DNA from: Candidatus Thorarchaeota archaeon
Lineage (GTDB): Archaea > Asgardarchaeota > Thorarchaeia > Thorarchaeales > Thorarchaeaceae
NCBI GenBank assembly: GCA_048882965.1
Contig: JBHLRC010000003.1
Span: 1-56,497, forward strand
DNA length: 56,497 nucleotides
Reading direction: 5' to 3'
In this document: piece by piece, positions 1 through 56,497 of the stretch
Layout of the letters: each line of letters starts with the position of its first letter
How positions within the stretch are numbered: the first letter of the stretch is position 1
Translations under genes and position numbers: made by a program
Notes under the pieces: generated by a model
Told to the model about the DNA's origin: nothing
The model's database searches: none
The model's input: the letters and a program-made list of their open reading frames with translations, nothing else

Positions 1-664
1 TTCAAAGGGTAGCGTAGATGAAACGATTGTACTCACCCTTCCCAAAAAACAAGTAAAGATATCTGACTGGTTGAAAGAGTCTCTGCTCAGTCCTTCATCT
101 GAGAATGTTGAGCTTCAATATGGAACTTCTGCTGCAATACCCAAATTCGCTGCACTTATGACGAGATGGTTAACTGGGTTGGAGCTTTTCAAAAAAACAT
201 CCAATGGAATTGCTGCTCTAGTTTTTCTTGGTGACAAATCTACCGATGTATGTCTCTGGGATCAACCTCAAAGAAAAGTAGTCTTTTCTACTTTCAAAAT
301 CAACAATCTCGAAGAACTATCTCGAAACTACCTCCTGCCTCTCTGGCTAGTCCCTGGTGAGAAAGTTGCAGCACCACAACGCAAGCGGGAGGTAACAGTA
401 GAAACTCGAATGAAATCTGAAAAACAGGCGTCAATCTTGACGCCAACTAAGGATGCCGAAGAGAGATTAGCACTTATCTCAAAACGATTAGACTCGATAG
501 AATTACAGTTAAAATCTTCAACAGATGGTTCTAAAACATCTGTGAAAGACAGTGGTTCATTGGATATTCTCCAAACCCGTTTGTCGGATAACATAGAACG
601 CATCGATGCACTCTCAAGAAGACTCGCTGAACTTGAAAAGAGAATACGGAAGATACGCTCATGA
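1..664 (+). CDS. Hypothetical protein with C-terminal coiled coil (5' truncated by window edge)
   Basis: Frame of ORF 71..664 is open back to position 2 (SKGSVDETIVLTLPKKQVKISDWLKES...). C-terminal heptads LSDNIERIDALSRRLAELEKRI. Confidence 0.7.
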   Translation, partial: SKGSVDETIVLTLPKKQVKISDWLKESLLSPSSENVELQYGTSAAIPKFAALMTRWLTGLELFKKTSNGIAALVFLGDKSTDVCLWDQPQRKVVFSTFKINNLEELSRNYLLPLWLVPGEKVAAPQRKREVTVETRMKSEKQASILTPTKDAEERLALISKRLDSIELQLKSSTDGSKTSVKDSGSLDILQTRLSDNIERIDALSRRLAELEKRIRKIRS

Positions 665-682
665 TAAAGGTGTGAATAATAG

Positions 683-925
683 ATGGCTCGTAATTATCAA
701 CTTGAATCAGAAATCAGTGAATTAGAAAAGAGAGTTGAAATTCTTGAGTCGATATCCGCCCCTGCAACACATGATTTCACGAATGATACTCTCTCTTCAA
801 TTCTTAAACGAATGAATGCGGTGCAGTCACTTGTAGATCAGATAGAGATAGAAATTGACAAGCTGGAGATGAGAGTATCTGCCATTGAGCATGTTGATTT
901 TCGACTACGAACTAGCGGTCAGTAG
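683..925 (+). CDS. Small coiled-coil protein (80 aa)
   Basis: AGGTG SD before ATG; heptad pattern (LESEISELEKRVEILE; IEIEIDKLEMRVSAIE); co-oriented with upstream gene. Confidence 0.7.
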   Translation: MARNYQLESEISELEKRVEILESISAPATHDFTNDTLSSILKRMNAVQSLVDQIEIEIDKLEMRVSAIEHVDFRLRTSGQ

Positions 926-3563
926 TCGACTGAGTTAGGCTATCTATTAGGTCCAAGAAATATCCTGAAAACAGTGGTGAGGAAAATGCTTCCACAGGCA
1001 GGACTCTGGAATTCAATCCCTTCATTAGTTTCAAGTTGTTTTTCATTTTCTCATTTTTTCCCAATGTCAGAATCTCGAGTCTGCACCTGTCATGATCTGC
1101 GATTGCTCTAAGAAACGAGAGATGTTCTTCATCATAGTTGCCTACACTATTGCTGAGAACAATAGCTATCGTTGGTCTATCTGAACCGAAGTCTTCCAGA
1201 TATTCAGCAATTGCTCTATACACCCCAGCCATATTTTCATGTCCATCAACATCATCCAAAGTATCAATTACTGAGTAGATTAGCGAGATTAGAACTTCAT
1301 CTGATTGCAGGTCCTGAAAGAACTCTACATAGGGTTGAACCTCTTTACCCCTCTGGATCGAAAACTTCTCTGGAGTTTCGCCAAATGTCACAAGTGCTAG
1401 TTTCCCTTCTGTCTGATTGTATAGTAATGCGTTTACGATGGTAAGAACAGAGAGAGCGGCAATCTGTGAACGGGAGGAAGTTTTGTTTAATGCATCAAGA
1501 AATGGACCCAGCTCTGGTACTTTACTTTTTAAAGGACTCAGTTGCCTACGAGCTGCATGTAGCGTTTTCAACGAAACATCCTTCGTCTTCATTTTCATCC
1601 CTTTTGAAATGCATAATATGATGTTGAATTCATTGAAAGCTTGCTGTGGTCTAAAGTATGTTTTTTCATCAGTCAATCTACCAACCTTTCCTGAGAGAAG
1701 TTGAGGCTCCGAGGACTTGAAACATAAACTGACTTCCTTTCCATCATTTCCTACACTCAATTGAGAATCATGTCCAATTAGAATTCCATCGATAGTGCTT
1801 CGTATGTCTTTCTCGTGAAGATGAATAAATGAGGATAATTCTGCATTTTCGAGTTTTTGAGGTGCTCCGTATGCAAGTACAGTCTTCGTCATATCTACAA
1901 TCTCATCTTCATACTTGACAAGATTTACTACAGATGAACTGCTAAAGCCAAAGAGCATCGCATCTACTTCTGAAACTACTATAGACCTCTCTCCGCACCT
2001 AGAATGTCGCTGTGCTTGACCTGCAGCCCATCTTCCAGAGTTAGAATCAAGGGCAAGTATGAAATCTCCCGATGCAACTTCAAGAGCAGTCATATCATCA
2101 TCACACATGAAGAAAACTCCTCTGTCCGACTTTGCTACCTCCACACTGAAGTGAAGCGCAGATAGGATCTCATGCGGATTGGCAACTTGAAGACAATTTA
2201 GGAGTGCTTGAGCAAAACGGGTCAGATGAGCTGGGGAACCGTATATCGGTCCTTCCAATTTTGCATTTGCACGAACTAGGGTGTCTAGAAGAACACCATC
2301 TCGTTGAACAAGACTCTCTGAAAATGCCTTTTTCCATCCAGATATTATCACTGCACCATTTTTTTCCAGCAGTACTGAAAGACAAGTGGCTTTCACTGCT
2401 GTTGGACCTTTCAATGACAAAATCGCGCTATCGAGATGGACCTTTCCTCCATCGTTATCAACCATATAATCTAAAGACACAATTCCCTGAATCTTACGTG
2501 CTTCAAGAAGCTGAAGAATGCGTGCAAGTTCATTCATTGCAGCTTTTCCAAGGCTTTCCTCCGCCATTACAGACGAATTATTCTCTTCATACGATAAGAA
2601 TGGTGGTCGAGGTGGAAGAATAGATAGCATATTTCCACCAAGCACTCTCTGAATCTCTTCTGGTGAAGCAGCCAAATTCTTACTCAATAGATAGCTGAAA
2701 ACTTCAGACACACTATCTCCAAATTGTGTTTCAGGATACGAAGAGCCAAATATGACTCGCCTTGACCAATTGATGTCACTCTGATTCTTTCTCATATGCC
2801 GGATTAGCGAAGATAGAGATGAAATTGTTGCCCCCGCTGTCAGGACTTTACTGCCAGGAACATCAAGGAGCCGAGTGATTTCCTTACCCCACTCCTTGTG
2901 GTTCTTAACATTCAAGATCAGATTAGGGGTGATTAGTCCTGCTTGTTTGAGAAGGACAAGCCACTCAAGAAGCGAATCTAGTTCTGATGGTGGTCCCATC
3001 TCAACAAAGACAGGTTTCCCTGTTTTGATGTATTCAAGCAAATCAGTCCTATTAGCGCCTTTCAAAATAATGTTCAAATCTTCAGCTCTTAAGACGCATC
3101 CCCAACCAGGTTCGGTTCTCCGATCAAACCTCATATCTTGGAGATGATAGAGTCTAGGACCATATGGCGGAAGGGTTGCCCATCTAAATATGGACTCTGC
3201 ATTTGCTTTTTGTTGAAGCATAGGTAATGTTGTATCACCTAAATTGATGATTGGCTTTACAACCAGATAATCTGCAATCCAACTTTGTTGCACCGATGAT
3301 GATGAACCATGAACGAATTCCCCTAGCAGCTTTGGTTTTTTGAGATAGTCATAAACTCTCCTTGGTAAATACTTGAATGCTCCAGGATACTGCGATGAAA
3401 AATCGTGAAGTTGACTTTCAACCATGTTGTAGTATGCCCATACTCTTTCCGGATCAAATGTTCGAATATCAGTACCCGCCCGGACAATACCAAGATGAAT
3501 GGAACTATCGACGACAATAAAGCGGTGAATCTCATTTGCTTCAGTGTCCTCAACAACAATCAT
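912..3563 (-). CDS. Catalytically degenerate fusion protein: pseudo-amidohydrolase + Cdc48-N-like domain + degenerate vWA; paralogue of 3711..5219 plus 5289..6578
   Basis: Colinear matches to both neighbours, e.g. RVIFGSSY...SYLLS...IQRVLGGNMLS vs NILFGTDF...LYLLS...AQRVLAGNALS; FNIILCISKGMKMKTKDV vs FNAVLCIDTSGSMKTTDV; GKEVQPYVEF vs SGEVQPFVEC. Metal and MIDAS ligands are replaced. Confidence 0.85.
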   Translation of the reverse strand: MIVVEDTEANEIHRFIVVDSSIHLGIVRAGTDIRTFDPERVWAYYNMVESQLHDFSSQYPGAFKYLPRRVYDYLKKPKLLGEFVHGSSSSVQQSWIADYLVVKPIINLGDTTLPMLQQKANAESIFRWATLPPYGPRLYHLQDMRFDRRTEPGWGCVLRAEDLNIILKGANRTDLLEYIKTGKPVFVEMGPPSELDSLLEWLVLLKQAGLITPNLILNVKNHKEWGKEITRLLDVPGSKVLTAGATISSLSSLIRHMRKNQSDINWSRRVIFGSSYPETQFGDSVSEVFSYLLSKNLAASPEEIQRVLGGNMLSILPPRPPFLSYEENNSSVMAEESLGKAAMNELARILQLLEARKIQGIVSLDYMVDNDGGKVHLDSAILSLKGPTAVKATCLSVLLEKNGAVIISGWKKAFSESLVQRDGVLLDTLVRANAKLEGPIYGSPAHLTRFAQALLNCLQVANPHEILSALHFSVEVAKSDRGVFFMCDDDMTALEVASGDFILALDSNSGRWAAGQAQRHSRCGERSIVVSEVDAMLFGFSSSSVVNLVKYEDEIVDMTKTVLAYGAPQKLENAELSSFIHLHEKDIRSTIDGILIGHDSQLSVGNDGKEVSLCFKSSEPQLLSGKVGRLTDEKTYFRPQQAFNEFNIILCISKGMKMKTKDVSLKTLHAARRQLSPLKSKVPELGPFLDALNKTSSRSQIAALSVLTIVNALLYNQTEGKLALVTFGETPEKFSIQRGKEVQPYVEFFQDLQSDEVLISLIYSVIDTLDDVDGHENMAGVYRAIAEYLEDFGSDRPTIAIVLSNSVGNYDEEHLSFLRAIADHDRCRLEILTLGKNEKMKNNLKLMKGLNSRVLPVEAFSSPLFSGYFLDLIDSLTQSTTDR

Positions 3564-3710
3564 TCCATGCGACTCCAGATTTATCTATCTTCAAATCAAC
3601 AGAAGCCGATATATGCATAGTGCCGATTTCTATCAGAGTATAAGTTGTTAATTACGCAATGATTTATCTCCTATGTGGAAGTATCGTTACTTTGGAGGAA
3701 CTGAGCACCC

Positions 3711-5219
3711 ATGCTCGTTATCCGAGCTCTTGAGAGTCAACCAAATAATGGAATAAGTAAAGGTGATGAATTCAGACTCTATATATTGGATGCTCACCAT
3801 CACATGGGTCGTGAGAAGAGTCATACGAATACACCTCTAGGAGCGTATGAATTTTATCAACAACTCTGGTTTGAGATTCAAAAGAAAACCAAAGTGCTAC
3901 TTGAAAATGACACTCTGTTATTTGAACCCGTACGTGTAGAAGCACCACCTTTAGCAAGAGCGATTATCAAGAATAAGAAGAGCTGGGCCAGACTTGACCA
4001 TGGTTGGCTTGTTGATAGAACCTTTGTCTTCCCATACACAGACGACTACTCCACTCCATCCTCAAAAGATGAACCTTCATTCAAAGTTTCAAATGACAAA
4101 ATTGCGTCATGGACAAGTAGAGCCCCTCATTCTACTAGATTAATCGGATTCGCACGTGTCAACCCTCTAGATGGATCCTACAAGGGAAACCTTCTTGCTG
4201 TAAAAGAACTTGAACGTGCCGTTTTGGCTCATGGTCTTAGAGGACTAAAACTACACCCTCTCGCTCAACTCTTTGTGGATGAGATTGATAGGAATGAACC
4301 AAGGGAAGTCGTGAAACGAGCTGGAGAGCTTGGTATCCCTGTAATTTTTGACACTCGAAATATGCGTACAGTTGTGAGAATAAAACGACTAGTAGATTCA
4401 ATGAGGAATGATCCTGATTGTGGAGCTGCATTGAAGGGTCTGAGGGTAATTCTTGCGCATTGTGGAATGTCTCCCGGCGACTCTCGACTTTATGAAGCAT
4501 TGAAGGACCCTCTGATATATGGTGAAACATCCACACTTCATGATAGGGATGTCCCTGTTCTTTTCGAGTCTGCATGTGACCGACTAAGTTCTACAAATCA
4601 GGAATGGTCTGAGAATATTCTCTTTGGAACTGATTTCAGTTTCCTATCAGTCCAAGCAATGGATATCATTTTGTATTTACTCTCAAGGGACTTTCCAGGT
4701 ACTTTAGCTGATGCCCAGCGTGTTCTTGCAGGAAATGCGCTATCACTTGTTCATATTCCCTTTAGAACTTCAAGAGGGTCATCCGGACCACCTAAGGAAT
4801 TAATCTGCAAAGATGAGTCATTAGAAACTCAACGCGGAGTTGAACGTTTTGTAATCAAGCTCATAACAAACGGCACATGGGATTTAGAGTCATTGGATTT
4901 TATGATTCCCCCAATTGGAACTTGGCCTGAACCAGAGAGTATTGCTAGTGGTGGGTCCAATGGAATACATATGGATTCGTACGTATTGGCATTGACATCA
5001 AAGGAAACTAATAGTGAACAACATTTGTGGATACGAAGACGACCTGATGATTATTTGAGTTGTACTCTTTTGCCGACACAAGGAATGATTAGATTGGAAA
5101 CCTTGGAAAATGCATCACAAAAGGTAGGGCAGGTTCTATTGAACTCTCTATCTGACCATTCAGAAACCTTTCAATCAGATGACAAGTTTACATCACGCGT
5201 TGCTGAGCTTTTTGCTTGA
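3711..5219 (+). CDS. Metal-dependent amidohydrolase (TIM barrel, Amidohydro_2-like) with ~150-aa C-terminal extension
   Basis: DAHHH, GLRGLKLHP, VILAHCG and ILFGTDF motifs; GGAGGA SD upstream. Confidence 0.9.
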   Translation: MLVIRALESQPNNGISKGDEFRLYILDAHHHMGREKSHTNTPLGAYEFYQQLWFEIQKKTKVLLENDTLLFEPVRVEAPPLARAIIKNKKSWARLDHGWLVDRTFVFPYTDDYSTPSSKDEPSFKVSNDKIASWTSRAPHSTRLIGFARVNPLDGSYKGNLLAVKELERAVLAHGLRGLKLHPLAQLFVDEIDRNEPREVVKRAGELGIPVIFDTRNMRTVVRIKRLVDSMRNDPDCGAALKGLRVILAHCGMSPGDSRLYEALKDPLIYGETSTLHDRDVPVLFESACDRLSSTNQEWSENILFGTDFSFLSVQAMDIILYLLSRDFPGTLADAQRVLAGNALSLVHIPFRTSRGSSGPPKELICKDESLETQRGVERFVIKLITNGTWDLESLDFMIPPIGTWPEPESIASGGSNGIHMDSYVLALTSKETNSEQHLWIRRRPDDYLSCTLLPTQGMIRLETLENASQKVGQVLLNSLSDHSETFQSDDKFTSRVAELFA

Positions 5220-5288
5220 CGCTGACTCAAAATTCTTTATAACATTACAATTGGAGAATCTCCTATACGACTAGAGGAGGTAAATGCC

Positions 5289-6578
5289 ATCACCAAAAAA
5301 CTGACGCTGGAGATAATAGATGGCGGAGACCTACGAGGCTTCGCTAATGTGCATCCTAAAGTAGCTAAGAAGCTAGATGCTGACATAGGGTCTATTCTCA
5401 TTTTTGAAGATCCACAAAGCAGTTTTTGGGGCGCGGCTGAGATTAGAATGAACAATGAAACGGCGGAAGACAAGATTCTGATTGATACACTAGTTCTTGA
5501 AGCCTCACTACTTATGGAAGGAGATCAGGTCGAAGTCGCACTTTATGATGAAGACATGCTTGCTCTGGAATATGTTGAATTTGGTCTCAAACCCTTGTCT
5601 GAGGATGCTAACACCGAAGACCTAGTTACAAGAGCTGCTGAACGAGTAAAATCCTTGGAGAATATAATCGGTGGTCGTCTTGTTTACCCTGGTATGTCTT
5701 TCAATTGGCCTGAACTAGATGTAAAGGTGGAAATCATTAACACAAAACCAGAACTTGCAGGAAAGCGTTTTGCTAAATTAGCTTTTGAAGCGCTTCGTGC
5801 TCGAACTGGTTACCAGTTCAAGACAGTGGGTATTGCATCACCCTTCAATGCTGTTCTTTGCATTGACACCAGTGGGTCAATGAAGACCACAGATGTCCCA
5901 GTTCAGGATATCGCTCATGCTCGAGAAGGTCTAAAAGATTTGGCGGGTGATAGCCCGGAAGTGCATGCATTCCTGAATCGTTTTGAGGAGGGTAAGAATG
6001 TTAGTCGGGCTGAGGCAGCTGCGATGGCTGTCCTTCTATACCTAGCTGAAAAGGTCGGGCGAGGGTATGGTGAGAAGGTTGGAGTGATCACTTTCGAGAA
6101 AGAAGTTAGTGAGATGACCTTCTTAAATTCTGATTCTGGTGAAGTTCAACCCTTTGTTGAATGTACTGGAAGAGAGAAGGCGCTTGGGCTTCAGATTATC
6201 AGTACACATGTTGTAGACAAGGTGGAAGAAGGTGGTACACTAACTGACATGGGCACAGCTCTTACCAAAGCGCATGAAATCATGGAGGAGTTTGGAGACC
6301 CTGATAAACCGACGATGTTGATTATGCTGACAGATGGAATGACAACTTCCGGACCACCCCCACTTAAAGTATTGAAGGAACGATTCACAGATCGCAGTAG
6401 ACTTGTTATCTATTGCATTGGTTTGGGTGAACGTAGCGAAATTGATGAGGAACTGATGCTAGCAATCGCTCAATATGGTAATGGTAGTTATCGTCATGTC
6501 GATAATATGAGGGACTTACTAGAATGGTATGGTAAATTAGCTGGTGAGTTTGCAGTTGTTATCCGAGGCTCTGAGTGA
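5289..6578 (+). CDS. Cdc48/p97 N-domain-like + vWA (intact MIDAS) protein, no ATPase domain
   Basis: N-terminus KKLTLEIIDGGDLRGFANVHPKVAKKLDADIGSILIF resembles the Cdc48 double-psi barrel. vWA MIDAS DTSGS...TDMG...LTDG. The ORF track starts at GTG 5349, but the frame and similarity extend to about 5289 behind GAGGAGG (5274-5280), so the start is uncertain. Confidence 0.8.
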   Translation: MTKKLTLEIIDGGDLRGFANVHPKVAKKLDADIGSILIFEDPQSSFWGAAEIRMNNETAEDKILIDTLVLEASLLMEGDQVEVALYDEDMLALEYVEFGLKPLSEDANTEDLVTRAAERVKSLENIIGGRLVYPGMSFNWPELDVKVEIINTKPELAGKRFAKLAFEALRARTGYQFKTVGIASPFNAVLCIDTSGSMKTTDVPVQDIAHAREGLKDLAGDSPEVHAFLNRFEEGKNVSRAEAAAMAVLLYLAEKVGRGYGEKVGVITFEKEVSEMTFLNSDSGEVQPFVECTGREKALGLQIISTHVVDKVEEGGTLTDMGTALTKAHEIMEEFGDPDKPTMLIMLTDGMTTSGPPPLKVLKERFTDRSRLVIYCIGLGERSEIDEELMLAIAQYGNGSYRHVDNMRDLLEWYGKLAGEFAVVIRGSE

Positions 6579-6583
6579 AAAAT

Positions 6584-7732
6584 TCAATCGCGCGGCTCAA
6601 GAGCTTGTGTCAATCCCTTGAGTGTTTCCATATCCATCTCTTGAATCTGGTCCTCTGGGATTCCTTCAAGCATCACATCTGGTATATTAATCAGGAGTTC
6701 TGCTTTCTCCTGACCGAACTTGTCTACCAATTCTTTCATTCGCGGTTCAGTATCTATCTCCTCAGGTTCTGCTTCAGCCTTTTCTGTCTCAGGTTCACCC
6801 TCCGAAGTGGACGAGAGAAGTGCTTCAAGTTCCTCCACACTAAGAGTGGATAAGGTTTCATCACCAACCTCTTTCCTCACTTCTTCAGGAAGCTTCTCGA
6901 TTAACTCATCTTGTGCGGTTGGTTTCTTTTTCTTTTTGACTTTCTTTACCTTACGCACTTTAACGGCCTTTTTCTTCTTAGGCTTCTCAGGTACTGCCAC
7001 TTTGAGTTTCTGCACAAGTTCCCTAGCAGATGCTGGAGTCAAGCGTCTAACATCTTCAGGTGGAAGTGTTTCACGCAATTCTTCCGGCAGCTCACTGAGA
7101 ATAGCATCAACCTCTTCCGAAACTCCTTCAACCTTTGGAGCGCTAATACTCGCAGCTGCATCTTCCGATAGTAAAATTGGAGCACCTTCTAGTTCTTCTA
7201 CAAGAGATGTCACATCAATTTCAATGTCAAAATTTTGGCTTCGCCAATTATTATAACGGTCAATTGCAGATGCCTTCATTTTGATGGCTGAAAGGAATTT
7301 ATTGATATCTTCATCTGCCATCTCGGGGAAATCATCAATTAATTTCTCAATATTCTCTTGTGAAATTCGTGCCCAGATAGGTCCGTTTAGGAGTTTGGAA
7401 AGCCCTGCAGCACAATGCGAACGGACCCAAGTGTTATCATCTTGAAGTCCTTTGAGCAAATCGGGGACTGTTCTTGGCTGATGATAAAATGCAAGTGCTT
7501 GAGCTGCAGCGATTCGAACATCTGGAACCTCATCAGACATCGCTTTGACAACATCTGTGACAATTGTTGGATCCGCTAGGTCTACAGCTGCAATTAATGC
7601 TCTCTCTCTAACGATATCAGAGGGGTCTGTAAACGCGCTGATCAGTGCTTTGCGCTCTGATTTTTGATCTCTTGCAAGGCGCCCAACCTCATCTGTTTCG
7701 AATTCCAACAAAAGACTCCTTGTCTTTGCCAA
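6584..7732 (-). CDS. HEAT/PBS-lyase repeat protein with Lys-rich linker and acidic helical C-terminus
   Basis: Repeats DPSDIVRERAL, DEVPDVRIAAAQAL, DDNTWVRSHCAAGL; KKKKAVKVRKVKKVKKKKK stretch; TTG start after GGAGG. Confidence 0.85.
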   Translation of the reverse strand: MAKTRSLLLEFETDEVGRLARDQKSERKALISAFTDPSDIVRERALIAAVDLADPTIVTDVVKAMSDEVPDVRIAAAQALAFYHQPRTVPDLLKGLQDDNTWVRSHCAAGLSKLLNGPIWARISQENIEKLIDDFPEMADEDINKFLSAIKMKASAIDRYNNWRSQNFDIEIDVTSLVEELEGAPILLSEDAAASISAPKVEGVSEEVDAILSELPEELRETLPPEDVRRLTPASARELVQKLKVAVPEKPKKKKAVKVRKVKKVKKKKKPTAQDELIEKLPEEVRKEVGDETLSTLSVEELEALLSSTSEGEPETEKAEAEPEEIDTEPRMKELVDKFGQEKAELLINIPDVMLEGIPEDQIQEMDMETLKGLTQALEPRD

Positions 7733-7917
7733 GAGTAATCCTCCGTGTTGAGCTTAGTATTGCGAACTTCTGGCTATGTAGCATGCAGCTGAATATCTTA
7801 ATAGCCTTAGGTGAGCGAATACTGCTGCCTACTATTAAGAGTTGGCACTACATATAGTTCTATTCTGGACATTCTATTTTGGACATCACACCGGAGTAGA
7901 TTTAGGTAGGAATTCAG

Positions 7918-8697
7918 GTGGAACATAGGGCGCCAAAGTTGTCAGAAATCAAATTAACCGCATGGCTCAGAGTACTTCTCTTCATGTTCGCGATGTACCT
8001 ACTTGCACTATCAGCTCCATTTGTGGATATTCTGATCTTCGTATTCATGTTCATTATTACCTGGGCTTTTGTGAAGTGGGAAGGGGGTGAATCAATAGTA
8101 GAACTAGGGCTTGAACTCGACAATCGAGTAAGTCGCAACATCAGCATAGGTGCAATCTCAGCAGCTCTGGCGGCGGCCATAGTTACAGCAATCGCATTCT
8201 TCTTTGGTGGCCAACTTCGTCCGGTAAATGAAATAACCGGTGACCTGATAGTCAACTTGGTTCTCAATGCCGCATTGTTTTCATTTTTTGAGGAGCTAAC
8301 GCACCGTGGTTATATTCTGACAAGGGTGGAAAGTCTAGCAGGCCGCAAAATTGCTATTGTATTCAGTTCTCTATTTTTTTCATTGCTTCACTTCAGTTGG
8401 TGGGGTCCAGCTGGTTTCAACACACTGTTGATTGTCCTTTTTACATTCAATATATTCCTTGGTGGTGTGGTTCTTTCATTTAGCTATTTTTGGTCTGGAA
8501 AGAGTTTGTGGACTCCAATCTCGTTTCACTTCATGTGGAACGTACTTGCTTACACAGCTTTTCCAGACTTTCCTCAAGTTTCTGTGATTCAACCAGAAAT
8601 CTTTCAGATCGAATGGGGAATTACAACAGTTATTGGATTCTTATTTGCACTTGCAATTCTTTGGAGCTTTCTAGCACTAGCGAAAAAGAAAATGTGA
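7918..8697 (+). CDS. CPBP/Abi (CAAX protease-like) intramembrane metalloprotease
   Basis: EELTHRGY, FSLLH and HFMWN motifs; multiple TM helices. Confidence 0.9.
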   Translation: MEHRAPKLSEIKLTAWLRVLLFMFAMYLLALSAPFVDILIFVFMFIITWAFVKWEGGESIVELGLELDNRVSRNISIGAISAALAAAIVTAIAFFFGGQLRPVNEITGDLIVNLVLNAALFSFFEELTHRGYILTRVESLAGRKIAIVFSSLFFSLLHFSWWGPAGFNTLLIVLFTFNIFLGGVVLSFSYFWSGKSLWTPISFHFMWNVLAYTAFPDFPQVSVIQPEIFQIEWGITTVIGFLFALAILWSFLALAKKKM

Positions 8698-8740
8698 GAA
8701 GGGTCGGGGCTTGTCCCGTTCCCTTCCTCTATTCTAACCT

Positions 8741-9433
8741 CTATTGGTCTAAACTTGGTATATCATCAGGTCTTCTGACATGCATTGTGATTCCAGTTAT
8801 GTGGTCAATCACAACTTGTTCGCCTGCTTTGATTGGGGGTCCGTCAGTTCTCGCCCACCAAATCTCTGCACCAGTCTTAACCTTACCCTTTGGATTAAGA
8901 TCTGTTACTGCATGAATATCTGCATATTTGAACTGAGAGTAAGTTGGCCACTTGTCGTAGTTCCTCAGGAATGCAAAATATAGAATCATCAGGCAAAATA
9001 TCGAACCTGCCATGAAGTAGACTGTTAAGCGTCTAGTTTCATCAATAAACAGTGAGAGTACTATTGCTGCACCATAAATTGGGAATAGCTTCAACGAAAC
9101 TTTGGCATCAATAAAACCACCCTCAACGAAACTACTACCTCCTGTAAACATAGTGAACATTAGATACATCACTGCGAAGATGACAATAAGCATCCAGTCT
9201 TGGAAGGTAAACCCTTGAAGCCACACTTGAAATACGAATAGAATTAATACAAGTGGGACAGTGACCTGCGCCATTGCCTTGCCTGTTGCAGGTTCGAGTG
9301 TCAACACAAGAAGCGTGAGGATAACACCCAGTAGAATTAGACCAACAAATGGATCGATTAAAAGATATGGCATTATCATACTCAATGCTGTGAACATGAG
9401 CATGACAACCAAGATTTTTATCCATGCATCCAT
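8741..9433 (-). CDS. NfeD-family membrane protein (C-terminal OB fold)
   Basis: Several TMs followed by GKVKTGAEIWWART...GEQVVIDHITGITMHV; directly downstream of the SPFH gene. Confidence 0.85.
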   Translation of the reverse strand: MDAWIKILVVMLMFTALSMIMPYLLIDPFVGLILLGVILTLLVLTLEPATGKAMAQVTVPLVLILFVFQVWLQGFTFQDWMLIVIFAVMYLMFTMFTGGSSFVEGGFIDAKVSLKLFPIYGAAIVLSLFIDETRRLTVYFMAGSIFCLMILYFAFLRNYDKWPTYSQFKYADIHAVTDLNPKGKVKTGAEIWWARTDGPPIKAGEQVVIDHITGITMHVRRPDDIPSLDQ

Positions 9434-9464
9434 TCTCTTTCCTCCTACTCAGAGTCCTATTCGA

Positions 9465-10328
9465 CTACTCTTCTTTTCCTTTGTTTTTCGGTACTCTTAA
9501 TCCACCCGTTCCTGCCGTAAGCGCGACAGATGCTCCTGTTGCCAATCCAACTTCTGGAAGGCTTGCAGGAATCATAATGATCAGGTTGGCGTTCTTTGAT
9601 ATCTCCTGCATGATGTTCCATTGCCGAAGTGCAAAACCAACATTTGACTCCTCATAGATACGAGCTGCTTTCAGCATGTTCTCTGAAGCTTCAAGTTCAG
9701 CTGTAGCTAATGTTACACGAGCTCTCCGTTCTCTCTCTGCTTGAGCCTCTCGACTCATAGCATCTTGAAGTGCTGAGGGAATCACGACATCACGAATTTC
9801 GACACTGGTTACTTTTACACCCCAGTGTTCGGTTTTCTCGTCAATAAGTTCCTGTAGATGTCCTGCAATCTGATCTCTCTCTGATAGAAGCTGGTCTAGT
9901 GTGACCTTTCCTGTTGTTTCCCTTAGTGTAGTCTGAGCAGCGAGCTCTACAGCAACTGTGTATCGTTCTACACTAAGAATTGCCTTCTCGACATCAATGA
10001 CTCTGAAGTACATAACAGCGTCTACGACTACCGGGACGTTGTCCTTTGTTAATGAACGTTCAGTCTTGAAGGCATAGGTAAGTAGCCTAAGTGAAACCTT
10101 CATAGCAACCTTATCAAGGATGGGTGTTACCCAGATGACTCCGGGTCCTCTTATGTGTTTGAATTTACCCAATCTGAGGATTGCAACACGTTCCCATTCC
10201 TTTAGGACCTTTATTCCACTCGCGACAAACATCAGAATGAAAAACAGGATCACTATCAGGAACATCATCGTTAAATATGGATCCAATATCTGCAATTCTT
10301 TCTTGCTCCTTCCTTCCGTACACACCAT
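9465..10328 (-). CDS. SPFH/stomatin (band 7) protein; true start probably TTG near 10295
   Basis: EWERVAILRLG, TKDNVPVVVDAV, AQTTLR, AQAERERRA motifs. Confidence 0.95.
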   Translation of the reverse strand: MVCTEGRSKKELQILDPYLTMMFLIVILFFILMFVASGIKVLKEWERVAILRLGKFKHIRGPGVIWVTPILDKVAMKVSLRLLTYAFKTERSLTKDNVPVVVDAVMYFRVIDVEKAILSVERYTVAVELAAQTTLRETTGKVTLDQLLSERDQIAGHLQELIDEKTEHWGVKVTSVEIRDVVIPSALQDAMSREAQAERERRARVTLATAELEASENMLKAARIYEESNVGFALRQWNIMQEISKNANLIIMIPASLPEVGLATGASVALTAGTGGLRVPKNKGKEE

Positions 10329-10347
10329 TGTGTAGACGAACGGTATT

Positions 10348-10367
10348 AACGGGTTATGAAACCCGTT
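10348..10367. promoter_or_regulatory. Perfect palindrome AACGGGTT-N4-AACCCGTT upstream of the SPFH-NfeD operon; candidate operator
   Basis: 8-bp inverted repeat seen directly; function inferred from position. Confidence 0.4.
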
Positions 10368-10433
10368 TTCAAATAGACATTAAGTTTGAAGTCTTATGAA
10401 GCTTCGTCTCTGAACATTTAGAATAAAGATGGT

Positions 10434-10463
10434 GTCGGAGGAATGCCCGTTAATTCCTCCGAC
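10434..10463 (-). terminator. 11-bp perfect hairpin downstream of the ECF-S gene (terminator-like or structured RNA)
   Basis: GTCGGAGGAAT / ATTCCTCCGAC with an 8-nt loop. Confidence 0.45.
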
Positions 10464-10513
10464 GGGTGAGCTCTGCGCTTTTCATTCTTCGTGCGAGCTA
10501 GACTCTTCCTCCT

Positions 10514-11320
10514 CTAAGTTTCATAATCGATTTCCTCAGGAGAAAGCTCAAGTTGCTCCTTACTTTCCCATGGTGAAACTGGAAGCTCGAAACCTGTTTG
10601 AACAATTGCCTCACTCACAGCAATTAAAATAATAGTCAAGACAAAGGTGGCTATTATGCGTTCAACAGGATAGACGAATATTATTGAGAGCCAGATGCCA
10701 ACCAATGTCGGAACATCCATAGCCAAGATATAGTGGAAATAGTAAACTCCAGCTGTGGTCCCAACCATATGGTCTGTCAGTAAAGCTATGAAGCTGAATA
10801 GGAAAATTGCAACTGGCATTATTTTCAGATCTCGACTTCTTTCAAAGGAAACTGACTCTTTTAATCTGTTATAGATACTCGGTACAAGTAAGATGAGTAG
10901 TAAAACGAATGCTATCAGATGGAGCCAGATGAAGAGAAATGCTGGAATGCCAATTGGACCAACAATATAACCAACCATCGCTATAAGAAAAACCAAGACT
11001 AGCTCTCTAACACGACCAGTTCTCAAAGCACCTGCAGCAAATGCTCCCGCAGTAGGCGCTAAAACTGGGACAATTGGTCCAAGTATTCCTCCAAGATTGA
11101 AAATCCCTGTGCCAACTAGAGATCCAGCTAGTACAGCGATAGTTCCATAGAATGGGCCTAGTAGAAATCCAACAATCGGTGCTGATACCATACCCCACGT
11201 TAGAAAGCCTCCTCCAGTACCAAGTACTGAATATGGAAGGAAGGTGAGAACTAGATGAAAGGCACCAAAGATTCCAGTGAGTGCCCAGGGATACGCAACT
11301 GATTTTGTAAAGTTTGACAT
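10514..11320 (-). CDS. ECF transporter S-component-like membrane protein
   Basis: Multi-TM; N-terminal ALTGIFGAFHLVL and APIVGFLLGPFYGTIAVLAGSLVG patterns typical of S components. Confidence 0.65.
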   Translation of the reverse strand: MSNFTKSVAYPWALTGIFGAFHLVLTFLPYSVLGTGGGFLTWGMVSAPIVGFLLGPFYGTIAVLAGSLVGTGIFNLGGILGPIVPVLAPTAGAFAAGALRTGRVRELVLVFLIAMVGYIVGPIGIPAFLFIWLHLIAFVLLLILLVPSIYNRLKESVSFERSRDLKIMPVAIFLFSFIALLTDHMVGTTAGVYYFHYILAMDVPTLVGIWLSIIFVYPVERIIATFVLTIILIAVSEAIVQTGFELPVSPWESKEQLELSPEEIDYET

Positions 11321-11399
11321 TGAGGTCTCTCCAATTTAGTGTACATTAGTAAACTACATAGGTAGGATTGTACACTGAGTCTGCATACAAAACCGCTAT

Positions 11400-12749
11400 T
11401 TGAAGATGTTGGGAATGGAATTTACTAAAAAAACGGAGGCATTATGGCCTTACCTTCTCTTTTTGCCCTCGGAGTCCTCGAGCCGTGATGAGTTCATTCG
11501 TTCAGTTCTTGGATCACGGTTGGCTCGTGGAGTGCTCACAAGTTTTGATGAATCGGGCCGTGTACTTCAAAGAGATTTGGTGGAACATCTCACTCACTCT
11601 AACAAAAGCATTCTATCATACCTTAAGACATTGAAGCAATTCGGACTGATAAAGACAGGATCCACTATTCACAACGGAAAGCGTGTAGTTTATCATGAAC
11701 TGACCAGAAGTGGCTGGGGCTTCGCGAGATTCTACTTTGAAGGTCTTCCTTCAGACGTTGAAGAATTGACAGCCTTTCTTCTTGAGGACTATTTGGTTCG
11801 ATTGGCTACGCTATATCGAGAAAAGGGCTTACCAGAATCGACATTATTTGAGATATTCGCACGAACCAGAGCCAAAGCCATTCTTGAGGGTTCCAAGAAA
11901 TACGAAAGTCCTGATTATGTGATTTTTGGCGCCTCTGCTTATTTCACTCATGTTGATTGTGAGAAGCTGCCACCGCTCGGGGGACTCACGAGTTGTAGTT
12001 CTCCACAACGCCACTTTGGAGGTTCTACAGTTGAACTAGCTTTGGCATTATCCAGCGAAGGGCTGGAAACCTCGCTTATCTCATCCGTGGGAAATGATAT
12101 GGACGGGTGGAATATTATTGCTCATCTCATACAAGGTAATGTTGACGTCCGGCATATTGTCGTTGAGGATAATAAGAAAACTAACGAGTCAATAATAATA
12201 AATGAACCAAAGGGACCACGAACTCTTGTTGGAGTCAGCCCCTCTACGTCTCTCTCTATCACATCGCCTTCTCAGGTGCCTTGGAAGGTTGTAGAGAATG
12301 CAAAAGCCATCTATATTGGTGAGTTGTTTATAGAGGTAGCGGCTTCAGTAGCTGCAAATGCTAGGACAAATGGGATTCCTGTTTTCTATCGTTGTTCTAT
12401 CCCATATTGGGAACTAGGACTTCAAAGACTAAAACCCGTTCTCTCACAAGTTGATTATCTATTGATATCAAATCAAGCATGGAAATATATCAAGAAATCT
12501 GTCAAACCAAGACCGCTCGTAACAATACGGAAGATGACAGATGCAACAATGATTATTCGGGATTATCCACATAGGTATAAAATAATGGCAAAGGATAGCG
12601 ACGCCGAATTTGTTGAGTGTGGGGCCACAACCAACGATATTACTCAATGGACTGTAGCTGGTTTGATGCAGGAAATAGTGGGGGGATCGGGCATACTTGA
12701 GGCACTGGAGTCTGCTATCAAGTATGAGGAAATTCGATTAGCTGCTTGA
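11400..12749 (+). CDS. Winged-helix domain fused to a degenerate PfkB/ribokinase domain (probable regulator)
   Basis: wHTH QRDLVEHLTHSNKSILSYLKTLKQFGLI; PfkB-like FGGS...LISSVGNDMDG; the C-terminal DTxGAGD signature is absent. Confidence 0.75.
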   Translation: MKMLGMEFTKKTEALWPYLLFLPSESSSRDEFIRSVLGSRLARGVLTSFDESGRVLQRDLVEHLTHSNKSILSYLKTLKQFGLIKTGSTIHNGKRVVYHELTRSGWGFARFYFEGLPSDVEELTAFLLEDYLVRLATLYREKGLPESTLFEIFARTRAKAILEGSKKYESPDYVIFGASAYFTHVDCEKLPPLGGLTSCSSPQRHFGGSTVELALALSSEGLETSLISSVGNDMDGWNIIAHLIQGNVDVRHIVVEDNKKTNESIIINEPKGPRTLVGVSPSTSLSITSPSQVPWKVVENAKAIYIGELFIEVAASVAANARTNGIPVFYRCSIPYWELGLQRLKPVLSQVDYLLISNQAWKYIKKSVKPRPLVTIRKMTDATMIIRDYPHRYKIMAKDSDAEFVECGATTNDITQWTVAGLMQEIVGGSGILEALESAIKYEEIRLAA

Positions 12750-13679
12750 TGAAGCTGCTATCCAGAAAAAGAGGCCTCCAAGTATCCAGACGAAAAGTCC
12801 AGCACCTAGAATTATCCCGAGGGTGGCACCCATACCCGATGAGCCAAGATTGACATGCATGTTAGTGAATTTCTTGAAACCGCCAACGTATTTTGTTTCA
12901 TAACTGCAGTGGAACTCCTTGTCTGTAATCGCACCACAGATTTCGCAGACGAATCTATTCTGAAGTACAGCTCCAAAAAGACTGTCAAGATTGCATCCGA
13001 TGAATGCAGTTAGGACTGACAATGGCACTAGAATAATTAGCTGCTCATTGGTAGTTATTGCTGGGACCAAACCTGGTGCAACAAAAGCTATGACGAGTGC
13101 AAGGGTTCCAATGAATAAGCCAGCAAATAAGGCGGCACCTTCACCAAGAAGTGAAACTGCTCCGATAGTTCCTCGTGGGACTTTGCGCCGCAAATTGGTG
13201 ATAAGCCGGGGTTTACTTTTGCTGAATACACCAATCTCGCTTGCCAACGTATCCGCACTTGTCGTAGCAACAGCTCCTATGTACCCACCAAACATAAGAA
13301 ATGGCCAACCAGCAGCTGCGAGACTAGGTGCTATTTCAGGGCCAGTCATATACATCCCTATTGAGAAGATCATAGGGATGATTCCACTTCCAAAGACATT
13401 AGACCATGAACGCTTTCCTTTTCCTTCTTGAGCGAGATTCTGCTTAGCCTTCTCTTTGTACTTCATCTTAGTTGCTAGACCTGCACTTAGGAAAAAGAAC
13501 AGAATGATGACAAATGATACAACTCCACCCGTATACCAAATAGTGAAACCTACAACAAATGCGCTGATTAGACCTGAGATGTCGACAAAATTCAGCTTGT
13601 ACGCTAAAGCACCTACTATTGTCATAACCAATAATCCGGATACAGCCGGATTGGCCAGAATATCCAGCATTCTCTTCAC
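12738..13679 (-). CDS. DUF92/TMEM19-family membrane protein
   Basis: RSWSNVFGSG, SADTLASEIG, GAVSLLGE, DSLFGAVLQ motifs; CEICG zinc ribbon. Confidence 0.9.
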   Translation of the reverse strand: MKRMLDILANPAVSGLLVMTIVGALAYKLNFVDISGLISAFVVGFTIWYTGGVVSFVIILFFFLSAGLATKMKYKEKAKQNLAQEGKGKRSWSNVFGSGIIPMIFSIGMYMTGPEIAPSLAAAGWPFLMFGGYIGAVATTSADTLASEIGVFSKSKPRLITNLRRKVPRGTIGAVSLLGEGAALFAGLFIGTLALVIAFVAPGLVPAITTNEQLIILVPLSVLTAFIGCNLDSLFGAVLQNRFVCEICGAITDKEFHCSYETKYVGGFKKFTNMHVNLGSSGMGATLGIILGAGLFVWILGGLFFWIAASSSS

Positions 13680-14019
13680 ATCCAGGTTTTGTAATTGTTC
13701 TCAAACATTAGTCATTTCAGTCGAAAGCATCATTGAATGTTCTATGAGCATATATTATATACTACTTGTTGGGTCCGGTTACCAACCTGCGGCCCAAATT
13801 TTGCATTTATAGCTTTGCCTTAGGAACCCCTAAGTCCAACGATTAATTAGCCAATATAACAATTTTCATCTGAATATCGGCAAAAGTCGAATCATAATTA
13901 CACGAAGAATGAATCGGCAAAGGCCGTAATGTTTGTATCTTCCAGAAGAAGCAATCATAAGTTTCTATTAGTGAAACAGAGACTTATGATTATTTTATGG
14001 CTATAGAACTCACTCAGTT

Positions 14020-17000
14020 CTAGTACACTGTAAATTGCCGCTTTACCATCTCAAGCGCTCTTGCAGGAAGAGGTCTGCCAGAATCCAGAACAATAGCATC
14101 AACATAATATCCCGTAACAACATCGATAGGCGGAGTCACCCAATTAATTCTGACAATGTTTGTTTTTGCTTCAGGGTCTGGTAATGGTACTTCAAATTCT
14201 TTGATAACATCTCGTCTTGACATGATCCGAACGCATAGGGTCAAGTCACCAATTTTGTCACCAATGCTTTCGATTTTGGTGATGATTTCTATTGTTGATA
14301 GTCTTGCCACAAGTCCGGGTATCTCATCTCCTGTTTCATTTCTGATTGAGAATTCTATCTTGAAAAGTGGTGACTCTATTGCCTTAATCTTGAACCTTTC
14401 TTTCTTCTCATAAGACTTCTTTCCACACCTTAGTGTTGCTCGTAGATGAGCTGTGCTCATCTCTGCACTCAAAGGGACTCTGACTGGTATTGGAAACAAT
14501 CTCTCTTCTTTTGGCTGAAGGCTAATTTCCTGCGATAGAAGGTCTCGGTTTCCACCAACTGATTCTAATTCAACAGTGAGAATACAGCTACTGTTTTCCT
14601 CTAAATTGCTAGTGAGTTGCACAGTTGGCTGTATCAATTCATCTGGAGCCGCAAAATTAGGTAGTCCGATAAATTCAATCTGTGCGATATCCATGGCGGG
14701 CCCTCCTAACAAGCTTATCTCTGTTGATCTTTGATCCACTTCAACTCCTGCATAGCTTAGTGTAGCTACTAGTTTGATTGATTGATGATCTGAATCAACT
14801 CGTGGCGCTGGAATAGTCACGGGCCCAAAAGCTACCGAGAGATTCTTACTTTGTTTTACAGGCTGACTAAGCACATGGTGTTCATCCTCATCGGGATATA
14901 CAAAAGACATATTGAGAATTGCAGGGTCACCCGTTTCAGTGTTCCTTCTTATTCTCAACCATCCAGAAATTTTACCTCCTATATGTGAGTGTTGAGGAAC
15001 TCTGAGTGAATCAATATTGACCAGAGTGGTAACCTGTTCGATTCTTAATCTATCTGACTCAGATGATGCAATTTCCTTTCCACCATCTTTCAAAATTGCT
15101 TTCAATATTCCTACCCTATCAGCTGGACTCTCCACTGATATAGCTGGTATCTTCCAGTGAAAGCTTACTATACCTTGAGAAATCTCTTCCTTAAGGAATT
15201 CCTCTATGAGATGTGTTCTCCCAGAATCACTCTTGAATTCCAGTACAACCCTTGAGTTTGGGCTAACTTTCTTTCCAAGATTCTTGACCACTATCTCCCC
15301 TGAAACCAGATCTCCAAGTTTATAGCTACTCTTCAGATCTGCGTTGATTATCACCTGAGGCCCTCTCTTGACAAAACCAACATAGAACGGTTTTGATACT
15401 GCTTCAGAAATTTCTGTACCATCTTGATTTAGAAGTTGTAATTGAAGTATGCATCTTTCTACTCCGCTCGCAGCATCTGATGGGACAAGGATGGGAAGGA
15501 ATTTTGTCTGGTCGATTTTCGTAGCTTCACTACTCTCAACCTGAATTGTGTCTCCAGAGGAAACAAGAACTTTCTCAATTCCAGGGGCGATAACACTGAT
15601 TTGACAATTAACCTTGGTCTGTGTTGGATAGTTGGTTTCTATTTGTCCATTGAAGAGGACAGGAGTTTTCCCATCTGCAAATTGAGTTGTCGTTCCCGGT
15701 TGTATTGATGCTTTCATCCAGTACATATTGATAGTACTGGTTAAGCTTATGACTCTCCCCACGAATCCAACTTCTGTAATAATATTGTAGGCTGTGATAT
15801 TTTTCCTTGTTTCAAAGGACACTTCCAATACATGAATTTCTCCATTCTGGATAGTAGGAATAGTCAGTACCTTGTTTTCTACAGGATTCCGCTCAGAATC
15901 TTCTATTGTGTATGAGATTGAGATATCCTCAAGTTGTCGACCTGTGGAATTCTTCACTAATATATTAAAATGAACATTTTGTCCAGCAAACACTCTCTCA
16001 ACATCAGTGACAATTTCTGGTTCGAGTCCTTTCCACCAGCATAACCATGTGGGTAAATGTGGTGTTCCTTCTATTGGATCGTACAACCAATTGGTACTAC
16101 ATTCTCTAGTAACCTCTGCGAGCCTCTTCATCAACACGACCATGTTGTTGTCAGATTTTGCGTATACATCTAGTTGAAAGTCTGCTCCTGTTGTCCTTGA
16201 CTCAACAAACTCGCTACCAAATACCGACACAAGTATTGCTTGCATGAATGGATTCTCGATTATGTTTAACTCTTCAAGCTCTTCTCTAATTAGGTACAAC
16301 ATAGAAACAACAGCGTCTCCAAGAAAACGGTTCTTTTTGTTTTCATCGACAAGTCCTTCATCGGTTATCTGAAAGTTGTAGATTCGGAGATAATCTGAGC
16401 CCTTTCCTCCTGCACCTGGTCTAAAAGGTCCCCACAAACCTGCTGATAGTGCTGACTCCCTATTTGCTGCCAGCGTCTTGGGACTTACATCTGGAATGGT
16501 TTCTCCTCTCTCAAGCATTCTTTTTGCCTTTAGTGCTAATGCTTGAAGTAAAAGCGCAAGACCCATTCTTCGTGGAATTGAAAGTTGTGTATCGAACACT
16601 CGAATCTCAATTGTTCCATAATCTGTGAATGGATACATATCCACCATTCGCGAATAGCTACGATTGACATGGCGCGCAAAAGCTTCTTTGTCAGTCCCAC
16701 GCAGGTATGGTATCAACTCAAACTCATTATTTGGTCCCATCTGTGTGGTGTTCCTAAATAATCGAATGGATCTCTTACATCTTGGTGCTCGCAATCTCCC
16801 CTCATCAGAGATTGAAACCTCGTCACTTGGCTTTTTATTTTCAAACGGTGAGTTGACTGAGAGTGCAATTAGATGAGGTAGGAAATTCCGTATCATGTTG
16901 TAGACTGCTAACTTTGTTTTTTCATCAGTATTTGGACTTAGTATGTGATGGTGTTCTCCAAAGGATAAGTTTCTCAGATACTCTTGGGTGGGATTAAGCC

Positions 17001-17454
17001 CTGTCGAGATCAGGATAGCTTTGGAATCCACTGGAAGGGAATCCTGAGAGATCGCAATTAATGTCTGAATCCACCACGCGAGTTCTTCAAGTGTTGTACA
17101 AGGTGGAGTAGCGATTTCAAGTATCCATGTAAGGCTTGTTACATTTGGATCGTGTCCAAGTAGTGTATACTCCTTATGTACTCCATCTGGATTCTCATAC
17201 TCTACAGTAATCCTTGAACCTCTCTCTCCTTCCTCTGTCTGTGCTGACTGTTTGTATTTTTGCCTCACAGATTCTACTGATGAAGATCGAATCTTCTTAT
17301 CAAGCAGACTCTTTGCATTTGACACGATTCGATCAAACACCTCAAGTATGTCTTCTCCACGAATCCAGGTACCATCTTTTCGGATAACTTGGAGCTCCAC
17401 CTCTATCCCATGCGGGAATGGTAGCTGCATTTCCGAGTTTTCCGTTGAACTCAT
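14020..17454 (-). CDS. GCS2/YbdK-type carboxylate-amine ligase domain fused to ~650 aa of predicted Ig-like beta-sandwich domains
   Basis: HGIEVELQVI, LEIATPPC, GEHHHI, ALSVNSPF and YGTIEIRVFDTQ motifs. The C-terminal half shows alternating beta-strand patterns. Start ATG 17454 follows AGGTG. Confidence 0.85.
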   Translation of the reverse strand: MSSTENSEMQLPFPHGIEVELQVIRKDGTWIRGEDILEVFDRIVSNAKSLLDKKIRSSSVESVRQKYKQSAQTEEGERGSRITVEYENPDGVHKEYTLLGHDPNVTSLTWILEIATPPCTTLEELAWWIQTLIAISQDSLPVDSKAILISTGLNPTQEYLRNLSFGEHHHILSPNTDEKTKLAVYNMIRNFLPHLIALSVNSPFENKKPSDEVSISDEGRLRAPRCKRSIRLFRNTTQMGPNNEFELIPYLRGTDKEAFARHVNRSYSRMVDMYPFTDYGTIEIRVFDTQLSIPRRMGLALLLQALALKAKRMLERGETIPDVSPKTLAANRESALSAGLWGPFRPGAGGKGSDYLRIYNFQITDEGLVDENKKNRFLGDAVVSMLYLIREELEELNIIENPFMQAILVSVFGSEFVESRTTGADFQLDVYAKSDNNMVVLMKRLAEVTRECSTNWLYDPIEGTPHLPTWLCWWKGLEPEIVTDVERVFAGQNVHFNILVKNSTGRQLEDISISYTIEDSERNPVENKVLTIPTIQNGEIHVLEVSFETRKNITAYNIITEVGFVGRVISLTSTINMYWMKASIQPGTTTQFADGKTPVLFNGQIETNYPTQTKVNCQISVIAPGIEKVLVSSGDTIQVESSEATKIDQTKFLPILVPSDAASGVERCILQLQLLNQDGTEISEAVSKPFYVGFVKRGPQVIINADLKSSYKLGDLVSGEIVVKNLGKKVSPNSRVVLEFKSDSGRTHLIEEFLKEEISQGIVSFHWKIPAISVESPADRVGILKAILKDGGKEIASSESDRLRIEQVTTLVNIDSLRVPQHSHIGGKISGWLRIRRNTETGDPAILNMSFVYPDEDEHHVLSQPVKQSKNLSVAFGPVTIPAPRVDSDHQSIKLVATLSYAGVEVDQRSTEISLLGGPAMDIAQIEFIGLPNFAAPDELIQPTVQLTSNLEENSSCILTVELESVGGNRDLLSQEISLQPKEERLFPIPVRVPLSAEMSTAHLRATLRCGKKSYEKKERFKIKAIESPLFKIEFSIRNETGDEIPGLVARLSTIEIITKIESIGDKIGDLTLCVRIMSRRDVIKEFEVPLPDPEAKTNIVRINWVTPPIDVVTGYYVDAIVLDSGRPLPARALEMVKRQFTVY

Positions 17455-17464
17455 ATTCTCACAC

Positions 17465-18124
17465 CTAGAAAGAAGCAAGCATACTCAGGATTTGAATAAC
17501 CAGATCCTTATTCTCTACCACTTGACGAGAGAGAGTCAGTTCAGACACCAACAGAGTCTTTCTATCCTCAAATGACTTCGTAATCTCGTATGTTAAAGGA
17601 CCACCACCAAATTCACCTTCATCTACTACTACCTTTAGACCTATTCTCTCCAACTCTGCTTCCAATTTCTTTGTTCTAATTGATTCACCCAACTTGTATC
17701 TACTTCCTCTAATGACAATTCTCTCTTTCTCAAGCGGTGGAGCGAGTTGCGACCATCTTAAATTAATCACATACTCTAATTGTCTCTTCTGGTCCTCAGC
17801 ATGAATCATGTTTACTATACTTTCTATTGTCAAGTTGGACTCACTTCGATCTCCTGCTTTGATCAGAGATGGAATATTTCTCCCGCGCCCCCTCTCTTGT
17901 AGTATTCTCTGCAAAGGATCGCCTTGAATAAGACCTGAGAGAACGCATACTAGACCTTTTGATTCTCCTTGAACGAATTCCCCACTTGAGGAGAAATCAC
18001 TTACTTTCATCTCACGTTCAATGGACTGGAGTGCAGTATTCAAATTCAGAAGTACGTCTAGTAAGTTATGTAGAACATTCTCTGTGTGTTCAAGTTCTTT
18101 TAGGAGATTTCTGGACTTACTCAT
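17465..18124 (-). CDS. Hypothetical protein, possibly degenerate N-formylglutamate amidohydrolase (Zn-carboxypeptidase fold)
   Basis: C-terminal EFGGGPLTYEI...LLVSELTLSRQV resembles the FGase F-x-GG-x-IT...IQIEIS motif; ends 10 nt before the ligase start. Confidence 0.45.
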   Translation of the reverse strand: MSKSRNLLKELEHTENVLHNLLDVLLNLNTALQSIEREMKVSDFSSSGEFVQGESKGLVCVLSGLIQGDPLQRILQERGRGRNIPSLIKAGDRSESNLTIESIVNMIHAEDQKRQLEYVINLRWSQLAPPLEKERIVIRGSRYKLGESIRTKKLEAELERIGLKVVVDEGEFGGGPLTYEITKSFEDRKTLLVSELTLSRQVVENKDLVIQILSMLASF

Positions 18125-18203
18125 AGGAAAGGACCACTCTCTATTTCCCAAACGAGAGGGAATGCAAATGAATCGTTATTATCTTTGTTAGTTCTACAAT
18201 AAG

Positions 18204-18641
18204 CTAAACATCTGCTATGAGTTCAATCAATTCTGCAATCTTCTCTCGTAGCTCTTTCAACCTATACCAAGTAGATTCGCGACCACTCTGTTCCATGAGT
18301 TTCTGGATAATGATGTTGTAATCCATCCCTGCTAGGTCTCCCAGAATTACCATGGCACGTTCCGATTTGAAATGAGACTCATTGACTCGTCCATCATTGT
18401 ATCTCTTTACGAGTGGTAACAATGCCTTCTCTGCGGAATCAACATTGATTAGAGCTTGCCTGTAATGCTCCTTAGGATCCTTGATAGCATAGCCGCCTAT
18501 TAGTGGTGTCATTCCAACACCTACTGATCCTTTGTTTATTTCATCGAGTGAGTCTTGAACTGCTTCGAAATACTCGTCACCATCTTCCAGACATTTTCTG
18601 ATAGCTCGGAGCACTCTTGGTCTATCCTCACTCTTCGCCAA
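18204..18641 (-). CDS. Hypothetical helical protein (145 aa)
   Basis: GAGGTG SD, TTG start, clean ORF co-oriented with the ligase cluster. Confidence 0.7.
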   Translation of the reverse strand: MAKSEDRPRVLRAIRKCLEDGDEYFEAVQDSLDEINKGSVGVGMTPLIGGYAIKDPKEHYRQALINVDSAEKALLPLVKRYNDGRVNESHFKSERAMVILGDLAGMDYNIIIQKLMEQSGRESTWYRLKELREKIAELIELIADV

Positions 18642-18676
18642 CCCCTCACCTCATAGAATTAGAAAAGAAGAAACTG

Positions 18677-18707
18677 GCACGGGTGGTTGTAAGCAACACC
18701 CGTGTCT
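18677..18707 (-). terminator. Hairpin plus U-rich tract after oppF
   Basis: CACGGGTG-GTTG...CAAC-ACCCGTG followed on the minus strand by TTTCTTCTTTT. Confidence 0.55.
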
Positions 18708-18721
18708 TGTAATCATTGTAA

Positions 18722-19783
18722 TCACAATTGCGCTTCAGGTAGTTCACCAGCAAAGTGACATGCTACAAAATGCCCCTCACCCATGTCACGGTCCTCAGGA
18801 ATTTCCCTCACGCAAATCTCTTGCGCATAGGGACATCTTGGATGAAACCTACAACCTGATGGAACGTTGATTGGGCTCGGAGGTTCACCTTTCAATGACT
18901 CCACTCTTCGCTTCACTGTTGGGTCTCCAGAGGGAACTGCTGAGATAAGTGCCCGAGTATATGGATGCATTGGATTGAATGCAACTTCATGGGCAGGGCC
19001 AATCTCCATGATTTTTCCTAAATACATGATTCCAATTCTGTCAGCAATATATGTTGCCACAGCAAGGTCGTGTGTGATGAAGAGGTATGTGAGTCCGAGC
19101 TCTTCTCTTAGGGTTAGTAGAAGGTTCAGAATCTCTGCACGAATTGAAACATCCAGCATCGATACAGGCTCATCTGCCACCATAAACTCCGGATGCAAAA
19201 TGAGTGCTCGTGCAACTGAAATCCTCTGTCTCTGTCCACCCGATAGCTCGTGCGGGTACCTGTCGATATAGTCTTCAGCTGGTGTAAGTGATACACTTTC
19301 TAAGGCTTCGAGCACTCGCTGACGTCTCTGACTGGGTGAGAGCGGAATCTTGTGAACCAATAATGGTTCTTCAACAATACTGAAGACGCTCTGTTTTGGG
19401 TTGAGTGATTCATATGGGTCTTGGAATGTAATCTGCATTCTTTTTCGCAGCTCTTTAATCTCGTTACGGTCGAGTGTTGCAAGATTCTGTCCTGCATAAA
19501 TCACATCACCATCAGTCGGGATCTCTAAATGGAGTACGCAACGTCCTGTCGTTGTCTTTCCGCACCCGCTTTCCCCTGCAAGTACGAGTACTTCTCCCTT
19601 GATAATATCGAACGAAGCTCCGTCTACAGCTTTCACATATAATTCCTGTCTGTAAAGCATTGATGATAGAAAGCCAGTGTTAACTGGGAACCATTTCCTC
19701 AGATTCCTGACAGCAATCAAGGTTTCACCGTCTTGAATATCTGAGGAGCCCTCGAGAAGTCTAGTCTGGTCTATTGTCATCAT
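18722..19783 (-). CDS. oppF: Oligopeptide/dipeptide ABC transporter ATP-binding subunit (OppF/AppF type)
   Basis: Walker [10 protein letters not shown], signature LSGGQRQR, ADEP, C-terminal GCRFHPRCP...VACH. Confidence 0.95.
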   Translation of the reverse strand: MMTIDQTRLLEGSSDIQDGETLIAVRNLRKWFPVNTGFLSSMLYRQELYVKAVDGASFDIIKGEVLVLAGESGCGKTTTGRCVLHLEIPTDGDVIYAGQNLATLDRNEIKELRKRMQITFQDPYESLNPKQSVFSIVEEPLLVHKIPLSPSQRRQRVLEALESVSLTPAEDYIDRYPHELSGGQRQRISVARALILHPEFMVADEPVSMLDVSIRAEILNLLLTLREELGLTYLFITHDLAVATYIADRIGIMYLGKIMEIGPAHEVAFNPMHPYTRALISAVPSGDPTVKRRVESLKGEPPSPINVPSGCRFHPRCPYAQEICVREIPEDRDMGEGHFVACHFAGELPEAQL

Positions 19784-19786
19784 TAA

Positions 19787-20776
19787 TCACTCCAAATCTA
19801 TCTCCATCTCGCCTTTGAGTTGCTCCGCAAAGTGGCAAGCTACAAACCTATCCGGTTCAATCTCATCAAAAGTTGGGTCCTCCTTTGAGCAGATGTCCTG
19901 TGCATATGGACATCTTGGGTGGAATCGGCATCCTGTTGGAGGTTCAATAAGGTCTGGTGGTGATCCCGGAATTGAGGTGAGTGTTTTCTTTTCTGCCTTT
20001 ATCATACTTGGAATTGCGCCTACTAGACCCGTGGCGTATGGGTGCACAGGATCCTTGAAGACAGATACTACATCTGCAAGCTCCGCAATTTTTCCAGCGT
20101 ACATGATTGCAGTTTTGTCACAAGTTTCAGCGATAACACTCAAGTCGTGTGTGATTAAAATGAGTGAAAGTCCCAAGTCTTTCTGTAGCTTCTGCATCAG
20201 CTTCAGAATCTGAGCTTGAATTGTGACATCCAGCGCCGTTGTTGGTTCGTCTGCAATCACCAAGTCTGGGTTGCAAGCAAGAGCCATGGCAATCATAGCT
20301 CTCTGTCTCATACCTCCTGAGAACTCGTGAGGGTAGTTATGAATACGACCGGGGTCAAGACCGACCATTTCAAAGAGCTTAGCGCAACGGTCTAGTGCTT
20401 CTTCCTCTGTCACGTTTTCGTGCATAAGGATAGCTTCAGCAATCTGTTCTCCTATCTCGAACACAGGATTCAATGCATTCATCGCACCTTGGAAGACAAT
20501 CGCTACATTCTTCCAACGAATATCCCGCATCTCCTTTGCGGTCTTACGAATAAGGTCATCACCTTTGAAGTAGACGTTTCCACCAACAATATTAGCTGCT
20601 GGAGGGAGGAGCTGCATTATCGAATATGCCAAGCTGCTTTTACCGCACCCTGACTCTCCTGCAAGTCCAATAGACTCTCCCGGCTCAAGTGTGAGAGAAA
20701 CGTCATCAACCGCTTTCACCAAACCTCTCTGTGTCTGGTAGTACATGCGTAAGTTCTTAATATCTAGCAGGGGCAT
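19787..20776 (-). CDS. oppD: Oligopeptide/dipeptide ABC transporter ATP-binding subunit (OppD/AppD type)
   Basis: [35 protein letters not shown]. Confidence 0.95.
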
Positions 20777-20992
20777 GTTTGTACACTCCAATGAGCTGGT
20801 GTGACTCTGGGGGTGGAATCACCTCACCCTTGTGAGGTATCGTTCCCCTTTGGTTGGCTTAAATATGTTGCTTTCAAAGACATTCATCAGTGAATGCTAT
20901 GGTCATAATTAGTCACTATTGTGAAGTATGTATTTTCCATTGTGACCTCGCTCAATTAGAAAAGGTAAAAGGCATCAAATCGCCCTTGAGGT

Positions 20993-21331
20993 TTGCTGAT
21001 TTCGATGCCGGAGATACGATCTTTCCCAAGGACAAGAAATGAACCCCAAAAACGGATATTATTGATCCCAATCATCTTGGTTGTGGTAGGATATCTGATG
21101 CTGACTAAGTGGTGGATTTTTAGTTATGTTCCACTTCAGTTCTTTGGTGCAATACTATCTCTCACGGGTGTTCTTGTTATTTTTCTGGTTGGAATGGTCT
21201 TTGCCGACCTCTGGGCTGCACATCGACGTACTAAGGATATCATCAAAGAACGAGAAAAGAGAGGTTTGGAAACCGAGACTGAAGATGATGTTGTTGTAGA
21301 CCCCTTTGAGGAAACTTATGGTGATGAATAG
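20993..21331 (+). CDS. Small two-TM membrane protein with acidic tail
   Basis: Two hydrophobic helices followed by a charged C-terminus. Confidence 0.7.
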   Translation: MLISMPEIRSFPRTRNEPQKRILLIPIILVVVGYLMLTKWWIFSYVPLQFFGAILSLTGVLVIFLVGMVFADLWAAHRRTKDIIKEREKRGLETETEDDVVVDPFEETYGDE

Positions 21332-21485
21332 TCTTCAACTTGCACGCCCGAACTAATTTGGTCTACCCGAACCAATTCCTTTTTTAGGGAAATTCTTGGC
21401 TTTTCGTTATATTTAACGAGACAAGGGAATGACTCAGTTCCTTAGCTGACGGGAATGTTTCAGACCTTTGAATGGAGGATATAAT

Positions 21486-23078
21486 TTGTCCGAATCGCAT
21501 AAAGGTTGGAAAGATAGTAACTGGTATGTTAACATAACCAACTTTTGGAGAGAATATCGAAAACACAAGATTGGTCTCGTTGGACTAGGAATCATGTTCA
21601 TCTTCTTTGGAATGGCAATTTTTGCTCCATATTTAGCTACTCATGATCCAACACCTCAGGCCAAGGTGGCACCTACATATCTCGCACCTTCTTGGTTGTC
21701 CGTATTCGATCCCCATGGTGTTGTCACTGGCGAACTTCTCACGCATCCTGCTTTGGATGAAAAACCAATGCTAAGAGCAAATGGATCAAGTGGTGAGTTC
21801 AGCTCAGTATATGCACCAATAACCGAAACGAGTAATCAGAGTTATGTGAATCTAACATGGTCACATACGGCTAACACGACTTTAGATTTCTGGGGTGAGG
21901 ATCCCGAGGGTATACTCCCTGATTATGGTGATTTTGCATATTTCGAGGAGAACATTTCGTGGCCTTACAATAACAGACCAAGTGATGTCAATATGTCAAT
22001 CTCATATGCGACTCACCTGACTGGGGATTTTGCTGCAGGTGCTCAACCTTACAATAATCTCATGTATGAAATCTATGTCTGGCTGATTGACTCTGGTGGT
22101 CAATGGGTCCGAGTTTACGAATCCAGAGAGGCCACTTATACAAATCAGGTTCAAGAGAAACGTATCAGTCTAAACTACCTAAGCATCAAGGAAGTATTCG
22201 ATGGTATGATTGTGGTCAATGGAAGCCAAGAAGACCCTGGTAATTATGTCAGGTGTGTTGTTGGTCTTGCTCCGACTGAGAACTTCAATTACTATCACAA
22301 TTTCTTTGAAAACCTTACAGTTGAGGCTTGGAAGACCTACACTGGTTCTGTAACCTTCACAGTCACTAACCTGAAGATGATTGCATACGGTGAGTACTTC
22401 GGTCTAATGGGCACCACAAACTGGGGTGCTGATGCATATTCACAACTTATCTATGGTAGTAGAATCTCACTGATTATAGGGATACTAGCAACTGCTCTAT
22501 CCACTGCGGTTGGTGTGGTTGTTGGAATGGTGGCAGGTTACTTTGGTGGAAAGGTAGATGAAGTCCTGATGCGAATCGTGGACTTTCTATTGGTCATCCC
22601 CGGATTGCCATTGATGATGGTGCTTGCCGCGTTCTTAGGAGCGTCGATTGAAAACATCATCATCGTCATCGCGATATTAGGTTGGACAGGAACGTCGCGG
22701 TTGATTCGGTCTCAAGTCTTGGCAGAAAAGAACAAAGCCTATGTTGAATCAGCAAGGGCGATTGGTGCGTCTGATACCTATATCATGTTCCGCCACATAT
22801 TGCCTAATGTGACTCCGATACTCTTCGCGAATATCACACTGGGGGTCGTTGGTGCAATCCTTTCTGAAGCCGGTCTTTCATTCCTTGGCTTGACAGATCC
22901 TGAAGATCCAAGTTGGGGCCGTATGCTTGCTGATGCAAGAACAGGTGGAGCTTTCACAGTTGGCGCTTGGTGGGTAGTTCTATTCCCTGGGTTGATGATC
23001 ACTCTATTGTCGTTGTCCTTCACATTTGTCGGACATACATTAGACCAGGTTCTCAATCCACGTCTCAGAGAGAGGTAA
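21486..23078 (+). CDS. oppC: Peptide ABC transporter permease OppC/DppC with large extracytoplasmic insertion
   Basis: GTTNWGADAYSQLIYGSRISL, EAA-like YVESARAIGAS, LNPRLR; ~250-aa insert after TM1. TTG start at 21486 after GGAGG. Confidence 0.9.
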   Translation: MSESHKGWKDSNWYVNITNFWREYRKHKIGLVGLGIMFIFFGMAIFAPYLATHDPTPQAKVAPTYLAPSWLSVFDPHGVVTGELLTHPALDEKPMLRANGSSGEFSSVYAPITETSNQSYVNLTWSHTANTTLDFWGEDPEGILPDYGDFAYFEENISWPYNNRPSDVNMSISYATHLTGDFAAGAQPYNNLMYEIYVWLIDSGGQWVRVYESREATYTNQVQEKRISLNYLSIKEVFDGMIVVNGSQEDPGNYVRCVVGLAPTENFNYYHNFFENLTVEAWKTYTGSVTFTVTNLKMIAYGEYFGLMGTTNWGADAYSQLIYGSRISLIIGILATALSTAVGVVVGMVAGYFGGKVDEVLMRIVDFLLVIPGLPLMMVLAAFLGASIENIIIVIAILGWTGTSRLIRSQVLAEKNKAYVESARAIGASDTYIMFRHILPNVTPILFANITLGVVGAILSEAGLSFLGLTDPEDPSWGRMLADARTGGAFTVGAWWVVLFPGLMITLLSLSFTFVGHTLDQVLNPRLRER

Positions 23079-23083
23079 CATCC

Positions 23084-23124
23084 TAGGAGAATGGGGGTCT
23101 CTCAGACCTCCTCCTCCTATTTTT
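23084..23124 (+). terminator. Hairpin plus T-tract after oppC
   Basis: TAGGAG..GGGGGTCT / AGACCTCC..CTCCTA followed by TTTTT. Confidence 0.55.
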
Positions 23125-23150
23125 GCTCCAAAGTTTCACACGTTGGCCTA

Positions 23151-23216
23151 GAGCATTACTTTTATTAAGCAGATGTCCAAGATTTCTCACATCAGTACTT
23201 AGCGACACTAGGTACT
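23151..23216 (+). promoter_or_regulatory. Promoter (TTTTATTA) plus 23-bp palindrome upstream of oppB copy 1
   Basis: GAGCATTACTTTTATTA (23151-23167) and AGTACTTAGCGACACTAGGTACT (23194-23216); both recur before copy 2. Confidence 0.65.
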
Positions 23217-23241
23217 ATATACTCTCCGGAGAGAATTTACT

Positions 23242-24303
23242 ATGGGCCTAAGAGAATATGTGATACGACGCAGCATCTACATGATTCTTCTAATAATATC
23301 TGTAGTATGTTTCAACTTCTTTCTATTCCGTTTACCGACCTTTGTCTTTGGTGCGAGTCCAATCAGTCTGATGCTAAGCGACGAGCTTCGTCGTAACCTG
23401 ACCCAAGACATATTAGAGCAAATGTATGCCAACTTTGGCCTTGTTCCGAATCCAGATATCTTCGACTGGATCTACATGTTCTGGAGATATCTAGTGAGTA
23501 TGTTCACTGGGAACTTCGGTGTGTCCTTCTTGACACAGCGTCCAGTGATTGACTCAATTGTAGAACGTCTACCTAACACACTCTTTCTCATGGGAACTTC
23601 ATCAATGGTAGCTATTCTTCTAGGTATCTGGATGGGTGTGAAAGTGGCTGCGCAACCAGGGTCTAGGAAAGATGTTGGGGCAGTATCGGTGGCGCTGTTC
23701 ATATACGCATTGCCTATTTTTTGGTTGGGAATGATGCTTCTGTTAGTTTTTGGATTCATGTTGCCAGAATGGACGGAGGCAGTTTGGGGGATACGTATTG
23801 GTTTCCCGCAATTTGGCACCATAAGTTATGATGTATGGGAGGTGGCACGAACCAGTCCGTTTGGTGCACTCATGGTTGCTGCAGATCTCCTACACCATCT
23901 TTTCCTACCTATGATCACGCTTGGTGTTGGTGGCTATGGTGGTTATTTCTTGTATATGCGGAACAACCTCATTGACGTCATGACGGAGGACTACATTCTT
24001 ACTGCTCGAGCCAAAGGTCTTGATGAGAATCAGGTTCTTTACAAGCATGGTCTGAAGAATGCAATGCTACCAATGGTCACAATCATCGCGATGACTTTCG
24101 GATTCCTCATAGATGGCGCAACATTGACTGAAACAGTGTTCACGTGGCGAGGAATGGGACGATTCATCTTTGAAAGTTTGCTGCTATTTGACTACCCTGT
24201 CATACAAGCCATCTTTCTAATCATTGCTATAACTGCAGTGCTTGCGAACTTTGTTGCAGACTTACTTTATGGTGTTTTGGATCCTCGGATCAAATACGGA
24301 TAG
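23242..24303 (+). CDS. oppB: Peptide ABC transporter permease OppB/DppB, copy 1
   Basis: ERLPNTL, EDYILTARAKGL, KHGLKNA, LDPRI motifs. Confidence 0.95.
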   Translation: MGLREYVIRRSIYMILLIISVVCFNFFLFRLPTFVFGASPISLMLSDELRRNLTQDILEQMYANFGLVPNPDIFDWIYMFWRYLVSMFTGNFGVSFLTQRPVIDSIVERLPNTLFLMGTSSMVAILLGIWMGVKVAAQPGSRKDVGAVSVALFIYALPIFWLGMMLLLVFGFMLPEWTEAVWGIRIGFPQFGTISYDVWEVARTSPFGALMVAADLLHHLFLPMITLGVGGYGGYFLYMRNNLIDVMTEDYILTARAKGLDENQVLYKHGLKNAMLPMVTIIAMTFGFLIDGATLTETVFTWRGMGRFIFESLLLFDYPVIQAIFLIIAITAVLANFVADLLYGVLDPRIKYG

Positions 24304-24357
24304 CAGTTCAGAGGGGCTTTTTGCCCCACTTTCCCATTTCATCACTCAGTCAGCCTT

Positions 24358-24425
24358 GAGCATTACTTTTATTAGGTTGATATCCATGGTACTTACCATC
24401 AAAGTACTTAGTGTCACTAGGTACT
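24358..24425 (+). promoter_or_regulatory. Promoter plus 23-bp palindrome upstream of oppB copy 2
   Basis: GAGCATTACTTTTATTA (24358-24374) and AGTACTTAGTGTCACTAGGTACT (24403-24425). Confidence 0.65.
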
Positions 24426-24449
24426 GTATGATTCGGAGTGAGTCTGATA

Positions 24450-25511
24450 ATGGGACTTCGAGAATACATAATCCGAAGAAGCATCTACATGATTCTTCTA
24501 ATAGTAGCTGTAGTATGTTTCAACTTCTTCCTGTTCAGACTACCCACATTCATTTTTGGCGCGAGTCCAATTAGCTTGATGCTAAGCGACGAGCTTCGTC
24601 GTAACTTGACCCAGGACATATTAGAACAAATGTATGCTAACTTTGGACTTGTTCCGAATCCAGATATCTTCGACTGGATTTACATGTTCTGGAGATATCT
24701 GGTGAGTATGTTCACTGGGAACTTCGGTGTGTCTTTTCTGACACAGAGACCAGTGATGGACTCCATTGTTGAGAGGCTGCCCAATACACTTCTACTTATG
24801 GGGACTTCATCAATGGTAGCTATTCTACTAGGTATCTGGACTGGTGTAAAGGTGGCTGCAGATCCAGGATCTAGAAAGGATGTCGGGGCGGTCACGGTTG
24901 CGTTGTTCATATATGCGTTACCTGTATTCTGGCTGGGAATGATGCTTCTGCTTGTCTTTGGATTCATGTTACCGGAATGGACTGATGCAATATGGGGTGT
25001 TCGAATAGGATTTCCGCAGTTTGGCACCATAAGCTATGATGTATGGGAAGCCGCAAGAAATAATCCGTTTGGTGCAATCCTGGTTGCTGGAGATGTCTTA
25101 CATCACCTATTCTTACCAATGCTCACACTGGGTATTGGTGGCTATGGTGGTTATTTCTTGTATATGCGGAACAACCTCATAGATGTCATGACGGAGGACT
25201 ATATCCTCACAGCTCGTGCCAAAGGTCTTGATGAGAATCAGGTTCTTTACAAGCATGGTCTGAAGAATGCAATGCTACCAATGGTCACCATCATCGCGAT
25301 GACCTTTGGATTCCTAATTAATGGAGCAACATTGACTGAAACGGTATTCACGTGGCGGGGTCTTGGGCGGTTTATCTTTGATAGTTTACTGCTATTTGAC
25401 TACCCTGTCATTCAAGCCATCTTCATGATCATTGCTATTACAGCTGTACTTGCGAATTTTGTGGCTGATCTCCTTTATGGCGTCTTAGACCCACGAATCA
25501 AGTACGGATAA
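24450..25511 (+). CDS. oppB: Peptide ABC transporter permease OppB/DppB, copy 2 (tandem duplicate)
   Basis: Same length as copy 1 from MGLREY; about 26 substitutions in 353 aa by manual comparison. Confidence 0.95.
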   Translation: MGLREYIIRRSIYMILLIVAVVCFNFFLFRLPTFIFGASPISLMLSDELRRNLTQDILEQMYANFGLVPNPDIFDWIYMFWRYLVSMFTGNFGVSFLTQRPVMDSIVERLPNTLLLMGTSSMVAILLGIWTGVKVAADPGSRKDVGAVTVALFIYALPVFWLGMMLLLVFGFMLPEWTDAIWGVRIGFPQFGTISYDVWEAARNNPFGAILVAGDVLHHLFLPMLTLGIGGYGGYFLYMRNNLIDVMTEDYILTARAKGLDENQVLYKHGLKNAMLPMVTIIAMTFGFLINGATLTETVFTWRGLGRFIFDSLLLFDYPVIQAIFMIIAITAVLANFVADLLYGVLDPRIKYG

Positions 25512-25718
25512 TCTTCTTGTCAGAGGGGAATTTTTACTTCTCCTCTTTCTCTTTCTTTAAAATTTAGTAATCGCTTCTTTCTTGAGACAGCTGTCTCATC
25601 AATTTCATGTATTGTATCATAGTACACAACGGTTACACCATACAAAACGCTTTTATTAGCCTCCAATAAACGAACTTTATCCGAATTCGACTCGGAACGG
25701 AAAGGAGATAGAGAGAAC

Positions 25719-27569
25719 ATGCTTACTGATCGTCAGAAAAGATTGGTTGCTATCTCATTTGCCACAATTTTTCTATTTATGGCGGTTTCACCTGCAATAT
25801 CTAATGCAGTTGATGTACCAGCCCAACTGAATGTTGGGCCATATATAGACAAAGTGGTCTATAAGGTCATAGCAAACCAAGATCAGAGGATTCTCGCACT
25901 CCAAGCCGGTGAGATAGAAATGGACAATAGTTTCTTTGATCCAGTTCATCTCCCAACTTTGGATGCAGATCCTGACATATCCATCTTCAGTGCTCTCAGG
26001 AACGGATATGGTCACATTACTATTAACTGTGGCAAATATCCACTGAACATCAGTGCTTTCAGAAGAGCCTTTGCTTTTGCTTTTGACAAGACAGCAGTCA
26101 CGTCAGAGATTATGGACGGCTTTTCACAGGAGCAGGACTCAATTGTCCCGTATCCAAACAGCTGGTGTATTGAAGATGACATGCCATACCACTACTACAC
26201 AGCACAGGTTGCCACTGGAAATGCAATCCTTGATGCTGCAGGCTTCACAGTTGATGCAGGTACCGGTTTCAGGCTTGCTCCTGACGGCTCACCCTTCAGT
26301 GTTTCAATTGAATATGCCTCATCATCACCAGAGATTGCAGGTGGAACAGCTCAGATTGGTGTAGATGCCCTCAGGGCTCTCCACGTTGATGCTCAGACTC
26401 AAGCTGCAGAATTCAACGAGTATATCTCAAGGCTTGACAGCCACGGAGATTACGACATGGTCTTCTACGCTTACAACTTTGGAAGTGACGACGTAGACTG
26501 GCTTGCTCGCTGGTTCTGGAGCGAATACGCTGATGTTCCATACCAGAATCCCTGGAACTTCAGAAACGCAACCTTCGACAGCTGGAGAGACCAGCTCCTC
26601 TATGGAACAACCTATGAGGAAGTCTACGAGGCTGCCGCACAGATGCAGTTGATTCTGCAATACAACGTGCCAATGCTTATTGTGTACGAGAACACCTACA
26701 TGCAAGGTTACAGAAACGACCAGTACACTGGTCACGTGCCTGACCTTGGTAGCTACATCACCGGTCCATGGACCTTCAGGAAGATCCACAAGATTGATGG
26801 TACCCCAGGTGGAACTGTCCCAATTGCTATTAGCCAGGAACCAGACAGCTTCAACATCTTTGTTACCAACTCTGCTTACTCGATCGCTATTCTTGAAGAG
26901 CTATACCCATCACTGTACCAATTCGCACCTGATCTGACAGCATATCCGAACTTGGCTGAAACGATGACTGTCGAGACCCATGCTGATAACGCAGCGGTTC
27001 CCGAGGGTCACACTCGATTCACCGTGGATATCATTCAGAATGCGACTTGGACTGACGGTGTGCAGCTGACTGCTGAGGACGTAGCATTCACATACACCTA
27101 TGCGTTTGAGAGCGGTACCTACGGTAACCCCGCATCCGCAGATCTTGGTGACCTTGTGGCTGCCTACGCTCCGACACCATACAGAGCTATCATTGAGTTC
27201 GGTACTGAATCATGGTGGCACTTCTCTAACTTTGCGTACGACTGGATCATACCCAAGCACATCTTCAATGATGTCGACGGTATTGGCTACCAGGGATGGA
27301 ACACTTGGAATCCAATGTTCGATCCTGCAGAGCCAAACGTTAACTGTGGTCCATTCAAGCTCACTGACTACGATCCTGGTGAGTTCTATGAGATCTCAGC
27401 TAACCCTGACTTCCATTACTTCCCAGAGGTCACATCAACCGGTCCTACTGGTCCTACTACAACTGAACCAACTGGTGGATTCAATGCTACACTAGCAATT
27501 GTCGCCGGTGCAGTTGGTGCTGCAGTAGTCATTCTAGTCGGTGGTTTCGTACTGCTTAGACAGAAGTAG
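25719..27569 (+). CDS. oppA: Family-5 peptide-binding protein (OppA/DppA), circularly permuted, with signal peptide, Thr-rich linker and C-terminal TM anchor
   Basis: Mature part starts GPYIDKVVYKVI...ALQAGEIEM. GGTVPIAISQEPDSFN...PNLAE...WTDGVQLTAEDVAFTY...GPF occurs in the second half. Confidence 0.9.
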   Translation: MLTDRQKRLVAISFATIFLFMAVSPAISNAVDVPAQLNVGPYIDKVVYKVIANQDQRILALQAGEIEMDNSFFDPVHLPTLDADPDISIFSALRNGYGHITINCGKYPLNISAFRRAFAFAFDKTAVTSEIMDGFSQEQDSIVPYPNSWCIEDDMPYHYYTAQVATGNAILDAAGFTVDAGTGFRLAPDGSPFSVSIEYASSSPEIAGGTAQIGVDALRALHVDAQTQAAEFNEYISRLDSHGDYDMVFYAYNFGSDDVDWLARWFWSEYADVPYQNPWNFRNATFDSWRDQLLYGTTYEEVYEAAAQMQLILQYNVPMLIVYENTYMQGYRNDQYTGHVPDLGSYITGPWTFRKIHKIDGTPGGTVPIAISQEPDSFNIFVTNSAYSIAILEELYPSLYQFAPDLTAYPNLAETMTVETHADNAAVPEGHTRFTVDIIQNATWTDGVQLTAEDVAFTYTYAFESGTYGNPASADLGDLVAAYAPTPYRAIIEFGTESWWHFSNFAYDWIIPKHIFNDVDGIGYQGWNTWNPMFDPAEPNVNCGPFKLTDYDPGEFYEISANPDFHYFPEVTSTGPTGPTTTEPTGGFNATLAIVAGAVGAAVVILVGGFVLLRQK

Positions 27570-27582
27570 TTTAGCAACTATT

Positions 27583-27616
27583 AGGGGACTAATGTCCCCT
27601 TTCCCCTTTATTTTTC
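27583..27616 (+). terminator. Hairpin plus T-tract after oppA
   Basis: AGGGGAC-TAAT-GTCCCCT followed by TTCCCCTTTATTTTTT. Confidence 0.65.
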
Positions 27617-27724
27617 TAAATCTCATTCCTTGAAGAGACTGGAAGGGCTCTTGAATCTTCAAAGATTGCGCGAAAGATAGTCCCTTTAATACAAATTACA
27701 ACCAGAATTCCATGGGTTACGCAA

Positions 27725-28588
27725 ATGAGAATCGATAGAAAACGACTAACAGCGATTGTACTTTCAGCAATTCCATTCCTCCTTGGAGGTGGGCTTGCAT
27801 GGTTGATACTAACTTCTGATGTGTTTGGTGAAATCGTGAGTGCAAGTTCACAATACTACTCCCTCTTGGATATTGCAATCCAGACTTTGATATCGACCGG
27901 TCTGGGAACTATAGTAGTACTCTCGCTTTTTTATACAATTCAAAAGAGCGGACCAGGTGCGCGGAGAACTCTTGTAGCACTAGTTGTATCACCTATTCTC
28001 ACAGTTTCGTTCTTTGTTGTCGGTCAATCGTTGGTTTTCATCCTCTTCAAGGGAGCTAATGCAATTGCGAGTATATTGGCTTTTGTGACCTTGGGTGTGC
28101 TATTGATGTCTTTTGTCTTTATTATGATGGACTCAGTACCAGGTTATCTGCGTAACTTTTTCGTAGCTTTCTATGGGAGTGTTTTTGGAACATTTCTAGG
28201 TGTCATATCATTAACACCAAGTATGATTGTATTGGTCGTTTCGGTCGTTTTGGAAGACTATTTTCTGACCCGATACTCTCCAACAACAGAAAAGATACTC
28301 TTGGTTGATACACCAGGAGCTGATCCATTTGACTATACCAGGATTCAAACACACACGACCACTGTTGGCGTTGGTGATTATATTGCGTTCTCTTTAATTT
28401 CTGCACATTCTTTGTTGTACTTTCCAATATATGTCTGGGTGATGTCAATACTTCTTGCAGGTCTAGGGATAATAATCAACTTAACAATTATAGCTCGAGA
28501 TAATGAGATAATATCTGGAATTCCGCTTCCTGCGCTACTTGCATTGTTTCCATGGATAGTTCATCTGGTGACATTATCATTAGTTTGA
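27725..28588 (+). CDS. Presenilin/SPP-like GxGD intramembrane aspartyl protease homologue
   Basis: Multi-TM; VLEDYF (YD-equivalent), VGVGDYIAFS (GxGD) and IPLPAL (PAL) in canonical order. Confidence 0.75.
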   Translation: MRIDRKRLTAIVLSAIPFLLGGGLAWLILTSDVFGEIVSASSQYYSLLDIAIQTLISTGLGTIVVLSLFYTIQKSGPGARRTLVALVVSPILTVSFFVVGQSLVFILFKGANAIASILAFVTLGVLLMSFVFIMMDSVPGYLRNFFVAFYGSVFGTFLGVISLTPSMIVLVVSVVLEDYFLTRYSPTTEKILLVDTPGADPFDYTRIQTHTTTVGVGDYIAFSLISAHSLLYFPIYVWVMSILLAGLGIIINLTIIARDNEIISGIPLPALLALFPWIVHLVTLSLV

Positions 28589-28657
28589 TGACTAAAGGCA
28601 AAACTGCGTGGAGCAAAAGGGACATATTGACAATTTAGAGATTTCAGGTTGTGAGAT

Positions 28658-29215
28658 GTGATGATTGCAAGTGAGCGGTCTCAAAATGTCATTGTTGCAA
28701 CAATGTTGATTGCTGCTATCGTGAGTTCGATTTTCTTGGTTGGAAATGCTCAATACTTTGGAGGAAGTTATGCACTTGCTGGAAAGATGGAGGTTTCAAT
28801 TGTAAACACTGTTGTCAGTAATATTGACCCACTTAATGAATCAGTATATCCTCAAATAGCATTCACATTTAATCTGAGAACAGACGCTGGAACTGAAGGC
28901 AATGTTCGGTTGATGTTCATTGGCGCACAGGTCTATCTCAATCACGACATCCTGTCTTATACTCCCTTTTCATACACCCTTCCACAGAATCTGCAACCAC
29001 TCTATCCTCACTATAATCGTAATTTCACACTATCAAGATCTACTGACACCACATACGACCGGGATACAGTGAACGAAGCATACAACTCATCAACCTGGTA
29101 CTGGGAGGTAACATTCAGGTATTACTTCATTACTTTCGATGTAGCTGAAACAATAACCTGGAATTTTCTTCATTTCAATTGGACTGGCCAGACGACAACT
29201 ATCCCTGCTATTTGA
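28658..29215 (+). CDS. Membrane-anchored or secreted beta-rich protein
   Basis: N-terminal hydrophobic helix; several NxS/T sequons (NES, NFT, NSS, NWT). Confidence 0.75.
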   Translation: MMIASERSQNVIVATMLIAAIVSSIFLVGNAQYFGGSYALAGKMEVSIVNTVVSNIDPLNESVYPQIAFTFNLRTDAGTEGNVRLMFIGAQVYLNHDILSYTPFSYTLPQNLQPLYPHYNRNFTLSRSTDTTYDRDTVNEAYNSSTWYWEVTFRYYFITFDVAETITWNFLHFNWTGQTTTIPAI

Positions 29216-30197
29216 GTTTCTCTTTCAAAGTAGATATTCTCTCAACTGAAGTGGGATTCACTCCCTTAATTTCAGCAAGTTCAGTTGACATCCAATCAAG
29301 ATAGAATGTCATAGCCAACATTTCTTCAACCATGTTTGAACTTCCCACACTCAATCGAATAGGCGTATATCCTTCGCTCTCGTAGATTGACGAGGTAATA
29401 TCAAATCTCTGCGAGATGCGTTTATCCTCATATGAACTTCGGAGGAAGATTGGCATGAAGTCAAATGAATGGCCTTTCACAAAACCTTCAATCTCATTAT
29501 GATTTGCCTCAGGTAATACAGAGTAGAATGCCAATCCCTTAGCATTTTCATTAATCTGGCACTTAGCTCTATAGGCTACGGGGATTAGATGTCTTGAACC
29601 AATGAATATTGGTACGGTTTCGCTAAGATCTTGCGCCATGACTTTAGGTGATAAAGACGACGCTTCCCACTTTTTAGCCATCTCTGAAAGGTTATTCCCA
29701 ATTGTGTCTAATGCTGATGGCATTTTCCCTAGTAGACTCTGGACAAGGTTTAAGACCGAAGAGAAGATAGCTGGAAAAACTGCACGTGGTTGGTAGTTAC
29801 TTGGAAGCATTATTTTACCAAGCGTATTTTCCTTTTTGCTAAGCTGACCTCCTGATGTAAGTGTAAAAGTTGGACAATCCCTGTCTATGGCATGTTCATA
29901 TGCCGTCAAGGTTTCCTCAGTATTACCACTGTAACTTATAGCTATGGTGACCCAACGAGAGTCAACATATGCGGGTAATGTGTAATCACGATTCACAACA
30001 ATTGGTACTGTGCTTGTGGCATGGAGGAGCCCTTGAACATAGAGACCTGAAATAGCACTTCCTCCCATCCCGACTATCAGTATCCCGTCAATTCCTTCAT
30101 CCCCCAACCTGACACATGTGTCCTGAGTTTCCTGATTGATTTTTACAGCCGTCAACAGCTCTGGAAATTTCATGACCATGTTATACATATCTGTCAT
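29208..30197 (-). CDS. Bifunctional phosphoglucose/phosphomannose isomerase (SIS family)
   Basis: GMGGSAISG, SYSGNTEET, TSGG, QPR, NENAK, PEANHNE motifs. Confidence 0.95.
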   Translation of the reverse strand: MTDMYNMVMKFPELLTAVKINQETQDTCVRLGDEGIDGILIVGMGGSAISGLYVQGLLHATSTVPIVVNRDYTLPAYVDSRWVTIAISYSGNTEETLTAYEHAIDRDCPTFTLTSGGQLSKKENTLGKIMLPSNYQPRAVFPAIFSSVLNLVQSLLGKMPSALDTIGNNLSEMAKKWEASSLSPKVMAQDLSETVPIFIGSRHLIPVAYRAKCQINENAKGLAFYSVLPEANHNEIEGFVKGHSFDFMPIFLRSSYEDKRISQRFDITSSIYESEGYTPIRLSVGSSNMVEEMLAMTFYLDWMSTELAEIKGVNPTSVERISTLKEKLK

Positions 30198-30257
30198 ACT
30201 TTTTTCCTGAAGAAATAGAATGACAAGTGCCTTAAAGATAGTCCCTTAGGGTAGTAA

Positions 30258-30917
30258 GTGAGTGAATTGAACCAGACGCTTGTTGAATTCTCATCAGCCA
30301 CTATAACACTGCATGGTGTGTTTTCTAGTACCGGATCTGACTTGCCAATAGCGGCTGTTATTCTACATCCCCATCCACTATATGGAGGTGATATGAATAA
30401 CATTGTGGTAACATTTCTTGAACATGTTTTGTTTGAAGAAGGAATCAGTTCACTCCGATTTGATTTTCGTGGAACGAGTTTGTCCCCTCAAAGCTATGCA
30501 GGAATTAGTGGTGCGGTGATGGATGCAAAGAGTGCAATTGAATTCTTGAAGTCGCAATTAGGTTTCAAAGAGGTAGCAATCGTAGGTTATTCCTTCGGGG
30601 CTTCCACCGCCCTCCGAGTTGCTTTATCTGAACCGCCCCCATTTCTTGTTTCTCTGAGTGCATCGAAAGAATTGTTATCAGAGAACAGATTTGAGATTCA
30701 TAGGTTGGTTGATATCCGTTGTCCTGTCTTAATGTTTCATGGAACATCCGATCAGATGATTCCCTTTGGTGATTTTACGGTACTCAGTAAGATTATGCAC
30801 CTACCTGATGACTGTATCATCCCTCTTGATGGTGAAAGCCACTTTTACGAAAAGAGTTTGCATGTTGTAGATTCTACTCTCCGCAAATTTCTTAGAAACA
30901 TCTCCGCTATATCTTGA
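30258..30917 (+). CDS. Alpha/beta hydrolase
   Basis: HPHPLYGGDM, RFDFRG, GYSFG nucleophile elbow, HGTSD, C-terminal HF. Confidence 0.9.
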   Translation: MSELNQTLVEFSSATITLHGVFSSTGSDLPIAAVILHPHPLYGGDMNNIVVTFLEHVLFEEGISSLRFDFRGTSLSPQSYAGISGAVMDAKSAIEFLKSQLGFKEVAIVGYSFGASTALRVALSEPPPFLVSLSASKELLSENRFEIHRLVDIRCPVLMFHGTSDQMIPFGDFTVLSKIMHLPDDCIIPLDGESHFYEKSLHVVDSTLRKFLRNISAIS

Positions 30918-30973
30918 ACCCACGGGTATCCTTAAGTAGGCTATACATTTGCCTTCGACGGGGTGGACCGTAG

Positions 30974-31648
30974 ATGTTGAAAGCTCTGGTGTTTGATATG
31001 GATGGGACAATCACTCACCTGACTCTCCCCTTAGAGGCGATGAGAAACGACACCAAGAAATACTACATCTCTAAAGGCATTCCCCCGAACCTTTTCGAGC
31101 CTGCTGATGGAATTTCCAGTTCAACAGAGAAAGCCAGGAATTATTTTCTTAGTAATGGAATGTCCAAGGATGAATGGGCTCGTATGGAAAATGAGGTGGA
31201 TACCATACTTAGTCAGCATGAGGGATTTGCTGCTTCAACCGCAACTCCAATTGAAGGGTCTCTTGAGATAGTCAAGAAACTCAGAGCTGTAGGATTCAAG
31301 ACTGCTATATTGACTAACAACGGAAGGCCTGCTCTTGACAAGATAATGGAACAAGTTCCCTTACGTGAAAACTTCGATATCATTCAGACAAGGCACGAAT
31401 CTCCCAGACCCAAACCTTTCCCAGACGGACTTCTAAAATTAACCTCGGAACTAGGCGTTAAACCTAGTGAGGTGGTCTATATCGGTGACGCACTCATCGA
31501 TGGGGCTGCGGCGAATCGAGCCGGAATAGAATTCTGGGGGATCTGTACAGGAGAAACACCAGTTGAAGCTCTCTATGATGCTGGTGCATCTAAGGTCTTC
31601 AATACCTTGGATGATGTTTTTGAATTTGCACTAGCCACTCGTGAATAA
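30974..31648 (+). CDS. HAD-superfamily hydrolase (phosphoglycolate phosphatase-like)
   Basis: FDMDGT, LTNN, KPFP, IGDALID motifs. Confidence 0.9.
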   Translation: MLKALVFDMDGTITHLTLPLEAMRNDTKKYYISKGIPPNLFEPADGISSSTEKARNYFLSNGMSKDEWARMENEVDTILSQHEGFAASTATPIEGSLEIVKKLRAVGFKTAILTNNGRPALDKIMEQVPLRENFDIIQTRHESPRPKPFPDGLLKLTSELGVKPSEVVYIGDALIDGAAANRAGIEFWGICTGETPVEALYDAGASKVFNTLDDVFEFALATRE

Positions 31649-31873
31649 AGGTCTGATTATCATTGTGGCCATTTGTTAAGTCCTTATGGAGGGTGATAGC
31701 ATCATGAAAATTCAGCTTCTAGTAGGTTTCTTCGCTTTGCAGCATCCGACTATCTTATTTGAGAACAGGTGCTCGAAACGATGTCTAGTCGAGTGCTATT
31801 GCATCTCTGGAAGGTGTCTGAACAGCGACGTACTCGACTGAAGGTTATATACACATTCGTGTAAATATCCTAT

Positions 31874-32323
31874 GTGACAATCAGTACAGGAATATCCCAA
31901 CAATCGCAAAGCACGCTTGAGGTAAATGATACCATGACAATAGATGAGGGTACATACCTGGTTCTCCGGTCAGCTTCAGGTGCATTCAGCTGCCGCTATC
32001 CACCAGTACCCAAGAATTGGAATCCTGTTGACCGTCCTCATGTTGCTTTACTACTTCCAGATGCCGGGACTATCTTCTCTGTTTTCTTGTCACAGCCAGA
32101 GAATAGCGAGTCCAAAAGAGAACAATCGCTAGCAGTGTCAGATCTAAATCGACTTCCATCAAAGTCAATCATTGAGATTCGTCACAGCAATGCGCAGCTT
32201 GCTTACTATCGTCGTGATAATGGATCTTGGACAAAGGTTGCTGAGGCTAGTGATCCTTTTGTTGTCGAAGTATTCTCTCATGGGTATGCTCCTATCGTCA
32301 TGAATATGATTCCTCAGATGTAG
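31874..32323 (+). CDS. Hypothetical protein
   Basis: 149-aa ORF 22 nt after a TTATATAC TATA-like box; start may be later (ATG after GAGGT). Confidence 0.6.
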   Translation: MTISTGISQQSQSTLEVNDTMTIDEGTYLVLRSASGAFSCRYPPVPKNWNPVDRPHVALLLPDAGTIFSVFLSQPENSESKREQSLAVSDLNRLPSKSIIEIRHSNAQLAYYRRDNGSWTKVAEASDPFVVEVFSHGYAPIVMNMIPQM

Positions 32324-32364
32324 GATATTCTATTTTTCTATAATTTTAGTTTCTCTGAGAATGA

Positions 32365-32475
32365 GTTTGAAGGTGAAGAGAGGCACCAAAAAATTGAGGT
32401 TCGCATGGTTGCTTGAGGAGGAGAGGATGTTAAGATTTCAGGAGGGAGTTGGTGCCTCTCAACACTTCACTCTTG
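32365..32475 (-). ncRNA. Candidate sRNA A: 12-bp closing stem around a CU-rich loop
   Basis: GAGAGGCACCAA (32378-32389) / TTGGTGCCTCTC (32449-32460). The minus-strand loop has CUCCCUCCU and CCUCUCCUCCUC; a TATA-like TTATTATATG lies upstream on the minus strand. Confidence 0.5.
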
Positions 32476-32592
32476 TTTTTTCAATAAATACATATAATAA
32501 TTGTGGTAATAACTACAATCAAATCAACAATTATCTGCGAAAATCGCAAAATTATTGATTAATCTCAAGCTTAAGCTCATAATAGGAATAAC

Positions 32593-32949
32593 TTACACGT
32601 CCCAGTAGTCATTTCCATATTGACCACCATTGTGTCTGATTAGATCTTGAATATTCCTAAGTACTGTATCTTCACCAGCCGATTGAGATCCCCAGTTGAA
32701 ATTGCAGATGCCTTCACCACCCCCACTTCCAACCACTGTGACTGTTGCCTGTTCGAGGTCGCCTTCTGTCTCAACTATTGTGGTGAGTGTTTGATATGAA
32801 CTTGTTCGGAAGACATATTCTTCGTGAATGAAGACAGCAATAACTCCTTTTTCAGTTCTGCTAATTTTCCTCATTACAGCTGAATAGTTGTGAGAGAGAT
32901 ATTCCAGCACACGTTCTAGATGCATGATGTCGAAATTGAGTGTCTTCAA
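32593..32949 (-). CDS. Small alpha/beta protein (DUF6054-like)
   Basis: HEEYVFRTSSYQTLT...VVGSGGGEG...WGSQ pattern; GGAGG SD. Confidence 0.55.
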   Translation of the reverse strand: MKTLNFDIMHLERVLEYLSHNYSAVMRKISRTEKGVIAVFIHEEYVFRTSSYQTLTTIVETEGDLEQATVTVVGSGGGEGICNFNWGSQSAGEDTVLRNIQDLIRHNGGQYGNDYWDV

Positions 32950-32997
32950 TCACTGACCTCCGCAGGGGAGCTTTGCGCGAAGGATTATAGAATCTTC

Positions 32998-33327
32998 TCA
33001 TTTGAGATCTAGCAGTTCAACTTCGAAGATCAATGTTGAGTTTGCGGGGATGAGACCTTCTCCAACCTCCTCGTTTCCATAGGCAAGCTCTGGAGGAATG
33101 GTCAGTTTTCTCTTACCTCCGACTTTCATTGTCATGACGCCTTCATCCCACCCTTGAATTACATGACCGATACCAATCTGAAACTCAAAGGGCTCTTCTC
33201 TGTCCACCGAGCTGTCAAACTTTTTGCCATCTGTTAACCAACCCGTGTAATGGACAACAACAGTCTGTCCTTGTTTGGGGGACTCTCCTGTTCCTTCAAC
33301 AATATCTTCAATCTTTAATTCTGTCAT
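32998..33327 (-). CDS. FKBP-type peptidyl-prolyl cis-trans isomerase
   Basis: VHYTGWL, FDSS, VIQGWDEG, IPPELAYG, FEVELL. Confidence 0.97.
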   Translation of the reverse strand: MTELKIEDIVEGTGESPKQGQTVVVHYTGWLTDGKKFDSSVDREEPFEFQIGIGHVIQGWDEGVMTMKVGGKRKLTIPPELAYGNEEVGEGLIPANSTLIFEVELLDLK

Positions 33328-33625
33328 GACTAACCTCAACTGTCACTTTCTATTATCTGTTTTCAGGTTTCTTCAATGATCTCAAACTCAGGTTTCATTC
33401 CTGATTGTTTGGCTAGCTTTTATTCACGGATACTCCGAAGAATTCCATGAAACCTTCTAACGATAACAAAAGCAAATCCTCAAGGAAATCGCTCGCCGTC
33501 GAACACTGGTGTTCCTAAGATAAGTTGTTTATTTGGTGATTTACGCGTTAAGCACTTGAGAATTTGTAGTAAGAGTCTCCGCAATCCGACATTTGCTTAA
33601 ATATATTCTAAGCAATACTATTTTT

Positions 33626-33710
33626 GAGGAACAGGGAGCCTATCTCTCTCAGAAGCAGTTTCTCTCCTCCTTCCATGTTCTCTACGGCTCCCTACTCTCC
33701 CTCTTTCATT
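33626..33710 (+). ncRNA. Candidate sRNA B: starts AGGAACAGGG, 8-bp closing stem, CU-rich loop
   Basis: TTAAATATA about 25 nt upstream; AGGGAGCC (33633-33640) / GGCTCCCT (33686-33693); loop UCUCUCCUCCUUCC; pyrimidine tail. Confidence 0.45.
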
Positions 33711-33799
33711 CTAATTCTCTCAGACCATAGTGGAGCTGTACAAGATGAGCATATATCAGACCATACAATTCACTATTTGGCCATTCGGAGTCGAAGAGA

Positions 33800-34735
33800 A
33801 TGAATTCAGATAAGGAGTCTATGCGAACACACTCGATCCCCTGGAAATTCGTCATACCCATTCAAGTACTTGTCATTGCGACAATATTGGTTACAATAAT
33901 TTTCACGGAATTTGGAGCATTTCCCTTTGACTCCACACTGGGTGTATATCGGTTCCTTCCAGGGGATATTGTGTTTGATTTCATCTGGCTCTATGTTATC
34001 TCATTGATCGTTGGAATCATTGTTTATTTTGCTTCATCACAAGTTTCTGTTTTGCTATGGCGGCTCCACCAATTATTGACCCGCAAGAAATACAAATACC
34101 ATATACAAGAATTGGACACTCAACCACTTTCTTCTCCTCAACCTAGAAGAATGATTTTGCCTGCATTTGTCGCTCTTGGCATTTCCTATTCAGTATCCAA
34201 TGTTCAGATTCTGTCGGATATGATATTTGTTTCAGAGAGCTTCAGCGGACTTGCAAGTGAAGCTCAGACAATAGTAATTAGCATGGCTCTTCTCTTTATC
34301 CTGCTTCTACTCTCTAGCTTCATCACATTCTTGTTCGCGCCAATGTGGTTGATGCAAGACAAGGGTCTGGTTTGCGAGTTAGAGAAGACCGATCGAACAA
34401 CCGCAGATATTGAGGGGGTTGGTAATTGGTATCTAAAGTTGATGAAGGGATTTGCTGGAGTTTCAACAATCATTGCATACTTATTCACTAGCCTCCAGAC
34501 AATTGAATGGTATCAATTCGTGCTGTCTTCTCCTCCCGAAGGGGGATTTTCCATGTTGATATTCCTGATTCCAGTTGGGGTAGTCATTGCTTCTCCATTA
34601 CTTGCTCTAGGTCCCATTTCTCTCGTCTATGTTTTGTATGAAAAATCGATGGTGAGGAATTTAATTTTATTATCGAATCACATAGAAAAGAGTGGCTTAG
34701 ATACTGTAAGAATCAATTTGAGTACTATTATTTAA
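33800..34735 (+). CDS. Polytopic membrane protein of unknown function
   Basis: About six hydrophobic segments; long ORF. Confidence 0.8.
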   Translation: MNSDKESMRTHSIPWKFVIPIQVLVIATILVTIIFTEFGAFPFDSTLGVYRFLPGDIVFDFIWLYVISLIVGIIVYFASSQVSVLLWRLHQLLTRKKYKYHIQELDTQPLSSPQPRRMILPAFVALGISYSVSNVQILSDMIFVSESFSGLASEAQTIVISMALLFILLLLSSFITFLFAPMWLMQDKGLVCELEKTDRTTADIEGVGNWYLKLMKGFAGVSTIIAYLFTSLQTIEWYQFVLSSPPEGGFSMLIFLIPVGVVIASPLLALGPISLVYVLYEKSMVRNLILLSNHIEKSGLDTVRINLSTII

Positions 34736-34880
34736 ACAGAGGGGAAGGATGCCAACTGCAACTATGCTAAAGGAGTGATTTCCGTGTTCATTGGATGCAG
34801 TTTCAGCTATGTAGGTATGTTGCCTGACACGCACTAAGATATCAAGAATACTTATATGCTATTAATACATAATATGTCTT

Positions 34881-35006
34881 AGGAACAGGGGGTCCGAATC
34901 GCGACCATCATGAATACTGTCACTCCCTCCCTCTCTCAAAACGTCCGACCCGACTGGCGAACAACTCGCTTGTTTTTGCGGGCCCCCTCCCTCCTCCTCT
35001 TTTTCT
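34881..35006 (+). ncRNA. Candidate sRNA C: starts AGGAACAGGG, 10-bp closing stem, CU-rich loop
   Basis: CTTATATG about 25 nt upstream; AGGGGGTCCG (34887-34896) / CGGGCCCCCT (34979-34988, one G-U); loop CUCCCUCCCUCUCUC; ends CTCTTTTT. Confidence 0.5.
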
Positions 35007-35016
35007 CAGCCTTGTT

Positions 35017-35259
35017 TCAATGTCTGAGGGCATTCACAATGAAAAAGCCCCCGTAGAGAAATAATGGGGAAATTACCAAAGCAAGACCAATGAATAGTTT
35101 GGGCTGTCCTGGCATGGTTGGCAAGGCGAGTAGATACAACTGAAGGATGACTAGATAGATTATTGTCGCAAATATCATCACGATAAGTCCTAGTTCAAAC
35201 AGATTCGATCTCATGTTTTCTATTTCATCTCTGAGGTTATCTGATGTTTTATTATCCAT
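35017..35259 (-). CDS. Small two-TM membrane protein
   Basis: 80 aa with two hydrophobic helices; GGGTG SD. Confidence 0.7.
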   Translation of the reverse strand: MDNKTSDNLRDEIENMRSNLFELGLIVMIFATIIYLVILQLYLLALPTMPGQPKLFIGLALVISPLFLYGGFFIVNALRH

Positions 35260-35374
35260 TCTGGGTCACCCAAAAGAAGGCACAATTTTACGAACTTAAA
35301 AATCCTCTACAAATCAATTTGTGTTATACAACTTTTCTCCCGCCAGAAGGTTTTAATGGAGTTCACAAGGTGCC

Positions 35375-35869
35375 ATGGCAAGGCGAGTGAAATTGTCAGT
35401 GGCAAAGAAAGCTGTTGATAGTACATTTAGGAAGATTCTGAAGTATACTGCAGAGATAATTGCTTCTATCTTTCTACTTGTGATTATCTGTATCCCGCTA
35501 GTATTTGTAATCCCAATGTGGTTGGAGCACATCGTTTTAGGTATACCTAGAGCTGAGCTTGTCTTTGATCCTGTCCATCTGTTTGGTTTTGGTGGAGCTT
35601 TCTGGTTAACATTATTCCTCGGTTTGGTTAGTTTTGTTCTTGGATATTTATTCATCATCAGGATGAAAGCCGGTATCGTATCTGAAGTTGAACAGGAAGA
35701 TGAGGAAGAATCTGATGAAGAATATGAGGTAGCTGAAGAAGAGGAAGAAGAAGCAGAGCCCGAAGTTGAGGAAGAAGAAATAGACGAAATTGCCACTGAG
35801 GAAGAAGAGGAAGATGAGGAAGAAGAGGAAGAAGAATTGACTGATGATGAACTAGAGAACGAGGATTAG
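35375..35869 (+). CDS. Two-TM membrane protein with very acidic (E/D) C-terminal tail
   Basis: Last ~60 aa dominated by Glu/Asp. Confidence 0.8.
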   Translation: MARRVKLSVAKKAVDSTFRKILKYTAEIIASIFLLVIICIPLVFVIPMWLEHIVLGIPRAELVFDPVHLFGFGGAFWLTLFLGLVSFVLGYLFIIRMKAGIVSEVEQEDEEESDEEYEVAEEEEEEAEPEVEEEEIDEIATEEEEEDEEEEEEELTDDELENED

Positions 35870-35889
35870 TCAATCTCGTTTCCCACAGT

Positions 35890-36699
35890 TTAATTCATCT
35901 TAATCTTCTCGGTCAATCTGTCTACAAGTTCAGAGAAAGCTTTTGCAACCTTAGATTCTGGTTCCTTGATAACAAATGGAGTACCCTCATCACTAAGACT
36001 AACTACACGTGGATCAAGTGGTAAAGCTCCAAGATGATCAACTCCGAATTCCTCGGATGCCTTCTTAGCAGCACCTTCTCCAAATATTTTGTAAGACTCA
36101 CCGCATTTCGGGCATAGAAATTCTGACATGTTTTCAACAATACCAAGGACTGGAACTTCCATTTTTTCTACTAATTGGATTGCCCTCCTCGCATCAAGTA
36201 CTGCAACCTCTTGTGGTGTAGATATGATTACAACACCATCAATATCCGGAATTGATTGAAGGATGCTTAGTATTTCATCACCCGTTCCAGGAGGTAAGTC
36301 TACAATAAGTACATCAAGTTCTCCCCACCGAACATTTGCCAGAAACTGTGTAATAGCTCGTGCTACCAATGGGCCTCGCCATGCGACTGCATCATCATCC
36401 TTCCTCAATAGAAAACCCATACTCATGACCTTGACATCTTCTGGTCCTACAATAGGGAGTATGAACTCACCATCCACAGTAGGATGTTGACCTTCCAATC
36501 CAAGTAGTTTTGGTACGTTTGGACCATAGATATCAACATCTACAATTCCCGCATTCTTTCCTCTCCTGGCAAAGGAAACTGCAAGATTTGTAGCAACGGT
36601 TGTTTTCCCAACACCGCCTTTGCCTGAAAGGACAACGATCTTGTGTTTGATTCCTTTCATATTCTCAGCAATTTCAGTTGGTATTGGAGGTTTTGGCAT
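35890..36699 (-). CDS. mrp: Mrp/NBP35 (ApbC) Fe-S cluster carrier ATPase
   Basis: SGKGGVGKTT, DVDIYGP, WRGP, DLPPGTGD, ENMS, CPKC. Confidence 0.95.
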   Translation of the reverse strand: MPKPPIPTEIAENMKGIKHKIVVLSGKGGVGKTTVATNLAVSFARRGKNAGIVDVDIYGPNVPKLLGLEGQHPTVDGEFILPIVGPEDVKVMSMGFLLRKDDDAVAWRGPLVARAITQFLANVRWGELDVLIVDLPPGTGDEILSILQSIPDIDGVVIISTPQEVAVLDARRAIQLVEKMEVPVLGIVENMSEFLCPKCGESYKIFGEGAAKKASEEFGVDHLGALPLDPRVVSLSDEGTPFVIKEPESKVAKAFSELVDRLTEKIKMN

Positions 36700-36758
36700 T
36701 GTTATCAAAATCGACGCGCATGTGATAATCTAATAAAAGGTCGCATATGTCCGAAATG

Positions 36759-37571
36759 TTAGCTTCCGTTGAATCTAGCTAAAATTTCACGAGCTAATGT
36801 TTCATTGGATGCTGCAACGAAATTCATCATCTTGTTTGGCTCTAATTTGCCATGAAAACGAGAACCATTTTGATCAAGTACAAATCCTCCTGCCTCGAAT
36901 ACCATGTGTGTTCCGCAAAGATGAATGATAGGGAGCATATCTCTGAGATCTACCATGCCATCTAGGAATCCCGCAGCTGTCCAACAGAGATCGAGAAGGT
37001 TAGTTGCAGTTCTTCTTGTATCATGAACTGCTTTGATTGTCCTTAGTGATTTATCCATGTACTCTGAGTCCCACGTCTTTTTCAGATCGTACGAGATAAT
37101 AGCATTCTTGAGTTCTACTGGGTCTGCTGGTTTTACATGCATACCATTTCGTGTAACTCCCCGCCCAGTCACAGCAATGTAAGTTTCATCTGTGAAGATT
37201 GAATCAATAATACTGACTTCAGCATCATCTGAAGTCATAACTTCACTATATGGAACAGCTGAAATCCCAATTGATGCGAGAGGTATTCCTCTCTCAAGGT
37301 TCGCAGATCCATCAATCGGATCGATGATAGCTAGGTATTCCGGTTTACCTTCGTATTTGATAAAGCCCTTCTCTTCTGTCAATATCTCGAAGGTAGTATC
37401 AGAAGTCGAAAGAACATTGAGTATAGCATCCTCTGCTCTCTCATCAAGCAGGAGTGTCTTGTCTCCGTATGGATTTAGGTTTCCAGTTCGTTCTGAAGCA
37501 ATTTCTATATTTTCAAGAACAAGTCTCTTGGCAGACTCAATCGCATCCTGCAGTATCCTAGCTAGAGTCAT
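36759..37571 (-). CDS. Inositol monophosphatase / FBPase family protein
   Basis: LTEE, IDPIDGSAN motif; the C-terminal WD-equivalent is divergent (IIHLCG). Confidence 0.85.
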   Translation of the reverse strand: MTLARILQDAIESAKRLVLENIEIASERTGNLNPYGDKTLLLDERAEDAILNVLSTSDTTFEILTEEKGFIKYEGKPEYLAIIDPIDGSANLERGIPLASIGISAVPYSEVMTSDDAEVSIIDSIFTDETYIAVTGRGVTRNGMHVKPADPVELKNAIISYDLKKTWDSEYMDKSLRTIKAVHDTRRTATNLLDLCWTAAGFLDGMVDLRDMLPIIHLCGTHMVFEAGGFVLDQNGSRFHGKLEPNKMMNFVAASNETLAREILARFNGS

Positions 37572-37688
37572 TTAGACACCAATCTTAAGGTATCAGCCAT
37601 CTCTTTATCACTTGTTGGGTCGGAATTACAATACCTTAAATGCTTCAACACAAGAAATAGAACCGTAAGGCCAAGCTTGGTGGAACCA

Positions 37689-38354
37689 ATGGGTTTTCTG
37701 AGTGGTAAGAAAAAAGTTGACGCAGAACGCGGAATCCTTGAAATGAAGGGTACAATGAATGCATTGACCTTAAGGGTTCGTAGACTTGAAACTAGGATGC
37801 TCGAGGAACAAAAGGCTGCAAGAGAAGCTATGTCAAAAGATAATCGTTCTCTAGCCCGTTCTCATCTTAGTATCGTAGTTGATCTTGAAAATCGAAGAAG
37901 TCGTTACCAACAGCAGTTTCTTACACTTGAAACTGCTCTACTGAACTTGGAGGAGGCAAAGACACAAGCAGAAGTTCTCCGCGCTTTCACCATCGCGAAT
38001 GATGCACTTACTGAAGCCCGTTCAATGCTGAAACCAGAAGAAATCCAAACTCAATTGGATAAGCTTTCGGAATCGTTTGAACACATATCCATAGCTGGAG
38101 AGCTCCTCTCTGAGGATTTATCCGGTGCTGATTCGACTATCGAAGATGAGGAACGGATTGACCGCCAGTTAGAGGCAATGGAGGCTGAAGTATTACTGGA
38201 GAAAGAGGGAGTGCTGCCTCCACTTGAAACAGAAGGAAAAACTCCTGCGAAAACCACCGAAGAAAAAACATCTGACGAGAAGCGAATTGATGAACTACTC
38301 GCAGACTTAGAGAAAGAAGCACGTGAAGAAAGAGCCAAGGAACGAGAAAGTTAG
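37689..38354 (+). CDS. Snf7-family ESCRT-III protein
   Basis: Short N-terminal MGFLSGKKK, basic helical hairpin, LETALLNLEEAK...VLRAF...ANDAL, acidic C-half, terminal IDELLADLEKE helix. Confidence 0.85.
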   Translation: MGFLSGKKKVDAERGILEMKGTMNALTLRVRRLETRMLEEQKAAREAMSKDNRSLARSHLSIVVDLENRRSRYQQQFLTLETALLNLEEAKTQAEVLRAFTIANDALTEARSMLKPEEIQTQLDKLSESFEHISIAGELLSEDLSGADSTIEDEERIDRQLEAMEAEVLLEKEGVLPPLETEGKTPAKTTEEKTSDEKRIDELLADLEKEAREERAKERES

Positions 38355-38387
38355 AACTGAATTCTCACAAGAAACTTGCAGGTGTAG

Positions 38388-39038
38388 TTGAGATTGGACA
38401 TAAAGCTAGTTGTGTTTGATGTAGATGGGACTCTCACAAATCATAGTAGTGTATGGTGGAGGTTACACGAACATTTCGGAACAACTAAAGAGGGTAAACA
38501 ATACTACAACCAGTACTTCTCCAATGAGATAACATATGACCAATGGGCTGATCTTGATGCCGGACTTTGGAAAGGAAAGTCTGTTAACGAAGTCATGAAG
38601 GTTGTCAAAGCCACCCAACTGACTCGTGGTTCTGAAGAAACGATTCAGACTCTCCGGAAACACGGCCTAAAGACCGCAATTCTCTCTGGTGGATTAGACA
38701 TCATGGCTGATGAAATTGCTCAAAAGGTTGGTATTGATTTTGTGCTCACAAATAGACTTCATCATAAAAACGGCTTACTCACAGGTAGAGTTGACAATTT
38801 AGTCGCGTGGGGCGGTAAAGCTGACCAGATACATCAGGTCAACAATCATTTTGGAATTCCACTTGAAAATACTGCCTTCGTGGGCGATGGCCGAAATGAT
38901 GTGAGTGTGTTTAAAGTTGTGGCTCTTTCTATTGCCTACAATCCTGAAGATATGGATGTAGCTAATGCAGCTGACGTTGTCATCCGAGAGGACGACCTCA
39001 GAACGATTTTACCTCACATCATACAGGGGTTCCAGTAA
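38388..39038 (+). CDS. Phosphoserine phosphatase-like HAD (subfamily IB)
   Basis: FDVDGTL, LSGG, K, VGDGRND motifs. Confidence 0.85.
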   Translation: MRLDIKLVVFDVDGTLTNHSSVWWRLHEHFGTTKEGKQYYNQYFSNEITYDQWADLDAGLWKGKSVNEVMKVVKATQLTRGSEETIQTLRKHGLKTAILSGGLDIMADEIAQKVGIDFVLTNRLHHKNGLLTGRVDNLVAWGGKADQIHQVNNHFGIPLENTAFVGDGRNDVSVFKVVALSIAYNPEDMDVANAADVVIREDDLRTILPHIIQGFQ

Positions 39039-40176
39039 TTAGGAGTACGAAGACATACGCCTGTAGAAGAATAATCATTGCTCCTTCAAAGAAGTCCAGC
39101 TTATGGTCATCTGCTATCGCTCGTTTCAAAAACCAAAGACTGCCTGCAATCACCATAATCTGAAACAGCACATATCTGTCGAGTGGGATTGGTACGAATA
39201 TACCTATACCTCCCATGACCAATAAAACAATCTGTAAAATCCCTCCGATTAGATTCCCTACAGCCAGTCCAACCTTTCCCTTTCTTGCAGCAATGACAGC
39301 AATGCCATGTTCAGGGAGCGCACCAGCAGCGCCAAGAATCAATGCTGCAATGGCAACCTGATTGCCAATAAGCCCTATGACGGCGCTATAGTCATGGAGA
39401 AGCATCTCAACTGAATGTGTAAGAATTTCACCAGCAAAGAAGATACCAATAAATCCAATTACTCCGAGGATTGCTGCTGTTCTCTTAGAATGGCTTGCCT
39501 TGGTAACGGGTTTTTTTGCATTGTTGACGACATCTCCCGTGGTCAAAGCTCCAGCATAAATGAGATATGAGAGGAAAAGAACAAAGGATGCAGCCGCAGG
39601 AAATCTAGGGTCCACCGGAGCATTAGTTGACGCCATGTCCATTACTCCTAGGGCAAACATGCATAGGAGCGCCACAAATGTCCATCTGATTAAGACCGCG
39701 TCTTTCTTTATGGCCTCCTCTGGAACATCCATGTCTTCATTCCCCCGTGTGGAAATGATGATTGTGACTCCAAGAAGCAACATATTGAATCCAGCAGCTA
39801 TGAGGATTGATAGCACAGCGATATCCAACAAGTCTTGATTGCCAGTCATCCAACCGTCGAAAGCTGCAATTCCACTGATCACTGCTTCTGGCATGTTGCT
39901 CGCTAGACTAGAAAGCATTCCTGCTATATATGCAGTATACCCAAGGTGACCTGCTGCGCTTTCCATTCCCTCTACCGCCCATTCAGAGGGTCTAAATGCA
40001 AGCCAGGTACCTCCAATGATGCCAAGAATGATTACTAATGTTGGCTCAATTCCTGTAAGTCTTATGAAGAAATAGAAGATCAGTAATCCAATGAAGAATG
40101 CAAGTTCTTTTTTTCCAGCTACCAGCGAGTCGCGTACACTGTGGTACTGCTCTTGCTTGTCTGTGGACTGCTCTAT
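39019..40176 (-). CDS. Ca2+/cation antiporter (CaCA family); probable ATA start at 40176
   Basis: Alpha-repeats ASNMPEA and AGALPEH, GNLIGG. The frame is open 70 codons upstream of ATG 39966, encodes TM helices, and has GGGGGA before ATA. Confidence 0.85.
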   Translation of the reverse strand: MEQSTDKQEQYHSVRDSLVAGKKELAFFIGLLIFYFFIRLTGIEPTLVIILGIIGGTWLAFRPSEWAVEGMESAAGHLGYTAYIAGMLSSLASNMPEAVISGIAAFDGWMTGNQDLLDIAVLSILIAAGFNMLLLGVTIIISTRGNEDMDVPEEAIKKDAVLIRWTFVALLCMFALGVMDMASTNAPVDPRFPAAASFVLFLSYLIYAGALTTGDVVNNAKKPVTKASHSKRTAAILGVIGFIGIFFAGEILTHSVEMLLHDYSAVIGLIGNQVAIAALILGAAGALPEHGIAVIAARKGKVGLAVGNLIGGILQIVLLVMGGIGIFVPIPLDRYVLFQIMVIAGSLWFLKRAIADDHKLDFFEGAMIILLQAYVFVLLITGTPV

Positions 40177-40258
40177 TTGTGCTTCCCCCGTTGGTTATCT
40201 AATTGCTTTTAATTAATCTCAGCCTTACTATTAATAGTGGTGATGTTCTACGCACCAA

Positions 40259-41464
40259 TCACTTCAAATTAGTGTATCTGGCACCACTACCAGTATTAAG
40301 CAAAACAACATCCTCATCATAGTCAATCTTACCAGATTCGATCAGATTTCGCAGACCGCAGATACCCACTGCTGCTTCTGGACAGATGTCCAATCCCTCT
40401 AGTTTTGCTGCAGTCTTTCGTGTGAGTTCAATCTCTTGTTCTGCAACGGCAACTGCACCACCACCTGAATTTCTAATAGCTTGAAGAATCAGTCTCCCAG
40501 CAAACGGATTTGGAACCCTGAGGCCTAGAGCTTCTGTTTCTCCATTCACCCAAGGTTCGATATTACCAGTTCCCTTCTCAATCGCTCGAACGATTGGTGC
40601 ACAACCTCCACTCTGCGCGGCATACATTCTCGGACGCTCTGGTCCAATCAATCCAATGGATTCCAACTCATCGAAGGCTTTCCAGATACCAATAATGGCT
40701 GTTCCTCCGCCAGTTGGACAAATTATAGCATCTGGAGTTGACCACCCCATTTGCTCGCATATTTCAAAGCCCAGCGTTTTCTTACCTTCCACCCGATATG
40801 GTTCTTTGGTTGTGGAGAGATCAGTCCATTCCCTATTCTGTTCTTTCATGACTTTTCCTGCTTCAGAAATAGTTCCCTTAACACGAGTTGTTTCTGCTCC
40901 GAATAATTCACATTGATAGAAGAAAGGCTCTGGAGTATCATCCGGCATGAAGATGTATGCTTTAAGTCCAGCAGCTGCTGCGTAAGCACTGGTAGAGACA
41001 GCGGCATTTCCAGCCGATGGTAGCGCAAATGCTATGGCTCCTAATTCAAAGTGTCTAGAAACTGCGGCACTGAGGCCTCTGTCTTTGAAACTTGTGTTGG
41101 GGTTTTGTGATTCGTCCTTAATACGGAGCATTCGGAGACCAAGATGTTTCCCAAGACGCCTTGAAAGAAGCAGTGGTGTCCAGCCTTCTCCTAGGCTGAC
41201 TACACATGTGGGTGATTTCACAGGGAGTAATTGAGAGTATCTCCACATGGAATTCAAGTTTGAAGGGAATTCATTTTTAGTTACAGCTTCTCTCACACCA
41301 ACTAGGTCATAAACAGCAAAGAGGGGTGATCCACAGATGCAGAAGGTAGCTGCACTATCTGGTGAGAATTTCTTTCTACATTGTGGACATTCCAGGTGTG
41401 AGATGTGTGATATCAAAATACTCACGATATTACATGAACACTTAGCCTTATTTGTACCTGTCAC
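40259..41464 (-). CDS. thrC: Threonine synthase-like PLP enzyme with N-terminal Zn ribbon (true start probably ~13-16 codons into the ORF)
   Basis: LECPQC, SLGEGWTPL, SFKDRG (PLP Lys), SAGNA, PTGGG, NTGSG. Confidence 0.9.
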   Translation of the reverse strand: MTGTNKAKCSCNIVSILISHISHLECPQCRKKFSPDSAATFCICGSPLFAVYDLVGVREAVTKNEFPSNLNSMWRYSQLLPVKSPTCVVSLGEGWTPLLLSRRLGKHLGLRMLRIKDESQNPNTSFKDRGLSAAVSRHFELGAIAFALPSAGNAAVSTSAYAAAAGLKAYIFMPDDTPEPFFYQCELFGAETTRVKGTISEAGKVMKEQNREWTDLSTTKEPYRVEGKKTLGFEICEQMGWSTPDAIICPTGGGTAIIGIWKAFDELESIGLIGPERPRMYAAQSGGCAPIVRAIEKGTGNIEPWVNGETEALGLRVPNPFAGRLILQAIRNSGGGAVAVAEQEIELTRKTAAKLEGLDICPEAAVGICGLRNLIESGKIDYDEDVVLLNTGSGARYTNLK

Positions 41465-41500
41465 TCTAGTTTCGCGGAAGTATAGTATGTCGGGATATCT

Positions 41501-42697
41501 ATGGGCGAGCTAAAAAGGACGACTTTACCATTCACTTCATTGGTTGGAATTGAAAAACTAAAGCTAGCCCTGATTTTAAATGGTATAAATCCACAGATTG
41601 GAGGAGTTCTGATATCCGGACCGAAGGGTACTGGAAAAACAACTGTTGTCCGGGCTCTAGCAGATTTATTGCCTGAGGTGGATGTAGTTGTTGGATGCAG
41701 ATTTGGCTGTAATCCCCACAATCATGATTTTCTATGCGCTGATTGTAGAAGTATTGTCGAATCTGGGAAGAAACTGAAATCTGAAAAACGAAAGATGAGA
41801 GTTGTGAATCTACCACTCTCAACAACTGAAGATAGGCTAATTGGCGCACTTGATATTGAGCGTGTTCTGAAAGATGGAATTCAAGCATTGCGACCAGGAA
41901 TTCTCGCAGAAGCTCATCAGAATGTTTTGTATGTTGATGAAGTTAATCTTCTTCCAGACCATCTTGTTGATGATTTACTTGATGCCGCAGCAACCAAAAT
42001 CAACGTCATTGAACGTGAGGGAATCTCAGTATCTCACCCGTCTGATTTTGTACTCATTGGAACTATGAATCCTGAGGAAGGTGAACTGAGACCGCAACTC
42101 TTGGATAGATTTCCACTTCATGTTGCAGTTGGAACCCATCATTCAATTGAGGATAGAATGCAACTGGTCCGGAGGAATCTCTCTTTTGAGGAGGATCCAG
42201 ATAAGTTCAGAGAAAGTTGGGCACCACAGCAATCTGAACTCCGAGAACGTATTATACAAGCAAAGGATCTTCTTGATGATATAGTGCTTCCCGATGAAAA
42301 ACTTAGAGCCATTGCGATGGCATGTGATGCTCTAGAAGTCGATGGAGTCCGACCAGACATCATAATCAGCAAAGCCGCAATTACAAATGCTGCACTTGAG
42401 GGTCGGAAACAGGTCACACTCGAAGACATGAAACTTGCTTCACAACTTGTTCTTAGTCACAGAACTCGTCGTGGGGGTCTCTTGGAACCACCTGCACCTG
42501 ATGATATTGATCAAGCGATAACAAAAGCCGCAGAGGTGGCACAGAAAACCGAACGTCGTAAGTCTCCAACTGAGATTCCAGAGGACGAGGAAGATGACAA
42601 AAAAGGTCCTCGAGTGAGTGGAGGAAGGTTTGGTAGAGGGTCCAAATTTGCAGCTGGAGGAAAACAGGAAGGCAAAAAAAAACTCCGGAAGGAGTGA
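41501..42697 (+). CDS. ChlI/BchI-like chelatase AAA+ ATPase
   Basis: [53 protein letters not shown]. Confidence 0.95.
42674..42695 (+). other. A9 slippery run plus ACTCC-GGAA-GGAGT mini-hairpin; candidate -1 frameshift site
   Basis: Nine consecutive A (42674-42682); the -1 frame has no stop between this run and the vWA ORF. Confidence 0.55.
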
Positions 42698-44172
42698 GAA
42701 ATCCTCGTGGTGATCCCATCAAAGGGACTATCTGTGCAATCATGATGGTAATTGGTTTCATCTGGTTTGCTTGGATTTATGTTAGTCCAATCAATTGGTT
42801 ATTTGGTACAGAAATCTTACAGTTTCCTACAATCCCGGCTCTGATTATTGATACAATCGTTATTGCACCTGTGATCTACCTCCTTGTGCGAAAATGGCTT
42901 GATGTCATGACACGTAGAAAGAGTGGGCCCGCTGCAGGTATTGACACGGTTGAACCTGGTGGAGGACGACCTGAGCCTGGTGATGAGTGGGGGCTCGCTA
43001 CACGTCCTTATACCCCTCAAACTCCTGAGATGATTTCTGGGTCTAAATCTGATATTAGAGAGGCACCGTTCGGACTAGATGATGGATTTTTTGTCAAGAT
43101 GCCTGACATTGATGCTGGTGAAGCATTATTTGACTTAGAAAAGCTCCACAAGAGAGCGATGATTCGTGCACGAGTTTCATCAGGTGGATGGATTAAGAAG
43201 CGGGTGAGCTCCAGATCGATGGGATCTTTACAATCATCAGATACGATGAAGCATGGTAGACCTGTTCGCTCCAGAATACCCTCCGGTGAAATTGGGAGCA
43301 TTCATATTCCGTCCACAATAATGGCTGCGATTGCACGAACCGGGCGGACTGATGGTACTCCAATCAAGATAATACCCGAGGATATCAGAGAGAGTGTTTT
43401 TACTGGCAGAACACCACTCACAATCATACTTGTAATTGATGTGAGTTTATCAATGAAGGGAAGCATGGAGCAGGTTCGAGAATTTCTTGAAAGACTAGAG
43501 AGTGAAACTCGTGGATCTAAAGATCGAACTGGAATCGTTGCATTCAAAGACAGTGGCGCTGTAGAAATTCAAGCTCCAACAACTAATTGGAACAAGATAT
43601 ATCGTGCATTAGGCCGACTCAGAATCTCAGGATTGACCCCTCTTGCAGAAGCTGTGAAGAAGTCACTTGAAACTATAAAGAGGGAACGAATGCGAAATGA
43701 CGACATTGAACCACTTCTTATTCTTATTTCTGACTTTTCTCCAAACATTCCGCTTGCTCAATCTGTTGGACCCGGTCATTACAGATACACTCCGGTTCAG
43801 GATTTAGTAAAGACAGCTAGACTAGTTCGAAAAGCGAAAGTAAGACTAGCTGCTGTAAATGTGGACCCTGAGCAATCTAAATGGTCCAAATTTCTCAAAA
43901 GGCCATACCATGAAGCACTCGAGCTTGCTGCTATGTTGAGAATGAAGAAAGAAGGTTTACACGATCCAATCGAAACAATCCTCAAAGTGGAAGAGTTTCG
44001 AAAGACTTTCGGAGCATATCTTATAGCTCGTGCTGCAAGTGGGCGAGCGTATCTCTCTCGTGAATTGATGAAGGAGCCCTCCATTCTTGGCAAATTACTT
44101 AGTTCAAGTTTATCGCGCAGTCGCCTTCGAGAAGAAGACCTCCGTCAAGTCGAAGTCTATCTCCCTCAATAA
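42694..44172 (+). CDS. ChlD-C-terminal-like vWA protein with N-terminal transmembrane hairpin
   Basis: Two hydrophobic segments, then [11 protein letters not shown]...EDIRE, MIDAS DVSLSM, GLTPLA, ILISD. GTGA overlap with the upstream stop. Confidence 0.9.
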
Positions 44173-44356
44173 GTTTGTAAACCTATGCCCCTCTCGATTA
44201 TGTTATTAGTATGCACTCATTTTCTGACACGCGCACTTGTTCCGATAAATGCCTCATGTCATAGTGAGCGAGGAGAGCCCAGTAATGGGTACAATGAATC
44301 GTCTTTTCATGCATCAGGCACAGGATCAGTGCGCACCTACCGAGGTGGTTATCGGG

Positions 44357-45364
44357 ATGCTACCAGGAAAAGTTCCACCAGAGATCCTTCAGAAAATTGT
44401 ATTTGAAAAGTTAGGTGTTAAAGATCCTGATGTACTACTAGGTCCAAAACTTGGAGAGGACGCAGCTGTTATTCGAATCGGTGATAAGGTCATTATTGCT
44501 GCAACAGATCCTGTCACAGGTTCAGTATCTGATATTGGTTGGCTTGCTGTCCATGTGAACGCTAATGACATTGCTACTTTTGGAGTTCAACCAAGATGGT
44601 TCCTAGTATCAATTATTCTCCCAATCAAATTCAAACCCGCCCAATTACAGCAGATTGTACAACAGATAGATGAGGCATGTCAAAACTTGGGAATTGCAGT
44701 CACTGGTGGTCATTCCGAAGTGACAGAGGGCATCAATCGTCCAATTGTTACAGGTTTCATGATGGGTATCGCTGAAGATGGAGCTTACGTTACATCGTCA
44801 GGGGCAAAACCCGGTGATTCGATAGTAGTAACAAAGTCTGTTGCTATTGAAGGTACTGCGATTCTAGCTACTGAAGGAGAACAGAATCTTGCAAAGAAAA
44901 TACATACCAAAACAATCCAGCATGCAAAAAACCTGAGAACTCAAATCAGTGTTGTGAATGATGGACTGATAGCATTTGGAACTGGTCACGTGACAGCGAT
45001 GCATGATCCCACAGAAGGTGGATTAGCAGGTGGACTACACGAGATTTGTGATGCAAGTAATGCTGGTTTTGAAATATATAGTGATGCAATTCCAATAGAT
45101 GATTCAACTTCTGTAATTTGTAATGAATTAGAGATTAATCCGTTGGAATTGATTAGTAGTGGCTGTATGATAATCTGTTGTGATACTGAAAACGTTAACG
45201 AGGTTGTAAGTACTCTCCAGTTAAAAGGCGTTACAGCCACAATAATTGGTGAGATCGTAGACAACCCAGAAAGAAGAATTATGATAAATGATTCCGATAG
45301 CACTCATCTAAATCGTCCTAGTACTGACGCACTATGGGATGCTTTGCGAAAAATTACATCATGA
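44357..45364 (+). CDS. AIR synthase-related protein (HypE/ThiL/PurM superfamily)
   Basis: GEDAA, TDPVTG, NANDIA, GGHSEV, MHDPTEGG, LISSG; ATG 44357 after GAGGTGG. Confidence 0.9.
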   Translation: MLPGKVPPEILQKIVFEKLGVKDPDVLLGPKLGEDAAVIRIGDKVIIAATDPVTGSVSDIGWLAVHVNANDIATFGVQPRWFLVSIILPIKFKPAQLQQIVQQIDEACQNLGIAVTGGHSEVTEGINRPIVTGFMMGIAEDGAYVTSSGAKPGDSIVVTKSVAIEGTAILATEGEQNLAKKIHTKTIQHAKNLRTQISVVNDGLIAFGTGHVTAMHDPTEGGLAGGLHEICDASNAGFEIYSDAIPIDDSTSVICNELEINPLELISSGCMIICCDTENVNEVVSTLQLKGVTATIIGEIVDNPERRIMINDSDSTHLNRPSTDALWDALRKITS

Positions 45365-46130
45365 ATTCCTCAAGTTTTTTGAGATGCTCATCAGTTATCC
45401 AATCCAAAATGACTGGTGAAATTGAGATATTTCTGTTAACAAACACCTCATATGCATCTGATTTGGGTGCTGGCTCTCTCTCTACTCCAAGATACCAATA
45501 GTATGGACGTCCATTCGGATCTGTTCTTCTCTCGACCTCATTGTGCATTCTAATCTTTGTTGGTTTTGTAACGACGACCTGAGACTCATCCTTCAGATCA
45601 GAGGGAAAGTTTAGATTAAGTAGATCAATCCCATCTGGCAATCCCTTCTCAAGGATCTTTAAGATTAGGTCTTTTGTAATCTCACACATCTTTTCACACT
45701 CAGAATCTGATCCTGCGGAATCAAACCACTCACTGGGTATCGCTTGACGTGAAGCTGCTATTGCTGGTAAGCCCATGATTGCTGCCTCGAATGCTGCGCC
45801 TACTGTTCCACTTGTCAGCATACTTTGATAACCAACATTTGCTCCTGAGTTTATTCCTGAAACTACGAGGTCTATATCATGGTAGAATGCTTGAGCAAGT
45901 ATTACAGAATCTGCTGGCGCTCCATCATGAGATACAAACTGAAATCCATTCTTATTATGCTGTTCTGTGATTCTGATAGGTCTCTTCAGCGTCAATGACT
46001 TTCCTGTTGCGCTTCTTTGTCCGTCAGGTACAACTACTACAAGTTCTACTGAATCACTTAGATATTCTGCTAGCTTTAACATCCCGTCACTTCGGGGACC
46101 ATCGTCGTTTGTGAGACAGACCTTATGCAT
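45354..46130 (-). CDS. surE: 5'/3'-nucleotidase SurE
   Basis: TNDDG, GAPADSV, SGINSGAN, SGTVGAA, DPNGRPYYW. Confidence 0.95.
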   Translation of the reverse strand: MHKVCLTNDDGPRSDGMLKLAEYLSDSVELVVVVPDGQRSATGKSLTLKRPIRITEQHNKNGFQFVSHDGAPADSVILAQAFYHDIDLVVSGINSGANVGYQSMLTSGTVGAAFEAAIMGLPAIAASRQAIPSEWFDSAGSDSECEKMCEITKDLILKILEKGLPDGIDLLNLNFPSDLKDESQVVVTKPTKIRMHNEVERRTDPNGRPYYWYLGVEREPAPKSDAYEVFVNRNISISPVILDWITDEHLKKLEEFMM

Positions 46131-46210
46131 TTGGCACTACACCTCAGAATAACAATATGTGACCTTGTCACTACTTGATAAGAATGACGTTTTGGGGGAA
46201 GAAAAAAGGT

Positions 46211-46238
46211 TGTGGAAGCACTTAATTCCGTGCTCCCA
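46211..46238 (-). terminator. Hairpin plus U-tract after the histone gene
   Basis: GTGGAAGCAC / GTGCTCCCAC (one mismatch) followed on the minus strand by CCTTTTTTCTT. Confidence 0.5.
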
Positions 46239-46260
46239 CTCCCGGCATCATCAGACTCGA

Positions 46261-46431
46261 TTACAGGTCATAAGACTTCAGTGTCTTACGCTTGTTATTG
46301 CCTGTTCGCTTGGCAGCATGGTCAAGAAGTGTTTCTACTTTCCTGTCTAATGCATCGTAGAAGTCTCCACTAACTTGGACATTCTTCTTCTTAGCATAGT
46401 CTTGTACTGCCTTTTTTACAATGAAAGTCAT
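46261..46431 (-). CDS. Short archaeal histone-fold protein (56 aa; face-to-face/DUF1931-like class); missing from the ORF track
   Basis: MTFIVKKAVQDYAKKKNVQVSGDFYDALDRKVETLLDHAAKRTGNNKRKTLKSYDL*: VS..FYDAL helix 2 and terminal RKTL...DL; GGAGGAG SD. Confidence 0.9.
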   Translation of the reverse strand: MTFIVKKAVQDYAKKKNVQVSGDFYDALDRKVETLLDHAAKRTGNNKRKTLKSYDL

Positions 46432-46669
46432 TTTTTTTCATTACTCCTCCAAAAGGGTGCGTTAAAACAGGCTCTAGACCCTTATAAGGCTTAGCTTAGA
46501 GATGCCTTTTTTGGCGCTATTTCCTATATTTTAAGCCATTTTATACAATCTTGTTTAAAAGGGTCAATTTTGTTTAAACCTTCACTGCGAATCAGAGAAA
46601 TCCTACAAACACCTAAAAACCTCAATCGTACCCTTGAATTGGATACGACCATTGAGGTGAGTTTGACAT

Positions 46670-47464
46670 ATGAGATATGCCTATGGTGTCTTTCTCGGTG
46701 CAGTTCTTCCATTTGTAATATTTCTTGGTGCTGCAATTATCTTGATATTGGGGCTATCATGGGACGTCTTCACTTTGTGGTTCGTAGCTTCACTAGCTAT
46801 AGGGATTGTACCACCAATTCTTGCCTTCTTTGCGAAACGAGATACAGTTCGAGAATTTCTAATATTCGAGGCTGGTGGTTTTGGTCTATTCTCTCCACTA
46901 TGGATAGTTATCTTCGCAGATCTTACCGGGACTCCTTGGATTGTGTTGTTCAATGAAGGTGTTGTAGACTGCATCCCTACTCTTGGATTGGGTTCGTCAA
47001 TTCAGGGTATGATTATCAGTGGACCCATACTAACCATGATTTTTGCAGTTTGTCTATTAGTTGGAATCATTTTCCTAAGACCATCATTCATTGCGAGATA
47101 TGGGACACCAGGTGAGCCTGCAGAGCTTCGCGATTTGAAGAAATCCGCAGAACCTTCTAAGGAAAAAGTAGAAGAACCGCCTACCCTGACAGAGTCAGAT
47201 GAGGATCCAATTGAAAGCGAGATGCCTGAAGTAACTCCTCCAGAAGCAAATGTTGACACCATGGCAAATCTCCGGGAACTTTTGGTAGAACTTGGTACCC
47301 CTGAACCCACAATCAATCTCATCTTCAATGCTGGAATTGCTACAACCACCGACTTGGTTGCAACAAGTCCTGAGCAGCTAGCTCATCTTACAGGTATTGA
47401 CAAACGTACAGCCGAGGACTTACACATGGCTGTTCAGAAGAAGATGTGGTTTGGTGGAATCTAA
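46670..47464 (+). CDS. Membrane protein with C-terminal helix-hairpin-helix domain
   Basis: Four hydrophobic segments, acidic/Pro linker, then NAGIATTTDLVATSPEQLAHLTGIDKRTAEDL (RadA-N-type HhH). Confidence 0.8.
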   Translation: MRYAYGVFLGAVLPFVIFLGAAIILILGLSWDVFTLWFVASLAIGIVPPILAFFAKRDTVREFLIFEAGGFGLFSPLWIVIFADLTGTPWIVLFNEGVVDCIPTLGLGSSIQGMIISGPILTMIFAVCLLVGIIFLRPSFIARYGTPGEPAELRDLKKSAEPSKEKVEEPPTLTESDEDPIESEMPEVTPPEANVDTMANLRELLVELGTPEPTINLIFNAGIATTTDLVATSPEQLAHLTGIDKRTAEDLHMAVQKKMWFGGI

Positions 47465-47470
47465 ATCAAT

Positions 47471-48214
47471 CTAGCTCTTTAATGAAGTGATTGCATCTAA
47501 AGCAACGGTGACTAGATTATCGATTGGAGGTTTCCCTACAATCTTGGCTTCCTTCTCGACATTCTCTCCTATAGCTACGCATATTGCCCCAACCTTGACA
47601 TTACGCAATTGACCAATGACAAACAGGGCCGCTGCTTCCATCTCCGTAGCTAACACATTAGCCTCTCTAAGCATCTCCCATTTTCTAAGTGTTCCTTCTG
47701 GATCTGTGACATAGCTAGAGTGTTCACTATAGAATGCATCTTTGCTGTGTCCTATACCAACATGAAATTGAACACCGCTTTTTTCTGCAGCTCTGGTCAA
47801 AGCCATGACCATCTCTGGATGTGCCACAGCTGGAAATTCCAGGGGAACATACTGTATAGATGTGCCTTCATCCCTCACTGACCCGGTGAATATAACAAGG
47901 TCTCCGGAACTAACAGACCGACTTATAGCACCAGACGTGCCCACACGGACAAATGTAGTACAGCCGACATTCACAAGCTCTTCAATAGCAATTGCTGCAG
48001 ATGGACAACCAATCCCCGTTGAACAAACTGCAACTGGTACTCCTTTCCACTTCCCCTTAAAGCTCCAATACTCTCGTTTCTTTGCTATTTCTTTCGGTTC
48101 ATCAAAGAATCCCATTGCAATGGCATGGGCACGATCTGGATCTCCTGGTAATAAAACGAGCTCGGGAATTTCTCCAGCTGCTATATCTATGTGGTACTCT
48201 CTGTTGCCTGTCAT
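47471..48214 (-). CDS. udp: Uridine/nucleoside phosphorylase (PNP_UDP_1 family)
   Basis: LPGDPDR, STGIGCPSAAIAIEEL, RVGTSGA, EMEAA. Confidence 0.9.
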   Translation of the reverse strand: MTGNREYHIDIAAGEIPELVLLPGDPDRAHAIAMGFFDEPKEIAKKREYWSFKGKWKGVPVAVCSTGIGCPSAAIAIEELVNVGCTTFVRVGTSGAISRSVSSGDLVIFTGSVRDEGTSIQYVPLEFPAVAHPEMVMALTRAAEKSGVQFHVGIGHSKDAFYSEHSSYVTDPEGTLRKWEMLREANVLATEMEAAALFVIGQLRNVKVGAICVAIGENVEKEAKIVGKPPIDNLVTVALDAITSLKS

Positions 48215-48324
48215 GTGATAACCTTCTGGCGTGGTTATTATTCACAAAAAAAGGGTTTCGTCATAGCTCAAGTCAAATTAGAGATAGGCTTAAGAACCCA
48301 ACAGGAACGACCTGCATGGTTACA

Positions 48325-48546
48325 ATGAGCGAGGAAATAACCGAGCTTCAGAAAAAAATCCTAAATGTGATTATTGCAGACTCCCGGAGACCCGGTGCTA
48401 TTACATCGATTCTGAAAAGAAAAATAGAGTGCAATCAAAATGATGTTATGCAAGCTCTTTTGGACCTTGAAAAGAGAAAACTTGTGGAAAGATCCAGTTC
48501 GAAAGCATGGTCTGCTACTGGTGATGCTGAGGACTACATAGATTGA
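48325..48546 (+). CDS. Small winged-helix protein (73 aa)
   Basis: ITELQKKILNVI...VMQALLDLEKRKLVER pattern; the upstream part of the tracked ORF overlaps udp and is probably spurious. Confidence 0.65.
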   Translation: MSEEITELQKKILNVIIADSRRPGAITSILKRKIECNQNDVMQALLDLEKRKLVERSSSKAWSATGDAEDYID

Positions 48547-48559
48547 ATTCAATCGTTCA

Positions 48560-49546
48560 CTATAGGTGCTTGATTAACGCTCGTACGATATCATAAGTTA
48601 ATTGCGGGTTTTGCTCGCAAAAGGTTTCTGTATAGATTGTATTTGTTGTGACAATCAACCCCCGTGCTTTTTCAAGTAGTTCTTCCAGCAGCTCTTCACC
48701 TCTCTCAATTAATGGCAGCACATGAGCTACTGCCATGCCAACATCAACAGCTCCTTGATTTCTCAATCTGTCTGCTGCTTTCAGAAGGGTGCTCCCACTT
48801 TTTGTAAGGTCATCGACAACAATAACCTCCTTGTCCTGAACCTCAATGTTACCATGTAAGTCAACTTTGAATGAGTTTTCGCGGTTCTTACCAAATCCCT
48901 CGATTTTGTATCTTTCCTGTGCCCCTTCGTCAGGAGTCACTAGAATGCAGTCTTTAAAACCAAACTGTGATTTTGCTAATTCGATTAATTCTGGAATGAC
49001 ATCGATGGTTTCGTAAAGCTTCTTCTCTTTCAGATTTTGTACCCAATCAAGACTGTCTGGAGCATGTGGATTGACCACCCATATTTTATTGCAGGCTTTT
49101 GCTATGGTTTCAATTGCCCATCGTCCTGAGATGGCTTCACCTGTTTTGAAGGCCTTGTCTTGCAAAGCAAACGGTTGAAAGGTCAGTACTACTTCAACAC
49201 TTTAAGGAGTTCCAATTGGTTTGCACTCATAGCACTTGTGTCCGATTTCTTGGACTGCCACCGGTCTTGATAGAAGATCAAGAAGCAGAAGGAGTTCAAC
49301 AACACGGTCTGAAGTGGTGTACTGTTCGTGTTCAGCAGGTCCTGATCCTGTGCAACTCTGGATGATTATAACGCGTCTATTAGAGAGTTCAGAAACATCT
49401 TCCAGTTTTGCATATATGTCTGCATTTGGGAAAAGTCTCCTTCTATCATAATTGAGCGCAGATGTGAACACGCGGAAACCTTCCTCTTGAAAGCTCTCCT
49501 TCAGATGTTCTGCACCACTGGCTAAGATGATATCATAGTCTTTCAT
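48560..49546 (-). pseudogene. prs: Ribose-phosphate pyrophosphokinase-like gene interrupted by an in-frame TAA (49202-49204)
   Basis: The two tracked ORFs share a frame: ...PIGTP*SVEVVLTFQPFALQDKAFKTGEAIS. Motifs FPNAD, TPDEGA, VVDDLTKSGSTL. Confidence 0.75.
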
Positions 49547-49682
49547 AATAGACCGCCATGTGTGGGCGACAATTCTGCCTTTATGAGATTTGTCCCCTGT
49601 CATTTTCTGTTCAAGGAGTGGTTCGGTAACCTAAAATGGTAGTCATGTAATTGAATCATGCCACCATAGGTACGTGCTATGA

Positions 49683-50399
49683 TTGAGTCTGACTGCGAGA
49701 GACCTGTTGCAAGAGCTGGCTAATGACGTTGGACTACCCTATCCTTCTATTGCGAGAAAGGTCAACCGTATGATGACAAAAGGAATGGGTCTTATTGATT
49801 CAGTCAGACAGATTGCCAAGGAACACGGACTCTCGGAAACCAAGTATAAGATCAATGCTAGCAAAATAGTCAAAGAAGCAGAAAAGATTCTTCGTGAGGA
49901 CTACACACAAACGTTGATGATATCTGCAGTTCTTGGTCAAATGGTGGAAGCTAAGGGAAGAGACCGTTTCCCTGCACCCGCATTCTTTGCTTTCACTGAG
50001 GTACTGTCGAGAATTCCTGATGCCCCTCGCGACACGAAATCCGAATCATCCACTGAGATTGAAGAAAGCACAACAAGGATAATTGAATTGATGACGACTC
50101 TTGTATCCGTCTTATGTGAGTGGTCTGACAAAGGAATCGTCGGTGTAGCTGAAGATTGTCCTGAAACTCTGCGTGATATGGCAAGAGTTGTTTTCAGAAA
50201 GACCAAATTACTACAAGGAGGTCTCTGGACATGCATCTCTTGTGGAGAGATTGTAAACGTGAGAGACACAAAAGCACTCATGTGTGCCAATTGTGACAGT
50301 GAAATATCCCGAAGTGACATCCATGAACGATTTAATCACTTAGCTGGAAAAACTCGAACTGGATATGGACAAACATCTTCGGAAGATCAAGAGGACTAG
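49683..50399 (+). CDS. Hypothetical helical protein with C-terminal Zn ribbon
   Basis: CISCG...CANC motif pair. Confidence 0.8.
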   Translation: MSLTARDLLQELANDVGLPYPSIARKVNRMMTKGMGLIDSVRQIAKEHGLSETKYKINASKIVKEAEKILREDYTQTLMISAVLGQMVEAKGRDRFPAPAFFAFTEVLSRIPDAPRDTKSESSTEIEESTTRIIELMTTLVSVLCEWSDKGIVGVAEDCPETLRDMARVVFRKTKLLQGGLWTCISCGEIVNVRDTKALMCANCDSEISRSDIHERFNHLAGKTRTGYGQTSSEDQED

Positions 50400-51046
50400 C
50401 ATGCTAGTTGAAACTCAAGACCAGTCTTGAGAAGCATCAGGGCTTCATCCACATCTGTTTGTGTGACTGATACCTCATCAATCTGGAGGATAATCTCTTG
50501 GTCTCGGGTTTCTTCAAGAAATAAGACTACTGGATCCAAACCCGCGGTACTCCCTGCACTAATGAGTGGTGCTGCAACACCATCGTAATAATCTGATCTA
50601 CCCAAAGGGACATCCATTCGCTTTAGTAAACGATCACCCTTCTTTGACATTACCTGACCGCATGTAGGTCCATCATGTGTCATGACTGAAATGACGAAGC
50701 GTGTTGGGACATTGCCTCTTAGATAGAATAACATGTCTATAATCCAGTCATATTCTTTGAACATGACATCGCCGAATATTAGCATCAAATCATCAGAAAC
50801 CATCCCATGGACAGGGACTACTGGTGGCTTGAGTTCTACAGGATACCTATTCCATGTTGAAAAAGCTGGCGAATTGAAGAGCAATACTGTCTCAAACTCA
50901 TTTTTCTCATACAAATTCCGACAGATAGCCTGCCCAAGGGGATTTAGTCCAAGTATGACTGAGAAGTTCTCTGTTATTTTCCTCTTTTTGTAGACCTCAA
51001 GGATCGGAGAAATCCACTCCTGTTCAAAATCTGGAACTTGTTTCAC
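50396..51046 (-). CDS. Hypothetical protein, possibly divergent PAC2 (proteasome assembly chaperone) fold
   Basis: VILGLNPLGQAICRNL...LLFNSPAF...LMLIFGD resembles the PAC2 N-terminal pattern; weak. Confidence 0.45.
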   Translation of the reverse strand: MKQVPDFEQEWISPILEVYKKRKITENFSVILGLNPLGQAICRNLYEKNEFETVLLFNSPAFSTWNRYPVELKPPVVPVHGMVSDDLMLIFGDVMFKEYDWIIDMLFYLRGNVPTRFVISVMTHDGPTCGQVMSKKGDRLLKRMDVPLGRSDYYDGVAAPLISAGSTAGLDPVVLFLEETRDQEIILQIDEVSVTQTDVDEALMLLKTGLEFQLAC

Positions 51047-51216
51047 CCACTCATTTCTTCAACATTGGAACTAATGACTGTTCTCATGGATTCTCTTTAG
51101 GATATGTTTACTTTTTCGGATTCAGTTGCGATGTCCTATCGATGAATTCAAAAGGAAACAACCTCAGCCGCGGGCATGTCAAGAGCACTAAATATGTGCA
51201 ATCTTGAGGTGATACA

Positions 51217-52476
51217 ATGTCTGAAGAAGTGAAAACACTCAATCCATTTGAGAATGCAAAGAAGCAGATAGATATTGTCGCAAAATACATGGATCTTGAT
51301 CCAGATATTATAGAGGTCTTGAAGCATCCGAAGAGAGTTCTAGAAGTAGCAATTCCCGTTCGAATGGATGATGGACAAATCAAGGTATTCACTGGATACA
51401 GGGTTCAGCATGATGAAGCTCGTGGTCCTTTCAAAGGGGGAATCAGATTTCATCCCCAAGTAAACCTAGATGAGGTGAAAGCGTTGGCTACATGGATGTC
51501 TATGAAGACTGCAGTAGTCGATATCCCTTACGGTGGTGCAAAAGGAGGTATTATTTGCAATCCCAAGGAGATGAGTCAACATGAACTTGAACATCTGACT
51601 AGAAGATATACTTCTGAGATTTCGTTGATAATTGGACCATATCGAGATGTTCCTGCTCCTGATGTTAATACAAATTCACAAACAATGGCATGGATAATGG
51701 ATACATATAGTATGAGTGCGGGTTATGCTGTTCCTGAGGTTGTTACTGGAAAACCCATTGCTGTTGGAGGATCTCTCGGTAGAAATGAGGCTACTTCAAG
51801 AGGCGTGGTGTTCTGTGTTAGAGAAGCTGCAAAGGTTGTCGGCTTGGATACAAAAGGAGCAACTGTAGGCATTAGTGGGTATGGAAATGTTGGTTACAAT
51901 GCAGCATGGTTGGTAGAAGAGCTCGGAGCAAAGGTTGTTGCCGTTAGCGATTCACGTGGAGCTATCTACAATCCCGATGGTCTGGATACTAAGAAAGTCA
52001 TGGAACATAAGGAGAAGACAGGTAGTGTCAAGGATTATCCAGGAGCCAAGAATATTGACCAATGCGATGTCTACGAACTTGATGTTGATATCCTGATTCC
52101 TTCAGCACTGGAGAATGAAATTACTGCTAAAAATGCTGATAAAATCAAAGCAAAGATAATCGTAGAGGGTGCAAACGGTCCTACGACACCAGCGGCTGAT
52201 GAAATTCTCTCTAAGAAAGGTGTGTTTCTTGTACCCGATGTTCTTGCGAATGCAGGAGGAGTCACTGTTTCTTACTATGAATGGTTACAGAACCTGACCC
52301 GAGAATCTTGGACAGAGGAAGAGGTCAATGGCAAGCTCGAAAAGCGAATTGTTACAGCTTTTAATGAAGTACACAATATATCAGAAAAGGAAGAAGTCCA
52401 TATGAGGACTGCTGCATATATCCTTGCAGTTGGACGGATCGCGGCAGCTCATGAACTCAGAGGGCTCTATCCTTAG
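51217..52476 (+). CDS. gdhA: Glutamate dehydrogenase (Glu/Leu/Phe/Val family)
   Basis: GPFKGGIRF, GGAKGG, DVPAPD, GYGNVG, EGANGP, ANAGGV. Confidence 0.97.
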   Translation: MSEEVKTLNPFENAKKQIDIVAKYMDLDPDIIEVLKHPKRVLEVAIPVRMDDGQIKVFTGYRVQHDEARGPFKGGIRFHPQVNLDEVKALATWMSMKTAVVDIPYGGAKGGIICNPKEMSQHELEHLTRRYTSEISLIIGPYRDVPAPDVNTNSQTMAWIMDTYSMSAGYAVPEVVTGKPIAVGGSLGRNEATSRGVVFCVREAAKVVGLDTKGATVGISGYGNVGYNAAWLVEELGAKVVAVSDSRGAIYNPDGLDTKKVMEHKEKTGSVKDYPGAKNIDQCDVYELDVDILIPSALENEITAKNADKIKAKIIVEGANGPTTPAADEILSKKGVFLVPDVLANAGGVTVSYYEWLQNLTRESWTEEEVNGKLEKRIVTAFNEVHNISEKEEVHMRTAAYILAVGRIAAAHELRGLYP

Positions 52477-52484
52477 ATTTGATG

Positions 52485-52518
52485 AGGCTGTCTTAGACAG
52501 CCTTTTCTCTCTTTTTTT
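52485..52518 (+). terminator. Hairpin plus T-tract after gdhA
   Basis: AGGCTGTC-TTA-GACAGCCT followed by TTTCTCTCTTTTTT. Confidence 0.7.
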
Positions 52519-52554
52519 ACATTTTCTAATCAGTTGTGTTCTTTGAATAATTAT

Positions 52555-52587
52555 GAAAAAGAGAAAGTTGGGGACCAAAGTCCCCAA
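52555..52587 (-). terminator. Hairpin plus U-tract after the gltB-like gene
   Basis: TTGGGGAC / GTCCCCAA followed on the minus strand by CTTTCTCTTTTT. Confidence 0.65.
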
Positions 52588-52602
52588 TAAAATGAAAAAG
52601 AA

Positions 52603-54231
52603 CTACATGTCTTCCAGAATCTTTTCCATTTGTTTTGCCTGATAGCGATGAGGCATTGGAATTCCAGTGACCTCTTCAGCTAGAGTTGTGAGTGAACATA
52701 CATCATCTCTATCGAGGAGATCGATCTTCCACTTTCTATTACCCGCAAGCAGCTGTTGAAGCCCAGTACCAAGACGTTCATGGTAATATGAAAAGACACC
52801 GATAGCTCCTTTGGGTATGTCTTTGTATTTATCACCCCACACGTCTCTGAGTTTGGGTGATGCAACCATATACTTCTCAGGATCATCACCATATGATTTT
52901 ACAAATGGCTTTGGAAGTTTGCCCTCTTCAGCCAACTCTGCGAAGTAAGCACCTTTGAAAGCTGCAGTTATTGGTGACCTAGCCATCGCCACAGCTTTGA
53001 CAAGTGGTTCTTTGCCATCCAAGTTGGACATTGCTATTGCTTTGAAGATAGCTGTTTCCTCCATTATTCCTCCGGCAATAGCGAGAGTCGGAACATGTTT
53101 GCCCTTTTTCTTGAGAATCTCCGCACACCTTAGCATTTGAGCGTAGAGATATAATGTTGGTGTACTTGCTTCATTCATCATCGGGACCGGAGACATACCT
53201 GTTCCTCCTCCAGCACCATCAAATGTTAAATGATCGACTTTAGCCTCTGATGCTACCTTGAATGTAAATGCAACGTCAATAGGTCTATATGCACCTGTCT
53301 TCATGAATACTTTCTTAGCACCATTATCTCTAAGCCATGCAATATCTTCTTGCATTCCCTTGAATTCTGGCATTCCAACACGACTGTGACGCTCGAATGT
53401 TTTGAACACCCCATCTTTGAATGCTTGCTCAATGATAGGATCGTCTGGATCAGGAATGACAACATATCCGCGGCTCTTCAGTTGCCTGGCTCTTTCTAAA
53501 CTATAGAGACGTACTTCTCCTCCAATAGCTTTAGCTCCTTGTCCCCACTTGCGTTCAATAATATTGACTTCAAGCTTGTTTATCGCATACAAATCTACAC
53601 CAAGACGTTGGTCCTCAACATTGGTTTGGACTGCAATATCTCCGTATTTTCCATCCCACCAATCACGATAAGCTCTGATTCTAAACTCCATGTCAGGTGA
53701 GTGTTCAATCTGCTTCTTACCACCAACTTCTTTGAATGTTGAGTCTGGATCCATTCCACAGACATTTTCACCAACTACTTGTACCACTCCCGAAAGCGCA
53801 GCACCACCAGCAATACTATCCCAATTTTGCTTTGCAACCGCAGTGGATCCAAGTCCTGCTGTGAAAACAGGGACTTTCATTGGAACACCACCAATTTTGG
53901 TGGATACATCAACATTCGGAAATATTGCCTTATCTGAATCTGCTTCAATTCCATGTGCACCTTGGACTTGGACCATTATCTGAAAGTCTTCCCATCCAAG
54001 ACCATAGTATTTGTTACCTGAGGCTGTACTGGCACCAAACTCCTCGGGTTCTGGATAAAGAACTTCTTTTCCACGAAAAGCTGATTTGCTAATCTCGCAC
54101 AAGACTGTACAAGTTCTTATACACGACGCACACATCCCCGAATGGGGATTGACATCTGATTGACGTGTCCTCGTTCCCGAGGAACCCCGTTTGTTTGTTG
54201 TTCCTTGATTAGGAACTCCTACTGTAGTCAA
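52603..54231 (-). CDS. Stand-alone glutamate synthase FMN-binding-domain protein with N-terminal Cys cluster
   Basis: CASCIRTCTVLC, KWGQGAKAIGGE, DGAGGGTGMSP, IAGG; TTG 54231 after GAGGTG. Confidence 0.9.
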   Translation of the reverse strand: MTTVGVPNQGTTNKRGSSGTRTRQSDVNPHSGMCASCIRTCTVLCEISKSAFRGKEVLYPEPEEFGASTASGNKYYGLGWEDFQIMVQVQGAHGIEADSDKAIFPNVDVSTKIGGVPMKVPVFTAGLGSTAVAKQNWDSIAGGAALSGVVQVVGENVCGMDPDSTFKEVGGKKQIEHSPDMEFRIRAYRDWWDGKYGDIAVQTNVEDQRLGVDLYAINKLEVNIIERKWGQGAKAIGGEVRLYSLERARQLKSRGYVVIPDPDDPIIEQAFKDGVFKTFERHSRVGMPEFKGMQEDIAWLRDNGAKKVFMKTGAYRPIDVAFTFKVASEAKVDHLTFDGAGGGTGMSPVPMMNEASTPTLYLYAQMLRCAEILKKKGKHVPTLAIAGGIMEETAIFKAIAMSNLDGKEPLVKAVAMARSPITAAFKGAYFAELAEEGKLPKPFVKSYGDDPEKYMVASPKLRDVWGDKYKDIPKGAIGVFSYYHERLGTGLQQLLAGNRKWKIDLLDRDDVCSLTTLAEEVTGIPMPHRYQAKQMEKILEDM

Positions 54232-54354
54232 TTTGTTACACCTCGTCCTGCTGGGGGCAGGAATTCGTAAATGGCCCACGCTAAAACAGCTACTTAAATC
54301 TAACCAGCCTTCAAATATGGAAACGAGAAAGTTGCTAGTGCAAAAGTGTACTAA

Positions 54355-54960
54355 TTATTGTCTGATGATTTCTAGAAGCTCAGCAAGTCTCCGTTTTACA
54401 TCAGACTCAACTGTACTAAGTTCGGCAAGTTGTCTAATATGATCTATTCTTCTCTCCCTATATTCTTCATCAGAAATCTTACCATTTCTTCTTTGGATTT
54501 CAAGTCTATCTGACTCAGTGTTTATCTCATCACGTCGAGCAGTTACAAGGTCAAATCCCTGCTTCAATGACATCCACTCTATCATCGCGTGAGACCTCTC
54601 TTCTTCCATTCTCTCTCTTCTACGACGTTCTTCTTCTGCTTTTTTCAACTGTTTGTTTGCTTCACGAATGGCTTTTTGTATCTCATACAGTCGGTTCTCT
54701 ACCTCTCTCTTCACCTGTACAATTTGAGTTGATTCTGCCCACTTCTCTCTATAGAGAATAATATGTTCTCCTTCGGTAATCTCACCTAGCTCCAGTTTTC
54801 TATCGATACGAGTAAGTTCTTCTTGGACATCAAGAAGCTGCTTCTTAACCTCATCATACGATTTCCGGAGTGAGACCCATTCCACGCTATACTGAGAGAG
54901 CATCTCTTTTGGATCTACATAGAATGCATCTTCTGGTGGCAATCCCTCATGATGGCTCAT
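54355..54960 (-). CDS. Coiled-coil protein with two G(E/K)I(T/S)xxE(H/Y) repeats
   Basis: LELGEITEGEH and RRNGKISDEEY in two similar halves; GGAG SD. Confidence 0.8.
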   Translation of the reverse strand: MSHHEGLPPEDAFYVDPKEMLSQYSVEWVSLRKSYDEVKKQLLDVQEELTRIDRKLELGEITEGEHIILYREKWAESTQIVQVKREVENRLYEIQKAIREANKQLKKAEEERRRRERMEEERSHAMIEWMSLKQGFDLVTARRDEINTESDRLEIQRRNGKISDEEYRERRIDHIRQLAELSTVESDVKRRLAELLEIIRQ

Positions 54961-55107
54961 CGATGATTACTCCTTGGGTGTATTCACCTGATATTGGTTG
55001 ACTTAACAAAGTTTCTAAGATGCCTAAATCAGTAGTTACACGTGTCGTCACCAAACCTATCGGCTTAAGAGGTGGAAATGTACAGTCATGAATTGTTGTG
55101 CATGAGA

Positions 55108-56172
55108 ATGAATATCGACATCGATTTAGTTCCCGATGCTGAACGAAAGGAAAAGCCAAAAGATGTTCTTCAAGTGTCTTTTGGGACAGTCTTTTCTGAC
55201 CATATGTTCTCAATGCAGTTTAGGAATGGCGCTTGGGGAGATATGCGGATTCATCCTTATGGTCCGCTTTCCCTAAGTCCTGCCGCTCTGTGTCTTCATT
55301 ATGGTCAAGGCATTTTTGAAGGAATGAAGGCATATCGAAGAGGTGAGAGAGTACTTCTTTTCAGACCCGAGATGAACTTCAAGCGTCTAAATACATCAGC
55401 AGAACGAATGGTGATGCCTACCATTGATAATGATTTTGCCCTGAACTCATTAAAGGAGCTTCTGAAAATTGACTCTGACTGGATTCCCGAAGTACCAGGA
55501 AGTTCTCTCTATATTCGACCAACAATGATTGCCACCGAACCCAAACTAGGAGTACGTCCATCACAGGACTATCTCTATTATGTTATTCTGAGCCCCGTGG
55601 GTCCCTATTTCAAGGAAGGATTTGCTCCTGTGAAGATATTCGTGAGTGATAAATATGTGAGGGCTGTAAAGGGTGGTACTGGCTCAGCAAAAGCAAGTGG
55701 TAATTATGCAGCAAGTCTACTGGCTGGTACTGATGCCGCAAAAGTTGGATATTCTCAAGTTCTATGGTTGGATGCTCTGGAAAGGAAGTGGATTGAAGAA
55801 GTAGGAACAATGAACCTGTTTGTGAGATTTGATGATGAGATAACAACACCCCCCTTGGGAGGTTCAATACTACCAGGGGTCACACGAAACTCAGTACTCA
55901 CTCTTGTCAAAGATTATGGTTTGACCCCAAAGGAGAGAATGGTTTCTATTGATGAGATTATAGAAGGTATCACTTCTGGTAAGGTGCAGGAAATATTTGG
56001 TTGTGGCACTGCAGCAATAATTGCGCCTGTGGGATCTCTCTGGTATAAAGACACTCCCTATCAAGTTGCAGATGGAAAAACTGGGGAGTTGACTCAACGT
56101 CTCTTTGATGACCTAGTTGGTATTCAATCAGGAGAACGAGAAGACCCCTATGGTTGGGTAGTGGAGGTCTAG
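55108..56172 (+). CDS. ilvE: Branched-chain amino acid aminotransferase
   Basis: LHYGQGIFEGMKAY, LYIRP, AKASGNYA (PLP Lys), EEVGTMN, ILPGVTR, GTAA. Confidence 0.95.
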   Translation: MNIDIDLVPDAERKEKPKDVLQVSFGTVFSDHMFSMQFRNGAWGDMRIHPYGPLSLSPAALCLHYGQGIFEGMKAYRRGERVLLFRPEMNFKRLNTSAERMVMPTIDNDFALNSLKELLKIDSDWIPEVPGSSLYIRPTMIATEPKLGVRPSQDYLYYVILSPVGPYFKEGFAPVKIFVSDKYVRAVKGGTGSAKASGNYAASLLAGTDAAKVGYSQVLWLDALERKWIEEVGTMNLFVRFDDEITTPPLGGSILPGVTRNSVLTLVKDYGLTPKERMVSIDEIIEGITSGKVQEIFGCGTAAIIAPVGSLWYKDTPYQVADGKTGELTQRLFDDLVGIQSGEREDPYGWVVEV

Positions 56173-56187
56173 TGAACCCACACATTC

Positions 56188-56349
56188 CTACTCTATTCCT
56201 AACTCTTCACGTTCTGCATCTGAAACATCTGGTTCATCAGTTTCCAGGCTGTCCCACTCTGGTGGAGGATCTAATGTTGCCTCTTCTTCCATTGAAGGAG
56301 GTTCTGGAACCTCCGGTTCGTAGAGTGGTTCAAGTGGCGCCGTTGACAT
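56188..56349 (-). CDS. Acidic Pro-rich C-terminal gene fragment
   Basis: STAPLEPLYEPEVPEPP...EREELGIE*; the upstream sequence does not continue a plausible protein in this frame. Confidence 0.4.
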   Translation of the reverse strand: MSTAPLEPLYEPEVPEPPSMEEEATLDPPPEWDSLETDEPDVSDAEREELGIE

Positions 56350-56497
56350 GCACCTTGAGCAGTTCTTCTCCGAGAGTGCAGCCCAATTGTTCGATTTGAT
56401 CATTCAGCTTGAATTTGGGAAAGAGCACTTTCCTCGCCAGGGTGAATCCGTTGGTATGCAGCCCGTTGGAGGAAATCCCGACCAGCACATCACCTTT
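56330..56497 (-). pseudogene. purM: Internal fragment of AIR synthetase (PurM), abruptly truncated
   Basis: KGDVLVGISSNGLHTNGFTLARKVL...TLGEELLKVH followed by VNGAT*; not in the ORF track. Confidence 0.75.

Follow-up and report, generated by a model that had tools for sequence, protein, structure and literature searches.

Comparative analysis of a gene cluster from a Candidatus Thorarchaeota archaeon indicated that one of its products, F, is probably an ancient fused pseudoenzyme maintained by selection, a non-catalytic binder or scaffold that would work autonomously or be at most facultatively coupled to the products of the neighbouring genes A and V. The window (the whole stretch of DNA analysed, 56,497 nucleotides) carries F on the minus strand (912..3563; 883 aa) and both A (3711..5219; 502 aa) and V (5349..6578 when read from the first canonical start, GTG 5349; 409 aa) on the plus strand. 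A first-pass annotation had described a divergent arrangement around a 147-bp intergenic region; the coordinates of the three open reading frames and the length of the region between F and A were all confirmed.

Pfam searches assigned A to Amidohydro_2 (PF04909; 48.6 bits, cut-off 26.4). The complete ligand set of this enzyme (D27, H29, H31, K180, H182, H250 and D308) is invariant among 32 relatives, its best PDB match is 3ij6 (E 5.2e-6), and its solved Amidohydro_2 relatives are mostly decarboxylases. V matched VWA_2 (40 bits, cut-off 27), with the MIDAS residues D193, S195 and D349 invariant across 44 sequences and S197 and T319 conserved in at least 90% of them. The label Cdc48N given to its N-terminal part held at the family level for the double-psi beta-barrel (DPBB) half: CDC48_N matched 10 of the 44 V relatives (best 1e-8), and the V profile matched DPBB designs (7.5e-6) and Cdc48 N (1.1e-4) in the PDB. 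It did not extend to the second, beta-clam subdomain, as CDC48_2 matched none of the 44 members, and the V of the window had no CDC48_N match at E up to 0.01. Translation of V most likely starts at ATC 5289, 20 codons upstream of GTG 5349, giving a protein of 429 aa (5289..6578, plus strand) made of a Cdc48-N-like barrel and a vWA domain with an intact MIDAS. Just past the tandem TGA stops of A, TTTATAA (5236-5242) and GGAGG (5276-5280) form a putative promoter and ribosome site of V's own (5236..5280, plus strand); both elements were found upstream of the ATC codon in 21/21 genus loci, at a distance of 52-57 nt for the TATA element and of exactly 8 nt for GGAGG. V is 88-95% identical across the genus.

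Pairwise BLASTP aligned F 494-847 with V 9-370 (E 4e-17, 22% identity) and F 258-384 with A 291-428 (E 7e-7). Comparison of family profiles using hhalign matched F 1-404 to A 1-448 (E 8.5e-31) and F 469-845 to V 4-392 (E 2.5e-36), and greedy extension aligned F 1-474 to A 1-501. F is therefore collinear with A and V essentially end to end, as first proposed, and the peptide pairs listed in support of that proposal were all recovered in the BLASTP or profile alignments. On the minus strand, alignment to the A family delimited an amidohydrolase-like half without metal ligands (residues 1-404; 2352..3563) and alignment to the V family a DPBB-like and vWA-like half without MIDAS (residues 469-850; 1014..2159), separated by a conserved connector whose alignment to the C-terminal tail of A was weak (residues 405-468; 2160..2351). 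F matched no Pfam or NCBIfam family. Its N-terminal half had no Amidohydro_2 match in a Pfam search at E up to 1, and its homology to Amidohydro_2 was visible solely via the A family profile in hhalign. We found 113 homologues with 31-81% identity, nearly all of about 885 aa, and the F profile matched only 154 proteins among 1.84 billion representatives; the named homologues belong to Thor-, Frey-/Jord- and Asgardarchaeia. These alignments support F as a fused paralogue of both A and V.

The metal sites of both parents were replaced throughout the F family. In 130 aligned F rows, the ligands of A were substituted (H29 by S, H31 by Q or H, H250 by A or V, D308 by S or A) or fell in a gap (K180 and H182), and the MIDAS residues of V were also exchanged (D193 to S, S195 to G, S197 to K or D, T319 to E, D349 to N or G; S, G, K, E and N in the window's F). 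Four motif replacements reported in the first-pass annotation were reproduced (DAHHH to DSSIH, LAHCG to LNVKN, GTDF to GSSY and DTSGS to SKGMK), but LKLH to CVLR was not: in the profile alignment the gap in F spans the whole strand carrying K180 and H182, and no conserved histidine is present there either way. The loss of catalytic motifs that it had claimed for F was borne out at the family level. Among 162 fused homologues (proteins of 700 aa or more) none had the full A ligand set, compared with 55 of 63 stand-alone A proteins, and none had the full MIDAS set, compared with 93 of 113 stand-alone V proteins; the stand-alone rows without a full set were mostly gapped, fragmentary or partial, with substitutions in a few V rows. 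The association is perfect, with fused copies dead and split copies live. This ligand loss is specific, since non-ligand core residues shared with the parents were retained: D19, D98, R145, W266 and N311 of the A core in 122-130 of 130 F rows, and P184 of the A core together with M658, D662 and R698 of the V core in 116-130 of 130.

Selection analysis indicated that F is constrained about as strongly as A. Across four pairs with dS below 0.4, omega was 0.109-0.139 for F, 0.084-0.124 for A and 0.005-0.024 for V (up to 0.027 overall for V); within F it was 0-0.29 in every segment, including the connector 405-468. Full-length F was found in four Asgard families among 301 Asgard genomes: in f2 (1/1 genomes), f7 (5/5), f19 (6/6) and f1, where profile matches occurred in 70 of 76 genomes and were nearly all full-length F. 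The reading frame, described earlier as intact, is so at about 880 aa in 24/24 genus genomes and in three other families. F might be a decaying duplicate, or similar to A and V by chance, as its lack of family annotation and weak pairwise similarity to A could suggest. We regard this as extremely improbable given the profile E-values reported above, the intact frames and an omega of about 0.1; a lineage-unique copy with dN/dS near 1 had been named beforehand as the sign of decay, and dN/dS was 0.11-0.14 with F in four families. As an enzyme homologue without catalytic residues under purifying selection, F fits the original pseudoenzyme reading, which is a prediction from sequence. In unrooted trees, built with a quick method and showing long F branches, fused rows split from stand-alone rows at one branch with an SH-aLRT of 100, both for the V part (19 F, 38 V) and for the A part (28 F, 39 A). 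For either half, the tree thus favours one origin of F; with the trees unrooted, the fused form may nonetheless have come first and later split into A and V.

About 7.4 kb beyond V, the window contains a further gene, L, that the first-pass annotation had overlooked (14020..17478, minus strand; 1152 aa). Its N-terminal domain resembles carboxylate-amine ligases of the GCS2/YbdK type, and its long C-terminal part is beta-sandwich-like. Its Pfam GCS2 match (24.8 bits, cut-off 21) covers 47 residues only, its PDB matches are YbdK-type (1tt4, 7.5e-4; 1r8g, 2.6e-3), and its GCS2/YbdK motifs are presumably intact. L is linked to A-V in six other families. The gene orders include A-L-V (G267), V-x-L-A (G249), L-A (G164), L adjoining A (G180), and A-V followed by a convergent L in G029, in two copies each in G030, G101 and G063, and in one copy seen in G040. 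Tallies of A/V/F profile matches and of the L family agreed in 30/30 families, with both in 11 and neither in 19. A and V themselves are adjacent or near each other in 10/10 Asgard families examined and were lost together in three genomes. The earlier Rosetta-stone argument, which linked A with V through the fusion, therefore has evidence that is independent of the fusion, and together these observations support A and V acting together. Judged by this genomic association, A, V and L is a three-gene Asgard module; we found neither an A-V-L(-F) three-gene system nor the fused dead copy described in print.

F was also found without its live paralogues. In G041 (98% complete), G042 (95%) and G080 (97%), all A- and V-family matches fell within F itself. 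In G041 and G042 the gene order shows a clean absence of A, V and L, the HEAT-repeat gene and F now being direct neighbours; G080 retains a short, diverged L. The missing A and V may reflect incompleteness of the metagenome-assembled genomes, though the contigs show empty slots. These F copies also lack the ligands and are among the most divergent (28-34% identity), and relaxed constraint is possible there. Retention of F in three near-complete genomes in which A and V were not detected argues against F as an obligate partner of A-V.

The same genomes bear on the active/inactive hetero-complex proposed in the first-pass annotation. F would then serve as a regulatory or scaffolding subunit in physical contact with its live paralogues, perhaps as an A:F barrel pseudo-dimer, and would control A-V. 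Such pairing would fit the non-ligand residues that F shares with A and V, as well as the dimeric state of solved Amidohydro_2 enzymes, ACMSD among them. It is also consistent with the back-to-back promoter-like elements of F and A conserved in 21 genus loci. In an alignment of the 21 intergenic regions (consensus of at least 80%), a 27-nt genus-conserved element, CAGAAGCCGATATATGCATAGTGCCGA (3600..3626), whose TATA-like core lies about 50 nt away from the start of F, is the putative F promoter, and GCAAT-N-TTTATC (TATA-like) and GGAGG before the A start (3656..3698, plus strand) are the putative A promoter and ribosome site. The divergent layout recurs in a sister family (L034), and in G030 and G063 an A-V-L module and F are about 5-14 kb apart; in G101, F is on another contig than both A-V-L modules. 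Given the persistence of F without A or V, and the six families (f6, f9, f22, f24, f27 and f28) in which A-V(-L) was present and a search with the F profile detected no F, we consider a paralogue-pairing subunit rather unlikely.

F could instead have been neo-functionalised for another, metal-independent reaction through polar residues of its own, such as those of the SSYPETQxGDSVSE and LPRRAYDYLKKP motifs. Its N-terminal half has many charged and aromatic residues, invariant or nearly so, that are absent from A (E5, D6, R68, R69, Y71, Y73, E278, D283 and E287), and selection on F is as strong as on A; however, F matched no enzyme family, and parallel site loss in both halves fits a shift to binding better than new chemistry, so that we find a new activity quite improbable.

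The data indicate that one duplication of the A and V gene pair gave rise to F as a single-chain copy. This copy has shed all metal-coordinating residues of both parents but kept the fold-defining and several other conserved polar positions, and in at least four Asgard families it has since remained under purifying selection as strong as that on A. We hypothesize that L would catalyse ATP-dependent amide-bond formation, A would hydrolyse this bond or otherwise process the product, and V would serve as an adaptor whose MIDAS and barrel bind a ligand with a carboxylate, probably a protein or peptide. F would most likely bind the same class of ligand without processing it, as a non-catalytic binder or scaffold. 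Because it survives where A and V were not detected (two of these genomes also being without L), its role would be autonomous or facultatively coupled rather than that of an obligate subunit.

The weakest step concerns where F might work, at which a HEAT-repeat gene (families f1 and f2) and an SPFH/Band-7 gene (f7 and f19) may hint. The HEAT-repeat protein, with a charged tail, is encoded next to V in the window (6584..7732, minus strand; Pfam HEAT_2, 54 bits); its gene adjoins V in 20/20 genus loci and G025, and in G041, G042 and G080 it sits immediately upstream of F. It is also present in genus g17, which is without F, and the link between HEAT and F is therefore positional only. An SPFH gene lies divergently beside F in 4/4 loci examined in f7 and f19 and about 6 kb away in the window, where it and a gene that we take to be NfeD-like together occupy 8741..10328 on the minus strand (context only). 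A broader and unlikely extension of our proposal is that A, V and L form an Asgard-specific amide writer, eraser and reader system acting on proteins or peptides: L would join carboxylate to amine, A would remove the mark, V would recognise the substrate through its MIDAS, and F, with SPFH membrane scaffolds and the HEAT protein, would be a reader only, binding the marked substrate without erasing. If true, the archaea most closely related to eukaryotes would have a tagging system of a kind not seen before, comparable in function to pupylation or ubiquitin-like tagging.

Neither pseudoenzymes nor Rosetta-stone fusions are new as concepts. F is an unusually clean case: a single fused paralogue lost two active sites that are unrelated to each other, its family is old and Asgard-wide (four families), and natural deletions have left the dead copy without the live genes. 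The ligase, amidohydrolase and DPBB-vWA module is uncharacterised, and all its named homologues are Asgard. If it modifies proteins, it would bear on the protein-tagging and adaptor machinery of the lineage ancestral to eukaryotes, and it offers concrete, testable targets for work on Asgard strains now amenable to culture.

Several known systems resemble parts of this arrangement. A keeps the HxH...H...H...D pattern of Amidohydro_2 (3ij6, 3nur, gamma-resorcylate decarboxylase, LigW and ACMSD) and scores above the Pfam cut-off, but is distant from all solved members and has a C-terminal extension of about 150 aa and the invariant K180; the N-terminal half of F is homologous to A, but has none of the ligands and no Pfam match. 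V combines the DxSxS...T...D of vWA/MIDAS domains (integrin I domains, archaeal VWA2 5a8j, 4rck) with an N-terminus like the Cdc48/VAT-type barrel. Unlike Cdc48/VAT, V has no AAA+ ATPase attached or adjacent and no detected beta-clam half, and the vWA half of F departs from vWA/MIDAS domains in lacking the MIDAS. We found no published account in which a DPBB-vWA architecture occurs together with an amidohydrolase and a ligase. The pupylation pair PafA/Dop, a writer and an eraser, consists of a glutamine-synthetase/GCS-fold amide ligase and a de-amidase. By analogy, L, with a carboxylate-amine ligase fold, is genomically coupled to A (putative amide processing) and V (putative protein-binding adaptor); however, L matches GCS2/YbdK and not the Pup-ligase family, the candidate eraser A is a TIM-barrel amidohydrolase rather than a ligase paralogue, and no tag gene was identified for A-V-L, so that we claim no membership. 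In Mg-chelatase, ChlD/BchD combines a vWA domain with a degenerate copy of the ATPase ChlI, its active paralogue, for which it acts as a scaffold. F may be seen as analogous, being likewise an inactive enzyme paralogue fused to a vWA domain and encoded beside the live enzyme. The two differ in fold (AAA+ in ChlD/BchD, TIM barrel in F) and in that the vWA domain of ChlD keeps its MIDAS whereas both halves of F are dead, and F, unlike ChlD/BchD, survives without its live paralogues.

The three ORFs of the locus were found as the first-pass annotation had described them. F, an 883-aa ORF on the minus strand (window 912..3563), is separated by a 147-bp gap from the first of two plus-strand genes, which encode the 502-aa Amidohydro_2 protein A (3711..5219) and the vWA protein V (5349..6578 from the first canonical start). 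BLASTP aligned F 494-847 with V 9-370 (E 4e-17) and F 258-384 with A 291-428 (E 7e-7). Family alignments were built from 20 same-genus orthologous loci, 9 more distant Asgard loci and database homologues. Profile-profile comparison bore out the earlier claim that F aligns with both neighbours, with E values of 8.5e-31 for F 1-404 against A 1-448 and 2.5e-36 for F 469-845 against V 4-392, and greedy extension took the F/A alignment out to F 474 and A 501. F is therefore collinear with A and then V, essentially end to end.

A is a distant member of Amidohydro_2, and V a vWA/MIDAS protein (MIDAS being the vWA metal site) with a Cdc48-type barrel. By sequence, F is homologous to the Amidohydro_2-type A and the vWA-type V, yet it does not pass the tests that define either family. 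The label "Cdc48N" previously given to V held for the double-psi beta-barrel (DPBB) alone and at the level of the family, not for the window's own protein: Pfam CDC48_N matched 10 of 44 V relatives (best 1e-8), the window's V not among them, and the V profile retrieved DPBB designs (7.5e-6) and Cdc48 residues 43-117 (1.1e-4) from the PDB. F itself matched no Pfam or NCBIfam family, its profile found nothing in the PDB beyond a designed double-psi barrel (E 0.043), and its ESM Atlas entry gave no usable feature match. None of the PADLOC defence families matched F, A, V or the ligase-like protein L described below; the HEAT protein encoded beside the locus (6584..7732, minus strand) gave only a weak HEAT-ARM match. 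An A-V read-through fusion ("open frame 957 aa") reported by one tool was rejected. The A gene closes with tandem in-frame stops (TGA CGC TGA, window 5217-5225), and the long frame was called because V shares the frame past them.

Residues D27, H29, H31, K180, H182, H250 and D308 were invariant in the A family (n=32), as were D193, S195 and D349 in the V family (n=44), where S197 and T319 were at least 90% conserved. Mapping through the profile alignment indicated that in F, H29 is replaced by S, H31 by Q or H, H250 by A or V, and D308 by S or A; the MIDAS residues D, S, S, T and D correspond to S, G, K/D, E and N/G. The strand bearing K180 and H182 fell in a gap of the F profile alignment, so that the pairing of LKLH with CVLR made in the first-pass annotation was not recovered. 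Its wider claim that catalytic and metal residues are replaced was upheld by this per-site mapping and by a count over fused proteins, defined as sequences of at least 700 aa matching both family HMMs (n=162, including some locus/database duplicates). A full A ligand set was found in 0/162 of them and a full MIDAS likewise in 0/162. The Frey-/Jordarchaeial fused proteins retained HxH and were missing the other three ligands. Stand-alone proteins carried the full ligand set in 55 of 63 A and the full MIDAS in 93 of 113 V, the remaining rows being mostly gapped, fragmentary or partial, with a few V rows showing substitutions. Other conserved positions were kept in 116-130 of 130 rows, both in the A part (D19, D98, R145, P184, W266, N311) and in the V part of F (M658, D662, R698), which marks the loss as specific to metal coordination. 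With these positions kept and the ligands gone, F might have acquired a new, metal-free catalytic role, which we consider improbable, or would have been kept as a binding scaffold without chemistry, the reading that we prefer.

F was found in 24/24 genomes of the genus, and its layout relative to A and V was identical in 20/20 fetched loci. Identity to the window's copy within the genus was 54-80% for F, 62-79% for A and 88-95% for V. Nei-Gojobori dN/dS, calculated for the four low-divergence pairs (dS < 0.4), was 0.109-0.139 for F, 0.084-0.124 for A and 0.005-0.024 for V, and omega was between 0 and 0.29 in each of seven segments of F. V was altogether much more conserved than its partners (dN/dS 0.005-0.027). 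Run against 1.84 billion representatives, the F profile returned only 154 proteins at E <= 1e-3, and the named members of the clusters looked up were all Asgard (Thor-, Frey-/Jord-, Asgardarchaeia, Sigyn- or Promethearchaeota). Four families among the 301 Asgard genomes had full-length F: f1, f2 (1/1), f7 (5/5) and f19 (6/6). In f1, 70 of 76 genomes had F-profile matches, nearly all of them full-length F; six other families had weaker, split-type matches only. An internal stop flagged in the F match of f19 ("1 TAA inside") was rejected, G063 carrying an intact 893-aa ORF. Decay or chance as the origin of F is hardly credible. The first-pass annotation had named a lineage-unique copy with dN/dS near 1 as the mark of a decaying duplicate, and F shows neither feature. 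In quick, unrooted maximum-likelihood trees, in which F branches are long, all fused rows lay beyond one branch with an SH-aLRT of 100, both for the DPBB-vWA part (19 F, 38 V) and for the barrel (28 F, 39 A), which agrees with one old origin of F.

Natural separation of F from its neighbours was observed in three f1 genomes of three genera, G041 (98% complete), G042 (95%) and G080 (97%). F was present and A and V were absent, the sole A- and V-family matches falling inside F. Synteny of these contigs with the window showed empty A and V slots in all three. The L slot was also empty in G041 and G042, where F shares a strand with the HEAT gene immediately upstream; G080 retained a shortened, diverged L. 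L was thus lost outright in two of the A/V-less genomes, and the orthologue in the third (G080, L054:2014-4140), shortened to 708 aa and just 32% identical, may be degenerating. The F proteins of the three genomes were also ligand-less and among the most divergent copies (28-34% identity). The empty slots indicate that A and V were lost jointly and that F can persist without both. The reverse arrangement, A-V-L without F, was found in f6, f9, f22, f24, f27 and f28, as far as the F profile detects. The first-pass annotation had proposed a hetero-complex of F with its neighbours; the constant layout within the genus is compatible with such a complex, and set beside these separations an obligate one appears unlikely. 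We favour a binding or scaffolding role for F, exercised autonomously or facultatively.

The third partner, L, is a large GCS2-domain protein (YbdK-type carboxylate-amine ligase) whose gene was found beside A-V pairs of distant Asgard genomes. It was convergent and directly after V in G029, G040, both pairs of G030 and two modules each of G101 and G063; G267 has it between its A and V genes, and G249 in a string of the order V-x-L-A; in G164 it is immediately upstream of A, and in G180 it adjoins A. The window's orthologue (14020..17478, minus strand) encodes 1152 aa; it scored 24.8 bits with Pfam GCS2 (cut-off 21) and matched 1tt4 (7.5e-4) and 1r8g (2.6e-3) in the PDB. Some Asgard proteins match GshA families (PMC7278568). 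The family tallies of L and of A/V/F-profile matches agreed in 30/30 families of the 301 genomes, with both in 11 and neither in 19, the latter including families with 0/28, 0/19 and 0/11 genomes; because related genomes are not independent, this agreement is a pattern, not a statistic. Within f1, genera g17 and g20 were without both. We read A-V-L as one module. About 650 aa of the window's L are repeated beta-sandwich-like sequence with weak MG2 and LacZ_4 matches, a part encoded by a separate gene in some families (loci L047, L048). Inspection of the L sequence revealed no obvious signal peptide or membrane segment.

The HEAT gene adjoined the locus in 20/20 genus loci and in family f2, and was also present in the F-less genus g17. 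An ORF following F in f7 was rejected as a HEAT homologue (hhalign probability 0.3). In f7 and f19 an SPFH/Band-7 gene divergently adjoined F in the 4/4 loci examined (L035, L040, L043, L044); in the window, SPFH and an adjacent gene read as NfeD-like lie at 8741-10328, 5-6 kb from F. F was located about 5-14 kb from an A-V-L module in G030 and G063. Just downstream of F in G063 (L043:9331-10311) is a gene for a protein with a zf-AN1 zinc finger and a Peptidase_M50 (site-2 protease) domain. Two coiled-coil genes (window 2-925) are convergent to F genus-wide, and in G025 a 155-aa coiled-coil gene (L034:5264-5731) heads the A-V operon. An "orphan" third V paralogue, lacking A and L neighbours, was seen at L038 (G030:C2:442870-444099), G063:C1:2444214-2445449 and G101:C19:6280-7512; in G030 it is followed by a gene for a radical-SAM protein carrying an HMPTM-type zinc ribbon. 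Longer versions of V, 685-973 aa, are encoded in other Asgard families (L047, L048, L049; P0338/P0396 cluster); they are extended at the N-terminus by 250-500 aa and have an intact MIDAS. Proteins labelled Sigynarchaeota are among them, and one of the long forms carries an extra CDC48_N-like stretch.

Conservation points to putative promoter elements at the locus. The F-A spacer carries an element of 27 nt, whose TATA-like core lies some 50 nt from the start of F, and separately a candidate TTTATC box and GGAGG ahead of A. V has its own candidate TTTATAA box, directly past the tandem TGA stops of A and, in 21/21 genus loci, 52-57 nt upstream of an ATC (window 5236-5291). This in-frame ATC was found in 21/21 genus loci, exactly 8 nt after GGAGG and opening the conserved peptide ITKK... 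No canonical in-frame start lay upstream in 13/21 loci, and in 7/21 the first canonical start came 20-75 codons past the ATC, within the conserved barrel. The probable start of V is therefore AUC 5289, which would give a protein of 429 aa. Database gene calls for V range from 354 to 463 aa, apparently because of this non-canonical start. A programmed -1 frameshift at the V start (an out-of-frame ATG at window 5284, then CCA AAA AAC TGA) was rejected because most of the 20 orthologous loci lack the ATG and slippery run and ATC with GGAGG was present in 21/21.

Collectively, the data identify F as a fused, ligand-less paralogue that is under selection, has a single old origin, is linked to A-V-L and can persist when A and V are gone. 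These results concern homology, residue content, selection, distribution and gene order; function is our inference, and we lean towards the following scheme: L would make an amide bond, A would process or remove it, V would recruit a carboxylate-bearing ligand, and F would bind on its own or facultatively. Our literature search found no description of the F/A/V/L architecture, although supplementary tables of Asgard gene-cluster papers may list these families; A-V-L is an undescribed Asgard system. The nearest analogy known to us for F is ChlD, a degenerate ATPase paralogue with a fused vWA domain, and for the A-V-L module it is the writer/eraser pair PafA/Dop; we claim membership in neither system.

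Follow-up and report, generated by a model that had tools for sequence, protein, structure and literature searches.

The window analyzed here is a stretch of 56,497 nucleotides from contig JBHLRC010000003.1 of a Candidatus Thorarchaeota archaeon (GCA_048882965.1), and the features discussed below are collected in Table 1. The first-pass annotation had described three open reading frames, and all three were found again on the minus strand, at 18641..18204 (145 aa), 18151..17465 (228 aa), and 17478..14020 (1152 aa). Translation of the ligase most probably begins with ATG 17454 (M9 of the longest frame), which gives 1144 aa, because its called relatives measure 1144–1145 aa; this ATG lies 10 nt past the stop codon of the partner gene and is preceded by GGTG, and the order at the junction is the partner stop TAG, then GGTGTGAGAAT, then the ligase ATG. 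For the partner itself the most likely start is 18124, as its own database entry (P0293, 100% identity) is 219 aa long. The same window holds an Amidohydro_2 gene and a VWA gene, which the first-pass annotation had missed.

Table 1. Features of the window, in order of position.
Feature	Position	Strand	Remarks
Fused hydrolase-VWA paralogue, 883 aa	912..3563	-	Amidohydrolase-like part 8-358, VWA-like part 487-852
Amidohydro_2 metal hydrolase, 502 aa	3711..5219	+	PF04909 at 48.6 bits (cut-off 26.4)
VWA docking protein, 409 aa	5349..6578	+	VWA_2 at 40 bits (cut-off 27)
Ligase gene	14020..17478	-	Longest ORF 1152 aa, from TTG 17478
Six beta-sandwich (Ig/MG/CARDB-like) tail domains	14023..16026	-	Residues 485-1152; AlphaFold2 model, Foldseek
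YbdK/GCS2-type carboxylate-amine ligase domain	16051..17430	-	Residues 17-476; PF04107, TIGR02050, fold, invariant residues
Partner gene	17465..18124	-	219 aa; ORF extends to 18151 (228 aa); no family hit, AlphaFold2 fold
145-aa helical ORF	18204..18641	-	Family-specific neighbour of the ligase locus

Judging from its homologues, the ligase family is real and conserved: the protein database holds 152 of them, mostly 1136–1153 aa long, and the best 120 of the 152 share 51–95% identity with the ligase, most over the full length. Their source names agree with an Asgard host, as had been supposed. An AlphaFold2 model (mean pLDDT 83.7) places the ligase domain at about residues 17–462. In VIA-align comparisons this domain matched YbdK (1tt4) with a Z score of 33.6 and an rmsd of 3.0 Å over 330 aligned residues, and the plant GCL (2gwc) with a Z score of 26.8. 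The Pfam GCS2 model PF04107 scored 24.8 bits against a gathering cut-off of 21, covering residues 169–215 only; the NCBIfam YbdK model TIGR02050 gave 65.5 bits, under its cut-off of 176.4, and the remaining NCBIfam GshA equivalog and YbdK subfamily models gave 24–49 bits against cut-offs of 332–437. The five motifs from which an intact GCS2-type core had been proposed are all in the translation (GIEVE 24–28, EIATP 121–125, GEHHHI 174–179, NSPF 209–212, EIRVFD 291–296) and coincide with the best-conserved positions in an alignment of 67 ligase sequences: E28, E121, H176, H178, N209, E291, R293, and D296 are invariant, and S210 and P211 are invariant or nearly so. GIEVE, GEHHH, and EIRVFD align with YbdK motifs, and the ExE, H, and ExR motifs are what we take to be metal- and nucleotide-site motifs. 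Sequence and model together point to a divergent but complete YbdK/GCS2-type domain, apparently an active ATP-dependent amide-bond ligase.

The fold is that of the YbdK/GCS2 enzymes (PF04107, TIGR02050; 1tt4, 1r8g; plant GCL 2gwc), with which the ligase has the motifs GIExE, GxHxH, NSPF/ASPY, and ExRxxD in common, and from this we infer a like chemistry, ATP-dependent and proceeding through an acyl-phosphate. The canonical members in this analysis are 311–399 aa long, whereas the Asgard ligase carries a 670-aa Ig-like tail or sits on other large carriers, and it comes with three conserved proteins, namely the partner, the hydrolase, and the VWA protein. In a quick tree the ligase family formed its own clade (SH-aLRT 100). 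Across the phylum the domain was detected in 262 of 400 genomes and in 63 of the 90 high-quality ones; for 8 genomes the match was weak, with E values from 1e-6 to 0.001. Most genomes have a single copy, and three paralogues per genome occur in families f15 and f16. PafA and Dop, which had been listed as enzymes of this fold, are more distant than YbdK: these enzymes (4bjr, 9cku) share the GS-like superfold with the ligase, but at Z scores of 19.8 and 20.8 against 33.6 for YbdK, and were rejected as its closest structural relatives.

That the protein is a plain gamma-glutamylcysteine ligase of the GshA/YbdK type, making low-molecular-weight thiols and carrying a dispensable tail, is very unlikely. 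Its homologues are named glutamate-cysteine ligases in the database, it matches the YbdK core motifs, and the genome has no other GCS2 match, but it scores far under the GshA/YbdK equivalog cut-offs, its tail is conserved across five families, and both linkage and joint loss tie it to the partner, the hydrolase, and the VWA protein. The ligase is missing from high-quality Thor genomes of genera g7, g8, and g15 (91–99% complete) and from genome G321 of g6 (98%), which argues against a housekeeping role in thiol synthesis.

The tail had been described as an array of five or so sandwich domains; the AlphaFold2 model and Foldseek agreed on the array, but the domains number six, at approximately 485–594, 598–702, 708–813, 820–925, 932–1031, and 1039–1152. 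The comparison of C-terminal folds that had been suggested returned, in Foldseek, the MG arrays of alpha-2-macroglobulin and complement at E about 1e-20; the first domain resembles arrestin-N, CARDB, and MG domains (Z 10–13), and the sixth resembles the Wzt carbohydrate-binding domain (Z 11). As had been predicted, the ligase protein is without a transmembrane segment, because its highest 19-residue Kyte–Doolittle mean is 1.24. A tail HMM picked up the tails of every long form in f2, f3, f15, and f16, and together with f1 these families carry the tail at a mean identity of 39–58% among close relatives. Short ligase forms of 469–606 aa have no Ig-like tail, and the tail is therefore dispensable for the core chemistry. 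The ligase domain was also found at the C-terminus of helical or coiled-coil proteins of 2232–3804 aa, some with a hydrophobic segment at the N-terminus, as well as beside zinc ribbons, and the database protein P0177 unites VWA and ligase domains in a single chain.

The partner was modeled by AlphaFold2 at pLDDT 86.4 as a 46-residue N-terminal helix followed by an alpha/beta globular domain. None of the Pfam and NCBIfam models, PF05013 included, matched it at E ≤ 1. Its best structural matches were the FGase 2q7s (Z 11.2), pyroglutamyl peptidases (10.9 and 10.8), and an M42 peptidase (10.7), a tie within 1 Z unit that defines a peptidase/FGase-type fold and singles out no exact family. Over 143–168 residues the domain compared with FGase, PGA hydrolase, and pyroglutamyl peptidase folds at Z 8.9–11.2, and Foldseek gave E values of 2e-5 to 2e-4 for FGase-type and peptidase folds; feature neighbours in the ESM Atlas, taken as leads only, included a cluster (score 0.88) in which FGase makes up 15% of the members and one with PGA hydrolase (0.86). 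The domain superposes on N-formylglutamate amidohydrolase, poly-gamma-glutamate hydrolase, and pyroglutamyl peptidase (PF05013, PF05908; 2q7s, 2odf, 3a9l, 3rnz), but differs from these enzymes in having no Pfam match, no conserved metal or catalytic residues, and an added N-terminal helix. Among 28 aligned partner sequences only D168, G173, and G174 are invariant, no metal-binding or catalytic His or Glu is conserved, and at the Glu of the 'ELTLS' motif other sequences have Q, D, N, or G. The earlier view of a degenerate FGase-like gene was supported insofar as the fold is of the FGase/peptidase type and the catalytic positions are lost; the suggestion that this protein could be an eraser was not, because the conserved His or Glu ligands are absent. 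Iyer and co-workers are said to have noted, in Mol Biosyst in 2009, that genes for FGases stand next to those for GCS2-type amidoligases.

Full-length matches within the same family share 20–74% identity for the partner and 48–83% for the ligase. In 11 of 14 sampled Asgard families the gene immediately upstream of the ligase encodes the globular domain of the partner, and in f1 and f2 this holds wherever the query detected a partner. An iterative partner HMM, run on a database of 974 ORFs, recruited the gene upstream of the ligase in f16 (E 1e-11), f15 (2e-8), and f17 (7e-6), and with Z = 1000 also those of f18 (2e-6) and f19 (1e-7). The partners of f20, f21, f22, and f23 were joined to those of other families by BLAST (E 1e-5 to 1e-46), and hhalign gave partner homology a probability of 72.7% (E 3e-5) across the whole globular domain. 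Within f1, genera g3, g6, and g14 have the ligase but no partner, and none was seen beside the ligase in f11 and f13 or beside the second paralogues of f15, f16, and f23.

The Amidohydro_2 protein has its ligands H29, H31, K180, H182, H250, and D308 kept in 14/14 orthologues and looks like an active, binuclear-type enzyme; it, rather than the FGase-like partner, is the real candidate for the hydrolytic member of the gene set. In 11 of 14 families an orthologue adjoins the ligase gene, and reciprocal best hits were obtained in all five genomes compared. The VWA protein, whose orthologues stand beside the ligase in most other families, retains an intact MIDAS of the form DxSxS...T...D, with IDTSGSM, LTDMG, and LTDG conserved across the orthologue alignment; hydrolase and VWA protein both look functional by these residues. 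Of 13 VWA orthologues, 3 matched CDC48_N (PF02359) with scores over the cut-off, and 7 matched it at E ≤ 0.014. The window's own VWA protein gave no CDC48_N match at E ≤ 1, and it aligns from residue 1 with L033, a CDC48_N-matching orthologue. The fused 883-aa paralogue is transcribed divergently from the two genes. It has lost the MIDAS (ISKGMKM in place of DxSxS), and in 4/4 fused copies H29, H182, H250, and D308 are replaced or gapped, with H31 retained in two of them, the window's included; the fused copy thus reads as catalytically dead, and it persists in two of five ligase-less genomes.

Ligase, partner, Amidohydro_2 hydrolase, and VWA protein form a conserved gene set across Asgard archaea, of which we found no description in the open-access literature. 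In the window the set is split, with partner and ligase at 14.0–18.1 kb and hydrolase and VWA gene at 3.7–6.6 kb, while in several other families all four genes lie in one operon. The order is VWA, partner, ligase, hydrolase, all in the same direction, in f17, f18, and f19; hydrolase and VWA gene converge on ligase and partner in f3, f15, and f16; f11 has hydrolase, ligase, VWA, and f20, f21, and f22 have partner, ligase, hydrolase. The VWA gene of f22 is on a separate contig, as are both the hydrolase and VWA genes of f2. Adjacency within f1, the family of the window itself, is not specific, because the entire neighbourhood is syntenic there. Gene fusions add to the adjacency, with VWA and ligase joined in P0177 and hydrolase and VWA in the 883-aa paralogue. 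Joint loss was observed as well, in counts that refer to related genomes and not to independent samples: the partner is absent from 10/10 ligase-less f1 genomes, the hydrolase from 8/10 (the two exceptions being 83% and 66% complete), and the VWA protein from all five high-quality ligase-less genomes tested, its query having matched 5/5 control genomes. All four genes are jointly absent from five high-quality Thor genomes, in two with the surrounding synteny kept; in G321 and G323 the flanks are in place and exactly the two sub-clusters are gone.

Linkage of three genes had been part of the original proposal. The pairing of partner and ligase extends far beyond Thorarchaeota, but the 145-aa ORF is not co-inherited with them. 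It occurs in 70 of 85 f1 genomes, and outside f1 only one fragment was found, in f2 on a different contig; it gave no Pfam, NCBIfam, or PADLOC match. Of the 10 ligase-less f1 genomes 5 still carry this ORF, whereas 8 ligase-bearing g12 genomes gave no match to it, and it was rejected as a member of the system.

A role in conflict or defence, in which a VWA-based sensor would act with two enzymes to modify a target of the invader or the host, would suit the fast evolution of the partner (20–74% identity against 48–83% for the ligase), the three paralogues per genome in f15 and f16, the patchy loss of the set inside one family, and the widely variable domain architectures. It is nonetheless improbable: PADLOC matched 0/6 proteins at E ≤ 0.01, the position of the locus is stable and syntenic over the whole family, the window shows no genes of mobile elements on either side of it, and most genomes have one copy.

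A scaffolded small-molecule pathway is possible, though we do not favour it; the ligase would make a gamma-glutamyl or similar amide of a small amine or peptide, the amidohydrolase would make or recycle a substrate, along the lines proposed for FluG-type pairs, and the Ig-like, VWA, and dead-enzyme parts would merely assemble or localise the enzymes. Enzymes of small-molecule metabolism head the structural comparison (YbdK, Z 33.6; plant GCL, Z 26.8), the hydrolase bears the classic HxH...K...H...D ligands, and the short ligase forms manage without the Ig-like tail. A pairing of TIM-barrel amidohydrolase with GS-fold ligase is also known, from FluG of A. nidulans and from bacterial clusters such as SCO6961/SCO6962 of S. 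coelicolor, where an HxH...K...H...H...D amidohydrolase is coupled or fused to a GS-superfold gamma-glutamyl ligase in small-molecule metabolism (PMC6478659). In those pairs the ligase is GS type I-like rather than GCS2/YbdK-like, and no VWA protein, dead FGase-fold partner, or Ig-like tail accompanies it. Against such a pathway speak the six Ig-like domains, the MIDAS/VWA adaptors, the CDC48_N-like heads, and the carriers of 2–3.8 kaa, which are rare on metabolic enzymes, as well as ligase scores far under every NCBIfam GCS2/YbdK cut-off and the separate clade of the ligase family (SH-aLRT 100, quick tree).

We prefer, with a probability of about 0.5, to read the set as a scaffolded system that writes and erases amide bonds on some large substrate, probably a protein. 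The ligase would use ATP to turn a carboxylate, most plausibly the gamma-carboxyl of glutamate or else an acidic side chain or a C-terminus, into an acyl-phosphate and then join it to an amine, and the Amidohydro_2 enzyme would trim or remove the same amide. Three elements would grip the substrate, most likely a protein: the Ig-like arm with its six domains, the VWA/MIDAS adaptor, and the partner in its role as dead enzyme. The conserved tail, the giant coiled-coil carriers, and the CDC48_N matches in VWA orthologues are hints of a macromolecular target. As a counterpoint to a protein substrate, the nearest solved relatives, YbdK and the plant GCL, use small molecules. PafA/Dop offer the precedent of a GS-like fold that joins a carboxylate to protein lysines and has a hydrolytic counterpart; in the Asgard set, however, the candidate eraser is a TIM-barrel amidohydrolase and not a ligase paralogue, and no Pup-like gene was seen downstream of the ligase, where the 340-nt gap (13680–14019) contains no ORF of at least 31 aa.

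More tentatively still, the write-and-erase system may amount to a reversible, ATP-driven protein modification of Asgard archaea that is unrelated to ubiquitin, in which the YbdK-type ligase would write an isopeptide or glutamyl-type amide and the amidohydrolase would erase it, while the Ig-like arm would hold the targets together with a Cdc48N-VWA adaptor and a 'reader' derived from a dead hydrolase. If this is true, the coiled-coil ligase forms of 2–3.8 kaa and the membrane-anchored forms would direct the modification to specific structures in the cell.

The motifs quoted for the giant ligase in the first-pass annotation were all present in its translation. As called relatives of the ligase measure 1144–1145 aa, and as GGTGTGAGAAT separates the partner stop from an ATG at 17454, the ligase most likely starts, judging from the sequence, at M9, 10 nt past the gene of its upstream partner. 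The window's own partner protein (P0293) is listed at 219 aa, which places its start at 18124; an A/T-rich spacer of 79 nt separates it from the 145-aa ORF. The region shows even GC content and is flanked upstream by two Opp/Dpp-type ABC ATPases and downstream, beyond a 340-nt gap, by a DUF92 membrane protein. The DUF92 gene keeps synteny with the ligase in f1 (the window's own family among the numbered Asgard families) and in f2, yet it is retained by ligase-less genomes. A PfkB-like gene sits between it and a 268-aa membrane protein, and is absent there in the Thor loci L046, L066, and L067.

Genes of the ligase region and of the second sub-cluster in the window
Feature	Position	Strand	Basis or remark
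145-aa ORF	18641..18204	-	ORF listing
Partner ORF, 228 aa as open frame	18151..17465	-	ORF listing
Ligase ORF, 1152 aa as open frame	17478..14020	-	ORF listing
DUF92 membrane protein	12738-13679	-	218.9 bits; Cys-x2-Cys...His-Cys stretch near C-terminus
PfkB-family kinase-like gene, 449 aa	11400-12749	+	N-terminal extension of ~180 aa
NfeD / Band7-SPFH pair	8741-10328		
Rce1-like CAAX protease	7918-8697		
HEAT-repeat gene	6584-7732		
VWA protein	5349-6578	+	VWA match; gene next after hydrolase
Hydrolase (Amidohydro_2-like)	3711-5219	+	PF04909, 48.6 bits
883-aa divergent gene	912-3563		Fused copy of hydrolase and VWA protein; BLAST/HMM

For the ligase domain, Pfam returned only a short GCS2 match (24.8 bits, cut-off 21), the NCBIfam model TIGR02050 scored 65.5 bits, far under its cut-off of 176.4, and YbdK was the only PDB match by sequence (E ~1e-3). 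This alignment pairs GIEVE, GEHHH, LPHLIALSVNSPF, and GTIEIRVFD with YbdK motifs, and the motif positions are invariant across a 67-sequence ligase alignment. In the confident AlphaFold2 model (mean pLDDT 83.7), a structure search independent of Foldseek placed residues 19–458 closest to YbdK (1tt4; Z 33.6, 3.0 Å, 330 residues), followed by plant GCL (Z 26.8), Dop (20.8), GshF (20.8), PafA (19.8), GshA (17–19), and glutamine synthetases (11–16). A quick maximum-likelihood tree was built from 26 Asgard-locus ligase domains, 8 domains of odd architecture, 16 intermediates (~350 aa), and 6 canonical YbdK sequences; one clade (SH-aLRT 100) holds all Asgard and odd-architecture domains, apart from the intermediate and canonical groups. 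Motifs, fold, and tree together mark the domain as an intact yet very divergent YbdK/GCS2 branch. It does not belong with PafA/Dop, both of which score well below YbdK by fold. The ligase is the sole GCS2 match in its own genome (3.5 Mb, 94% complete). A plain GshA role, in which the protein would be an ordinary gamma-glutamylcysteine ligase, is unlikely. The one ATP-grasp gene matching PF02955 in the genome (50.6 bits) has no bearing on glutathione, since organisms that are not known to have glutathione synthetase match too.

The tail (residues 485–1152) is modeled by AlphaFold2 as six beta-sandwiches. In Foldseek the array matched alpha-2-macroglobulin and complement MG arrays at E ~1e-20, with low TM-scores, as expected from the flexibility of such arrays. 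Tail domain 1 resembled arrestin N-lobes, CARDB, and MG domains (Z 10–13) and domain 6 the Wzt carbohydrate-binding domain (Z 11); these likenesses are generic sandwich similarities. The ligase is without a TM segment (maximum KD19 1.24), as had been read from the sequence. Among 59 close relatives, mean identity per tail domain was 39–58% compared with 76% for the ligase domain, so that the tail is the faster-evolving part. A tail HMM found the tail in every long form of f1, f2, f3, f15, and f16. The idea of a separate Ig-tail gene in short-form loci was rejected for want of support: no stand-alone protein was picked up by the HMM, and the hhalign comparison of short-form partner and tail reached a probability of only 7%.

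An exhaustive search of 1.84 billion representatives returned only 171 proteins at E ≤ 0.001. Within the phylum the ligase domain occurs in 262 of 400 genomes and in 63 of the 90 of high quality; in eight genomes the sole match had an E-value between 1e-6 and 0.001, and these eight proteins may be ordinary GCS2 enzymes. Family f1 has the ligase in 75 of 85 genomes, at full length wherever the contig permits. Outside f1, matches are confined to residues ~17–476 (36–43% identity), and the open frames measure either ~470–600 aa or 977–1410 aa. Three copies per genome are found in f15 and f16, where the paralogues (G115, G117, and relatives) are ~1190 aa long with a partner or 1230–1410 aa without a detected one, with an adjacent VWA gene for each paralogue examined. 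Two Thor genomes show the ligase as two abutting or overlapping frames (G358:C41:2426-6009 and G334:C3:772577-775781), a pattern that a frameshift, pseudogenization, or faulty assembly could produce. The ligase domain also forms the C-terminus of 2232–3804-aa proteins (P0139, P0143, P0145, P0194), follows 250-aa extensions, or stands beside a VWA domain (P0177) or a double zinc ribbon (P0180). E, K, Q, R, and L abound in the giants, a composition which suggests long helices; P0145 has a helix-hairpin-helix match, and of six sequences viewed, two start with a hydrophobic segment: P0143, one of the giants, and P0186, of 733 aa.

The partner had no family match in Pfam, NCBIfam, or PADLOC. In its model (pLDDT 86.4), a helix of 46 residues leads into an alpha/beta domain, for which VIA-align ranked FGase 2q7s first (Z 11.2, 168 residues, 3.5 Å), nearly tied with pyroglutamyl peptidase I (10.9 and 10.8), an M42 peptidase (10.7), and the FGase-like Atu2144 (10.1); poly-gamma-glutamate hydrolase reached Z 8.9. 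Foldseek listed PbaB, YndL, purine nucleoside phosphorylases, PghP, and FGase at E 1e-5 to 1e-4. Only D168, G173, and G174 are invariant in 28 partner sequences, which leaves none of the usual metal or catalytic residues in place. Of the earlier label "degenerate FGase-like," the fold and the loss of catalytic residues stand; the top Z values, being tied, single out no exact family. We also considered a proteasome chaperone but set it aside: PbaB was top in Foldseek (E 8.5e-6, TM 0.47–0.49), but its VIA-align Z was only 7.7, and the partner alignment showed no conserved HbYX-like motif at the C-termini.

As a single-protein query, the partner turned up in f2 and in 65 of the 85 genomes of f1, in every case as the gene next upstream of the ligase. 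An iterative HMM recruited the genes immediately 5' of the ligase in f15, f16, f17, f18, and f19, and BLAST chains traced the partner's C-terminal domain to f20, f21, f22 (upstream proteins of 590–658 aa), and f23; hhalign of upstream proteins against the partner gave a probability of 72.7% (E 3e-5, columns 63–218). The partner domain thus directly precedes the ligase in 11 of the 14 families sampled, which bears out the proposed linkage of the two genes. This count excludes f3, whose 214-aa upstream gene matched the partner HMM weakly (E 0.015, 12-sequence database); f11, f13, and the second paralogues gave no match. The helical 145-aa ORF, which had been grouped with the two, is a neighbor and no component. 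Within f1, 70 of 85 genomes have it, and in three genera (g3, g6, g14) it lies directly upstream of a ligase without partner. It persists in 5 of the 10 ligase-less f1 genomes (G321, G323, G387, G388, G389) and is unmatched in eight ligase-bearing genomes of genus g12. Outside f1, the phylum yielded one f2 fragment on another contig and three chance-level matches (E 0.003–0.008). On this phyletic pattern its candidacy as tag or subunit was rejected.

Short-form loci carry an Amidohydro_2-like protein of ~515 aa immediately downstream of the ligase. The only good match to it in the window's own genome was the hydrolase gene (30% identity over 264 aa, E 8e-38), and the reverse search returned exactly the ligase-adjacent genes in 5/5 genomes. 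The residues H29, H31, K180, H182, H250, and D308 are kept by all 14 hydrolase orthologues. The VWA protein retains the metal-site (MIDAS) signature DxSxS...T...D. Of 13 VWA orthologues, seven match CDC48_N at E ≤ 0.014 and three score above the cut-off, with no match in the window's own protein. Searching solved structures by sequence gave nothing better than E 0.0018 for hydrolase or VWA protein. The 883-aa fused copy has lost the MIDAS residues; all four fused copies have a substitution or a gap at H29, H182, H250, and D308, and H31 is kept in two, the window's included.

Locus maps were drawn by BLAST and HMM over 27 loci. The hydrolase adjoins the ligase in 11 of 14 families, and a VWA gene lies inside the locus in 10 of 14. 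The order is VWA, partner, ligase, hydrolase, all on the same strand, in f17, f18, and f19; partner, ligase, hydrolase in f20, f21, and f22, with the VWA gene of f22 elsewhere; hydrolase, ligase, VWA in f11; and hydrolase, ligase in f13, with VWA at 7 kb distance. In f3, f15, and f16 hydrolase and VWA converge on ligase and partner, and in the paralogues of f15, f16, and f23 VWA adjoins the ligase. In f1 the hydrolase shares a contig with the ligase, at a distance of 6–11 kb; in f2 it is paired with VWA on another contig. One f2 and one f3 locus (L032:1462-3879 in G311; L033:8560-10944 in G001) encode, immediately 5' of partner and ligase, homologous proteins of ~800 aa (E 3e-22) with a CarboxypepD_reg-like sandwich, a middle part that is helix-rich by eye, and a C-terminal EAP30/Vps36 domain (E 3e-19); a homologue of 792 aa is encoded on a different contig of the window's own genome (G000:C12:24700-26997, L052).

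The genes are also lost together. All 10 f1 genomes without the ligase are without the partner, and eight are without the hydrolase (searched in f1 and 10 single genomes), the two exceptions being 83% and 66% complete. Re-searching four ligase-less genomes (91–99% complete) with the hydrolase query at E ≤ 0.001 gave no match in one, and in the other three only other amidohydrolases of ~300 aa (E 1e-4 to 1e-7). The VWA protein, searched in 10 genomes, was found in none of five high-quality ligase-less genomes (91–99% complete), while the same query matched 5/5 controls. G321 and G323 show at one end ABC, ABC, the 145-aa gene, and DUF92, then Band7 and NfeD homologues, and then a HEAT-repeat gene adjoining the 883-aa gene; gene order is otherwise the same, and exactly the partner–ligase and hydrolase–VWA pairs are missing. 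Joint losses occurred in at least three genera, in related genomes that are not independent samples. As to the genes between the two sub-clusters, both relatives retain the NfeD/Band7 pair, G321 has the full-length HEAT gene and the Rce1-like gene, and G323 has a shorter HEAT-like gene and no Rce1-like match. Kept in ligase-less relatives, these genes look unrelated to the ligase set.

The set consists of a ligase, a hydrolase, and a MIDAS adaptor, all three intact, plus a dead-enzyme partner; the four are kept together, variously fused in pairs, and lost together. We put at about one half the probability of the full reading, in which the four would act as one system that writes an amide bond at the expense of ATP and hydrolyses it, on a large and most likely proteinaceous substrate; that the four genes form a set is much firmer. 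The size of the substrate is suggested by the docking modules, namely the Ig arm, VWA, the CDC48_N-like head, and the coiled-coil carriers. As the chief alternative, the proteins may form a scaffolded small-molecule pathway of the FluG type (PMC6478659). A defence role has little support, as none of the six proteins had a PADLOC match. Complex prediction for ligase residues 1–480 with the partner scored 0.00, which is uninformative either way.

In the open-access literature searched, no description of the family or gene set was found; one review gives only a count of GshA-family InterPro matches in Asgard archaea (PMC7278568). The set brings together enzyme folds that write or erase amide bonds elsewhere, repeatedly fused to protein-docking modules and widespread in the phylum. 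No known archaea are closer to eukaryotes than the Asgard archaea, and lineage-specific protein machinery in them therefore bears on the origin of eukaryotic cell biology. If protein-modifying, the system would join pupylation as the second tagging chemistry of prokaryotes that is built on a GS-like fold; if metabolic, the set would define an Asgard-specific compound not yet known. Either way, the four genes are a concrete target for expression and mass spectrometry.

Follow-up and report, generated by a model that had tools for sequence, protein, structure and literature searches.

Three intergenic elements, A, B and C, in a 56,497-nucleotide stretch of a Candidatus Thorarchaeota genome (the window, at its full length) are best explained as paralogous small non-coding RNA genes, each predicted to be transcribed from its own promoter, whose exposed CU tracts may pair with GGAGG-type ribosome-binding regions of mRNAs. 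We put the probability of this whole explanation, paralogous genes and pairing taken together, at roughly 45%. All three elements lie where an earlier note on this DNA had placed them, A on the minus strand (32365..32472) and B (33626..33706) and C (34881..35004) on the plus strand. Judged from their sequences, they are real genes and not chance hairpins, because they are conserved, the conservation covers their promoters, their stems covary, their indels follow a non-coding pattern and each occurs once per genome. The proposal that they represent an uncatalogued, previously undescribed Asgard sRNA family is well supported by the predicted promoters, the covarying stems and conserved loops, the lack of any sign of coding, the single syntenic copy and the absence of both an Rfam match and a paper. 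Our literature search returned no publication on the A/B/C family, almost nothing on regulatory RNAs of Asgard archaea and, for sRNAs of Thorarchaeota, one unrelated paper. What emerges is a well-defined non-coding RNA family at family rank, with clear promoters, a simple structure and a conserved operator, and its models are able to annotate at least 60 genomes. The cluster thereby offers a concrete entry to the study of post-transcriptional control in Asgard archaea, the prokaryotes most closely related to eukaryotes.

The architecture that the earlier note had ascribed to all three elements is present throughout: a TATA box, an end-to-end stem (12 bp in A, 8 bp in B and 10 bp in C), an interior poor in G and rich in CU, and a 3' tail that is likewise CU-rich. 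In A the 5' arm of the closing stem (32449-32460, minus strand) pairs with the 3' arm at 32378-32389, and we infer a 5' end near 32468-32472. In B positions 33633-33640 pair with 33686-33693, an additional outer helix of 3 bp is formed with the 5' AGG, and the CU-rich tail extends to about 33706. In C the stem joins 34887-34896 to 34979-34988, and the CU tail terminates in a T5 run (35000-35004, plus strand). The loops contain 8-16% G, and both individual and consensus folds place the CU words in the unpaired loop and tail, the consensus folds consisting of a single closing helix around one large loop with the word CUCUCCUCC or CUCCCUCC. The A loop carries the core CUCUCCUCC at 32417..32425 (minus strand; 9 of 16 congeneric A homologs) and a second CU word, CUCCCUCCUG, closer to the 5' arm. 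The same core stands at 33662..33670 (plus strand) in the B loop, where it is kept in 44 of 53 B homologs and is flanked by UCUCUCUC (33644-33651) and CAUGUUCUC (33674-33682). The interior of C holds a CU block (34923-34937) and an inner hairpin (34956-34970), both on the plus strand. Immediately before and into the 3' arm of A lies a U6 tract (32388..32393, minus strand) that reads AAUUUUUUGG and resembles an Sm site, a single-stranded, helix-flanked, U-rich sequence of the PuAU4-6GPu type bound by an Sm-like ring. In several genera the A homologs keep a run of four to six U here. The corresponding U5 tract of C (34973-34977, plus strand) precedes the 3' arm, the sequence between the inner hairpin and that arm being UGUUUUUG. 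Across genera the U runs of A and C are kept and the bases flanking them vary. The T6 run inside A and the T5 run inside C, both before the 3' arm, could also end archaeal transcription early.

Each element is preceded by a candidate promoter with a strongly conserved TATA box. Upstream of A, the box (32490-32497, minus strand) and its flanks (32490..32500) read CACAATTATTATATG, with columns that are invariant or nearly so in 16 congeners. The B promoter (33590..33604, plus strand) consists of CATTTGC followed by the TATA sequence TTAAATAT at 33597-33604, and its columns T3-T13 are invariant in 21 congeners; that of C (34845..34859, plus strand) has the TATA sequence TTATATGC at 34852-34859, and CTTATAT is invariant in 22 congeners. 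Each box starts 29 nt before the first RNA base as drawn. Upstream of the A promoter is the palindrome CTGCGAAAATCGCAA (32535..32549, no strand assigned; consensus TTGCGA-N3-TCGCAA), which recurs exactly at the same place in 8 congeners and in related forms in other genera, and is probably a transcription factor binding site. It is not enriched genome-wide (12 matches versus 3-10 for controls), and in intergenic DNA it has one further site, flanked by genes for a peptidase and an endonuclease. A regulator that binds the palindrome, between A and B, probably sets the expression of both.

Conservation and covariation carry most of the weight of the argument. Element identity among congeners is 75-96%, as against 68-76% (about 70%) for flanking coding DNA, and in the alignments of A, B and C the conserved block extends from the TATA region to just past the tail. 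For B, fitting of the alignments to the model biases them towards pairing; among the 53 homologs so aligned, all 10 pairs of the stem change on both sides, 94.3% of stem cells are paired, compared with 63-79% when the partners are slid, and none of 500 shuffles does as well. The A stem shows 93.7% of cells paired in 16 congeneric homologs, and both partners have changed in 4 of its 10 pairs; two genomes have a wholly different A stem around the same loop, and other genera likewise differ in the stem. The C stem is nearly constant within the genus (2 of 9 pairs vary), and C homologs from other genera have different stems that are still paired. Loop sequence, meanwhile, is conserved over whole-family distances. 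Folding energies speak with less uniformity: against 200 shuffles each, A (z = -3.59; 0 as good) and B (z = -2.13; 2 as good) fold better than expected, and C (z = -1.23; 21 as good) is not significant by energy alone. On the sequence data, then, it is conservation and covariation, not fold energies, that raise the elements above chance. The start shared by B and C in the window, AGGAACAGGG, is identical as the earlier note had remarked; in most congeners the two differ, B beginning with AGGGCCAGGGGG and C with GGACAGGGGG. This word is not enriched in the genome (9 matches versus 8 for the reversed control), and its remaining 7 genomic sites bear no resemblance to B or C.

The putative paralogy of the three genes is reflected in cross-matches between their models. 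B scores 91.4 bits with its model, R1, and C scores 134.2 bits with its model, R3; the B model matches C at 21.3 bits, and the C model matches A at 24.9 bits and B at 21.9 bits. C was found in 24 of 27 congeners. A family-wide model recovered B in 61 of 86 family genomes, spanning 9 of 16 genera. Of the genera that it missed, 5/5 have divergent copies at the syntenic position, ahead of a conserved leaderless gene; the stems of these copies are new, and the loop core is unchanged. Throughout the Thorarchaeota family each genome has a single copy and the locus is syntenic, and as far as was searched the RNA family appears restricted to that one family. Synteny is not traceable beyond it because the neighbouring gene for a 164-aa protein was not found outside the family except as one weak match (five genomes of other families). 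Four weak extra R1 matches in the element's own genome were rejected for want of a TATA box and stem, and the 14 inspected R2 matches outside the family (18-28 bits) either had no TATA box and closing stem or lay inside longer repeats and were judged spurious.

Known RNA classes account poorly for the elements. The whole window gave no match to Rfam 15 at gathering score, and at E values up to 10 the region 32200-35300 gave only four chance-level matches (TCL6_1, SAM-III, sR2 and MEG8_3). Three of these fall outside the elements; the other, a 20.3-bit match to TCL6_1 on the minus strand at 33669-33777, overlaps B on its 3' side and was discarded as an identity for it, TCL6_1 being a vertebrate lncRNA region. 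ARAGORN found no tRNA or tmRNA gene in the window. The boxes that mark C/D box sRNAs, RUGAUGA (C box) towards the 5' end and CUGA (D box) towards the 3' end, occur in that order in none of 59 homologs (16 of A, 21 of B and 22 of C), and RUGAUGA itself was found once among them.

How might such RNAs act? In our working model, the purine-rich 5' end of each RNA pairs with its pyrimidine-rich 3' part, and the resulting closing helix holds open a G-poor, mostly unstructured loop of 45-80 nt that presents CU tracts, commonly CUCUCCUCC. A and C have a U tract just before the 3' arm, and a CU-rich single-stranded tail comes after the helix. The exposed CU tracts could then base-pair in trans with ribosome-binding regions that are rich in purines and contain GGAGG, hiding these parts of mRNAs from the ribosome, probably with the help of an Sm-like protein bound to the U tract. 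Genes of this genome do use GGAGG Shine-Dalgarno (SD) sites, as the earlier note had stated, with a peak 12-16 nt before the ATG in 2363 open reading frames. The core CUCUCCUCC has CCUCCU in common with the 3' end of 16S rRNA, which in a relative ends in GGAUCACCUCCU; the 16S genes of two relatives contain no extended complement of the core. Within the genus, CCUCC is found in 16/16 A homologs, 22/22 C homologs and 14/21 B homologs. Nine of the 53 B homologs are without CUCUCCUCC, and three of the nine are without any CCUCC, CCCUC or CUCCC word, so that the universal feature, as read from these sequences, is a pyrimidine tract and not an anti-SD word. A canonical GGAGGUGA site pairs with the core over 5 bases only.

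Searches for targets were uninformative. With up to 2 mismatches allowed, sites complementary to the 16-nt core of B were not enriched in the genome (7 non-self versus 12 for the reversed control), and in a duplex scan of 3595 start regions the loops scored about 2 kcal/mol better than in gene interiors, with the reversed-loop control scoring the same. The top duplex match of B, a 15-nt perfect complement, is in the gene of a secreted 1034-aa protein. As a weak lead, GGAGGAGA sites may occur preferentially at genes whose products have signal or membrane N-termini (7/15 versus 17%).

As the mechanism we prefer pairing with ribosome-binding sites of the GGAGG type, and a protein-bound (Sm-like) scaffold is its serious rival because some B copies have no CCUCC. 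On this alternative, which we regard as possible but rather unlikely, the helix, U tract and pyrimidine loop would hold an Sm-like or other pyrimidine-tract-binding protein, and the RNAs would act by titrating or delivering it, with a logic like that of Y RNAs or CsrB-type sponges, and not by pairing with mRNAs. The architecture fits such a role, combining a stem that joins the 5' and 3' ends with a large loop rich in pyrimidines and a 3' end rich in U, in three clustered, separately promoted genes. The retention of helix-flanked U4-7 tracts in A and C across genera, the presence of three LSM-domain genes in the genome, the B copies that keep CU tracts while losing CCUCC and the lack of enrichment of long targets for the 16-nt core all point the same way, as does a family-wide conservation of the loop that exceeds the need of typical mRNA-pairing seeds. 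However, a Ro60/TROVE protein, with which true Y RNAs associate, was found in none of the 86 family genomes (domain PF05731, absent also from the element's own genome, 0/1; controls in Deinococcus and Bacteroides were positive). Nor is a candidate binding protein encoded beside the cluster: the 129-aa neighbour has an unusable structure model (pLDDT 45.5) and no usable atlas match, and the other neighbour is a 164-aa membrane protein that matched only Thorarchaeota hypothetical proteins in the atlas. A more specific version, which we consider improbable, would make the three RNAs the cores of Sm-like-protein particles, in form an archaeal counterpart of Sm-class or Y-type small RNPs. Each RNA would contribute its closing helix, a U-rich site of Sm type and the pyrimidine loop on display, and such a particle could mimic the 3' tail of 16S rRNA as a decoy and so shift translation between SD-led and leaderless mRNAs. 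If the RNAs do reside in protein-bound particles, they would bear on the ancestry of small RNPs.

Readings in which the elements are not independent RNA genes fare worse. It is very unlikely, in our estimation, that they are cis-acting parts of their neighbours. On that reading B and C would serve as leaders of a 311-aa gene and the 164-aa gene, respectively, and A as the hairpin that terminates the upstream 129-aa gene. Their placement lends this some appeal: the 311-aa open reading frame follows B at a distance of 95 nt, C is on the same strand as the 164-aa gene and 58-200 nt before it in most genomes, and A sits between convergent genes with a plus-strand hairpin followed by a T6 run. Yet in many genomes C directly follows B with no gene in between, the 311-aa, FKBP and DUF6054 genes being lineage-specific insertions into the cluster, and A has its conserved minus-strand TATA box and shares a strand-specific CU core with B and C. 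Moreover, the 164-aa gene (35375-35869) has a separate promoter, GTTTTAATGG (35350..35377, plus strand), identified by aligning the upstream regions of 45 loci with the window; its conserved TATA box lies about 25 nt before the ATG, a spacing that points to a leaderless mRNA and thus argues that C is not its leader. Small proteins encoded on either strand, such as SD-led products of purine-rich opposite-strand frames, are hardly credible, even though a 65-aa open reading frame (32361-32558, plus strand) overlaps A and GGAGG is abundant on the opposite strands. Indels among congeners are mostly of 1, 2, 4 or 5 nt, with multiples of three making up just 2/15 runs in B, 6/57 in A and 3/85 in C; the longest closed frames inside the elements are of 0-40 aa and vary widely in length between homologs; and stems and loops are conserved in a pattern with paired changes. 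We give next to no credence to a mobile-element origin, in which the stems would be the terminal inverted repeats of something like a MITE. Inverted repeats do surround 45-80 nt, but neither blastn-short nor the model found a further copy in the 3.5-Mb genome, the promoters are conserved, and a single copy per genome occupies one syntenic locus across the family. Nothing suggests circular RNAs either, and the stems, as read from the predicted fold, are not bulge-helix-bulge motifs.

Several known systems resemble the proposed RNA genes in part. Y RNAs, which associate with Ro60, are about 85-125 nt long, join their 5' and 3' ends in a long stem, have a large internal loop rich in pyrimidines, end in a U-rich 3' sequence, and are encoded by clustered paralogous genes, each with its own promoter. 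A, B and C share with them the closing stem, the pyrimidine-rich internal loop, the U-rich 3' end, a size of about 85-125 nt and the clustering of separately promoted paralogs; the likeness is one of form only, and neither the Y_RNA nor the Cuckoo family of Rfam matched the elements at E values up to 10. The Cuckoo RNAs of Alphaproteobacteria (RSs0680/CcsR, SmelC397 and relatives) consist of 2-4 adjacent small hairpins, each with the anti-SD-like word CCUCCUCCC in its unpaired loop, and resemble our elements in being small RNAs from clustered paralogs that combine an exposed CU word, conserved in the loop, with variable stems (PMC4615179). In contrast, A, B and C each have one end-to-end helix that closes a single loop of 45-80 nt with several CU tracts, are each preceded by an archaeal TATA promoter, and have the core CUCUCCUCC in place of one word per small hairpin. 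A further parallel is found in sRNA41 and sRNA154 of Methanosarcina mazei, archaeal intergenic sRNAs whose anti-RBS loops mask ribosome-binding sites in trans (PMC5867862); A, B and C have loop sequence of the same type and may act likewise. There is no detectable sequence relation between the two sets, and the methanogen RNAs come with experimentally supported targets and a known nitrogen response (PMC5867862). If A, B and C do mask SD sites, they would extend a theme of bacteria and methanogens to the Asgard archaea, and in a new architecture.

The three intergenic small-RNA gene candidates A (32365-32472, minus strand), B (33626-33706, plus) and C (34881-35004, plus) belong to a 3.5-Mb genome of the Asgard phylum (304 contigs, 93.75% complete), and their elements, stems and TATA boxes were located as the earlier note had described them. 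Contig C3 of this genome is the window, and a protein encoded nearby falls in an atlas cluster labelled Candidatus Thorarchaeota. The closing stem of A pairs 32449-32460 with 32378-32389 on the minus strand, forming 12 bp around a 58-nt loop. That of B joins 33633-33640 to 33686-33693 on the plus strand (8 bp), with a 3-bp outer helix formed by the 5' AGG, and that of C joins 34887-34896 to 34979-34988, also on the plus strand (10 bp), with a small inner hairpin at 34956-34970 inside its loop. The TATA boxes start at 32497 (A, minus strand), 33597 (B) and 34852 (C), in each case 29 nt upstream of the drawn 5' end. Fold energy (z of -3.59 for A, -2.13 for B and -1.23 for C) is by itself significant for A, marginal for B and not significant for C.

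In a BLAST comparison of 32330-35060 with 24 congeners, A, B and C stood out as the best conserved, at 75-96% identity versus 68-76% for the intervening coding DNA. When 16 homologs of A, 21 of B and 22 of C are aligned, each set shows a common pattern: the TATA region is invariant and a variable spacer of ~22 nt comes next, after which conservation resumes with the 5' arm, extends through loop, 3' arm and CU-rich tail, and then ends. The earlier note had envisaged that the opposite strands might instead hold small coding ORFs, or that the stems might be the termini of MITE-like elements, and neither alternative was borne out. Indel runs are mostly not divisible by three (2/15 are in B, 6/57 in A and 3/85 in C), and neither strand is coding, since homologs share no conserved ORF. 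Likewise, we found no second copy of A, B or C in the window genome, which argues that they are not mobile. These comparisons argue for A, B and C being non-coding, single-copy genes. No Rfam family matches them, and no description was found in the literature on Asgard small or non-coding RNA, Thorarchaeota sRNA or archaeal CU-rich anti-SD sRNAs, in keeping with the suggestion that they are undescribed.

The stems vary while retaining their pairing. Models of B were built from 21 congeners (R1) and from 49 homologs (R2), and 53 homologs from nine genera were aligned with them. In this alignment 94.3% of stem cells are paired and 10/10 pairs have changed on both sides, a result matched by 0/500 shuffles; because the alignment was fitted to the model, pairing is favoured. 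Pairing falls to 63-79% when the partners are slid, and in the raw B sequences a shared loop is enclosed by quite different stems. Within the genus, A is 93.7% paired with 4/10 pairs changed on both sides; its paired-cell count beats 500/500 shuffles and its changed-pair count is reached by 30/500. In genomes G011 (L031:3100-3400) and G069 (L061:280-560), the A gene and its promoter are inverted relative to B and C, and the closing stem is completely different with the loop unchanged. C varies little within the genus (2/9 pairs changed, reached by 74/500 shuffles), and its homologs in other genera have different stems that retain pairing. Paralogs are also recognized across models: C scores 21.3 bits with R1, and with R3, the model of C, A scores 24.9 and B 21.9 bits. 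Both B and C start with AGGAAC in genomes G000 and G002 (window 33627-33636 and 34881-34890); in G019, C starts AGGAAC and B AGGAAA, and in other congeners B starts AGGGCC and C GGAC. The 5'-end shift in the two paralogs is, judged from these starts, a parallel change.

With R2 (E up to 1e-5), B was found in 61/86 genomes of the family and 9/16 genera, nearly always as a single copy; R3, a genus-level model, found C in 24/27 congeners and few genomes beyond. In five genera missed by R2, the site was located via the gene for a 164-aa membrane protein, immediately upstream of which lie diverged genes of the A, B or C type; these carry TATA boxes, have new stems and keep UCUCUCCUCCUUC as the loop core. 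R2 matches outside the family were weak and spurious on inspection. A weak match to the B model also comes from the CU-rich part of a ~200-nt repeat with at least 13 copies in contig G152:C1 of another Asgard family (e.g., L105-L108); this repeat, possibly a MITE, has no relation to A, B and C.

Gene order at the locus is shared throughout the family, running from a HAD hydrolase gene and a 129-aa gene through A (minus) and B and C (plus) to the 164-aa gene and an Mrp/NUBPL ATPase gene. FKBP, DUF6054 and 311-aa genes are inserted between the RNA genes in the window genome and close relatives, and in several genomes, G003 and G007 among them, A, B and C are adjacent within ~750 bp. In genus g25, both A and the 129-aa gene were not found at the locus. 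The 129-aa and 164-aa genes, which flank the cluster on opposite sides, appear to be family-specific, and neither protein has a Pfam match above curated cut-offs. Since the 164-aa gene has its own strongly conserved promoter, CCAGAAGGTTTTAATGG, ~25 nt before the ATG (window 35350-35377 and 45 related loci), C was ruled out as its leader; its mRNA is probably leaderless. Between C and this gene lies an 80-aa ORF (35017-35259, minus) with a tblastn counterpart only in G019 among 51 related loci; either it was inserted recently or it is no gene. The conserved palindrome TTGCGA-N3-TCGCAA (32535-32549), which lies upstream of the A promoter, recurs at related loci (L022:6080, L024:4345, L026:800, L029:3532, L034:786, L040:907, L042:1405 and L043:2743) and is nearly unique to the A/B/C locus within the window genome; a half-site, TCGCAAT, stands just 5' of the B TATA box. 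The palindrome is probably an operator.

The loops bear CU tracts and contain 8-16% G. CUCUCCUCC is present in 44/53 B, 9/16 A and 6/22 C homologs, CCUCC occurs in every A and C copy, and the invariant parts of B within the genus are UCUCUC and CAUGUUCUC. Because the window genome uses GGAGG sites and the 16S rRNA of a relative terminates in GGAUCACCUCCU, the CU words mimic the anti-SD sequence, and they could mask ribosome-binding sites. Long complements of the B core are not enriched in the window genome, and a duplex scan of start regions gave no valid contrast with the control. A serious rival is that A, B and C are protein-bound scaffolds, a reading favoured by the U tracts (a U4-7 run immediately 5' of the 3' arm is kept in A and C in several genera), by conservation of the loop over the whole family and by the B copies of G008, G016 and G024, which have no CCUCC-type word. 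The window genome has three LSM-domain genes. Separately, start regions with GGAGGAGA precede a hydrophobic, signal-like N-terminus in 7/15 genes versus 615/3595 overall (Fisher p = 0.0075, uncorrected for ~11 tests, from a post hoc idea and crude ORF calls with starts chosen by SD score). Two 16S rRNA matches are unusual: that of G065 (L133, G065:C2:589938-592348) is 2411 nt long where the model has 1478 positions, pointing to a large insertion or an intron, and that of G042 (L132) ends without the usual anti-SD tail.

In form, A, B and C recall Y RNAs, but differ from them in that a TROVE/Ro60 gene was found in 0/86 genomes of the family. The masking of ribosome-binding sites considered here for A, B and C is likewise proposed for the Methanosarcina sRNA41 and sRNA154 (PMC5867862), and the cuckoo RNAs are suspected of it as well (PMC4615179).

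Follow-up and report, generated by a model that had tools for sequence, protein, structure and literature searches.

A run of nine adenines between a ChlI-type ATPase frame and a membrane-anchored vWA frame in Thorarchaeota: a candidate frameshifted chlD-type gene

Architecture of the locus

The window that we analyzed is a stretch of 56,497 nucleotides from a Candidatus Thorarchaeota genome (contig JBHLRC010000003.1), and all of the features described here lie on its + strand. ORF1 (41501..42697) encodes a ChlI-type AAA+ ATPase of 398 aa, recognized by its profile and PDB matches; this short, soluble protein is the expected product of standard decoding. The 3' end of ORF1 reads GGC AAA AAA AAA CTC CGG AAG GAG TGA. 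Its run of nine A's (42674..42682) is, judging from family conservation, the candidate slippery site and joint to the next frame, and the 0-frame TGA (42695..42697) ends translation of the short product four codons past the run. The -1 frame holds ORF2 (42694..44172; 492 aa), whose membrane hairpin, linker, and ChlD-type vWA domain would form the C-terminal part of a long product. The GTG of ORF2 overlaps the TGA of ORF1 (GTGA), and the -1 frame is open beginning 37 nt upstream of the A9 run. With one extra A in the run, the computed read-through product is 890 aa. An initial annotation of this DNA had listed the ORF ends, the A9 run, the -1 offset, and a read-through protein of about 890 aa, and we recovered all of these from the sequence. 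In public gene calls, ORF2 either begins at Met17 or appears as a vWA protein in its own right.

ORF1 matches the NCBIfam BchI-ChlI model TIGR02030 (E value, 5e-114) and the PDB ChlI structure 8osf (E value, 2.5e-95), and its AAA+ module is 43-45% identical to ChlI/BchI. A further model, TIGR02442, spans both frames: ORF1 covers positions 2-347, and ORF2 covers positions 398-619. The AAA+ part of an orthologue's structural model superposes on BchI/ChlI with TM-scores of 0.87-0.92, normalised to the target. Tests for the MoxR clade were negative (bpMoxR, 22.8 bits against a cut-off of 27; AAA_3, 18.9 against a cut-off of 27), and the best ORF1 matches were all ChlI/BchI; hence, ORF1 belongs to the ChlI clade and not to MoxR. 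The translation contains a Walker A motif at residues 40-47 (41618..41641), and no substitution occurs at G40, K42, G43, T44, G45, or K46 among 11 fused homologues. The same 11 proteins, which come from four Asgard families, also share invariant cysteines at C66, C70, C79, and C82, a C-x3-C-x8-C-x2-C cluster at ORF1 residues 66-82 (41696..41746). Cyanobacterial ChlI has no Cys in the aligned stretch. The cluster is possibly a metal site.

ORF2 opens with two predicted transmembrane helices, one at about residues 12-32 (42727..42789; KD19 peak, 2.22) and the other at about residues 46-66 (42829..42891; KD19 peak, 2.42), with basic residues in the translation at both outer ends of the hairpin. 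The underlying hydrophobic segments span residues 12-30 and 47-65. In the model of a naturally in-frame orthologue, helices 407-435 and 446-473 fall at both segments with pLDDT values of 81-91. The hydropathy peaks and this model thus support the two-helix transmembrane hairpin that had been proposed between the AAA and vWA parts. The vWA domain, with its D-x-S-x-S MIDAS motif, occupies ORF2 residues 244-394 (43423..43875) by its Pfam VWA match. ORF2 matched VWA_2 (E value, 2.7e-12) and VWA (E value, 4.5e-9), the BchD structure 2x31 (E value, 6e-4), and TIGR02031. The MIDAS residues D648, S650, and S652, together with T714 and D746 (orthologue numbering), are invariant in the 11 fused homologues. 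The AAPxQ domain PF26791, present on the soluble relatives P0015, P0017, and P0018, was not among the Pfam matches of ORF2.

Three other Asgard families have single in-frame genes that encode 858-892 aa in the order AAA-TM-TM-vWA. The 150 best representatives include 34 long fused matches, and in 22 of these, hydrophobic segments separate the AAA module from the MIDAS; one fused protein of 880 aa (P0006) is named ChlI/ChlD by its source. A homologue without transmembrane segments, in Asgard family f18, has a run of A10-A11 at the same domain boundary in 7/7 loci (four -1 and three in frame). In three genomes of family f12 the fused gene is the only ChlI-like match, so the system does not always depend on a separate soluble form. 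In the ESM Atlas, the only clusters recovered were generic vWA ones and the Thorarchaeota cluster to which the protein itself belongs.

Wherever the flanks reach (30 loci with 1.5-kb flanks), the gene order is thrC-like, AAA+, vWA, AIR-synthase-like, and SurE. Pfam matches confirmed this order in one further genus, and the order and sizes of ORFs agree in two more. The fused homologues of families f12 and f8 do not have this order; their neighbors are an unknown 224-aa ORF, DUF4350/GIFT-like, Cdc48, DinB, and Macro proteins or Fer4 and CxxCxxCC proteins. Since the order differs around these fused homologues, we drew no link from neighbors to function.

Conservation of the junction across the family

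A search of species genomes in 16 genera of this family yielded 68 loci; four of them stop short of the junction, leaving 64 that span it. Both ORFs are intact across the 16 genera, with 56-97% identity and the same junction. The run holds at least nine A's in 62/64 loci and at least eight in 63/64. The two frames are offset by -1 in 57 loci, in frame in 5, and offset by +1 in 2. Among the 57 loci of the -1 configuration, the run is A9 in 45, A10 in 8, A11 in 3, and A7 in 1, and its phase relative to the 0 frame is 1 in 41, 3 in 10, and 2 in 6. The 0-frame stop overlaps the first codon of ORF2 at the same offset in 51/57. Conservation of the run and of the frame offset was a check that the initial annotation had called for, and both are kept in these 57 loci. 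It had also named a -1-frame stop ahead of ORF2 as evidence for plain coupling of two genes; between the run and ORF2, such a stop was present in none of the 57, most of which also have no start codon there.

Perhaps ORF2 is an ordinary gene, translated by GTGA coupling or from Met17, whose product pairs with the ATPase as MoxR and vWA proteins do? At this locus, the GTG does overlap the stop, as it does in nine other loci, and coupled initiation could therefore take place here; a start codon lies at or before +12 nt in 14/57. Database gene calls present ORF2 as its own protein, and two-gene AAA+/vWA systems are common, according to the available text of PMC9976466. However, the first codon of ORF2 across the 57 loci is ATA in 26, GTA in 15, GTG in 10, ATT in 4, GTT in 1, and GTC in 1, and 43/57 have no ATG, GTG, or TTG before +45 nt. 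Even so, the 15-17 conserved codons that precede any start vary mainly at third positions of the -1 frame. In our locus, these are 15 residues upstream of the first ATG of ORF2 (42697..42741), identified by column entropy; over the 64 loci, the entropy at -1-frame codon positions 1/2/3 was 0.60/0.34/1.50. This pattern indicates that the codons upstream of the starts are under purifying selection in the -1 frame. Simple coupling does not explain why codons should be kept in that frame where most loci offer no start. Nor would two separate genes account for a run of 9-11 A's in 62/64 loci, for the intact fusions described next, or for the single fused genes of the three other families. We conclude that two ordinary genes are quite improbable.

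Each of the five in-frame loci has a run one base longer than in its nearest relatives. The resulting genes, in five lineages, are intact fusions of about 882-889 aa, measured from the chosen start codon. The deviations from -1 in 7/64 loci could, however, be homopolymer assembly noise instead of biology.

We then compared the run with its surroundings. Elsewhere in both ORFs of the 64 loci, lysine is encoded by 1248 AAA and 1735 AAG codons (42% AAA), and a second A-run of at least eight was not found in either ORF. The 3.54-Mb genome holds 13 A/T runs of at least nine, against about 56 expected for independent bases, and the A9 at 42674 is the only one of them flanked on both sides by a long open frame (397 codons upstream, 498 codons downstream). 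With so few long runs genome-wide and this unique placement, the run is more than chance. The preference for AAG, the lack of any other A-run of at least eight, and the scarcity of A/T runs in the genome together argue that the individual bases of the run are under selection.

Could the junction instead be a decaying gene, or a homopolymer error of assembly with no function? Homopolymers are error-prone, and other lesions do occur among the collected sequences: about 283 nt are missing from the AAA+ part of L004, the frame of L048 is broken a second time, and a TAA interrupts the vWA part of G388. Against this stand two intact ORFs at 56-97% identity, with -1-frame codons under purifying selection, and the recurrence of one offset in 57 assemblies, which an error would not produce. 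We give almost no credence to decay or error.

The DNA might also read A10, as one continuous gene, a possibility that had been raised at the outset. In Logan contigs from three DNA sequencing runs, two of which possibly derive from the source sample, the third being from the study that also produced one of those two, the A9 was crossed without a gap or another letter. A fourth sequencing run (X5) covers just 42300-42461. Logan contigs drop rare variants and minority alleles, which matters for a related alternative: phase variation, in which replication changes the length of the run so that long and short alleles are mixed by mutation. One-base changes in the run are recurrent, with five in-frame and two +1 loci out of 64 in this family (f1) and three in-frame loci out of seven in f18. 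On the other hand, -1 is the assembled majority state in 57/64 independently assembled species genomes, and the contigs of all three sequencing runs, which would not show rare variants, have A9 only. We therefore consider phase variation improbable as the explanation of the locus. It could also act together with slippage, and not just instead of it.

A probable recoded gene and the nature of the proposed slip

The kept run and offset, the missing start codons, and the contigs with A9 all support the earlier suggestion of a frameshifted chlD. We think it very probable, from the comparative sequence evidence, that this is one recoded gene of the fs-chlD type, which would make a short soluble ATPase and, by slippage, a membrane-anchored AAA+/vWA protein. 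Standard decoding would stop four codons past the A9 run and give the 398-aa ChlI-type ATPase. A one-base slip on the run, whether RNA polymerase inserts an extra A or the ribosome shifts by -1 on A_AAA_AAA, would continue translation in the -1 frame. The 890-aa product would carry the same AAA+ module followed by a disordered linker, the two-helix membrane hairpin, and the MIDAS-bearing vWA domain. Because both products would share the AAA+ module, they may assemble into mixed rings, by analogy with ChlI/ChlD. Such rings would in part be anchored to the membrane; in the topology we infer, both domains face the cytoplasm, and the efficiency of the slip would set the ratio of soluble to anchored subunits.

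A hairpin capped by a GNRA loop, ACUCC-GGAA-GGAGU (42682..42695), follows the run and begins at its last A. It does exist in the sequence as first described, with a predicted energy of -6.9 kcal/mol, but a functional role is not supported. It is limited to 8/64 loci, all of them close relatives; one further locus has another hairpin, for a total of 9/64. In the 45 nt downstream of the run, the mean folding z-score is -1.0, and z falls below -2 in 9/64 loci. We rejected the hairpin as a frameshift stimulator because of its confinement to eight close relatives and this mean z-score; it is probably incidental or lineage-specific. Rfam gave no matches in the window at gathering thresholds.

Does the slip occur in transcription or in translation? 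We lean slightly to transcription: the run is 9-11 A's long, its phase varies, no downstream structure is conserved, and three frame configurations are tolerated. A homopolymer of at least nine, kept at the level of its bases with no required downstream structure, is the mark of a transcriptional-slippage site, and it is what we observed here. In the literature consulted, we found no documented case of archaeal RNA polymerase slipping on A-runs.

A purely translational mechanism, in which ribosomes slip -1 on A_AAA_AAA or A_AAA_AAG while transcripts remain faithful, is a credible competitor that we hold at somewhat less than even probability. Whichever phase it has, a run of at least nine A's includes an A_AAA_AAA/G heptamer that is in phase. 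In the locus L031, the long run has been lost but an A7, again in phase, still abuts the 0-frame stop, which is easier to reconcile with a shift by the ribosome. The available text of PMC5009743 and PMC3711429 presents the published cluster as a case of ribosomal frameshifting on A_AAA_AAR, and the sole unequivocal archaeal cellular recoding besides stop-codon readthrough is a -1 ribosomal frameshift, as the accessible part of PMC8037382 has it. Yet seven A's would suffice for ribosomes, and 9-11 are kept in 62/64 loci. A downstream stimulator is not conserved, and the hairpin seen in a minority of loci sits nearer to the run than is typical. The usual spacer between a slippery site and a stimulatory structure is 5-9 nt. 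Under a strict -1 shift, moreover, the two +1 and five in-frame loci would each give one product. Frameshifting that rises with run length, as in the chlD reporter data cited below, is equally expected of polymerase slippage.

Returning to transcriptional slippage within the recoded gene, a polymerase that produces a ladder of n-1, n, and n+1 transcripts would make both subunits from -1, in-frame, or +1 genomes. If so, sister species could drift between configurations, since each would still give both products. The fullest version of this idea holds that A9-A11 is a transcriptional slippage site of the Asgard RNA polymerase and that the mixed, membrane-tethered ring is a non-chelatase, a pre-chelatase ancestral remodeller or metal-insertion chaperone that serves a membrane client. 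We put this combined proposal forward tentatively and consider it rather unlikely as a whole.

A predicted ChlI/ChlD-type motor compared with known systems

The initial annotation had remarked on the lack of a cobN/chlH gene in the window. We observed that this is true well beyond the window: CobN/ChlH (PF02514) was not found in the locus's own genome and was found in 0/86 family genomes, while the controls were positive in 5/14. ALAD, porphobilinogen deaminase (HemC), and CbiX were not found in the locus's own genome, and ALAD was found in 1/86 family genomes, one that is 80% complete and in 670 contigs. Because these are metagenome assemblies, and the locus's own genome is 93.75% complete with 6.21% contamination, such absences are not proof. 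The absence of CobN/ChlH from all 86 genomes and of ALAD from all but one nevertheless makes a tetrapyrrole chelatase role unlikely, and the missing pathway strengthens the earlier remark that the protein is possibly not a chelatase. An AAA+/vWA remodeller of a membrane-proximal client is more likely.

The class I Mg/Co chelatase motor (PDB 1g8p, 8osf, 6l8d, and 2x31) shares the AAA+ fold with our locus, and the MIDAS is intact here as in BchD. The medium-subunit linker of class I chelatases is Pro-rich and acidic. The present family differs from these enzymes in having no ChlH/CobN in 86/86 genomes and no ALAD in 85/86, a membrane hairpin in place of a plain soluble linker, no detected PF26791, and an invariant four-Cys cluster in the AAA+ module.

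MoxR-class AAA+/vWA pairs include RavA/ViaA and CbbQ/CbbO, and BatA and BatB are membrane-anchored vWA proteins. A further pair is NorQ/NorD (PMC9976466). The working logic of these systems resembles that of our locus: an AAA+ ring acts through a vWA/MIDAS adaptor to remodel a client, often a membrane or metal-cofactor protein, and some of the vWA partners are anchored in the membrane. The ATPase here is of the ChlI clade, in contrast, and the adaptor would be joined to a copy of the ATPase by recoding instead of being encoded by a separate gene.

A different comparison concerns the slip itself. The dnaX gene of Thermus thermophilus undergoes transcriptional slippage on an A9 run. Genes of IS elements are also described as using transcriptional slippage in the accessible text of Baranov et al. 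(2005, PMC1088944). Our locus resembles these systems in its two predicted products with a shared N terminus, its homopolymer of about nine A's, and its lack of a required downstream structure. It differs from them in that theirs are bacterial polymerases; we found no archaeal cellular example in the literature consulted.

Very few instances of recoding have been documented among the cellular genes of archaea, and here a putative slip site is kept across an Asgard family. The locus is thus a clean natural system in which the slipping machine would be an archaeal RNA polymerase or ribosome. The predicted long product is missed by public annotation, where the gene is either divided into entries named "ATPase" and "VWA domain-containing protein" or given an ORF2 that begins at Met17. 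Antonov's 2020 survey in Mol Biol Evol may already cover archaeal genes of this kind.

The closest likeness is to fs-chlD. In the parts of the published accounts available, such genes have a ChlI-like ORF followed by the ChlD vWA part in the -1 frame, a poly-A run of 7-11 A's at the overlap, fused in-frame homologues elsewhere, and known archaeal members. At our locus, we likewise found a ChlI-type upstream ORF, a vWA ORF in another frame, an A-rich overlap, and fused homologues. The "magnesium chelatase" cluster of frameshifted genes includes Methanocaldococcus and Methanococcus, and E. coli reporters carrying A7, A9, and A11 from the chlD genes of other species gave 10, 40, and 63% frameshifting, as reported in the accessible text of Antonov et al. 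(2013, PMC3711429). The A_AAA_AAR motif is under purifying selection, according to the available part of Atkins et al. (2016, PMC5009743). Some published members also occur in genomes without cobN/chlH or the pathways and have no known function, as the accessible portion of Kuznetsov, Milenkin, and Antonov (2022, PMC9227772) states. A predicted ChlI/ChlD motor without ChlH/CobN or tetrapyrroles, tethered to the membrane, bears on their question of stand-alone ChlI+ChlD.

Three differences set our locus apart. It comes from Thorarchaeota, an Asgard lineage, and not from the Methanocaldococcus and Methanococcus of the published archaeal members. A two-helix membrane hairpin follows the slip site, whereas the word "transmembrane" occurs 0 times in the available text of PMC9227772. 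All three frame configurations turn up in our census of the family. A membrane-anchored ChlD-like protein or a chlD from Thorarchaeota or other Asgard archaea was not found in the literature, which is not proof that none is in print. What is unusual at this locus is the membrane anchor and the lack of a chelatase partner. We conclude that poly-A recoding of chlD is already published (Antonov et al. 2013; Kuznetsov et al. 2022) and that what is new is the lineage and the membrane-anchored variant.

Anatomy and conservation of the putative slip junction

The ChlI-type AAA+ ATPase gene, ORF1 (41501-42697, + strand, 398 aa), ends in GGC AAA AAA AAA CTC CGG AAG GAG TGA, which contains an A9 run (42674-42682, +). 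ORF2 (42694-44172, +, 492 aa), in the -1 frame, encodes a predicted two-helix membrane hairpin and a vWA domain; the GTG with which it begins overlaps the ORF1 TGA. The -1 frame is free of stops from 37 nt 5' of the run and reads through it as ...[15 protein letters not shown]...; one A added to the mRNA, or a -1 slip, is predicted to give an 890-aa protein. Translation of the two ORFs thus bears out the junction described in the initial annotation: an A9 run, an open -1 frame and a predicted joined protein of about 890 aa. Could the DNA itself carry an A10? Logan contigs of three sequencing runs (X1 and X2, both possibly from the source sample, and X4, from the same study as X2) span the run without a gap. 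Hence, the DNA reads A9.

Outside the run, the Lys codons of both ORFs, summed over the 64 family loci that span the junction, are 1248 AAA versus 1735 AAG, and neither ORF has a second A-run of at least 8 in these loci (A6 occurs 21 times and A7 four times). The bases of the run thus seem to be under selection. The 3.54-Mb genome contains 13 A/T runs of at least 9, against about 56 expected with independent bases, and 42674-42682 is the only one flanked on both sides by long open frames. The only other A9 in a sizeable ORF (contig C15 of the same assembly, 35019-35027) sits in a single open frame that extends for 53 codons 5' and 129 codons 3' of it; the remaining 11 runs lie in short open frames or close to ORF starts.

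We searched 400 genomes of the phylum; an orthologue is present in 71 of the 85 other genomes of the host's Thorarchaeota family. We collected 68 family loci and assigned frame relations by tblastn of both halves and a census of the junction, which was reached in 64 (L009, L013, L024 and L061 stop short of it). The -1 configuration is found in 57 loci (A9 in 45, A10 in 8, A11 in 3 and A7 in 1). Five loci (L019, L028, L044, L047 and L057) are in frame, with A10 in four and A11 in one, each run being one base longer than in the nearest relatives. Two are in the +1 configuration: L015, which lacks a G before its A9, and L039, which has A8. At least 9 A's are present in 62 of the 64 loci and at least 8 in 63. 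The sole family locus without a long run, L031 (genome G363, contig C37, 96030-99080), has an interrupted A5-G-A3 together with an in-phase A7 immediately 5' of its 0-frame TAA, which may be a relocated, shorter slip site. In all 57 -1 loci the -1 frame opens at or before -18 nt, and none has a -1-frame stop between the run and ORF2. Hence, the run and frame offset from which the initial annotation proposed a frameshifted chlD are kept in most orthologues, and the intervening stop that would have spoken against it is absent. Three loci carry further lesions, which could reflect either decay or faulty assembly: L004 (G002) lacks about 283 nt of the AAA+ part, the vWA part of L048 (G342) is broken by another frameshift, and that of L059 (G388) is interrupted by a TAA.

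Access to ORF2 and level of the proposed slip

Might ribosomes simply restart on ORF2 by translational coupling at the GTG/TGA overlap? This is possible in the window's own genome, where ORF2 does begin with GTG. Codon 1 across the 57 -1 loci is, however, ATA in 26, GTA in 15, GTG in 10, ATT in 4, GTT in 1 and GTC in 1. An ATG, GTG or TTG occurs at or before +12 nt in 14 loci; the other 43 have an open -1 frame with no such codon ahead of +45 nt, yet codons there are conserved in that frame. The 16 codons ahead of the usual first ATG encode the conserved peptide [VI]RNPxG[DN]PIKGTICA[IV], with entropies of 0.60, 0.34 and 1.50 at -1-frame positions 1, 2 and 3 (64 loci), so that variation is mostly at the third position. 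These codons lie past the 0-frame stop, whose offset is identical in 51 of the 57 loci, and before the usual ATG; their conservation pattern indicates that ribosomes coming from upstream must translate them in the -1 frame. Coupling cannot be the family mechanism. Public gene calls either place the start of ORF2 at Met17, within its first hydrophobic helix (as in P0020, 477 aa), or list ORF2 as a separate 'VWA domain-containing protein', so that annotation lacks the predicted long product.

The RNA hairpin ACUCC-GGAA-GGAGU, which the initial annotation noted after the run, exists in the window (-6.9 kcal/mol) but is limited to 8 close relatives; one more locus has a different hairpin (9 of 64 in total). 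For the 45 nt 3' of the run the z-score averages -1.0 and is below -2 in 9 of 64 loci, and the hairpin begins at the final A of the run. We leave this hairpin out of the device. The observation is real and, the hairpin aside, the reading as a frameshifted chlD is supported.

Does the polymerase or the ribosome slip? The sequence comparisons incline us slightly towards RNA polymerase slippage. Seven A's suffice for tandem tRNA slippage, but the run is held at 9 to 11. Relative to the 0 frame, the run is in phase 1 in 41 of the 57 loci, in phase 3 in 10 and in phase 2 in 6. No downstream structure is conserved, and all three frame configurations occur among sister species, a mixture that would be harmless if the polymerase yields n-1, n and n+1 transcripts. 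Ribosomal -1 frameshifting has two points in its own favour: an in-phase A_AAA_AAA/G heptamer is present in every case, and L031 gets by with an A7 beside the stop. In E. coli reporters of other chlD sites, A7, A9 and A11 gave 10%, 40% and 63% frameshifting (PMC3711429), and the run-length dependence of those reporters fits either mechanism.

Domains and membrane hairpin of the predicted joined product

ORF1 matches NCBIfam BchI-ChlI (E 5e-114) and PDB ChlI 8osf (E 2.5e-95) and is the sole ChlI-like match in its genome; ORF2 matches Pfam VWA_2 (E 2.7e-12) and BchD 2x31 (E 6e-4). ORF1 aligns to positions 2-347 and ORF2 to positions 398-619 of the fused-type model TIGR02442, which has 641 positions, and this complementarity makes them two halves of one ChlD-type protein. 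Within the AAA+ module, ORF1 residues 66-82 (41696-41746) form a C-x3-C-x8-C-x2-C cluster, a possible zinc or redox site. All 11 fused homologues compared, drawn from four Asgard families, keep the cluster unchanged; the corresponding segment of cyanobacterial ChlI lacks it.

The membrane hairpin proposed between the AAA+ and vWA parts appears both in hydropathy and in a structure model. ORF2 has 19-residue Kyte-Doolittle means of 2.22 (residues 12-30) and 2.42 (residues 47-65), and none above 1.4 past residue 90. We predicted the structure of L019, a natural in-frame orthologue of 891 aa, from a 103-row alignment made up of 11 fused proteins and 46 of 51 available ORF1/ORF2 pairs (L018, L029, L048, L050 and L059 were omitted). 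In the model (mean pLDDT 74.9), a confident AAA+ module (target-normalised TM-score 0.87-0.92 against BchI/ChlI) is followed by a linker that is disordered (354-405). Two long helices then span 407-435 and 446-473 (pLDDT 81-91); after another disordered region (475-538) comes the vWA domain, which is extended by helices at its C-terminus. In the translation, Lys/Arg-rich stretches border both outer ends of the membrane hairpin, and the inter-helix loop is short and nearly uncharged. By the positive-inside rule, the AAA+ and vWA domains should both face the cytoplasm.

Homologues, function and known systems

Three other Asgard families have in-frame fused homologues (858-892 aa), in which two hydrophobic segments separate AAA+ from vWA and A-runs of at least 8 are lacking; in three genomes of one of these families, f12, the fused gene is the sole ChlI-like match. 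A scan of 1.84 billion representatives gave 1408 matches at E <= 1e-3 and only 6 at <= 1e-30; P0020, P0022, P0023 and P0029 alone matched the hairpin/linker part. Close ORF2 homologues bear the source name 'Candidatus Thorarchaeota archaeon'. Of the best 150 of the 1408, 34 are long fused proteins that have a Walker A motif, and in 22 of these hydrophobic segments lie between AAA+ and MIDAS; membrane-inserted ChlD-like proteins are therefore a sizeable, unnamed group. In a further Asgard family, f18, all seven loci of the homologue (L077 and L086-L091; genomes G102, G105, G094, G110, G112, G109 and G107) have A10-A11 where the AAA+ module meets the linker; four are -1 and three in frame. No hydrophobic segments occur in L077, the one locus examined for them. 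The poly-A device is therefore of greater age, or has recurred more often, than the membrane hairpin.

What might the product do? The initial annotation, noting no chlH/cobN in the window, suspected that it was not a chelatase. CobN/ChlH (PF02514) is found in 0 of 86 family genomes, the window's own included (controls positive, 5 of 14), and ALAD in 1 of 86; the window's own genome (93.75% complete) yielded no ALAD, porphobilinogen deaminase or CbiX. The AAA+/vWA machine is thus probably not a chelatase in the usual sense. The gene neighbourhood, compared between family loci and the fused homologues of other families, gave no functional lead: synteny with threonine synthase and an AIR-synthase-like gene is kept inside the family only. 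The latter (44249-45364, +), 77 nt 3' of ORF2, falls under all NCBIfam cut-offs, with HypE, ThiL and SelD as best matches; it holds the same place in the examined loci of six family genera and is not beside the fused homologues elsewhere. The window also carries a Snf7/ESCRT-III family gene (37677-38354, +; Pfam E 4.6e-13), which an Asgard genome should have; this gene and the source name of the close ORF2 homologues identify the host as an Asgard archaeon.

If it works like ChlI/ChlD and like MoxR/vWA pairs such as NorQ/NorD, the machine would be a mixed AAA+ ring, and its vWA/MIDAS arms would engage a membrane-proximal client. The family's gene matches the 'stage 1' described by Kuznetsov et al. 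2022, chlD genes expressed by frameshifting (fs-chlD), of unknown function, in genomes without the large subunit or pathways (PMC9227772). Poly-A recoding of chlD-type genes, archaeal ones included, has been published (PMC9227772, PMC3711429, PMC5009743). The literature searched yielded neither an Asgard lineage for recoded chlD nor a membrane hairpin right after the slip site, and 'transmembrane' occurs 0 times in PMC9227772.
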